A DNA stretch of 35,384 nucleotides from NCBI GenBank assembly GCA_964434475.1, contig CAYSVS010000008.1:1-35384 (forward strand), in the 5' to 3' direction. The notes beneath the pieces were generated by a model. The model saw only the letters and a program-made list of their open reading frames with translations. It had not been told where the DNA came from and did no database searches. Shown piece after piece: positions 1 to 35,384 of the stretch. Source of the stretch: an uncultured Methanosarcinales archaeon (GTDB lineage Archaea; Nanobdellota; Nanobdellia; Woesearchaeales; CAYSVS01). The first letter of the stretch is position 1. Each line of letters starts with the position of its first letter. The position numbers were made by a program, and so were the translations under genes.

Positions 1-1504
<1,504 letters not shown>

Positions 1505-1748
1505 TAAAATTTTACATCCTTCGATTATTAGTACGTTCGCTTGCTAATAGAAACTTAAAGTTTGTTTATCACAGATACTTGACAGTAATATCAAGTACGT
1601 CAATTTTAAATCAACCACCTATATGTCGCTTAGAATTTTTCATACACAAAAATCTATGATTTTTGGTATCAGAATTCTTATCCAGAATTCCTGATATCTA
1701 AAATATAGGTTGGTGGCGATGATAAGTGGGATGTAGAAAAAAGGAGTC

Positions 1749-1763
1749 ATATATAAAACTTTC
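1749..1763 (-). promoter_or_regulatory. BRE/TATA promoter of the 16S transcript
   Basis: Minus strand reads GAAAGTTTTATATAT, about 245 nt upstream of the mature 16S 5' end. Confidence 0.6.
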
Positions 1764-1783
1764 TGTCTCAATTTATAAATAAA

Positions 1784-2482
1784 TCATAATCTTTTTAAAG
1801 AGATAATCAAAAAATTCCTTAACCACATATGTAAAATAATCAACAAAGATAAACTCCAGAAATTCTGAAAAATATATAGTTGATAAAAAGAGATAAAGCT
1901 AATTGCTAACCACATAAAAAATAATAATAACAATAATAATAATAATTTATAGGATCCAAGATAAGAAGTAATATCTAAATAATTAGTCTCATCAATATTA
2001 GAATATGTAATATACATGAAAAACAAAATTATTGTAGTGAACAAAGCCAAGACAAAATAACTCACAATGTTGAATTCAGAAAAAAGTAAGAAAGTAATTA
2101 TTAAAAAAACAGGTATAAAATATACCAAACTTGAAATGACGAACCTAAAAAACATCTTCTTCATATTTGCTTTAGGATTATTGATCTTATGCGTCAAAGA
2201 CCAAGAAAGATTGTTTAAGACAAGCCAAGACAATAAAATAATAATAGAACCTGCCACAAGATAGTTGATCATCATACTATAATTATATTCTATAGATTCA
2301 AGATAAAAAGAGAAGGTATCGACATACATGTCCTGAGCATGTTCTGCTATTTTAGTTGTAACCTCAAGCACCAAAGGAGCATAAAAATATGAAGTTAAAA
2401 TGAAAATAAAAAAGAACATCAACTGCAGCAAAAATATTATCAATGCCCTATAATCCTTAAAAATCTTTATTGACCTAATCAT
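1784..2482 (-). CDS. Hypothetical multi-pass membrane protein
   Basis: 232-aa ORF with about 5-6 hydrophobic segments; overlaps the lonB stop. Confidence 0.75.
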
Positions 2483-4343
2483 TCTGAAGTTTCAATATTT
2501 GGTTCAATGTGGTTTTTTTACCTGTCCAATCCAATGCTTCCTTAAGAACATCAGCAATAGTTTCAACAGGCACAATGTTAATATTTTTTATCTTCTCCTT
2601 GTCAACCACTATATCCCTGATGTTTGATTTAGGCACAAGTATATTTTTTATTCCTGCTTCTATAGCAGCTTCAATCTTAGCAGACACACCGCCAATAGGC
2701 AATACTTCTCCTTTCACAGATAAGCTGCCAGTCATCGCAGTATCCTGTTTTATAGGTATCTTTTTCAAGGAAGATATAACAGACGTAGCGACAGCAATAG
2801 AAGCACTGTCTCCCTCTACACCTTCATAGGTCTGCAAAAACTGCACATAGATATCATATTTTTCCTTTATATCCTCGCCAAAATATTTTTTAATTATAGC
2901 AGATACATTCTTTATAGCTTCTTTTGCTATCTCACCTAGTTTTCCTGTTGCAATGATTTCAGATTCTTTACCACCATGAGCTACCGCAGATTCTATAGGC
3001 AACACTATACCAGATAAAGAACTTCCTGAACCCATAACAGCCAAACCGTTTACTCTTCCAATCTTCCTGCCCTTTGTTACGATAACATCATACTCTTTTT
3101 TTCTTTCTATGAATTTATCTGCAATTTGTTTCTCCAATGTTCTTGCTATCTTTTTAGCTTCAAGTACATGTGATTTTTTTACAGTCTTGCTTTTTTTCTC
3201 AAGAGCAACATCTCCTGCTGCTCTGACTAATCCACCTAATTCCCTTAGCCTTAATGTCAGATGACTTTTTCTGTTTGCCATCCTTCTTGCCTGTTCAATT
3301 ATGGCGTCAACAGCTTCTCTCGAAAAATGAGGTATCTTTTTATCGTTCTTTATCTCCTGTGCTATAAATTGAATTATTTTTTTTCGGTTTTCCTCTGTAT
3401 CTTTAATAGTCTCATTCATAAAAACTTCATAACCATAACCCCTTATCCTTGATCTTAATGCAGGATGCATGTTTTTTATAGTCTCGAAATTTCCTGCTGC
3501 AACAAGAACAAAATCACAAGGTGCTGGCTCTGTCCTCACCATAGCCCCAGCAGATCTTTCGCTCTGGCCAGTGATAGAATATCTTCTCTCTTGAATTGCA
3601 GATAAGAGATCTTGTTGTGTTTTAGGGTCTAATGTCGCAATTTCATCTATGAACAAAACACCTTTGTTTGCCCTATGTATCATCCCTGCAACTACTCTTT
3701 CATGTGCAGGAGTACCCAATCCTCCGCTTTGGAAAGGATCATGCAATACATCTCCTAACAATGCTCCAGCATGAGCTCCTGTAGCATCGAAAAAAGGCGC
3801 TTGTTTCTTGTTATAATTATCTACAATAATTTTAGGAACCTTGGCTTGACTCGGCATCTTTCTTCCAAGATTAAGAAAGATTACAAAAGCTGCCAAAAAT
3901 AGCATACCCCCCAAAAAGAATGCAGCGAACATTATATCGCTCTTATAATAATCTCTTGCCCACCACGGCATGATCATAGCAAGTATGACAAGTATGAATA
4001 ATATCAAATTTTGATTCTTGAAAAATCCCGCAGACTGCATCTTTGCTTTCGCATTTATCTCTCTGCCTTTGCCAGCAGGTACTGCCCTAACCATGGGCTG
4101 GTTATCATCATTAGGATTATAGAAAGAAAGAATGTCCTGAAGTTTTTCTTTAGGTAGCAGTTCTGCCAATGCTAAACCAAGCATAGATTTGCCAGTGCCA
4201 GGTTCGCCTATAAGCAATACATGTCTTCTTTGCAGTGCTGCTTTTTTTATTACCTTGACGGCTTCATCCTGACCTATAACCTGATCCACAATTTTCTTTG
4301 GAACTTCTATGTCTTTGGTAGATTTGAGTTCTTTTTTTGCCAT
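2475..4343 (-). CDS. lonB: ATP-dependent protease LonB (membrane-anchored archaeal Lon)
   Basis: Walker A GEPGTGKS, two TM helices inserted in the AAA domain, Walker B LFIDE, catalytic GDSAS serine and downstream Lys (IGGVSAK). Confidence 0.97.
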
Positions 4344-4383
4344 ATTAAAAAATTAAGAATAGATAGTATTTATAGTTTTTTGT

Positions 4384-4956
4384 TTAATAATGAAAATTAT
4401 CTGCATCAAAATCTTCAGGTTGTTGTTTTGTCTGCTCTAAAAAAGGATTTTTTATTTTGTGCTCTTTCAAAAGTTGAGTGTATATTTGTATAAAAATATC
4501 TTGCGGTAAATTGATTCCTGCTGATACGAATGCATTTGCAAGGTTAAATGCTATTTGGTTTACATCTCCTTTTGGCTTAAAATTCAAGAGTTGCCTTAAA
4601 GTATATGTATTTAGGAAGCCTTCGTTCATCTGCAAAGAAACTTCTCTTTTGTTCTTGTTGTCGCATACTTTTTTTGTTTCTAGGTTGACCGAGAAATTAT
4701 CTCGCAGATATTCTTTATTATGTCTTCTGAATCTGAAATTAGATAGATTGTTTTCGATAATCTGATCCAGAATAGCGTCAAAAGAATCTCTTGAATGAGG
4801 CGAAACGTCTCTATTATCAACCATGTCCAGTTTATGTACTCTTCCAAGATATTTCAATGATTTCTGCCTTGAACCTTTTTTTCTTTTTTTTCAAGTGTTT
4901 TCAACTAAATAGGCGTATTCTTTTTCTTTTATTTTTTTTATTCTTACAAAAGGCAC
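4384..4956 (-). pseudogene. Hypothetical protein interrupted by an in-frame TGA at 4891-4893 (pseudogene, error or read-through)
   Basis: GTG at 4956 reads MPFVRIKKIKEKEYAYLVENT*KKRKKGSRQKSLKYLGRVHKL, in frame with ORF 4384..4857. Confidence 0.6.
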
Positions 4957-5066
4957 GGTTTTGTTATTAGAACATTATTATTTAAAGTTATGGATTATAT
5001 TTATGTTACATTCCAAATAAACAGAAAATTAATATATTTGAAATGTCTTTTTGAATAATTAGTTTA

Positions 5067-5411
5067 ATGAAAGAATCAACTTTGTTAAAAATTGCATTGA
5101 TTTCTGCTATTTTGGGGACTGCAGCATTGTATTTTATTGCAGGACAGATTGAAGTAAATGAAAAAAGTATAGACAAGATAACTTCTGATTATATACAAAG
5201 TGATGTGAAGATAATAGGGCATGTGATGAAGATAAGTGAAACAGATAAAGTAGCTTATGTAGATGTTGCACAACCGAAATCAATAAGCGTTGTTGTATTT
5301 AAGGACGGAAAGCTGCAATTAAAAGAGAATGATTACATAGAAGTCACAGGCATGGTAGAAGAGTATGAAGGAAATCTTCAGTTGATAGCGAACGAGATTA
5401 AAGTGAAGTAG
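5067..5411 (+). CDS. Membrane-anchored OB-fold protein
   Basis: N-terminal TM helix followed by an OB-fold pattern (VKIIGHV...ISVVVF...IEVTGMVEEYEGNLQLIA). Confidence 0.8.
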   Translation: MKESTLLKIALISAILGTAALYFIAGQIEVNEKSIDKITSDYIQSDVKIIGHVMKISETDKVAYVDVAQPKSISVVVFKDGKLQLKENDYIEVTGMVEEYEGNLQLIANEIKVK

Positions 5412-5412
5412 G

Positions 5413-6627
5413 ATGTTATTTATCGAATTTATTATGGCGATTTTGATGGGCTGCAGTGCAGGAATCATAACAGGCTTAATACCAGGAGTCCATATAAATT
5501 TAGTAAGTATTGTTTTGCTTAATGTTTCAGGTTATCTTTTAGGATTTGCCAATCCTTTAAGTTTAGGAATTTTTATAATATCTATGGCTGTGACACACAG
5601 TTTTCTGGATAGCATACCTTCTGTTTTCTTAGGAGCGCCTGATGCTGACCAAGCATTGAATGTTTTGCCAGGACATAGGATGCTGATGGAAGGCAAAGGG
5701 TTCGAAGCTGTTAAACTTACAGTGATAGGAAGTTTGCTATGCTTGATATTAACACTTATGTTTATTCCATTGATAATTCCGTTTTTGCCTAAAGTTTACG
5801 AAGGAATAAAACCATACATAGGATGGATACTGCTTTGTGTTGCTATATTTATGGTATTGAAAGCATCTGGAATAAAGAAAAAACTATGGAGTTTTTTTGT
5901 TTTTGTTTTCTCCGGAGCTTTAGGAATTATAGTCTTGAACTTTCCTAATCTGCAGCAACCATTGTTTCCTTTGTTGTCAGGAATGTTTGGAGTGAGCACA
6001 CTATTGTTGTCATTGACACAGAAAGTTAATCTGCCCAAACAAGTGATTACAGAGACAATAAAGATAAGCAAACTAAGGACGATAAAGGCTTTGTTTGCTG
6101 CTGTTTTTTCAGGAAGCTTGACAGGAATATTTCCAGGACTGGGAGCTGCACAGGCTGCTATAATCGCAATCCAACTTGTAGGCGACATAGGCATGTATGC
6201 TTTCATGATATTAATAGGAGGAATTAATACTGTTAATTTCATATTTTCTTTGGCAACTTTGTACGCAATACACAAAGCAAGAAATGGCGCTGTAATAGTT
6301 GTTATGGAAATTGTCAAAAGCATAGATACTTATGGACTGATGCTGTTTCTTTTCTGTGCTTTGGTGGCAGGAAGCATTGCTACATTTCTGGCTTTGAAGA
6401 TCAGCAAAGGATTTGCTCGCACGATAACTAAGCTAAACTATAACTATATGTGCTATTCTGTCATAGGATTGATATATTTCATGGTTGCGTTCTTCTCAGG
6501 ATTTTGGGGAATTGTTATACTATCAATAAGCACAGCGATAGGAATAATACCTGCAGTTATCGGAGTAGGAAGAAACAATGCTATGGGTTGTTTGTTATTG
6601 CCTGTTATAATTTATTTTCTAGCATAA
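5413..6627 (+). CDS. TctA-like (DUF112) membrane protein
   Basis: GIITGLIPGVHIN, FLDSIPSVFLGAP and VLPGHRM motifs; about 11-12 TM segments. Confidence 0.88.
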   Translation: MLFIEFIMAILMGCSAGIITGLIPGVHINLVSIVLLNVSGYLLGFANPLSLGIFIISMAVTHSFLDSIPSVFLGAPDADQALNVLPGHRMLMEGKGFEAVKLTVIGSLLCLILTLMFIPLIIPFLPKVYEGIKPYIGWILLCVAIFMVLKASGIKKKLWSFFVFVFSGALGIIVLNFPNLQQPLFPLLSGMFGVSTLLLSLTQKVNLPKQVITETIKISKLRTIKALFAAVFSGSLTGIFPGLGAAQAAIIAIQLVGDIGMYAFMILIGGINTVNFIFSLATLYAIHKARNGAVIVVMEIVKSIDTYGLMLFLFCALVAGSIATFLALKISKGFARTITKLNYNYMCYSVIGLIYFMVAFFSGFWGIVILSISTAIGIIPAVIGVGRNNAMGCLLLPVIIYFLA

Positions 6628-6796
6628 AAAGATATATAATGTCAACAGTTCATAACCACCAACCAATACACGAAAAAACATTAAAATATTTTTTGTGTTC
6701 TAAAAACCCATTATTTATATGAGACCAGTAGTATTAAAAGTATAAAAATAGCTCAAGCTATCTAATTAATGTAACAATAATGCAATATTATAATAT

Positions 6797-7054
6797 TCAC
6801 TTAAGCTCTACTTCAGTTCCTAAGCATTGGCCAGGCATACCTTTTTCCATAAGTATCCTCAAAGCACCAGAATTACCATGAGCTGATCTAACTTCTCCCT
6901 TGATCTCATTCTTTGCAGGAGTTGTCCAAACAGCAGTTTTTCCTACTAGTTCACTAGCTTTTTCTTTGGTGTCAACGCTTGGTACCACAACTATAACTTG
7001 GTTTGGTGTTTGACAATGCTTACTTCTTCTAAAACTTTTGATTAATCCTTTCAT
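6797..7054 (-). CDS. rpl35ae: 50S ribosomal protein L35Ae
   Basis: SFRRSKH, IKGEVRSAHGNSGALR and GMPGQCLG motifs. Confidence 0.93.
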   Translation of the reverse strand: MKGLIKSFRRSKHCQTPNQVIVVVPSVDTKEKASELVGKTAVWTTPAKNEIKGEVRSAHGNSGALRILMEKGMPGQCLGTEVELK

Positions 7055-7115
7055 ACTTTTGCTGAAATTAATGCTTATTTAAATAAGTTATTGTTTTAAG
7101 CATCAAAATATATGT

Positions 7116-7400
7116 TATACCATTCGGTATATAAATATTAAAAAGTTATTTTATTCGGAATTTATACCCTTCGGCATTATTATTTATTCTAAATTACTGT
7201 TTAAAATCGAAACATTTATATATTTTCTAATTAATACCTTTCGGTATAAATACCTAATAAACAGAAATAATAGTGCCTTGAGATATGACCTACCCCCAAA
7301 TTTCAAGGCATTTTTTATTTTTTTCTGTTATTGTTTTTCGCCGAAAAATAGCAAGATTTATATAATATTATACCCATTAAGTAATATACCGATTGGTATT
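7116..7400. promoter_or_regulatory. Four palindromic operator-like sites WATACC-N4-GGYATW plus two TATA boxes
   Basis: TATACCattcGGTATA 7116-7131, TATACCcttcGGCATT 7163-7178, AATACCtttcGGTATA 7233-7248, TATACCgattGGTATT 7385-7400. TTTATATA boxes at about 7215 and 7357. Confidence 0.75.
7245..7324 (+). ncRNA. Candidate small RNA or attenuator: hairpin with C-rich loop plus U-tract
   Basis: TATA at about 7215; stem AGTGCCTTGAGAT (7272-7284) / ATTTCAAGGCATT (7300-7312); loop ATGACCTACCCCCAA; T-run to 7324. Confidence 0.4.
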
Positions 7401-7415
7401 AAGAAGTGAAATAGT

Positions 7416-8570
7416 ATGCCCAGCCCAGTAAAAATATTTAGCGGAAGAGAACATTACCTAGAGATATTAAGGAAAAATAAAGAAAATTTAAAAAAAGGAC
7501 ACATACACCACCATTCTATCGTTTCTCCAAAAGGCTATGGCAAAACTTCTATAATACAAGAATTCATCTCAAGAAACAAAGATATAAAGACAGTATATCT
7601 TGATCTTGAAAAACTGAGCTTAACTCCAGAGAGCTTCTGTGTCGAAGTTATCTCTGAAGCAACATATCAAATTAATGGTCAAAAAGTTGAGCAGACTATT
7701 GAGGGGCTGGCTAAGGCAAAAACACCTGTTTCTGAAATCGTTGAAAAAGCTATAAACGAACTTGAAAAGATAAAACCAAATCAGCTGAATCTTCTAAGCT
7801 GGGCATTCAATTTCTTGGAAGAATGGGCAAAAGCTGAAGGTTTTAAAGCAATGATATGTTTTGATGAATTTCAAAACATAGTTAACTTCAACAATTTCAG
7901 CCAGATAAAGAACATAACTGAATTTTTTGATACACAAACTAAGCAATGGAAAAATACGAGTTGCATAATAACAGGATCAGCAGTAAGCGGTATGAAACAG
8001 ATATCTGAAACTCTTGGCTTTATTACAGAAGATTTATCAGGCATGGACAGGCAAAGTGTAAAAGAATTTGCAGACAAGATTATTTCTTTAGATGACGAAG
8101 AAATAGACAAACTATATGGATTAACAGCAGGAATTCCTTTGTATGTTTATGCAACATGCAAAAGATACAAAGACTTCAAAGATATAGAAAAAGCGTTTGT
8201 TGCTGATACCTTGAGCAAGCAAGGGATAATATACAACCAACTCAATAATTCTTTGCAGGAAGCTTTAAGCAGAGCAAGAGGACAAACCTTATTATTCTCT
8301 ATCATAAAGACATTAGCAAATAACAAGCCCTTGAGATTAACAGATATTTCTTCAAGGATTTTCAGATCAGGGCCTGTAACGAAAAGCCTGGTTGACAGAT
8401 TAGTGAAAGTAGATATAGTATCAAAGGAAGGAAAATTGTTTACAATTTCTGATGAAGTGATGAAATATTTCATAAAACAAATATTTGTCGAGAAAAAAGA
8501 ACTAGGATACGACATTGAAAAGACAAAGGTTGCAAAGATTGCTAAAAAACTTAAGGAGGATATGCAATGA
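7416..8570 (+). CDS. Archaeal STAND-like AAA+ ATPase (ATPase_2-type) with C-terminal winged helix
   Basis: FSGRE N-terminal motif, Walker A SPKGYGKTS, Walker B ICFDEFQ, IITGS, TAGIPLY, and wHTH pattern LRLTDISSRIFRSGPVTKSLVDRLVKVDIV. Confidence 0.85.
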   Translation: MPSPVKIFSGREHYLEILRKNKENLKKGHIHHHSIVSPKGYGKTSIIQEFISRNKDIKTVYLDLEKLSLTPESFCVEVISEATYQINGQKVEQTIEGLAKAKTPVSEIVEKAINELEKIKPNQLNLLSWAFNFLEEWAKAEGFKAMICFDEFQNIVNFNNFSQIKNITEFFDTQTKQWKNTSCIITGSAVSGMKQISETLGFITEDLSGMDRQSVKEFADKIISLDDEEIDKLYGLTAGIPLYVYATCKRYKDFKDIEKAFVADTLSKQGIIYNQLNNSLQEALSRARGQTLLFSIIKTLANNKPLRLTDISSRIFRSGPVTKSLVDRLVKVDIVSKEGKLFTISDEVMKYFIKQIFVEKKELGYDIEKTKVAKIAKKLKEDMQ

Positions 8571-10258
8571 AGCAAGAGCATAAGAAAAGGATGCTTGTAA
8601 TCTTTGCTTTGATAGCCTTAAGCATATTTGCGACCAGCGTATCAGCCGCAGGACCTGTGCAGTGGGGAACACAATGGAAATTCATAACAGGAAACTTTGT
8701 GATAATATTCGCTGTGATTGTATTAGGTTTGTCCATAACCCCTGGATTAAAAGAACAATTGCAGCCTAAATCAGGATGGGGCAACATAGACAAAGTCGGC
8801 AAATATGTGACATACGGAATGATAGCAGCACTTTCGCTTATTTTGGCGATAAACATAGCTAACACAGACTGGCTCTGGAAGGTATTATTTGAAAGTAATA
8901 AGATAGGCTGGTTATTTTATTTCAATGGAAGTTTCACGTTCAAACCTTTAGCTAATATTATAGTGTTTACATTATTTGCAATGGTGCTAGTTAATGTGTT
9001 CGGCAAAAAGCTTAATGTTTCAGAAAATAAGACAGCACTAACATTATTGATTATTGTTTTGGGAGTTATGTTAGCACATAATGCTGCATTTGAAGAGGAG
9101 AATCACGTTGACAGATACATATGGAAAATTAATGCAATAGATAACTCCATGAAATTCCTTTGGGGGGGAGAAGACGGATATTATGAATCTGAAGATCAGA
9201 CAAAACTAGGTGTGCTAAGAGCAAAGGTAACCATAGGGCAAGGAAACCTGGAAGGCACACATTATCCTCTGGGAGTATTGGTATTTGCAACAGCACTATA
9301 TTTCTGGCTGTTTACACAATATATTAAGTTCGAATCTCCATATAGACAAATTTTAGCCATATATCTGGCAGCTATTGCAGCAAATACAGGCACTGCATTG
9401 ACAACAGTAGCTTCCATAGCATACATAGTATTTATTATGGTCTTAAAGAACAGGATGGGTAAAGAAAAAGGCGAAGGCTGGGGCTGGGCTTTTGCGTTTG
9501 CTATAGTAGATACGATATTTGATACCATCAAAATAGGAGGCAAGCCATTAACTCCAGCGTTTGCTGTTTGGCTAAATGAAATAGGCGCAGGAACAGGATT
9601 GTTCGGCAATCCTTTCATAATGAACATGCTGTTCGGTTATGCCATAGGATGGGTGTGGGAAAATACGGCAGCTCCAAGACTGGACATAATGAAGGAATCA
9701 ACCAAATCATGGCGTGAAGCAAGACTTAATAAGATGAGAGAAGCTATGAAGAAAGATCCAATAGGATATTTTGATAAAACTAGTCCAGTCTCAAAAGTAT
9801 TCAAATGGCTTAAAGATAATTCAATAGTGTTCTCAGAGAATGCAGTGCTTACAAGAGAGATGAAGAAAGAGTTTAAACAAGCAGATAAAAAACAGAAAGA
9901 GATTGATAAACTGAATATAAAAAATGAAAACATAAACAATAAGTGGAGAACTGTAATCTTAAACAATACTCATTTAACAAACATACAAGGAACATTTGCA
10001 AATTTCAAAGAATACCCCAAAGAAAAAAATATCAAAAAATATATCAAAAAGAATATCAAAGAAAATAATACAGAGTTAACAGATGATCAAGTGAATACAA
10101 TATACAATATAAATGGATTAAAGAAAGATATCCAAAAAATATACCAGAACAATCTGCTTATTGATCGCCTAGAAACAGAGATTGAAGCACACTGGAAAAC
10201 TGCAAAAGAAAAAGCGAGTAAGAAAAATCAAAATACTAATAGCACAGGAGGGGCTTAG
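8567..10258 (+). CDS. Signal-peptide multi-pass membrane protein with C-terminal coiled-coil tail
   Basis: Signal peptide ending VSA-A, about 8-9 hydrophobic segments, K/E-rich tail; ATGA overlap with the ATPase. Confidence 0.8.
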   Translation: MKQEHKKRMLVIFALIALSIFATSVSAAGPVQWGTQWKFITGNFVIIFAVIVLGLSITPGLKEQLQPKSGWGNIDKVGKYVTYGMIAALSLILAINIANTDWLWKVLFESNKIGWLFYFNGSFTFKPLANIIVFTLFAMVLVNVFGKKLNVSENKTALTLLIIVLGVMLAHNAAFEEENHVDRYIWKINAIDNSMKFLWGGEDGYYESEDQTKLGVLRAKVTIGQGNLEGTHYPLGVLVFATALYFWLFTQYIKFESPYRQILAIYLAAIAANTGTALTTVASIAYIVFIMVLKNRMGKEKGEGWGWAFAFAIVDTIFDTIKIGGKPLTPAFAVWLNEIGAGTGLFGNPFIMNMLFGYAIGWVWENTAAPRLDIMKESTKSWREARLNKMREAMKKDPIGYFDKTSPVSKVFKWLKDNSIVFSENAVLTREMKKEFKQADKKQKEIDKLNIKNENINNKWRTVILNNTHLTNIQGTFANFKEYPKEKNIKKYIKKNIKENNTELTDDQVNTIYNINGLKKDIQKIYQNNLLIDRLETEIEAHWKTAKEKASKKNQNTNSTGGA

Positions 10259-11518
10259 ATGGATCCAGAAGATATGATTAAGGAAATCGAAAGCTTAAAG
10301 CAAAAGTTTGCTAAAAGAAACGAGTTAGCTCAAAAGCTGAAGGAGGACGTATATTACTATTCAACAAGGAGAGGAAAGCTAGAGAAAGAGTTTATATCAA
10401 GCTTGGAACTGGCAAGGAACAAAGAATATTTTGACGGCAATCCTGGAAATTTCATAAACCAAACAATAGAAAAGATAAACTCAATAAATCCTGAAGCAAA
10501 GATAAAACACAAGATAATCAAGAAACTGGAGAAATTCAAGTCAGAGCTGCCTAATGAACACGAGATACATTATATAGATACAATAATCAATGAATTAAAG
10601 GGGTTTAAGCCAGGAAGTGTTGCGATAGATGATTTCAGTCAAAAGATAAAGGATTACATAAAGCATTTAAGAGAAGAAGGAGATAAGGAAACAGCATTGA
10701 AGCTGATAAAAGCGAAGTTTGCAAGAAGAATAAGGTTCTATAGGATAGAAGAAAGGATACTCAGAAAAATTATAGAAAGTATAGAAAATGATAATTCTGA
10801 CTGGACATACTTCAGAGAAAAATTCTATGGAGACATAAAAAAGATAGCGCACAGGTTCGAGACAAAATATGGAGATACAAGCTTCAAAAAAGAGATATTA
10901 GAAGAAAGAAAAAAAGTCCACGAAGACAGGAACATATGGCTGGAATTCCTTAAGCAAAAACTCAATGATATGGAAAGCATGAAAGATCTGGCCAAAGAAG
11001 AGCAAGGAGCTATAGAGGAATTAGTAAATATATTATCATCCAGATTAATACAGCTTAAAAGCAAAAGAGAAGATATAAGAAAAGATTGCGAAAAAGAACT
11101 GTATTCAGAATACAAAGACATCAAGGAAAAGAGAGACAAGACAATAAAGGAATTTGAAAGGATAGTTAAAAGGCAAACAGAATTATTAGAAGGCTATGGA
11201 GCTTTGGTTAATGAGGTTTACACATTAAAGGATAAAGCTACAGAAGACATAAACAAACTAAAAAGATATTACAGGTGGCAGGATGATTCATTAAACTGGC
11301 ACAACAGCTTATCAGATAATGACAAAAAAAGATGGAAGCCAAGGATAGAACAGATGAAAGAATATATGAAAAGGACATTAAATGAGGAACAGGATATATA
11401 CAAAAACCTGAAGAACATAGTAGATGACGCAGATGTAACAGGAAAACTGATAGGAAAAAAATTAAAGCTGCTGAACAATAGCTTTGATGAATTCAATAAA
11501 CTGAAAAAAGCTGCGTAA
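10259..11518 (+). CDS. Hypothetical helical/coiled-coil protein ending KKAA
   Basis: 419-aa K/E-rich ORF starting directly after the previous stop; SD-like GGAGG upstream. Confidence 0.8.
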   Translation: MDPEDMIKEIESLKQKFAKRNELAQKLKEDVYYYSTRRGKLEKEFISSLELARNKEYFDGNPGNFINQTIEKINSINPEAKIKHKIIKKLEKFKSELPNEHEIHYIDTIINELKGFKPGSVAIDDFSQKIKDYIKHLREEGDKETALKLIKAKFARRIRFYRIEERILRKIIESIENDNSDWTYFREKFYGDIKKIAHRFETKYGDTSFKKEILEERKKVHEDRNIWLEFLKQKLNDMESMKDLAKEEQGAIEELVNILSSRLIQLKSKREDIRKDCEKELYSEYKDIKEKRDKTIKEFERIVKRQTELLEGYGALVNEVYTLKDKATEDINKLKRYYRWQDDSLNWHNSLSDNDKKRWKPRIEQMKEYMKRTLNEEQDIYKNLKNIVDDADVTGKLIGKKLKLLNNSFDEFNKLKKAA

Positions 11519-11549
11519 AGTTTATATAAAGAATATAGTATAGATTAAA

Positions 11550-12998
11550 ATGGTACAAAAAAAGATGGTGAACACAAGAAACAAGAAACTGATAGTATTA
11601 GTATTGTTAACTTTAGTTCTTGTTACTGCAGTAAGCGCTGCACCTACATATGTATTGAAAAGCAGAAGCCTTGTTGGAAATGTATTCAATAACGCAGGAA
11701 GCCTATTAATCAACAACCAAAGCAGTGCATTTGTTAAGCTATTAGACTTTTTCATATTCTTTGCTATATTTGCATCTGTTGCAATGATAGGATTAAAGAA
11801 CTGGGGAGGAGATAAAGTAAAAGGTCCTAGAAACATGATTGCAATTGCATTCGGCTTAGCATTATCAGTTGCATTAGTATGGGGAACAAACATTAGCGTT
11901 GCAACATTGTTTCCGTTTGCATCGTTTTTTTTGGTGATTGTACTCTACATATTTTTCTTTAAACTATTTGCAAATTTAGGAATGACAAGCACATTCTGGA
12001 AATTGCTGCTGGCTTTAGTGTTGACTATATTTACGATATACTTTTTTATAGGTTTTGATGAACTTGATCTTCCTGATAAGTTTGGAAAATCCATAGATAT
12101 TTTTCAAGGCAAAGGCGCAGATATTACAATAACAACAGAAAAAGAAGCAGAGAAGATTACAGAGGGGAAAAAAGGGGAAGAAGAGGTAAAAGGTGAACAA
12201 TACAGACAATTTTTACATAATATAGAATGCGAGGGAGTACCAGTAGGAAAATATATTCTTGAACTTGCAAAGGATAAAGAAGTACCGCACCCTTGTATAA
12301 TATATGGATTGATGATGGCTGAAAGCAACTGCAAAATAGATGACACATCCAGCTCAGGCTACTCTGGATTGATGGCGATTCCAGGAAGTATGTATAGCGG
12401 GTTGAGAGACAACTATAAGGGACAGATTGAAGCAGGATGGAATATATTGTTATCAAAAGACAGAACATTGCAAAGCATTGCAGGATATACAGAAACAGAA
12501 GATAGATGGAAATTTGCGGTTGCAGGATACAACATAGGACAAGCGCCAGTAAAAGATGTTCTTAAGAGATTAGATAAATTAACTTGGGAAAATTTTGTCA
12601 AATCCATAAGGACAACAGATCTTGATAAATATGATATATATAAAGATGAGAATATAGTTAATTCAGGCTTCTATAAATCCAAAAAATTCAGCTCAGGAGA
12701 AGAATACAGACAATATAAGATAAGAGATGAAATGATTAAACATCATCAAAGAACATTTAATTATGCCCACAAATGTTTTAGTGGAATAGAAGCAGGAGAA
12801 AGCATAACGCCACCTGTTGTTAAAGAAAAGGAAAAAGAGGAAGCTAAAACAGAGATTGAAGAAACTAAACTTACAAAAGAACAGCTTGAAGCTAACTTAC
12901 ATAAACATTGCAATAATATAAAAGGCAATTATACAGAATGGACATTTTCACAATGGCTAGGATGCGGAAGGTTGTTGAACAACGCAATAAAAGAATGA
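11550..12998 (+). CDS. Membrane-anchored lytic transglycosylase (SLT/GH23-like) protein: signal peptide, 4 TM, SLT domain
   Basis: YGLMMAES (catalytic-position E258), SSSGYSGLMAI (GLMQ-like), QIEAGWNIL and AVAGYNIG (AYNxG) occur in SLT order and spacing. The start may be 11565. Confidence 0.8.
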   Translation: MVQKKMVNTRNKKLIVLVLLTLVLVTAVSAAPTYVLKSRSLVGNVFNNAGSLLINNQSSAFVKLLDFFIFFAIFASVAMIGLKNWGGDKVKGPRNMIAIAFGLALSVALVWGTNISVATLFPFASFFLVIVLYIFFFKLFANLGMTSTFWKLLLALVLTIFTIYFFIGFDELDLPDKFGKSIDIFQGKGADITITTEKEAEKITEGKKGEEEVKGEQYRQFLHNIECEGVPVGKYILELAKDKEVPHPCIIYGLMMAESNCKIDDTSSSGYSGLMAIPGSMYSGLRDNYKGQIEAGWNILLSKDRTLQSIAGYTETEDRWKFAVAGYNIGQAPVKDVLKRLDKLTWENFVKSIRTTDLDKYDIYKDENIVNSGFYKSKKFSSGEEYRQYKIRDEMIKHHQRTFNYAHKCFSGIEAGESITPPVVKEKEKEEAKTEIEETKLTKEQLEANLHKHCNNIKGNYTEWTFSQWLGCGRLLNNAIKE

Positions 12999-14764
12999 GA
13001 AACTCAAACATATTTGGAATTAGCATAATGATTTTCATACTTATATCCATATTTGTTACAGCGCAAGAAGACATGATATTGACAAGAGATCATGCTACAA
13101 AAAGAGCTATATTGCTTGCAGATGAAGGAGAACTTGATCTTGTCCAGTTCTTTGTAGAGGAGCATGTGAATCAGAAAGAATCGAAAGAAGAAATGCTGCA
13201 ATTGATAGAGGATAGAAGAGCAGGCATAATAAAAGAAGAAATAGAAGAAGAAGAAGAATCAGGAGAGCCTGCTTATGGAGCATCTGCAGGAATAGGTCTT
13301 GCTTTAGCATTATTGTTATTGTTTGCATCAAGAAAAAAATTGAAAGAATGGTCGCAAACATCAAAAGATCCTCAACCAGTATCAAAACCAGAACAAAAAG
13401 AAGAACTAAATTATGAAAAGATAAATGACCTGATGAAAGAAAAAGAAAGATTATACAGAAGAAAACAGGCAAGGATTAAGAGATGGCGGCTTCTTAATGA
13501 AAAGCTAGAAGATATAGACAAAGAGCTTAAAGAAGAATTTAAAAACGCAAAACCGGATTTTCCGTTGAAAGGACTTGACAATGTTTATAGATGTGATAAA
13601 GAGAAGTTTGCAAAACATTATAATTATTTTAAAAAAGAATTAGACAATGTGATGGCTAAAGTCAACCTTAATGCCAACAAGCTTATAGAGATAAAAAAAG
13701 AAAAGAATAGGGAAAAAGCAGGCAAGATGCCTCATGGAGTCAAGATAATACTTGACAAGTCTAAGGAGATAGAAATCATCAATAAAAAGATTGAAAATTA
13801 TCTTTCGAGGAACTTTAAGTTTGATAAAGAGAACATAGAATGGGTTAAAGCGAATGCAGAAAAGATAAAAGAGAAGTATAATGATATAAATACTGATAAC
13901 AGTATAGACGAAGCTGTAAGAATAGGTCTGATTTCAAGAGAAAATTATGATAAACTTGACGAGGAACTTAAAACAATTTATGAGCAAAATAGCAATTTTG
14001 TTGCATATTTCAACAAGATACATAAGAACAATATTAAATTGTTCGAGCTTTTGAGAAAAGAGAATTCTTTGTTTGAGAAAGAAAGAAGTACAGAAAACAA
14101 AGAGATAATTAAATCTAAAAATCTTGATAAAGAATTTACTAACCAAATAAATATATTTAATGAGGAAAAAAAATACCTAGATCTATTCTTAAAAGATATT
14201 AAAGTACATATTGAAGAGCATGAAAAAAAACAGAAAGAAGAAATAAAGGAAGAGAAAAAAGACGAAGAAAAGGTTGAAGAAGCAAAAAAAGAAGTAGAAA
14301 AAGAAAAGAAAAAAGAAAAGAAAAAAAACAAAAGCATATTTGAACAAAAAATTAAAGTTCTTGAACACGCTGAAAAATATTTAAGAGTTCAGTTGAAATC
14401 CTTAGAGAAAAAAAGAACATTTAGAAAACTACTATGGGCAGCAGACAGCAATAATCCTGCGCATTATGTGCACATCAAATTTGAGATTCCATATTCTGAA
14501 AAGTTCAAGGAAAATTTAGTTAAAAACAAACCACAGTATCTATCTCAAAACATAGGGGAATTATATCATACACAAAGAGACAGTCCAGGAAAGTTTACAG
14601 GATTAAATTTTAAACAAAATATAGAAAGAGTAATAATTTCATTCAAACATTACATAAAAATAATAAACAATGAGATACAGTCAATAAGACAAGATGAAAA
14701 AGATTACATGAGCAGAAGTTACAATGCAGAGTCACAATCAAAATACAACATTTTAGGAAAATGA
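12995..14764 (+). CDS. Signal-peptide, single-TM protein with long coiled-coil region
   Basis: Probable start at the ATGA overlap (12995, MRNSNIFGISIMIFILISIFVTAQ); TM GIGLALALLLLFA followed by SRKK; about 480 aa K/E-rich. Confidence 0.78.
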   Translation: MRNSNIFGISIMIFILISIFVTAQEDMILTRDHATKRAILLADEGELDLVQFFVEEHVNQKESKEEMLQLIEDRRAGIIKEEIEEEEESGEPAYGASAGIGLALALLLLFASRKKLKEWSQTSKDPQPVSKPEQKEELNYEKINDLMKEKERLYRRKQARIKRWRLLNEKLEDIDKELKEEFKNAKPDFPLKGLDNVYRCDKEKFAKHYNYFKKELDNVMAKVNLNANKLIEIKKEKNREKAGKMPHGVKIILDKSKEIEIINKKIENYLSRNFKFDKENIEWVKANAEKIKEKYNDINTDNSIDEAVRIGLISRENYDKLDEELKTIYEQNSNFVAYFNKIHKNNIKLFELLRKENSLFEKERSTENKEIIKSKNLDKEFTNQINIFNEEKKYLDLFLKDIKVHIEEHEKKQKEEIKEEKKDEEKVEEAKKEVEKEKKKEKKKNKSIFEQKIKVLEHAEKYLRVQLKSLEKKRTFRKLLWAADSNNPAHYVHIKFEIPYSEKFKENLVKNKPQYLSQNIGELYHTQRDSPGKFTGLNFKQNIERVIISFKHYIKIINNEIQSIRQDEKDYMSRSYNAESQSKYNILGK

Positions 14765-14775
14765 GGTGCTAACAA

Positions 14776-15720
14776 ATGAGAATAAATGAATTTATATCAA
14801 GGATGGTAAGATCAAAATCAAAGATATTAGCGAACTTTGGCCAGAAATGGGCGTCAAAAAGTGTTTCGCGAAATCTAAGAGATTTTGAAGAGGAATTTAG
14901 CCAATTGGTGCATGATATAAAAGAAAGGAATCTTGAGAAAGAAATAGAAGAATTCAATCAACTGATACATAAACTTATTGATTCTGTTAAAGACACACAT
15001 ATAGTGTTTGATGATGCAACTGTACAAACAGAAGCATTGTTCAAGGAAGTTATGAGTTTTCTTTATTCTGACTTCAGGAAACTGCATAAAGTGAAGACAT
15101 TGTCAAAAGAAGAGATAAAAAAGATTTCTGAAGAATGGAAAAAACTTCATAGACAGACCATCAGTGAAATACACAGCAAACACAAAGATGAATACAATTC
15201 TATGTTAAGATTGATCAACTCAGCTAAAGAAGGCGGCAAAAGTCTTATGGAACAATGGACAGACTTCAGCAAGACACAGCAAGGAGGATTGCTGAGCTAT
15301 CTTTTTATGAGGCATGAATTTAAGGCAGAGATGTCTGCAATATACAGCGCAAAACTTTTCAAAAGTGATGTAAAAAAAGCTATAACCAAATTAAACTCAA
15401 GCAGGGATGAAAAGGAAAAAGAAAGATGGAAAAAACAGATAATGACAGGAGTGAAAGGATTTTATCAGAAAGTGCAGGAAGGGGTTGACAAGGCTCATCA
15501 TGTTGTCAAAAGAGAAGTGCTATATCTTTTTGCGATACTAGACCATGCGCAGAGATTATTAAATCTTGAACGTAAGCTGCAGGCTGCTCAAGAATTGCCA
15601 AGCCAAACAGCAGAAAGGATAGAAAAAACTTTAAATGATATAATCGAAAAAGTAAGGGAACTTGGAAAGACTGAAGCAGACGTAACAACAAGAGCAGACA
15701 GGATGCTCAAGGCTGCTTAA
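14776..15720 (+). CDS. Hypothetical helical protein ending LKAA
   Basis: 314-aa amphipathic helical ORF; GAGGTG SD upstream. Confidence 0.8.
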   Translation: MRINEFISRMVRSKSKILANFGQKWASKSVSRNLRDFEEEFSQLVHDIKERNLEKEIEEFNQLIHKLIDSVKDTHIVFDDATVQTEALFKEVMSFLYSDFRKLHKVKTLSKEEIKKISEEWKKLHRQTISEIHSKHKDEYNSMLRLINSAKEGGKSLMEQWTDFSKTQQGGLLSYLFMRHEFKAEMSAIYSAKLFKSDVKKAITKLNSSRDEKEKERWKKQIMTGVKGFYQKVQEGVDKAHHVVKREVLYLFAILDHAQRLLNLERKLQAAQELPSQTAERIEKTLNDIIEKVRELGKTEADVTTRADRMLKAA

Positions 15721-15737
15721 AAAAGAGGTGAATAAAG

Positions 15738-16127
15738 ATGATAGAAGCAAAAGACATAATAAGTTTTGTCATAGGCGCAATATTGTTTGGATTAGGATTG
15801 CTGCCCGTGTTAAAGATTATAGGAATAGGACCCAGTTGGTTTGCATTAAGCTTTTTGTCGGTGCAGATATTTGCATACATTGTAGCGATTGCAGGCTTTT
15901 ACTTGATAATTGAAAGCTTTATAGAGATAACCAACAGCAACGCGATAGGATGGTGGAGTTTTTTGATTGCATCATTGCTTATGGCAGTAGGCATCTTACA
16001 GGTATTATCTGGATTTAATATAGGTCCAAGCTGGTTTAATTTCAACATACCGGTACTAGCATACTATGCTATATTTATGATAGAAGGATTATTCCTGATG
16101 ATAGCGATGTTTGCTATGGAAATCTAA
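15738..16127 (+). CDS. Small 4-TM membrane protein with internal duplication
   Basis: Hydrophobic 129-aa ORF with IGPSWF twice; GAGGTGA SD upstream. Confidence 0.82.
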   Translation: MIEAKDIISFVIGAILFGLGLLPVLKIIGIGPSWFALSFLSVQIFAYIVAIAGFYLIIESFIEITNSNAIGWWSFLIASLLMAVGILQVLSGFNIGPSWFNFNIPVLAYYAIFMIEGLFLMIAMFAMEI

Positions 16128-16131
16128 AAAG

Positions 16132-16974
16132 ATGAGACTATACAGATGGAGACCAACGAGAGACAGTACATTGTGTGCTAGGCTGATCAACCAAACAGGT
16201 TACCTGTTTTCTCTTTTTGAAAGTGTAAAAACAGATTTGGAGAGATTGAAAGAGATTAAGATAAATAAAGACCAGAAAAAATATCTGTCCAAGAAGTACA
16301 TCATATTATTGAGAAAACTCAAGACAGATATTGTTCTTTCAATACTTAACCTAAGGAACATAATAATAGATGCAGAAACAATCTTTTACAGAGAATTCAA
16401 GGATATAAAGCCTATAGAAAAAGACCTGAAAAAAAGACTGAAAAGTATAGAATCAAAGATAGACAAGCAATACACAGAGCAAAAAAAAGAGAATAAAGCA
16501 GAGCTGTACAAAAGATATTTGAAAGACATACATGAATTAAAAGAGACTTTCAAAGAAGAGATCAGAGGGGCTGCAGAAGGAGCAGAAACATTAGAAACTG
16601 GCACAACTAATATACACAAGCTTCAAGAAATATCTTTAAGAAATACTAGAACAGTGCTCAAGAAAATAAAAAGATATGCCATAGAGGTTTTTCAGCTGAA
16701 CAAGAAAGCAAAATATAACATAAATGACATGAAAGTGATATATCAGCTTCATAAAGAGGAAGAAGATCTTATAGAAATAATTGAATATGGTTATGTACTT
16801 CTACACAGGATAAAGAAAGATATAAACAGCATACATTTTCCTGATATGGAACAAAGCTATGTAAGACAGGCTCAAAGGGAAATAAAAAAAATAAACAATT
16901 ATCTTGACAAAAATATTGAAAAGATAACAACAAGCTCAAGAAAAGAACTGCATGAACTGCAAAGAGCAGCATAA
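16132..16974 (+). CDS. Hypothetical helical protein ending QRAA
   Basis: ATG 4 nt after the previous stop; K/E/I-rich helical sequence. Confidence 0.78.
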   Translation: MRLYRWRPTRDSTLCARLINQTGYLFSLFESVKTDLERLKEIKINKDQKKYLSKKYIILLRKLKTDIVLSILNLRNIIIDAETIFYREFKDIKPIEKDLKKRLKSIESKIDKQYTEQKKENKAELYKRYLKDIHELKETFKEEIRGAAEGAETLETGTTNIHKLQEISLRNTRTVLKKIKRYAIEVFQLNKKAKYNINDMKVIYQLHKEEEDLIEIIEYGYVLLHRIKKDINSIHFPDMEQSYVRQAQREIKKINNYLDKNIEKITTSSRKELHELQRAA

Positions 16975-17010
16975 TAAAGTTTTTAAATAAACTTATTTTT
17001 CTCTGATTTC

Positions 17011-17385
17011 ATGAATATCTCAAATAGAAAATTGGCAAGTGATAGCTTGAATAAAAGCATAAACAATAATTATTCCCATATTAAATCATACTATGCCAGT
17101 AATAATCTTACACATAATATATTCAAAAAAAAGTTGTCAATAGCAATCAAGTCTTTGGACAATATAATCAATGCAGAAGATATAGAAGGAATTAAAGATA
17201 AGGATATCCTAAAACAATATCAAGAAACTCTTAAAAAAGGACGTAATAAGTTGAAGACATATAAATCAAAAGGGTTTAAGAACCCTGATAAGAATGAATA
17301 CAAAATAAATGTTGAAAATACATTAATTGTATTGGAATCATTAAGCTATATTGTCCTAAGGAAAAATTCAGCAAGTGTTATGTAA
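17011..17385 (+). CDS. Hypothetical protein
   Basis: 124-aa ORF preceded by AAGTTTTTAAATA (TATA-like) about 25 nt upstream. Confidence 0.55.
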   Translation: MNISNRKLASDSLNKSINNNYSHIKSYYASNNLTHNIFKKKLSIAIKSLDNIINAEDIEGIKDKDILKQYQETLKKGRNKLKTYKSKGFKNPDKNEYKINVENTLIVLESLSYIVLRKNSASVM

Positions 17386-17706
17386 TATAGCACAGACTTT
17401 CTTGCCTTGTTCTAGAAGTTCGTTGTACTTTTTGCAAGCGTCATCTGTTTTTTCTATTATCAGCTTTATTCCGCGGCTTTCTATAAAATCTTTTATCTCT
17501 TGCGGAACTTGAATTACGCCAGAAGCACCGGTTCCGATTATCAGATGGGTTGGCTGAACAGATACAAGATCAACAAAATCCTCAAGCTTGATTATGTGAT
17601 TCTCAAAATATCTGCAATTCTTGATTTTCCTGCCTATAAGCTTAATGTTGCTCTCAAATGTCTTGCCATCAACAACAAACTTGCCGAATTCGTAATGATC
17701 TATCAT
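17368..17706 (-). CDS. Mth938/DUF498 family protein
   Basis: IDHYEFGKFVVDG, LIIGTGASG, TDDACKKYN and C-terminal LHNTC. Confidence 0.92.
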   Translation of the reverse strand: MIDHYEFGKFVVDGKTFESNIKLIGRKIKNCRYFENHIIKLEDFVDLVSVQPTHLIIGTGASGVIQVPQEIKDFIESRGIKLIIEKTDDACKKYNELLEQGKKVCAILHNTC

Positions 17707-17802
17707 TTTATAATCTTATTAAACTCAGCAAATAAATACTTTTTGATTTCACAACATTTATATAATATAGAATAAAAACAAAAATCAAGGAGAGGTGTTA
17801 TT

Positions 17803-18513
17803 ATGGAAATCAAACTTACTAAAAAACCAAAGAATCCTACAATTATTGAAGGCTTTCCAGGATTTGGACTCGTGGGAACAATAAGCTCAGAATTCCTGTT
17901 AGAACATTTGGATTGTGAAAATATTGGAAGTTTATTTCTTGATGAAATTCCTGCGATGATCGCTATACATGATGGAAAGGTTGTGCAGCCATTAGGAATA
18001 TACTATAATAAGAAACATAATATCGTGTTCATACACGGAATTACAGTTGTGCAAGGATTAGAATGGAAGATTGTTGATGCTATACTTGAACTTGCAAAAA
18101 AATTAGGTTCAAAAGAAATCATAAGCTTAGAAGGTATTGGAAATATGAGCGCTTCAAAAAATCCAGAGATATATTTCTATACAAACAACTCACAAAAACA
18201 AAAGAGATTAGAAAATGCAGGACTTAAACAGATAAAAGAAGGGATAATAATGGGTGTTACTGGAGCTATGCTGTTCAAAGGCAAAGAATTGACAAATACG
18301 TGTTTGTTTTCTGAAACAGCAAGTAATATGCCGGACAGCCAAGCAGCTGCTAAAGTTATAGAAGCTTTAGACAAATACCTCGGCTTAAAAGTAGATTATA
18401 AACCTTTGTTAGAGCAAGCTGAAAAATTTGAAAATAAGTTGAAAGATATTATGTCTAAAGGAAAAAAAGCTTCTACAGAGATGCAGAAGAAACAATTAAG
18501 CTATGTCGGCTAA
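17803..18513 (+). CDS. PAC2 family proteasome assembly chaperone
   Basis: IIEGFPGFGLVGTI, IISLEG, PDSQAAAKVIEAL and VDYKPLLEQAE motifs; C-terminal YVG. Confidence 0.92.
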   Translation: MEIKLTKKPKNPTIIEGFPGFGLVGTISSEFLLEHLDCENIGSLFLDEIPAMIAIHDGKVVQPLGIYYNKKHNIVFIHGITVVQGLEWKIVDAILELAKKLGSKEIISLEGIGNMSASKNPEIYFYTNNSQKQKRLENAGLKQIKEGIIMGVTGAMLFKGKELTNTCLFSETASNMPDSQAAAKVIEALDKYLGLKVDYKPLLEQAEKFENKLKDIMSKGKKASTEMQKKQLSYVG

Positions 18514-18624
18514 TTCTCGTCGACAAAATTTTATTTTTATTATACTTGTTTGATAGTGCCTAACTCTTTTTTAGAATTATTATTAAAACATTTAAGCAAT
18601 GATTAATATTGATGTAAGAGATAG

Positions 18625-18844
18625 CTCACTTTTGGTTTTTTCAAAAGTGAGACTTAAATTTATTTTCAATATAGTAATAAATATAATAAAAAAGGCATTT
18701 ACAAAAATGCATTATATAACATAGAGCATCTAACGCATATATTGTAAACCACACTAAATCTTGAATTTTTTTGTCAAATATCAAAGGTTTTTACGCCTAA
18801 AAAATGCTGTTTTTGATTAAAAATAACAAAAAGTGAGACTTAAA
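18625..18844. repeat. Inverted and direct repeats of AAAAGTGAG(ACTTAAA)
   Basis: CTCACTTTTG-N7-CAAAAGTGAG at 18625-18651; identical 16-mer AAAAGTGAGACTTAAA at 18643 and 18829. Confidence 0.8.
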
Positions 18845-18889
18845 GACATATGCATAAGATTTATAAGATAACCTTTTTGTTAAAGAGAT

Positions 18890-19690
18890 ATGATAGATAA
18901 GATTAATGATTATCTCGACGATGAATTGAAAAACATAGATTTTCATGTTGAAGCATGCCTTAATAAGATAGACTACATTATAGAAACAGATAGGAAAATG
19001 ATCGATTCTGAAGAAAACAAAGACAATCTAAACAGGCTTTTCAAATATTTTGATTCGCAATATAAGTTTACATGTTCGAATCTAATCTCTATAATAGACA
19101 AGGAAGAGGAGTTCTTTAGCGATTATATCTCAAAAGACATAAGTTCAGATGAGATTCTAAAGGATATAAAGATATGCTATGAAAAAGCTTGGGAAATAGT
19201 AGAACAACTTAATTCTAACGAGAACAGAAAAGATGAACTAAATAATAAAAAACAAAAATTTTTATCCATATTAATAGAAAAAGATAAAGAAAAATTCAAA
19301 GAGTACAAAAAAGGTTTTTACAATAAATTTTGTGAAGATACAAGGAACTTGACAACAGCATATTTTATATCAAAATTAACATTTGATCTTGTTAAAAAAG
19401 CTTCAAAAGAATATCCTGATACAATATACTTCAAGGAACATTCATTCAATGAAGCTGTAAAATCCTATATTTTATATCATTTTGATATGCTGGATGAAGC
19501 AAAAGCAGCATACGACCAAGCACACCAATATGGGATTTTTGGTCATTATAATTATGATCTAAAAAAAGCAGAAGCTTCTGGACATAAAGAATCATACAAC
19601 GACACAGTTAAATTCATCGGGCTAATGAACAAGCTAGCAAAAAAGCTAAACAAGCCTCAAATAAAGGATAATCCCGACAATATCTACTAA
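18890..19690 (+). CDS. Hypothetical helical protein
   Basis: 266-aa ORF with a TATA-like TTTATAAG about 30 nt upstream; no recognised motif. Confidence 0.7.
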   Translation: MIDKINDYLDDELKNIDFHVEACLNKIDYIIETDRKMIDSEENKDNLNRLFKYFDSQYKFTCSNLISIIDKEEEFFSDYISKDISSDEILKDIKICYEKAWEIVEQLNSNENRKDELNNKKQKFLSILIEKDKEKFKEYKKGFYNKFCEDTRNLTTAYFISKLTFDLVKKASKEYPDTIYFKEHSFNEAVKSYILYHFDMLDEAKAAYDQAHQYGIFGHYNYDLKKAEASGHKESYNDTVKFIGLMNKLAKKLNKPQIKDNPDNIY

Positions 19691-20151
19691 CTACCTAAAA
19701 CACCATACTTTAGAAACATTTCTGGCCATGAACCCCACTTGTTGGATCAAAGGATAGTTAACTATCTAGTCGGAATAATTCCCTAAAAACAGGAGTTTGT
19801 CTATACAGGCAATATGATTATCCCAGAAATAGGTGGTTTGTTGCCAATATTTTATTCTGTATTAATTCCGACAAAATAGTTTGATTAAAACTTATTATCA
19901 AATACTTTATTTCAAGACATAAAATACATTCATAAACAAAAATCTTTAAAAAATAAGGCTTATTTTGGCTCAGAAGCATATTTTGAAACTGAAAAGTGAG
20001 AGTTTAGACAATATTAAATAATGCGATTAAAATATTTAATCAAATATAAAACGTTTTATTCTATACAATATTTAATCAACGCTTAAAACCTTTAGTTGTC
20101 GTCGGGAAAACAGGAGAAAAGTATAAATACTAGTATGTGCAAAATAATAGT

Positions 20152-20610
20152 ATGAAGATAGAACTATGGCATATGAACCCAGGAATAAGTCCAAATAAAC
20201 ACGAATTAGCAAAAGTTATCTTAGCAAGATTTGGTTTAATTCCCAGAAAAAAAGACGCAATTGCACAATTCTACAAACTTATCCTTGAACTGTATGAAAG
20301 AAAGAAGATTGCTATAAAGGAAAAGAAGCCAGAAAAATCTATAATGACAGTAGAGGATATGGCATTATTCGCAAATATAAAACGCCAGACAATGTATGAC
20401 TACCTAAAAAGATGGTTAGTACTACAAATAATCAAAAAGACATCATTCTCAGATAGAGGAAAGATAATACAAGGATATGAGCTTAACGGCAATAATCTAG
20501 AGACAGCATTTTCAAGAGCTCAAGCAATTATCACAAACCATACAGAAACGTCTATGGAATACATACAGGATCTGCAGAAAGAAATTAAGAATGAAAAATT
20601 AAGATCTTGA
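20152..20610 (+). CDS. HTH-type DNA-binding protein
   Basis: MTVEDMALFANIKRQTMYDYLKRW helix-turn-helix followed by a wing. Probable leaderless start at 20152 after TATAAATA at about 20122. Confidence 0.75.
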   Translation: MKIELWHMNPGISPNKHELAKVILARFGLIPRKKDAIAQFYKLILELYERKKIAIKEKKPEKSIMTVEDMALFANIKRQTMYDYLKRWLVLQIIKKTSFSDRGKIIQGYELNGNNLETAFSRAQAIITNHTETSMEYIQDLQKEIKNEKLRS

Positions 20611-21153
20611 AAATACTTGTTTCATCAATTCTTCGTCTATATTAAGTATGTTTTTCTTTGCCTGAAATTCCTTGAATTTTGTATCAAGTCTTAAGAATGG
20701 TCTGCCCATCTTGTATTCTTTTATTACAGGGATACCTTTCTCTATAAGATTTGTAACATACTGCCTTACTAAAGATTCTGTAAGATTAATAGAAGAAGCT
20801 ATGTTTGCATATCTCAATAATTTGTTATCATCAGCTGCATAAAGAACAAGGAAAACCTCTTTTTCCTTTATGCTTAATGGTTGAATCTGATAATCCTCTT
20901 CAATGTTAGGCACAAAACTATCATTGTTTGTCAATTGCCTAAGAAAAAGCTGTATCTGATCCAATCTTTGCGCTAATTTCTCTAGTTTATTGTCGAGCTG
21001 ACAAAGATATTCATAATTGCCCATTATCTCGTTAGTATTATCATTTATAGATTCAAGATGCTGATGAAATTGATCCTTTATATCCTTAAGATTAGAATTA
21101 AGCTCTTCTTTCAGTTTAGCATTCTCCCTATTGCCAAATATATTGAAGACCAT
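20599..21153 (-). CDS. Coiled-coil plus winged-HTH DNA-binding protein
   Basis: N-terminal heptads, then LSIKEKEVFLVLY...YANIASSINLTESLVRQYVTNLIEKGIPVIK. Confidence 0.8.
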   Translation of the reverse strand: MVFNIFGNRENAKLKEELNSNLKDIKDQFHQHLESINDNTNEIMGNYEYLCQLDNKLEKLAQRLDQIQLFLRQLTNNDSFVPNIEEDYQIQPLSIKEKEVFLVLYAADDNKLLRYANIASSINLTESLVRQYVTNLIEKGIPVIKEYKMGRPFLRLDTKFKEFQAKKNILNIDEELMKQVFSRS

Positions 21154-21235
21154 ATGAAAAACAGAACTTAAGCTTGTTTAAATATCTATCGATTTTCAAA
21201 AAATATTTAAATAGAGCATACTTCTTAATACAAGG

Positions 21236-21943
21236 ATGTTGGGAATTTTTAATAATAACAGATTCAAAAGAGTACATAGAGTTATATCTTATATAGACGA
21301 TAGAACCAAAAACATATTAGAATGGATTAAATTCTTTAATCACAGACACGAAGAACACGATAAAAGACTAGATATTATAGAGCAAAAGCTCACTTTAATA
21401 CCTTCTGAACAAGATATTAAGAGTTTGATAGATATGCACTATCTTAATCATGATGTAAGAAACAGACTTAACATACTACACGGAAGGATAGAGAATATGT
21501 CTATAGTACACCAACATGTACCAGAAAGGATAAGATATTTACATGAAAAGATAAAAAGAATAGAGCAAAAACACTCACTTTTGCTTGAAAAACATGAAAT
21601 TTTAAAAGATATGCATAAAGAATTAGCCAAAAAACCCGCAGAAAAACCAACAATAAAAGACATTAAAACAGAGCAAAAGTCTCACTTCAAGGAAAAACTG
21701 ATAGTAAATCTTGCAAAAAACAGCAAAAATTATGTTAAAGGAACAATAGTTAATCTGATCAAAAAATATGAAAAAATGAATGGTGCAAAAATCAAAGAGA
21801 TAATTGTTGATGAACAAAAGCTATGCTCTAAAAGTTCACTTTATAGAATACTATCTGAAATAGAACAAGAATACCCCTTAAATGTAGCCAGAAAAGGCAA
21901 AGACAAAATGTTTTCTTTCGGCAAAATTTTCGCAGAAAATTAG
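21236..21943 (+). CDS. Coiled-coil protein with C-terminal winged-HTH-like domain
   Basis: Heptad-rich N-terminal half; KIKEIIVDEQKLCSKSSLYRILSEIE pattern; divergent from the previous gene. Confidence 0.72.
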   Translation: MLGIFNNNRFKRVHRVISYIDDRTKNILEWIKFFNHRHEEHDKRLDIIEQKLTLIPSEQDIKSLIDMHYLNHDVRNRLNILHGRIENMSIVHQHVPERIRYLHEKIKRIEQKHSLLLEKHEILKDMHKELAKKPAEKPTIKDIKTEQKSHFKEKLIVNLAKNSKNYVKGTIVNLIKKYEKMNGAKIKEIIVDEQKLCSKSSLYRILSEIEQEYPLNVARKGKDKMFSFGKIFAEN

Positions 21944-21988
21944 TCTATTTTTACAACTAAAAATTGTTAGCAAATACTAAATAAAGCG

Positions 21989-22172
21989 ATAGTCCCAAGC
22001 ACGTTTTGGGACAGTCCCAGGACTATTCTGGGACTATCCCAGGACTATTCTGGGACTATTTTAACAACCAAAAAAACAATAATATAGACGACAAGACACA
22101 TAGTCCCATAGTCCCAAGCTAGGACCATCCCAGGACTATTCTGGGACTATCCCAGGACTATTCTGGGACTAA
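21989..22172. repeat. Two iteron-like arrays of 5 x 11-bp RGGACTATYCY units, each preceded by an inverted copy
   Basis: Array 1 at 22008-22062, array 2 at 22121-22172; alternating GGGACTATCCC and AGGACTATTCT; ATAGTCCCAAGC at 21989 and 22108. Confidence 0.92.
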
Positions 22173-22344
22173 GAAAAATATCTGCAATAAAACAAAAAAA
22201 AAGAAAAATACCAAAAAAGCAAAGACAAAATAAGCCTAAAAAAACACAAAAAGAGTTACATTAAAATAAGATCAAAACATTACAAAAAATTAGCTTAAGT
22301 TCATACACAAAAACAATAAACAAGTACAAAAGTGACACACCAAA

Positions 22345-22983
22345 ATGGCAAAAAAACTGACAAAATCAAGACTAGGCATCATTTTATCACAGCTAAAAGG
22401 CTTTGAACAGCCAAAAGTGAGGGTTGAACAATACATAACAGAGCCAGAAATAGCTGCAGAAATACTATGGAATGCATATATGTTAGGAGATATAGAGGGT
22501 AAAGCGATAATAGATGCAGGCTGCGGCACAGGAATATTAGGAATAGGCGCATTAATATTGGGCGCAAGCAAGGTTTATTTCATAGATATAGATAAAAGTG
22601 CACTAAAAATACTTAAAGATAACATAAATAAAACAAAAAGTGAGCACAATATAGAAGATCAAAGCTATGAAATACATAATAAAGATATAAAAGAGACAGA
22701 AATAAAAGCAGACATTACAATTCAGAATCCGCCTTTCGGCATAAAAAACAAGCACGCAGACAAGATTTTCCTTGAAAAAGCTGTAAAAAACACAAAAACA
22801 ACATATTCATTCCATAAAAGTGAGAGCCAAGGCTTTGTTTCAGCATTCTGCAAAGACAATGATTGCATAATTGATGCAATCTGGATGTTTAATTTCCCTT
22901 TAAAACAAACATATTCTTTCCATAAGAAAAGAATACAGATGATAAATGTAAGTTGTTTCAAGATAGTACGACGCAAGACATAG
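22345..22983 (+). CDS. METTL5-family SAM-dependent methyltransferase
   Basis: EQYIT, DAGCGTGILG and QNPPFG motifs; TYSFHKK near the C-terminus. Confidence 0.93.
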   Translation: MAKKLTKSRLGIILSQLKGFEQPKVRVEQYITEPEIAAEILWNAYMLGDIEGKAIIDAGCGTGILGIGALILGASKVYFIDIDKSALKILKDNINKTKSEHNIEDQSYEIHNKDIKETEIKADITIQNPPFGIKNKHADKIFLEKAVKNTKTTYSFHKSESQGFVSAFCKDNDCIIDAIWMFNFPLKQTYSFHKKRIQMINVSCFKIVRRKT

Positions 22984-23043
22984 AAACATTTTTAAATAAA
23001 ACACAATTTCAAGCACTAGCAATCAACAATCAGGGGGAATAAA

Positions 23044-23310
23044 ATGGAGCTAAAAATAATAGAAGAAAGCAAAAATAAGCTATTGCTTGAGATAAAAGGC
23101 GAAAACAACACATTCTGCAACGCCCTTAAAGAAGAACTTTACAATAACAAAAAAGTTAAGACAGCAAGCTATAAGGTAAAGCATCCTTTGGTAGGCAAAA
23201 TCACCATGCTTGTAGAAACAACATCAGGAGAAGACCCTAAAAAAGCTCTTGCTGACGCTTCAAAAAAACTTAAGAAAAACGCAGACAAGTTCAAATCTTT
23301 AATAAAATGA
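23044..23310 (+). CDS. rpoL: DNA-directed RNA polymerase subunit L (Rpo11)
   Basis: GENNTFCNALKEEL and ASYKVKHPL motifs. Confidence 0.93.
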   Translation: MELKIIEESKNKLLLEIKGENNTFCNALKEELYNNKKVKTASYKVKHPLVGKITMLVETTSGEDPKKALADASKKLKKNADKFKSLIK

Positions 23311-23882
23311 ACATTGAACAAGGTAAAAAACTAATAGGTTTAGCAAAAAAAACCATACGTTCTGAGCTATCCAAAGAAGATTTGGATATCGAAAAAAACA
23401 TAAAAAAAGATTTTGATAAAAAACAAGGAGTCTTTGTCACCATAACAATAGATAAACAACTAAGAGGATGCATAGGAATCCCTTACCCTACAGAAAAGTT
23501 GTGGAAAAACTTGATCAGCTCAGCTAAATCTGCAGCTTTCAAAGATCCCAGATTTAGGCCATTGACAAAAGAAGAGTTTGAAAATATTGAAATAGAGGTT
23601 TCTGTTCTTACAGAACCTAAGCGAATAAGCCCCATAAACAATAAAAATTTGAAAGAAAAGATCAAAATAGGTAAAGACGGCCTTATAATAAAAAAAGGTT
23701 TGAATTCAGGCTTATTGCTGCCTCAAGTTGCAACAGAGCAAAGATGGGATGCAAAAACATTTATCGAACAAACATGCACAAAAGCAGGATTAGATATCGA
23801 CGAATGGAAAGATTCTGAAATTTATACATTTCAAGCAGATATATTCAGCGAAAAAAAAGGCAACATCATAAAGAAAGGATAA
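23307..23882 (+). CDS. AMMECR1 family protein
   Basis: GVFVT, LRGCIG, AAFKDPRF, EVSVLT and GLLLPQVA motifs. Confidence 0.95.
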   Translation: MNIEQGKKLIGLAKKTIRSELSKEDLDIEKNIKKDFDKKQGVFVTITIDKQLRGCIGIPYPTEKLWKNLISSAKSAAFKDPRFRPLTKEEFENIEIEVSVLTEPKRISPINNKNLKEKIKIGKDGLIIKKGLNSGLLLPQVATEQRWDAKTFIEQTCTKAGLDIDEWKDSEIYTFQADIFSEKKGNIIKKG

Positions 23883-23884
23883 AA

Positions 23885-24583
23885 ATGCCATTACCAAAAC
23901 ACATAGGAATAATCATGGATGGAAACAGAAGGTTTGCTAAAAGACTAATGTTAAAACCATGGAAAGGCCACGAATGGGGAGCCACAAAAGTTGAAAAGAT
24001 AATAGAATGGTGCATAGAAAAGAAGGTCAAGGAATTAACCCTATACACGCTTTCTGTAGAAAACTTCAATTCAAGGCCTAAAGAAGAGCTCGAATACCTT
24101 ATGAAAATATTCAAAGAAAATTTTGCAAAACTCAGGGAAGATAAACAAGTTAATGAAAAAGGCATAAAGGTTAATTTCATAGGAAGACTGCATATGTTCG
24201 ATAATGAACTGCAAGGATTGATGAAAGATCTTATGGAAAATACAAAACATAATTCCAGTTTTACTGTTAACTTTGCTGTAGCTTATGGAGGAAGAACCGA
24301 GGTTGTAGACGCAGTAATAAAGATTGCAAAGCAGGTAAAAGAAGGCAAACTAAACATCGATCAGATCAATGAAGATGTATTTGCAGACAACCTCTATATT
24401 CCTAATGATTTAGATTTCATAATAAGGACAGGAGGAAACATAAGGACAAGCAACTTCCTGCCTTATCAAAGCGCTTATTCTGAATGGTTCTTTATAGATA
24501 AAATGTTTCCTGAATTTGAAAAAGAAGATTTCATCAGATGCTATGAGCAGTTCTCAAACAGAAAAAGAAGATTTGGGAAGTAA
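23885..24583 (+). CDS. uppS: cis-Prenyltransferase (undecaprenyl diphosphate synthase family)
   Basis: HIGIIMDGNRR, SVEN, YGGR, IIRTGG, RTSNFL and RRFGK motifs. Confidence 0.96.
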   Translation: MPLPKHIGIIMDGNRRFAKRLMLKPWKGHEWGATKVEKIIEWCIEKKVKELTLYTLSVENFNSRPKEELEYLMKIFKENFAKLREDKQVNEKGIKVNFIGRLHMFDNELQGLMKDLMENTKHNSSFTVNFAVAYGGRTEVVDAVIKIAKQVKEGKLNIDQINEDVFADNLYIPNDLDFIIRTGGNIRTSNFLPYQSAYSEWFFIDKMFPEFEKEDFIRCYEQFSNRKRRFGK

Positions 24584-24585
24584 AG

Positions 24586-25089
24586 TCATTTGCATAAATA
24601 AAAATAAGGTATTTCTATTTCAAGCAATTTTGCCATATTATATGTCCTTTCTTTTGAAAACTTCTCTTTAAAAAAGTCCAAAGCAGAAGAAGGATCATAA
24701 CCCGCCAATCTTGCTAAAACTACACCTAAAACATCAGCTTCAGATTCATTTTTTTCATAATTATCCGCAGTATCTATACTTAGATTATCTATCAACTTTT
24801 GATCTTTATTTGACAATTGTGACGTAGAGACCACATAATGAAAATATTCATGCCCTATTATGAAAGAGATAATACCTTCCTTTGAGCCTTTACTTTTCTC
24901 AATCGCAGATATAAGAGAAGTCTTAAAATAAAATGCATCTTTCCAAGCTTCTGCTAATCCTTTTACAGGATAAGGATAATCAGTCTCAGAATATATCGCA
25001 TAATCACTTATAACTACACCAAATCTAGGTTTATCTATGTCCAGAATATCTGAAATATTTTTATATGCTTTGTTAAGTTCCTGTTCCAT
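24586..25089 (-). CDS. M48-like zinc metallopeptidase
   Basis: FIIGHEYFH (HExxH) followed by ESEADVLG...AGYDPSSA. Confidence 0.75.
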   Translation of the reverse strand: MEQELNKAYKNISDILDIDKPRFGVVISDYAIYSETDYPYPVKGLAEAWKDAFYFKTSLISAIEKSKGSKEGIISFIIGHEYFHYVVSTSQLSNKDQKLIDNLSIDTADNYEKNESEADVLGVVLARLAGYDPSSALDFFKEKFSKERTYNMAKLLEIEIPYFYLCK

Positions 25090-26156
25090 TAATAATCCCT
25101 CCTCAAAATATAATCTGCAATTCCTATAAGGAATTCTTTAGCTTCTTGGTTAGCTTCAAGCTCTTTCAGATTCTTGTTTGCTTTCTCTATCAATTCTTTT
25201 GCAATATTCAAAGAATATTCTTTTGAACCTGTTATCTCTATTATTTTCTTGAAATCTTCTATATCCTGGACAGTTATATTTTTGTTACCAATACAATAGT
25301 CCAATCTTTTCTTCTGCTCTTCATCAGCAGCTTCATAGGCCTTTAATGTCAATAATGTCTTTTTACCTTCTGTTATGTCTGAACCTATAGGTTTACCTAG
25401 ATTTTTCTCATCTCCAAAAACACCAAGAATATCGTCCTGTATCTGGAACGCTTGTCCCAAAGGGACAGAGTATCTTGACAAGGTTTCGATATCATCCTTA
25501 GATGCTCCAGCAAGCAATGCACCTATGACCAAAGGTGCTTCGATAGTATATCTAGATGTTTTCAGTTTATGTATCTTAAAAACTGTCTCAACTTTAGTAT
25601 CGTCATTTACCTCACTTAAAACATCAAGAGCCTGGCCGTTTATAACATCCATTATAAGCCTGTTCATATGCTTTATTGCAGCTAGTTTATATCTATCTTC
25701 TAGATTGATATCTGCAAGTATCTCATTAGCCATATGGCAGCAGATGTCTCCTGCTATTATCGCCATAGAAGCACCAAAATGTTCTTTGTTATCTTTTAGA
25801 TTTTCTTCTGTATGGTAAGCTTCATACATCTTATGCATTGTCGGCTTTCCCCTTCTTAAGCTGTCCCTATCCATTATATCATCATGTATAAGAAGATAGC
25901 TCTGGATAAGCTCGATACACATAGAAGCTTTTATCACTTGGTCTAATTTGTTATCTTTAAACAACCTATAGCCATAATAGATCAAAGCAGCACGTATCCT
26001 TTTGCCGCCTCTTAATGTGTATTCTTTGATTAATTCCAACATCTCTTTTGCAGAACTGTCAACAAGTTCAGCTTTCTCAAGCTCTTGATTGAAATAATCT
26101 TCAAGACTCTTGTCAACTAATTCCTTGTATTCTTTTAATAGCAGTATAGCACTCAT
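25089..26156 (-). CDS. idsA: Short-chain trans-polyprenyl diphosphate synthase (GGPP/FPP synthase)
   Basis: GGKRIR, YLLIHDDIMD (aromatic residue at -5), RRGKPT, GQALD, KT and FQIQDDILG motifs. Probable start 26156 (ATGA overlap). Confidence 0.93.
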   Translation of the reverse strand: MSAILLLKEYKELVDKSLEDYFNQELEKAELVDSSAKEMLELIKEYTLRGGKRIRAALIYYGYRLFKDNKLDQVIKASMCIELIQSYLLIHDDIMDRDSLRRGKPTMHKMYEAYHTEENLKDNKEHFGASMAIIAGDICCHMANEILADINLEDRYKLAAIKHMNRLIMDVINGQALDVLSEVNDDTKVETVFKIHKLKTSRYTIEAPLVIGALLAGASKDDIETLSRYSVPLGQAFQIQDDILGVFGDEKNLGKPIGSDITEGKKTLLTLKAYEAADEEQKKRLDYCIGNKNITVQDIEDFKKIIEITGSKEYSLNIAKELIEKANKNLKELEANQEAKEFLIGIADYILRRDY

Positions 26157-26965
26157 TTTAGGATGTATAACAAAGAAAAGATTATAAATGTTATGGAGCA
26201 TATGTTGAAAATTATCCTTAGCATCTTTTTTGTCGGATTGATTGAACTTATAGAGAAAAGTATCGCATTCATAGAAAGAAAATACAACACATAGATGTTC
26301 TTTATTCCAGAGAAGAATATTGTTATGAATTGAGTCAATATGGCATAATATATCGCAGTTCTTTTACCTATTATAACAGCAAATGTTTTCATGTTTGCTT
26401 TCTTGTCTGCTTCATAATCCAATGCTGTTGTGAAAGCATGTATGCCTGTTATCGCAAAAAGGATGTAATAAATTATGATAGGAATAGTCCTTTGAGAAAA
26501 ACTTGCCGCCAATAGTATAACTGAAAAAACTATAAACGCATTTGTTATAGAGTCTAAGATAGGTTTTTCCTTTAGCCTTAAAGGAGGGACTGAGTATGAG
26601 TAGGATAAAAATATAAATAAAGACATAGCTAAGATATTGTTCAGATTAAATGTAATAAAGCTCGAAAACAATAGCAATACTAACATTAAATAGGATAATT
26701 TTTTTATTCTTCTGAAATCGTTTTTGCTTACTATGGCACCTTCTATATTTCCTTTTCTTGAATTTATCTCATCACTTTTGTAATCGTAGATATCATTTAT
26801 TCCATAAATAAAAAAACAGAGAGGAAAGGTTAATACTAGTATTTGGATGATAATCTGAAGCGTGTAATCTATACCTATTAATTTCATATAAGCGATGTAT
26901 ATCAAAGGAGCAAACAACCAACCTATGGGTCTGCTTATCCTTATAGCTTTTCTTAGGTTCATCAA
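26153..26965 (-). CDS. UbiA-family prenyltransferase (CrtEb/LyeJ-like pattern)
   Basis: SRPIGW, YGINDIYDYKSD, YSVPPLRLKEKP and DYEADKKANMKT motifs; multi-TM. Confidence 0.88.
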   Translation of the reverse strand: MMNLRKAIRISRPIGWLFAPLIYIAYMKLIGIDYTLQIIIQILVLTFPLCFFIYGINDIYDYKSDEINSRKGNIEGAIVSKNDFRRIKKLSYLMLVLLLFSSFITFNLNNILAMSLFIFLSYSYSVPPLRLKEKPILDSITNAFIVFSVILLAASFSQRTIPIIIYYILFAITGIHAFTTALDYEADKKANMKTFAVIIGKRTAIYYAILTQFITIFFSGIKNIYVLYFLSMNAILFSISSINPTKKMLRIIFNICSITFIIFSLLYILK

Positions 26966-27024
26966 ATCCAGGATTAAAGAAGATTTTAAAAATATTTTTA
27001 TAGTATAAGATCAAAATAAGATAT

Positions 27025-27660
27025 ATGGACAAGTTGAATGAACAAAGTATAGAGGAAGAAAAATGGTACCAAGGACCTTTGAAATATATCATAGGAATAT
27101 TCTTGGTGTTTTTGATAACTTTGATGACTATACCATATTATGGGTTGAAGTTGAATCCAGAGCCTAACTATAATTTTGTTGAACTTGACTTCTATGACGA
27201 TAATTATACAAAGTTTGAAAGTATTCTTGATGTTCAAAATCTAGAGGTTTCACAAACAATACGTAACAATGCAGTCAAGATATCATCAGAGAGATGTCAA
27301 AGCTCAATAATATGTAATGCAAAAGCTTTATTCTATTTCGTAAGGGATGAGATAGACTACATACCTGATCCTAGTCGAGAATATGTACAGCACCCTATAG
27401 AAACTTTAAAATCTAGAGGGGGAGATTGCGAGGATAAGTCAATATTATTGGCAAATCTTTTGTCTGCAGTAGGGTTTAATACCAGATTTGCACTCACTTT
27501 TAACCATGCTTATGTACAAGTATGGATTCCAGATGCCATGGATAAATACAAAAGTGAGGATTCATGGATTTCATTGGATTCTGCTTGCGAATACTGCGAT
27601 TTTGGTGAAATTCCGCCAAAATACGTTAAAATGAGTAAAAATTATATTCATTTTAATTAA
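27025..27660 (+). CDS. Membrane-anchored transglutaminase-like (Cys-His-Asp) protein
   Basis: N-terminal TM; GGDCEDKSILL, NHAYVQV and WISLD motifs. Confidence 0.9.
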   Translation: MDKLNEQSIEEEKWYQGPLKYIIGIFLVFLITLMTIPYYGLKLNPEPNYNFVELDFYDDNYTKFESILDVQNLEVSQTIRNNAVKISSERCQSSIICNAKALFYFVRDEIDYIPDPSREYVQHPIETLKSRGGDCEDKSILLANLLSAVGFNTRFALTFNHAYVQVWIPDAMDKYKSEDSWISLDSACEYCDFGEIPPKYVKMSKNYIHFN

Positions 27661-28045
27661 GTATATATTTATTCTTGATTTACATACTTTTCTTCAGTTA
27701 GGCACTATTTAGAAAAGATATTAAAAAGTGAGAATTCAAGCAATATAAGACATGATAAAAGGTTTTAGGCGGTTTGAAAAGAAAGAAAAAACTTCTTTCC
27801 TAGTATATTCCATAGGCTTAATATCGAACCAAGATTAGAACCCCAAATACACAATTGTTCAATATTATTGTTGAACTAAATACATTAATGTTACTTTTAT
27901 ATCTAAATAGACATCTATAATATATTTGTCACAGTAATATAATATGATTTAGCACAAAATCCCGGGAAACCATAACCTTTATAAATAACCCCCTATTTCT
28001 GCTCATCATTCCCGTATTTACTATACGTTGTTATAGGAGGGCAAA

Positions 28046-28699
28046 ATGGATAAAAAAACTATTTATGAAACTTTAGATAAGCTAAAACAAGAAGATAAAA
28101 AAAGAAATTTTAATCAATCTTTTGATCTTATCGTTAATTTAAAGGATATTGATCTAAAAAAGACAGATAACCAAATAGAATTCTTTTTGCCGCTGCACTA
28201 TCCAAGAGGCAAACAACTAAAAGTTTGTGCATTAGTTGACACTGAACTTAAAGAAGAAGCTGAAAAGGTATGCGATAAAACAATCATGGCAGATGATTTT
28301 CAAAAATATGCTAAAGATAAGAAAGCAGCTAAAAAATTAGCTGATGAATTTGATATATTCATAGCACAAGCAACAATCATGCCAAAGGTAGCTTCTGCTT
28401 TCGGTAGAATATTTGGCCCAAGAGGAAAGATGCCTAATCCTAAGGGAGGATGTGTTGTTTCTCCTAAAGCAAACTTAAAGTCTTTATATGAAAAATTACA
28501 GAAACAATTGAAAATCAGCATAAAATCTACGCCATCATTCAAATGCAGCGTAGGAAAAGAAGACCAGAAAGCTGAAGAGGTCATAGATAATATAATTACT
28601 ATATATAATAATCTAATACACCATTTACCTGCTGAAAAGAACAATATCAAAAAAATGCTGCTTAAGCTTACTATGAGCAAGCCGATAGAGGTCAATTAA
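28046..28699 (+). CDS. rpl1: 50S ribosomal protein L1
   Basis: RNFNQSFDLIVNLK, FGPRGKMP and KLTMSKP motifs. Confidence 0.97.
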   Translation: MDKKTIYETLDKLKQEDKKRNFNQSFDLIVNLKDIDLKKTDNQIEFFLPLHYPRGKQLKVCALVDTELKEEAEKVCDKTIMADDFQKYAKDKKAAKKLADEFDIFIAQATIMPKVASAFGRIFGPRGKMPNPKGGCVVSPKANLKSLYEKLQKQLKISIKSTPSFKCSVGKEDQKAEEVIDNIITIYNNLIHHLPAEKNNIKKMLLKLTMSKPIEVN

Positions 28700-28700
28700 A

Positions 28701-30254
28701 ATGGCGCATGTTTCAGAATACAAAAAAAAGCTAGTAAAGGAATTTGTTAATCTTATCAAGCAATATCCTATAGTGGGGGCAGTAAACATGCAAGGATTAC
28801 CAGCACCCCAATTGCAGAAGATGAGAGCTTTGTTGAGAGATACAGTTGTTCTGAAAATGGCCAAAAGAAGATTGATCAATATAGCATTAGAAGAAGCTAA
28901 AGCAGATATAAAAGGGATAGAAAAATTAGAAGAGCATCTTGAAGGTATGCCTGCTTTATTATTCACTAAAGAAAATCCTTTTAAACTATATAAAAAACTG
29001 CAAAAGAATAAATCAAGCGCTCCTGCGAAAGGAGGACAGACAGCTCCTAAAGATATTGAAGTGAAAGCAGGACCAACATCTTTTATGCCTGGACCTATAA
29101 TCGGCGAACTAGGATCAGTCGGCATCAAATGCAGCGTCGAAGGCGGAAAGATTGCCATAAAAGAAGACTCTGTTGTTGTTAAAAAAGGTGAAGAGATAAC
29201 ACCAAAGGTTGCTGAAATATTGACAAGATTAGGGGTTGAGCCCATGGAAGTTGGCTTGGACTTAGTGGCAACATACGAAGACGGAACTGTTTTCACAAAG
29301 GACGTACTGGAAATAGATGAAACCGCATTCATAAATAAGATACATAATGCTGCAAGATGGGCTTTAAACCTAAGCATTGAATCAGCTTATCCTACTAAGG
29401 ACAATATTGAACTATTGGTAACCAAAGCATTTACAAACTCAAAAGGTTTGGCTTTGGAGCAGAACATAATGGCTGACGCTGTTGCTGAAGAATTACTGAC
29501 AAAAGCAGAAAGGCAGATGATCAACCTAAAAAATACAGCAAACATAGATGTAACTACTAAACCAAAAGAAGAAAGCAAAATAGAAGAAGTTAAGGAAAAG
29601 GTTGAAAAAGAGAAAAAGGAAGAAAAACCTGCTGAAGAGGTTAAAGAACCAGAACAGAAACAAGAAGATAACCCTAAACCAGAAGAAACTAAAACCGAGC
29701 AAAAAGAAACACCAACTGAACAAGCAAAAGAAGAGACAAAACAAGAACAAGCAGAAAAAAATAAAGAGATAGAAACAGAAGAAACTAAACAAAAACCCGA
29801 AGGTGTAGAACCTAAAAAAGAAGAAGATATCATAGCTGAGGCTGAAAAAGCATCAGAAGAAGATGAAAAAGTTCAAGCTGCAAAAGAGAATATTGAAGAA
29901 GATAAAAAAGAGATAAAAGAGCAGATGGAAGAAGATATCAAAGAAGCTCAGAATCCTGAAAAGAAAGAGGAACTTGAAGAAAGTAAAGAAGTTATAGAGA
30001 AAGAGATTGAAAAGGATTCAGCAAAAATAAAAAAAGAAGAGAAAGAAGCGCAGAATATACCTACAACAGATGAACTTGTAGAACAAACAAAAGATTTCAA
30101 TAAAAAGGACAAAGAGAAAGTACCTACAGCAAGTGATTTGTTGAAAGAAAAAAAAGAGGTTAAGGAAAAACCAGAGCCTGAGAAGGTGCCAAGCGCACAT
30201 GAACTTTTGGCAAAAAAGAAAAAGCACGAACAAAAATCAAATCTGGAAAAATAA
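28701..30254 (+). CDS. rpl10: 50S ribosomal protein L10/P0 with long acidic C-terminal extension
   Basis: AHVSEYKK, NPFKLY, AGPTSFMPGP and LGVEPMEVGL motifs, followed by about 230 aa of E/K-rich tail. Confidence 0.95.
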   Translation: MAHVSEYKKKLVKEFVNLIKQYPIVGAVNMQGLPAPQLQKMRALLRDTVVLKMAKRRLINIALEEAKADIKGIEKLEEHLEGMPALLFTKENPFKLYKKLQKNKSSAPAKGGQTAPKDIEVKAGPTSFMPGPIIGELGSVGIKCSVEGGKIAIKEDSVVVKKGEEITPKVAEILTRLGVEPMEVGLDLVATYEDGTVFTKDVLEIDETAFINKIHNAARWALNLSIESAYPTKDNIELLVTKAFTNSKGLALEQNIMADAVAEELLTKAERQMINLKNTANIDVTTKPKEESKIEEVKEKVEKEKKEEKPAEEVKEPEQKQEDNPKPEETKTEQKETPTEQAKEETKQEQAEKNKEIETEETKQKPEGVEPKKEEDIIAEAEKASEEDEKVQAAKENIEEDKKEIKEQMEEDIKEAQNPEKKEELEESKEVIEKEIEKDSAKIKKEEKEAQNIPTTDELVEQTKDFNKKDKEKVPTASDLLKEKKEVKEKPEPEKVPSAHELLAKKKKHEQKSNLEK

Positions 30255-30282
30255 TAATCACATTTCAAGGAGGTCATGAAAA

Positions 30283-30597
30283 ATGGAATATATATACGCT
30301 GCAATGTTATTGCACAAGGCTGGAAAGCCTGTTGATGAAACTACTGTTAAAAAAGTCTTAGAAGCTGCTGGAATTAGTGTTGATGACGCTAGAATTAAAG
30401 CATTGATTGCTGCTCTTGAAGGAGTCAATATTGATGAAGCTATAGAAAAAGCCAGTGTTGCTCCTGTAGCTGCGGCTGCAGTACCTGCTGCAAGTGAAGC
30501 AGCAGCACCTGCTGAAGAGAAAAAAGAAGAAAAGAAAGAAGAAAAGAAAAAAGATGATACTCAGGCAGCAGCAGGGCTAGGAGCTTTGTTTGGCTAA
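30283..30597 (+). CDS. rpl12: 50S ribosomal protein L12/P1
   Basis: [11 protein letters not shown] start, Ala-rich hinge, GLGALFG C-terminus. Confidence 0.97.
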
Positions 30598-30635
30598 TTT
30601 TTTTTATTTTTTTATTAACAATATACGTGTTAAGA

Positions 30636-31646
30636 ATGGACAAAAATGCTGAAGATAAAGTAACAAAAGAAGAAATCAAAGATTCGAGTAGTTCTATTTC
30701 TGTTGAAGATAACAAACAAGTTGAAATTAAAAGAAAAGATTCTGAACAAGAAAATAAAGTGTCAAAAAAAGAAGATAAAAAAAATCAGATCGATAAACTT
30801 GCTCAAAAAAGAAAAGAAGTTAGCGAACTCAGAACAGAACTTAACGCTATAAATGAGCAAAAAGAAAAATGGTTCAAAAAAAAGGAAGAGCTGAATAAAC
30901 AGATAGCATCTCTTATCAAGGAACTCAAAGGCAGCAAAAGCAAAAGAAATATGCTTACCAAAGATGTCAAGAAAAATAAGAAAGAAAGGGATGATATGAA
31001 CAAAAATATAAGAGAAAAAATAGAAAAAGCTAAAATAATTCAAGAAGAGAAAAAAAGCATTCTGGATAAATACAAAATAAAAAAAGATCCTTCAAAAATA
31101 AAAGAGGAGATAGATAAACTTGAATTCAAGATTGAAACAGAGCCTATGTCTTTCAAAGCAGAAAAAAATATTATGGATAAAATAAAACAGCTAAAAAAAC
31201 AGTATAAAGAGCTCGAGAATGTCAGCAAAATTTTTGAAAAATCACACGAAATATCAAAAGAGATTAAAGAACTTAAGAAAAAGGCAGAAGAAACACATAA
31301 AGGCGTACAGAACAAAGCTAAAGAGAGCCAATCAAAACATGAAGAGATGCTGGGAGCTTCAAAAGATCTTGACAATATCAAGGAAGAAGAAAAAAAAGCC
31401 TTTGAGACATTCATAGAACGTAAAAGGAAATTCAGCGAAGTTAACAACAAACTTCAGGAAAAACTTATAGAACTAAATAAATTAAGAGAAAAATCAGAAG
31501 GTATAAAACAGAAAAAAAAGAAAAAAGCCAGGAAAAACTTAGAAAAGAAACTAAAAGAAAAACAGATAGATGTTGAAGAAAAGATAAAAAAAGGCATCAA
31601 ACTCACAACAGAAGACCTGCTAGTATTTCAAAGAAAGAAAAAGTAA
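30636..31646 (+). CDS. Archaeal coiled-coil protein (COG1340-like)
   Basis: Long heptad run with LEFKIETEPMSFKAEK and C-terminal KLTTEDLLVFQ. Confidence 0.8.
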   Translation: MDKNAEDKVTKEEIKDSSSSISVEDNKQVEIKRKDSEQENKVSKKEDKKNQIDKLAQKRKEVSELRTELNAINEQKEKWFKKKEELNKQIASLIKELKGSKSKRNMLTKDVKKNKKERDDMNKNIREKIEKAKIIQEEKKSILDKYKIKKDPSKIKEEIDKLEFKIETEPMSFKAEKNIMDKIKQLKKQYKELENVSKIFEKSHEISKEIKELKKKAEETHKGVQNKAKESQSKHEEMLGASKDLDNIKEEEKKAFETFIERKRKFSEVNNKLQEKLIELNKLREKSEGIKQKKKKKARKNLEKKLKEKQIDVEEKIKKGIKLTTEDLLVFQRKKK

Positions 31647-31720
31647 TCACTGTTTCTAGACAACTTTAAGAGTGACGATTTACGCAAGATTTTTAAATAT
31701 ATATCATTAATTACAGATTA

Positions 31721-32257
31721 GTGGTTAATGTGTGGGGGAACGATAATTTTAGAATTGAACTTTTCGGCGATATAGCTAATTTCAGCTTAGACAATATAGT
31801 ATGTTTCTATAAAACACAATCTGAAGATAATGAAGAACTTTTAAATAAAGAAAATTCTAACTTATTAGAAAAATTAGCAAAGTCATATGAAAAAGGAAAG
31901 ATAACAGACTATGTGAAAATATCTTGGAACAAATATTCAGAATATCCTACGATTAAAACACAGCCAAACCAGTATATTTTTGGTTTTGATATACATGGAA
32001 ATAAAATAGATATAGATGGAGGATTATTTGACCAGAGAATCTCAGACATATATGTGCTGATGGCAGACCATAAAGGTCCTGACCATGATAAAAATGAATT
32101 TATTTCCAATATTTCTCATAATAATCAACCATATTTAAGAATCTGTATCAAAAAACATTATCAACAAAAAGAATTGATAGATAAAGGCAAAAGATCTATT
32201 TCTGAACTCAAAAACACTACAGAGTATTTGATACTCCTTAATAGTGATAAAAAATAG
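31721..32257 (+). CDS. Hypothetical protein
   Basis: 178-aa ORF after a TATA-like TTTTAAAT; no recognised motif. Confidence 0.6.
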   Translation: MVNVWGNDNFRIELFGDIANFSLDNIVCFYKTQSEDNEELLNKENSNLLEKLAKSYEKGKITDYVKISWNKYSEYPTIKTQPNQYIFGFDIHGNKIDIDGGLFDQRISDIYVLMADHKGPDHDKNEFISNISHNNQPYLRICIKKHYQQKELIDKGKRSISELKNTTEYLILLNSDKK

Positions 32258-32292
32258 AAAGTTTTATAAAGTATAAGTACTTTAATAACTAC

Positions 32293-33342
32293 ATGGACTT
32301 AAGAAAAAGATTTTTAAAAAAAAACTATAAAACATTAGAAGGATTAGATAGTAGTTTGACTTGCTTACTTGAAATACCTGAAATTGAAAAAGAGTTAATT
32401 AAAGAAAAAGATCTTTCAAAATTATGGCCTTATTTAAGACAAAAACTAGACATAGTCAACAAAAATTTTGATAACGCAAGAAATAACATAGGGAAAAATA
32501 ACAAAAAAACCATGGAAGACTTAAGAAAAAAGGTCGAATACTACAACAATCTAAACAAATATGCTAATAAAATAGCAAATATTTCAAGGACAAGCCCAGA
32601 ACTAAAAGAATTTATAGCTGACCAAACACAAATCATACTAAAAGCCATACTAGATGGTCCTGAATATAAGATAACGACAGAAGAAAACAAAGATATTCAA
32701 TTATATACTTTTGAAAGAGATTATATAAAAGGAGCAAAAGGCGACGCTTTAGATATAACATACCTAGACAACGGTAAAATAATGTTTCATATTACAGATG
32801 CATCAGGAAAAGGCCCATTAGCCAAGATAGCTTCAAGAGAAATAAATGACAGGGCTAAGAAACTTGTAAATAAGAGATATAAACCAGGAAATATTATGAA
32901 AATGCTCAATAAATTAAATCTTTTTCCAAAATATTCATCAAGATATCTGACATCTGTAATCTGTATATACGATCCTAATAAAAAGAAAATAGAATATTCT
33001 GCAAAAGGACAAAATTTCTTTATTAAAAAAGGAAATACAGTAAAAGAACTAGGACCTACAGGATACCCTATTTATATGATCGATGATCTTGAAAATATAA
33101 CTGAAAGTATAGATGTAGGAACAGACGATAAATTGATATTATATACAGATGGTGTGTGCGACATAAAAGATAGGATTACAGGAGCATATAATTGGGATTT
33201 TGATAAAAAAACACTTACCCATCTTTTAAAAGATTCAAACAAAAAAACAGCCTATGAAATAGGAAATATTATCAAAGATTCTAGAGAAAATGCAGGCAGA
33301 TATACAGACGATGCTACACTAGCAGTGATTAATATAAAATAA
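32293..33342 (+). CDS. PP2C/SpoIIE (RsbU-like) Ser/Thr phosphatase
   Basis: KGDALD, ITDASGKG, LILYTDGV and TDDATL metal-binding motifs; helical N-terminal region. Confidence 0.88.
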   Translation: MDLRKRFLKKNYKTLEGLDSSLTCLLEIPEIEKELIKEKDLSKLWPYLRQKLDIVNKNFDNARNNIGKNNKKTMEDLRKKVEYYNNLNKYANKIANISRTSPELKEFIADQTQIILKAILDGPEYKITTEENKDIQLYTFERDYIKGAKGDALDITYLDNGKIMFHITDASGKGPLAKIASREINDRAKKLVNKRYKPGNIMKMLNKLNLFPKYSSRYLTSVICIYDPNKKKIEYSAKGQNFFIKKGNTVKELGPTGYPIYMIDDLENITESIDVGTDDKLILYTDGVCDIKDRITGAYNWDFDKKTLTHLLKDSNKKTAYEIGNIIKDSRENAGRYTDDATLAVINIK

Positions 33343-33377
33343 ATTATAGAATAAATAAAATCAGACAGAATAAAAAA

Positions 33378-33563
33378 TCATTTCTTAAACTCAGTATAAC
33401 CGCACTTACCGCAGGTTAATCTATCCTTATGTTCTGCCATAAAGACACCTGTTCCACATTTTGGACAAAATTTGTTCTTTGCTTTTCCTGATTCGTAATT
33501 CTTCCACTTGGCGCTTGTCCTTTTTTTCTTAACGTCTTTTGCTTTATCTTTTTTGTCTGCCAT
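33378..33563 (-). CDS. rps27ae: 30S ribosomal protein S27Ae
   Basis: [25 protein letters not shown] motif. Confidence 0.96.
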
Positions 33564-33576
33564 AATTGATCACCGC

Positions 33577-34123
33577 TCATTCAGATTTTTCTTCTTTAGA
33601 CTCTTCTTTTTCTTCTGCAGAAGATTCTTCCTTTTTCTCTTCAGTTTCTGACTCTTTGTTAGACTCTGCATCCTTTTTCTCTTCTTCCTGTTTCTTCTCT
33701 TCTTCCTGTTTCTTCTCTTCTTCCTGTTTCTTCTCTTCTTCCTGTTTCTNNNNNNNNNNNNNNNNNNNNNNNNNNNNNNNNNNNNNNNNNNNNNNNNNNN
33801 NNNNNNNNNNNNNNNNNNNNNNNNNNNNNNNNNNNNNNNNNNNNNNNNNTTATCTTTTCTTTAGCTTTCTTGCCAAGCTTGATAATCTTTTTCATAATAG
33901 TCTCGTCTTGATAAATATGTGCAATAACCTTAGCCTTGGTTTTTCCAAACCTATTATATATATGCCTTATCTCTATAAGATTCTCTTTGACATTTGTTTT
34001 TTTAGCCAACTTTGCAATAATCTTTTCTTTTGAGGGCGTTGCACCTTCATAATCCAATTCAAGAGTAATTCTTTTTCTTGATAAAAGCGGAGTATCTCTT
34101 TCTTTTAAAACATTCATATCCAT
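33577..34123 (-). CDS. rps24e: 30S ribosomal protein S24e with repetitive acidic tail (spans an assembly gap)
   Basis: PLLSRKRI...ATPSK...FGKTKAKVIAHIY; after the gap the frame reads (KKQEEE)n...EKSE* with stop at 33577-33579. Confidence 0.9.
33677..33749. repeat. 18-bp tandem repeat (at least 4 copies) running into the gap
   Basis: TTCTCTTCTTCCTGTTTC repeated; encodes KKQEEE on the minus strand. Confidence 0.9.
33750..33849. other. Scaffold gap (100 N)
   Basis: Run of N characters. Confidence 1.
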
Positions 34124-34128
34124 AACAC

Positions 34129-34314
34129 TCACCTTACTTTGATAGCATATTCTCCTTTAACGGTTATATCCATCCTTTCTGCAATGTCTGACTTAACAGG
34201 ATCCAATATGTGTATTCTTCCCTGCCATGTCGTCGCAAAAGTATTGCCTTTGCATATAGGGCATTCGTTTCCGTCAACAAAGATTTTACACTTTTTACAT
34301 GCTTTCTTTTTCAT
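34129..34314 (-). CDS. spt4: Transcription elongation factor Spt4 (RpoE'')
   Basis: ACKKCK...CPIC...WQG...GEYAIKVR pattern. Confidence 0.96.
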   Translation of the reverse strand: MKKKACKKCKIFVDGNECPICKGNTFATTWQGRIHILDPVKSDIAERMDITVKGEYAIKVR

Positions 34315-34325
34315 TTTGATTCAAC

Positions 34326-34886
34326 CTATTTTTTCTTCTTTTCTTTTGATTTATTGAGATCTTCATCAATCCATTCAAGCTTTCCTAATCCTGCTTGTCT
34401 CATAGTTAAACCGAATTTTGGGTTTGTCAAGTCTTTATAGCTTACAGCTATTATTCTTGCTCTACATTTATCGCCAACCTTTAGGTTTCTTTTTGTGTCT
34501 TTTCCTAACAATGCCTTGTCTTTTGAAAAACTGACAAAATCATCCATAGTCTGGGAGACATGAATCATACCTTCTATAGGACCTAAACTTAAGAAAGCTC
34601 CGAAATCAGCTATATCTTTTATCTTTCCTATACATATCTCCTGCAAATCAGGCTTGAATGTCAACAGTTCAAAGTTAGTCTCGTAATAAGCTGCTCCATC
34701 TCCTGGAATGATTATACCTTCCTGAATATCATTGATTTTGTCTATATCGATGACTATACCTAAATCTTTAGATATATAGCCTTCATAATCTTTCTTTATC
34801 CTTTTGATTATTGCCTTTTCCTTTGTCAGACCAAACAACTCAGGCGGCACTCTTATATGATCCTTAACTTCAGTTCTATAAAACAT
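34326..34886 (-). CDS. rpoE1: DNA-directed RNA polymerase subunit E' (Rpo7)
   Basis: IRVPP, IIPGDGAAYY, FGAFLSLGPIEGMIHVSQ and LTMRQAGLGK motifs. Confidence 0.97.
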   Translation of the reverse strand: MFYRTEVKDHIRVPPELFGLTKEKAIIKRIKKDYEGYISKDLGIVIDIDKINDIQEGIIIPGDGAAYYETNFELLTFKPDLQEICIGKIKDIADFGAFLSLGPIEGMIHVSQTMDDFVSFSKDKALLGKDTKRNLKVGDKCRARIIAVSYKDLTNPKFGLTMRQAGLGKLEWIDEDLNKSKEKKKK

Positions 34887-34898
34887 ATTCTTTTCCTC

Positions 34899-35282
34899 CT
34901 AAAGCAATTTAAGGTATTTTTTTTGTCTTAGTATTATCAATCTTATGTTTTTCTGTTTAAGCTTTTCTTTTAATTCCTTATCGTTTGTAGCGACTATTAT
35001 TTCTTCTTCTTCTGCGATATCCACTATCAGATCATCAACAATCTTATTATCATCTGTAGGGATTATTTTTATATCTTTATGTTTTATCAAAGACATTGCC
35101 AATTTTGCAGCATCCTTGTCTTTGCCCCTCTCTTTTTCAACAAGCTTTTCCAGCTCATCTATTGTCTTATCAACAATATAAAGCCTGTACTTAAAATTGC
35201 ATATCCTGCGAATTTCCTCAAAAATATCAACATTGAATTGATATGGTATAAGTAGGAAATTTGTATCTAAGACTATTTTCAT
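34899..35282 (-). CDS. PIN-domain protein (Fcf1/Utp24-like)
   Basis: VLDTNFL, TIDELEKL, VDD and VATNDKELK motifs; usual position upstream of rpoE1. Confidence 0.92.
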   Translation of the reverse strand: MKIVLDTNFLLIPYQFNVDIFEEIRRICNFKYRLYIVDKTIDELEKLVEKERGKDKDAAKLAMSLIKHKDIKIIPTDDNKIVDDLIVDIAEEEEIIVATNDKELKEKLKQKNIRLIILRQKKYLKLL

Positions 35283-35384
35283 TAATATAGTCTAGAATCT
35301 ATAAAGTATTTATAAATGTTTTGGATGAATGTATGTGCATAGCTAATAATTCTTGAAATCATCGCATCTATATTCTCCAGTACA

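Follow-up and report, generated by a model that had tools for sequence, protein, structure and literature searches.

parS and matS are palindromes (about 16 bp and 13 bp, respectively), and the matS sites are dispersed over the terminus macrodomain, i.e. over hundreds of kilobases. MatP consists of a DNA-binding domain joined to a coiled coil, whereas ParB combines a helix-turn-helix (HTH) with an N-terminal ParB/Srx domain, and the ParA ATPase is encoded alongside. In the R1 parC/ParR system two sets of five 11-bp repeats lie around the promoter, and in the pBtoxis tubC/TubR system TubR is a winged-helix adaptor. Tus-Ter of Escherichia coli and RTP-Ter of Bacillus subtilis are polar replication terminators, and RTP combines a winged helix with a long C-terminal helix. 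To our knowledge, the known Ter sites do not occur in dense, helically phased arrays.

We are aware of almost nothing that is known about gene regulation or chromosome handling in the DPANN archaea, which have tiny genomes and of which there are no pure cultures. The locus described here lies in a stretch of 35,384 nucleotides (the window) from a Woesearchaeota (DPANN) archaeon with a genome of 1.5 Mb. It offers a DNA word of exact sequence, whose deep conservation extends over many families of the order at 20-58% GC, a clear architecture (helical phasing, a polarity switch and paired iteron arrays) and three candidate binding proteins from unstudied families. Such a protein-DNA system is amenable to in vitro work with recombinant proteins and synthetic DNA, i.e. 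without cultivation. Those portions of the literature that our searches reached (the 8-mer in archaea; Woesearchaeota iterons; DPANN replication origin/ORB) hold no description of the element.

Occurrence of the repeated 9-mer

The 9-mer AAAAGTGAG is present in 11 exact copies between positions 18625 and 27732, all of them where the initial annotation had placed them and on the same strands. The remainder of the window holds none, as had been noted by eye, and the rough estimate of less than one expected copy per window agrees with dinucleotide-preserving shuffles (n=100; mean 0.77, maximum 3). Two near copies had also been named. The one at 21389(-), TAAAGTGAG, does differ by one mismatch; the one at 21681(-), which reads CTCACTTC on the + strand, retains the 7-mer AAGTGAG but has 2 mismatches to the 9-mer.

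The genome-wide k-mer map shows that the 9-mer is far from evenly spread. It occurs 18 times in 1,500,564 bases, and 11 of these copies fall within 9.1 kb of the window, which puts its density in the 9-kb locus about 250-fold above that of the genome; none of the other contigs has more than one copy. In an unbiased k-mer scan AAAAGTGAG took the top rank for local enrichment (Poisson p ~6e-23). Its one-mismatch variants remain at background (12 in the window vs 431 in the genome, no enrichment). Twelve of the 39 genome copies of the 8-mer AAAGTGAG sit at this locus, and outside the locus its counts equal those of the reversed-motif control. The 9-mer is A-rich, the genome is AT-rich, and part of the copies lie within Lys/Glu-rich coding sequence.

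A position table of 53 sites gave the asymmetric extended consensus aAAAGTGAG-R-R-T-T, in which AAAAGTGAG would make up the core of a ~12-13-bp site without symmetry. The features of the locus are collected in Table 1. Scans of the window for tRNAs and Rfam families returned the 16S rRNA gene as the sole match.

Table 1. Sites, iteron arrays and genes of the locus (window coordinates; protein folds are predicted)
Feature	Position	Strand	Context
Inverted site pair CTCACTTTT-N9-AAAAGTGAG	18625..18651	18625(-), 18643(+)	112 bp downstream of PAC2-family gene
Site AAAAGTGAGACTT	18829..18837	+	61 bp upstream of ORF 18890-19690
Site AAAAGTGAGAGTT	19992..20000	+	within 447-bp spacer upstream of u157 gene
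u157 gene, winged-helix protein	20137..20610	+	
u184 gene, coiled coil and C-terminal winged helix	20599..21153	-	
u235 gene, two long helices and C-terminal winged helix	21236..21943	+	
Antisense sites in u235 gene	21389, 21574, 21681 (degenerate)	-	21574 is an exact copy
First iteron array, 11-bp-phased, GGACTA-type (TGGGACTA / CAGGACTA)	21987..22069	+	
Second iteron array, 11-bp-phased	22100..22171	+	
Degenerate site AAAAGTGAC, one mismatch	22328..22336	+	17 nt before methyltransferase ATG
Small NPPF-motif methyltransferase gene	22345..22983	+	sense-strand sites 22413, 22636, 22816
Divergent site pair	27493..27558	27493(-), 27550(+)	inside transglutaminase-like gene 27025-27660
Site AAAAGTGAGAATT	27724..27732	+	322 bp upstream of ribosomal protein L1 gene (28046)

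Conservation of the sites

Both congeners (~70% nucleotide identity) likewise have AAAGTGAG concentrated at the syntenic locus, with 13 of 48 (G002) and 9 of 22 (G001) of their genome copies. In G002 the inverted pair recurs (L013, 5850(-)/5867(+)) and the 27550(+) copy in the transglutaminase-like gene is kept. The clustering spans many families of the order, at loci of 20-58% GC with diverging flanks. Among 28 loci with a u157 orthologue in other families (20-50% GC), the 8-mer is present in 25, and 20 have at least three copies. The 80 loci around u184 contain 355 sites vs 15 for the reversed control, and 28 further loci around u235 contain 136 vs 6. The site cluster spans 1-9 kb and is found at one or two loci per genome, with no dispersed regulon.

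Spacing and polarity of the sites

The AAAGTGAG sites are arranged in head-to-tail arrays. Adjacent intergenic sites are spaced by multiples of 10.5 bp (Rayleigh R 0.64, n=51); when 7 similar loci are left out, R is 0.62 (n=47) and exceeds all 5000 null maxima, with p-values that overstate independence as the loci compared stem from related species. The orientation is also regular. In 31 loci, the methyltransferase side of the iterons has 158 sense sites and 0 antisense sites, and the opposite side has 69 antisense and 16 sense sites. The polarity is likewise opposite on the two flanks of a block of three unannotated, putative winged-helix genes. The u235 gene of this genus is inverted, with antisense sites inside it; site orientation therefore follows the locus and not the transcript.

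A second type of repeat, TGGGA[AC]T, forms iteron arrays equivalent to the GGACTA-type arrays of the window in 36 of 36 related u235-methyltransferase spacers; the repeats stand 11 bp apart in 89 cases, 22 bp apart in 31 and 33 bp apart in 10. In most families the AAAGTGAG arrays begin beside a putative divergent promoter region with two such iteron arrays and continue into the adjacent genes. A-rich DNA lies beside the iterons. A class of sites located 13-25 nt before the methyltransferase ATG recurs in many families, and AAAAGTGAC at 22328(+) belongs to this class (positions -13/-17/-25). BRE/TATA-like boxes, read by eye, adjoin the iteron arrays. The pre-ATG class and the boxes would fit a promoter role.

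Sites within coding sequences

The initial annotation stated that three CTCACTT copies in gene 21236 fall in three different reading frames, each shortly after AGAGCAAAA, and took this as a sign of a constraint at the DNA level. The offsets (153, 338 and 445) do correspond to three different frames, and each copy is preceded by AGAGCAAAA, which codes E-Q-K in one frame. The 8-mers of the methyltransferase gene lie at gene offsets +69, +292 and +472. Codon usage is not the cause of the coding copies, since synonymous-codon shuffles of the three host genes gave a mean of 0.54 8-mers vs 7 observed, a count that was attained in 0 of 2000 shuffles. Conservation at synonymous sites points the same way: the sites are identically placed and invariant in three species, while just 36% of the third-codon positions are invariant. 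Moreover, recurrent positions of the methyltransferase code KV(R/S) or xSE only with the site present and are variable in site-less orthologues.

The arrays dictate amino acids of the neighbouring coding sequences that are otherwise variable, i.e. a putative binding-site array overwrites the amino-acid sequence of housekeeping genes. The selection at the DNA level is backed by the conservation in three species, by the imposed KV(R/S) and xSE residues, by the helical spacing and by the tracking of a winged-helix gene described below.

Candidate binding proteins

The suspected link to an HTH locus is borne out, as the number of sites tracks one putative winged-helix gene, u235, also when this gene sits elsewhere in the genome. 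The median is 8 sites in the 43 of 80 loci that contain u235; those with u157 only (7 of 80) have 1-5, and of the 30 with neither, 24 have no site, 4 have one and 2 have two. u184 is present in every related locus, and where it occurs alone there are zero sites. When the main locus lacks u235, the homologue found elsewhere is again bracketed by 4-10 sites, either in the order NFACT - u235 - AAA_18 kinase or adjoining a primase gene (G024). In two genomes, G067 (4 sites) and G027 (2 sites), the sites lie close to u157 while the profile detects no u235 homologue, and three (G003, G011 and G020) have many sites yet no u157; thus u235, u157 or a third protein could read the sites. Judging from co-occurrence, u235 is the most likely binder and u157 the second candidate.

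u157 is a single-copy gene, present in 38 of the 121 genomes sampled within the order, and belongs to no Pfam family. Its predicted model (pLDDT 89.3) consists of a winged helix followed by one long C-terminal helix. The model of u235 has a long predicted coiled coil and a block at residues 161-230 with pLDDT 83-93; its C-terminal winged helix includes a nearly invariant SKSSxYR helix. As predicted, then, u157 and the C terminus of u235 model as winged-helix domains. Their nearest folds in the PDB are the winged helices of MarR, Lrs14, BlaI and TFE-alpha, all with E above 0.001. A predicted complex of two u235 copies scored 0.31 (mark 0.42) and does not enter the argument in either direction.

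Comparison of u157, u184 and u235 with Pfam, NCBIfam, PHROGs and PADLOC gave just weak HTH or coiled-coil noise, and so did PDB sequence searches with the u157 and u184 sequences and with the u157 A1 and u235 A2 profiles. In a profile-profile comparison u235 was unrelated to the u184 and u157 profiles. The u235 family is specific to the order. All homologues are named 'hypothetical protein' except for one JGI 'DNA primase catalytic subunit', which we take to be an annotation slip.

Possible functions

We propose, at roughly even confidence, that the sites are cognate, cooperatively bound DNA sites of a winged-helix protein encoded at the locus, and that they serve a regulatory complex acting on that same locus. 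In this model a winged-helix protein, likeliest u235, would recognise the aAAAGTGAG-R-R-T-T site. As the array spacings are whole helical turns, the bound proteins would all occupy a single face of the DNA, where cooperative binding could occur. The bound arrays would then assemble a local nucleoprotein complex at the divergent promoter region, with a transcriptional output, i.e. autoregulation of the winged-helix operon. The complex would also control transcription that leaves the block, in the window into the methyltransferase-RpoL genes. The binder, its cooperativity and the regulatory output are what we infer here from the sequences.

As a counterpoint, we note that the two genomic contexts have just one target in common, namely the DNA that surrounds u235. 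Such a pattern is seen more often in centromere, origin or terminus systems than in ordinary regulators, and a simple operator would not normally comprise 8-13 sites that extend across several hundred bp of coding sequence. The antisense orientation of the sites inside u235 in this genus also counts against the proposal. Together, the arrays and the coiled-coil winged-helix protein may instead constitute a new archaeal chromosome-handling module (centromere-like segrosome, loop anchor or polar barrier) specific to Woesearchaeales, a suggestion that we regard as tentative and rather doubtful. If true, no cis element of this kind would have been defined before in DPANN archaea, and this one would have come from sequence alone, together with a protein family that has no known relatives; a centromere or barrier element would represent a new kind of archaeal chromosome-maintenance system.

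In its centromere-like form, the module would serve partition or chromosome organisation: the coiled-coil winged-helix protein would assemble on the phased direct repeats into a segrosome-type complex, as in R1 ParR-parC or TubR-tubC, or the coiled coil would bridge the inverted arrays into a loop. The restriction to one or two loci per genome without a dispersed regulon, the arrays that accompany the binder's gene into two unrelated neighbourhoods, the direct repeats phased at 10.5 and 11 bp, the two iteron arrays of the putative promoter region, the long predicted coiled coil and the toleration of sites within genes are all consistent with this. However, the ORFs scanned in the window include no ParA, ParM or TubZ-type NTPase, those scanned beside the relocated copies have none either, bar a small AAA_18 kinase-like protein, and there is no homology to known centromere-binding proteins; we consider this form unlikely. 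A role in replication seems quite improbable to us, be it as an origin that works without Cdc6 and has iterons and a winged-helix initiator of its own, or as a polar fork trap like Tus-Ter/RTP-Ter. Such roles would suit the asymmetric site, the opposite polarity of the two site groups with the binder's gene in the middle, the iterons with A-rich DNA alongside and the relocated cluster that adjoins a fused primase gene. In one complete chromosome (G122) the locus even lies 48% of the circle away from cdc6, but in two single-contig genomes the best Cdc6 gene lies at 25% (G018) and 26% (G027). With cdc6 as a proxy for the origin, these distances do not place a polar trap consistently opposite to it. 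None of the 10 genomes checked has Cdc6 next to the locus (that of G000 has Cdc6_C on contig C16, outside the window), and an origin beside cdc6 was rejected because Cdc6 is located elsewhere. In twenty 20-kb samples of the single-contig genome G018 the GC and AT skews follow gene strand only, without a replication-related pattern, and so carry little information on an origin. Tus and RTP are absent among the Foldseek matches listed, and the dense helical phasing is, as far as we know, foreign to Ter sites.

The sites might also act at the RNA level, with AAAGUGAG functioning in the u235 mRNA and in that of the methyltransferase (its long leader and 5' half), bound by a protein or an RNA. All 158 sites on the methyltransferase side are sense, as are the sites in u235 in most families. 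Yet the 10.5-bp spacing rule has no RNA rationale, the u235-internal sites are antisense in this genus and in G015, and antisense sites lie downstream of PAC2, which makes this account highly improbable. Nor does the motif match the anti-Shine-Dalgarno end of the 16S rRNA: a Shine-Dalgarno reading was discarded because the 16S rRNA encoded in the window carries the usual GGATCA... tail at its 3' end, which is not complementary to the motif. That the repeats have no function at all, and reflect chance, composition, codon usage or remnants of repeats or mobile elements, could be argued from the base composition of motif and genome and from the Lys/Glu-rich context of some copies. We give this practically no credence, since it is refuted by the shuffles (11 vs 0.77 copies, and 7 vs 0.54 with synonymous codons), by the genome total of 18 and by the reversed-motif controls (15 vs 355 and 6 vs 136); the motif is, moreover, kept across families from 20 to 58% GC despite the diverging flanks.

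Comparison with known systems

The initial annotation likened the sites to parS and matS. With these they share a short exact word, concentrated in one chromosomal region and tolerated in genes, and MatP likewise joins a DNA-binding domain to a coiled coil. The analogy fails in other respects: the site is asymmetric and not palindromic, and its copies form dense head-to-tail arrays within a few kb of the putative binder's gene (1-9 kb here vs hundreds of kb for matS). Pfam and NCBIfam scans of ORFs from the window gave no match to ParB/Srx, ParB-type or MatP families, and no ParA/MinD-type protein was matched among the ORFs scanned in the window or beside the relocated u235.

Tus-Ter and RTP-Ter resemble the locus in their asymmetric sites, in two groups of opposite polarity, in the binder's gene beside them and in the location of some sites within genes; the u157 model, with a winged helix and then one long helix, recalls RTP. 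The dense helically phased arrays and the inconsistent position relative to cdc6 (25%, 26% and 48%) set the locus apart, and neither Tus nor RTP was among the fold matches listed.

The MarR, Lrs14 and BlaI repressors have the nearest solved folds. In many families the sites overlap the region just upstream of the start codon, and the winged-helix genes are probably autoregulated, both of which are reminiscent of these repressors. Typical operators, however, have 1-2 palindromic sites, whereas here 8-13 asymmetric sites and 6-15 iterons run through neighbouring genes, and the rest of the genome holds no dispersed regulon.

The parC/ParR and tubC/TubR systems differ in that their adaptors have no sequence homology to the proteins of the locus and in that here no motor gene of the actin, tubulin or ParA type turned up close by (no filament-forming NTPase of the ParM, TubZ or ParA kind among the ORFs scanned). 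The present system is chromosomal and vertically inherited, it has two repeat types, and its AAAGTGAG arrays extend over kilobases into coding sequences with opposite polarity on the two sides. The likeness lies in the arrangement itself. Direct, helically phased repeats, which in those systems lie beside the adaptor gene or promoter, make up both the TGGGA[AC]T and the AAAGTGAG arrays, two 11-bp iteron arrays lie in the putative promoter region, and the putative binder, for which a winged-helix fold is predicted, is encoded beside its sites, with autoregulation as a likely by-product.

Local excess of the repeated word

The initial annotation had listed 11 exact copies of a 9-mer between 18625 and 27732 and had seen none in the rest of the window; a pattern search of the 35,384 bases returns the same 11 copies and no others. 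The word occurs 0.77 times on average, and at most 3 times, in 100 dinucleotide-preserving shuffles of the window, and it ranks first for local excess in an unbiased scan of every 6- to 12-mer. The whole assembly (148 contigs, 1,500,564 bases, GC 33%) contains 18 copies, i.e. the 11 in the locus and a single copy on each of seven other contigs, which corresponds to about 1.2 copies per kb in the locus vs. about 0.005 per kb elsewhere. Variants with one mismatch to the 9-mer show no enrichment (12 in the window vs. 431 in the genome). Eight of the 12 matches to AAAGTGAGNNTT in this genome are within the locus, and a position table compiled from 53 sites lengthens the motif to aAAAGTGAG-[A/G]-[G/A]-T-T.

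The three CTCACTT copies in the u235 gene fall, as was originally noticed, in three reading frames, each behind identical in-frame E-Q-K codons. When synonymous codons were shuffled within the three host genes, the 8-mer core AAAGTGAG occurred 0.54 times on average vs. 7 observed, and none of the 2000 shuffles attained 7. Thus neither an even genome-wide density nor codon usage, the two alternatives foreseen in the annotation, accounts for the cluster.

Gene content of the window and predicted folds

The window opens with an archaeal 16S rRNA gene, and the GC content of its first 1 kb is 52% vs. about 33% in the remainder, a difference expected of rRNA when the genome is AT-rich. A PAC2-family protein is encoded as well, as are LonB, RpoL and the ribosomal proteins L1, L10 and L12, and the homologues of the local proteins bear the labels Candidatus Woesearchaeota or Nanoarchaeia. 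Past its Pfam domains the L10/P0 ORF runs through DNA with a strong A excess (AT skew 0.46 at 29-30 kb), which points to a long low-complexity tail there.

Features of the window (forward-strand positions)
Feature	Position	Strand	Remarks
16S rRNA gene	1-1504	-	contig starts exactly at its 3' end
Run of eight co-directional ORFs	7416-16974		several large, most without families; archaeal ATPase_2-type ATPase at the start; one weak SLT transglycosylase match
ORF	18890-19690		266 aa, no family; between left-hand sites and u157
u157	20137-20610	+	unannotated gene inside the site cluster
u184	20599-21153	-	unannotated gene inside the site cluster
u235	21236-21943	+	unannotated gene inside the site cluster
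GGACTA-type iteron array 1	21987-22069		11-bp-phased; TGGGACTA alternating with CAGGACTA; window version of the TGGGA[AC]T arrays
GGACTA-type iteron array 2	22100-22171		11-bp-phased; same alternation; window version of the TGGGA[AC]T arrays
Small NPPF-motif methyltransferase	22345-22983		after u235, with RpoL and AMMECR1
Ribosomal protein L10/P0 ORF	28701-30254		517 aa; Pfam domains confined to the first ~180 residues

Scans against Pfam, NCBIfam, PHROG and PADLOC gave no family above noise for u157, u184 or u235. For u157 the predicted structure (pLDDT 89) has a winged helix and, after it, a single long helix; that of u235 consists of two long helices and a C-terminal winged helix. The closest solved folds to these two models are generic winged helices (MarR, Lrs14, BlaI, TFE-alpha), every one with E above 0.001, and profile-profile comparison found no relationship between u235 and either u184 or u157. 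The recognition helix is nearly invariant, reading SKSSxYR in u235 and RQTMYxY in u157.

Conservation across genomes

Two congeners (G001 and G002) share only about 68-74% DNA identity over the stretch, yet in each of them AAAGTGAG is clustered at the syntenic position. The locus holds 12 of the 39 genomic copies in the window's own genome, 13 of 48 in G002 and 9 of 22 in G001, and reversed-motif controls reach similar genome-wide levels. In codon alignments of the three species, the 8-mers at methyltransferase positions +69 and +292 and at u235 positions 153 and 338 are invariant, whereas only 36% of third-codon positions are, and the flanking codons and even amino acids vary.

Genes outside the window's own genome were assigned by us from ORFs and tblastn. 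In other families the 8-mer is present in 25 of 28 u157-orthologue loci (3.4 kb, 20-50% GC) and in at least 3 copies in 20 of them; about 0.1 copies of a random 8-mer are expected per locus. The 80 u184-orthologue loci (938 kb) contain 355 copies vs. 15 of the reversed word, and 28 further u235-orthologue loci, counted without the window's own and one locus of an unpublished genome, contain 136 vs. 6, with at least 3 copies in 25 of the 28. As the species compared are related, the loci are less independent than the statistics imply. The u235 profile matches 94 of 151 genomes in a tally that takes in weak coiled-coil matches and two unpublished genomes. In a class-wide sample 10 of 201 genomes match at E<=1e-15, all belonging to the window's own order.

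Iteron arrays, polarity and spacing

The gene order in most families is PAC2, a spacer whose 2-3 sites share one orientation, u157 if present, then u184 and u235, both encoded on the opposite strand, a second spacer, and the methyltransferase. This second spacer (300-1400 bp) carries two TGGGA[AC]T iteron arrays at its u235 end, found in 36 of the 36 spacers analysed, i.e. those among the 80 loci that met strand and length criteria. The iterons are spaced by 11 bp (89 cases), 22 bp (31) or 33 bp (10), with a strand split of 272 vs. 40. In the window, inverted copies precede each array and a strongly A-rich stretch then runs up to 22345. Promoter-like boxes, identified by eye, are conserved around the arrays in related spacers (L117, L123, L124, L130, L133): a TATA with a CGAAAA-type BRE faces u235 directly before the first array, and GACGAAAAG-TTTAAATATT faces the methyltransferase directly before the second.

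The AAAGTGAG sites come after the iterons toward the methyltransferase and carry on inside the gene, at recurrent offsets of -13 to -25, +69, +153, +292, +396, +469 and +597. With distances taken from the iteron centre, 31 loci (254 sites) give 158 sense and 0 antisense sites on the methyltransferase side at 150-2000 bp, and 69 antisense and 16 sense sites on the opposite side. Neighbouring intergenic sites are 52-53, 61-64, 73-75, 83-86, 93-97, 103-105 bp etc. apart. This spacing is phased at a 10.5-bp period (Rayleigh R 0.64, n=51); once 7 loci whose spacers are alike are dropped, the value is 0.62 (n=47), which exceeds the maximum of 5000 random sets.

Among 59 methyltransferase orthologues the protein reads KV(R/S) or (K/E/Q)SE at the site positions, and nearly any residues where the site is missing. 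The DNA word dictates these residues, and not vice versa.

Which gene the sites follow

The 43 of 80 u184 loci that include u235 have a median of 8 AAAGTGAG copies (range 1-13), the 7 with u157 only have 1-5, and among the 30 with neither gene 24 have none, 4 have one and 2 have two. A u235-profile search of five genomes from this last group finds a homologue elsewhere in four of them, in a different conserved neighbourhood of an NFACT_N protein, u235, an AAA_18 kinase-like protein and UPF0047, and each of the four homologues is flanked by 5-8 sites within 3.5 kb. In L175-L178 (genomes G125-G128), where this alternative home also includes an HTH_20 protein, AAAGTGAG arrays lie on either side of u235. 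Extra u235 copies in G009 and G097 likewise have 4 and 5 sites, and a second cluster in G024 places 10 sites around a u235-like paralogue (L049, G024:C2:499000-514000, ~5744-8700). This paralogue directly adjoins a fused PriS-PriL primase gene, and 2 of the sites are within the primase coding sequence.

From the counts per locus class and the sites around relocated and extra copies, it follows that the arrays go where members of the u235 family go. There are exceptions to this assignment: the profile detects no u235 in G067 (4 sites) and G027 (2 sites), where the sites are near u157. Many sites occur in genomes without u157, and u184 alone is accompanied by none. Some lineages, among them G030 and the loci L023, L028 and L032, retain the genes and contain no AAAGTGAG. 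The TGGGA[AC]T iterons are, among the main loci, confined to those holding u235, and none was seen around the relocated copies, L175-L178 included.

The rearranged locus of the window's genus

The window's own genus has a rearranged version of the locus, in which u235 is inverted, so that the iterons are found past its 3' end. Sites within u235 are antisense to the gene, yet their polarity is the one expected on that side of the locus, as is also the case in G015; the left-hand sites (18643, 18829, 19992) are in sense orientation. The inverted pair 18625/18643 is kept in G002. A genus-specific extension of the sites covers a transglutaminase-like gene and the region upstream of L1 (27493-27732), and its copy at 27550 is also kept in G002. 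No counterpart of the family-less ORF that separates the left-hand sites from u157 was found in the syntenic locus of either congener, so this ORF has the look of a recent insertion.

Possible function and comparison with known systems

The exactness of the word, the helical spacing, the head-to-tail arrays and the co-occurrence of the sites with a nearly invariant recognition helix argue for a sequence-specific DNA-binding protein, with u235 as the best candidate, whose copies would assemble cooperatively along a single face of the DNA. A signal at the RNA level is disfavoured, as the spacing obeys the 10.5-bp rule and antisense copies exist. Judging from sequence, the most likely output of the arrays would be control of divergent transcription, to which we give about an even chance: BRE/TATA-like boxes (seen by eye) adjoin the iteron arrays and face both directions, and one site class is directly upstream of the methyltransferase start codon.

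Self-gene targeting fits ordinary regulation poorly and is a mark of centromeres, origins and terminators. Here only one target stays constant, the DNA flanking the gene of the binder itself, and it does so in two unrelated neighbourhoods; for this reason we keep a centromere-like or loop-anchor element in consideration, as a rather unlikely reading. An origin or a fork trap, which the same trait could indicate, is a weak candidate, given that Cdc6 is never adjacent among the genomes checked and the best Cdc6 gene lies at a distance of 26% (G027), 25% (G018) and 48% (G122) of the circle in three single-contig genomes. Skew sampled along G018 reflected gene strand only.

A full-text literature search on the word in archaea, on Woesearchaeota iterons and on DPANN origins did not bring up the element in the portions of text it returned. 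The sites had been proposed to be parS/matS-like, an assignment that does not hold, as they are asymmetric and local, and neither ParB nor MatP was found among the ORFs scanned in the window. In its way of working the system would be closest to the phased-iteron centromeres parC/ParR and tubC/TubR or to multi-operator winged-helix repressors, but no motor gene was found among the ORFs scanned, and it has no homology to them. The polarity switch of the arrays resembles that of Ter sites.
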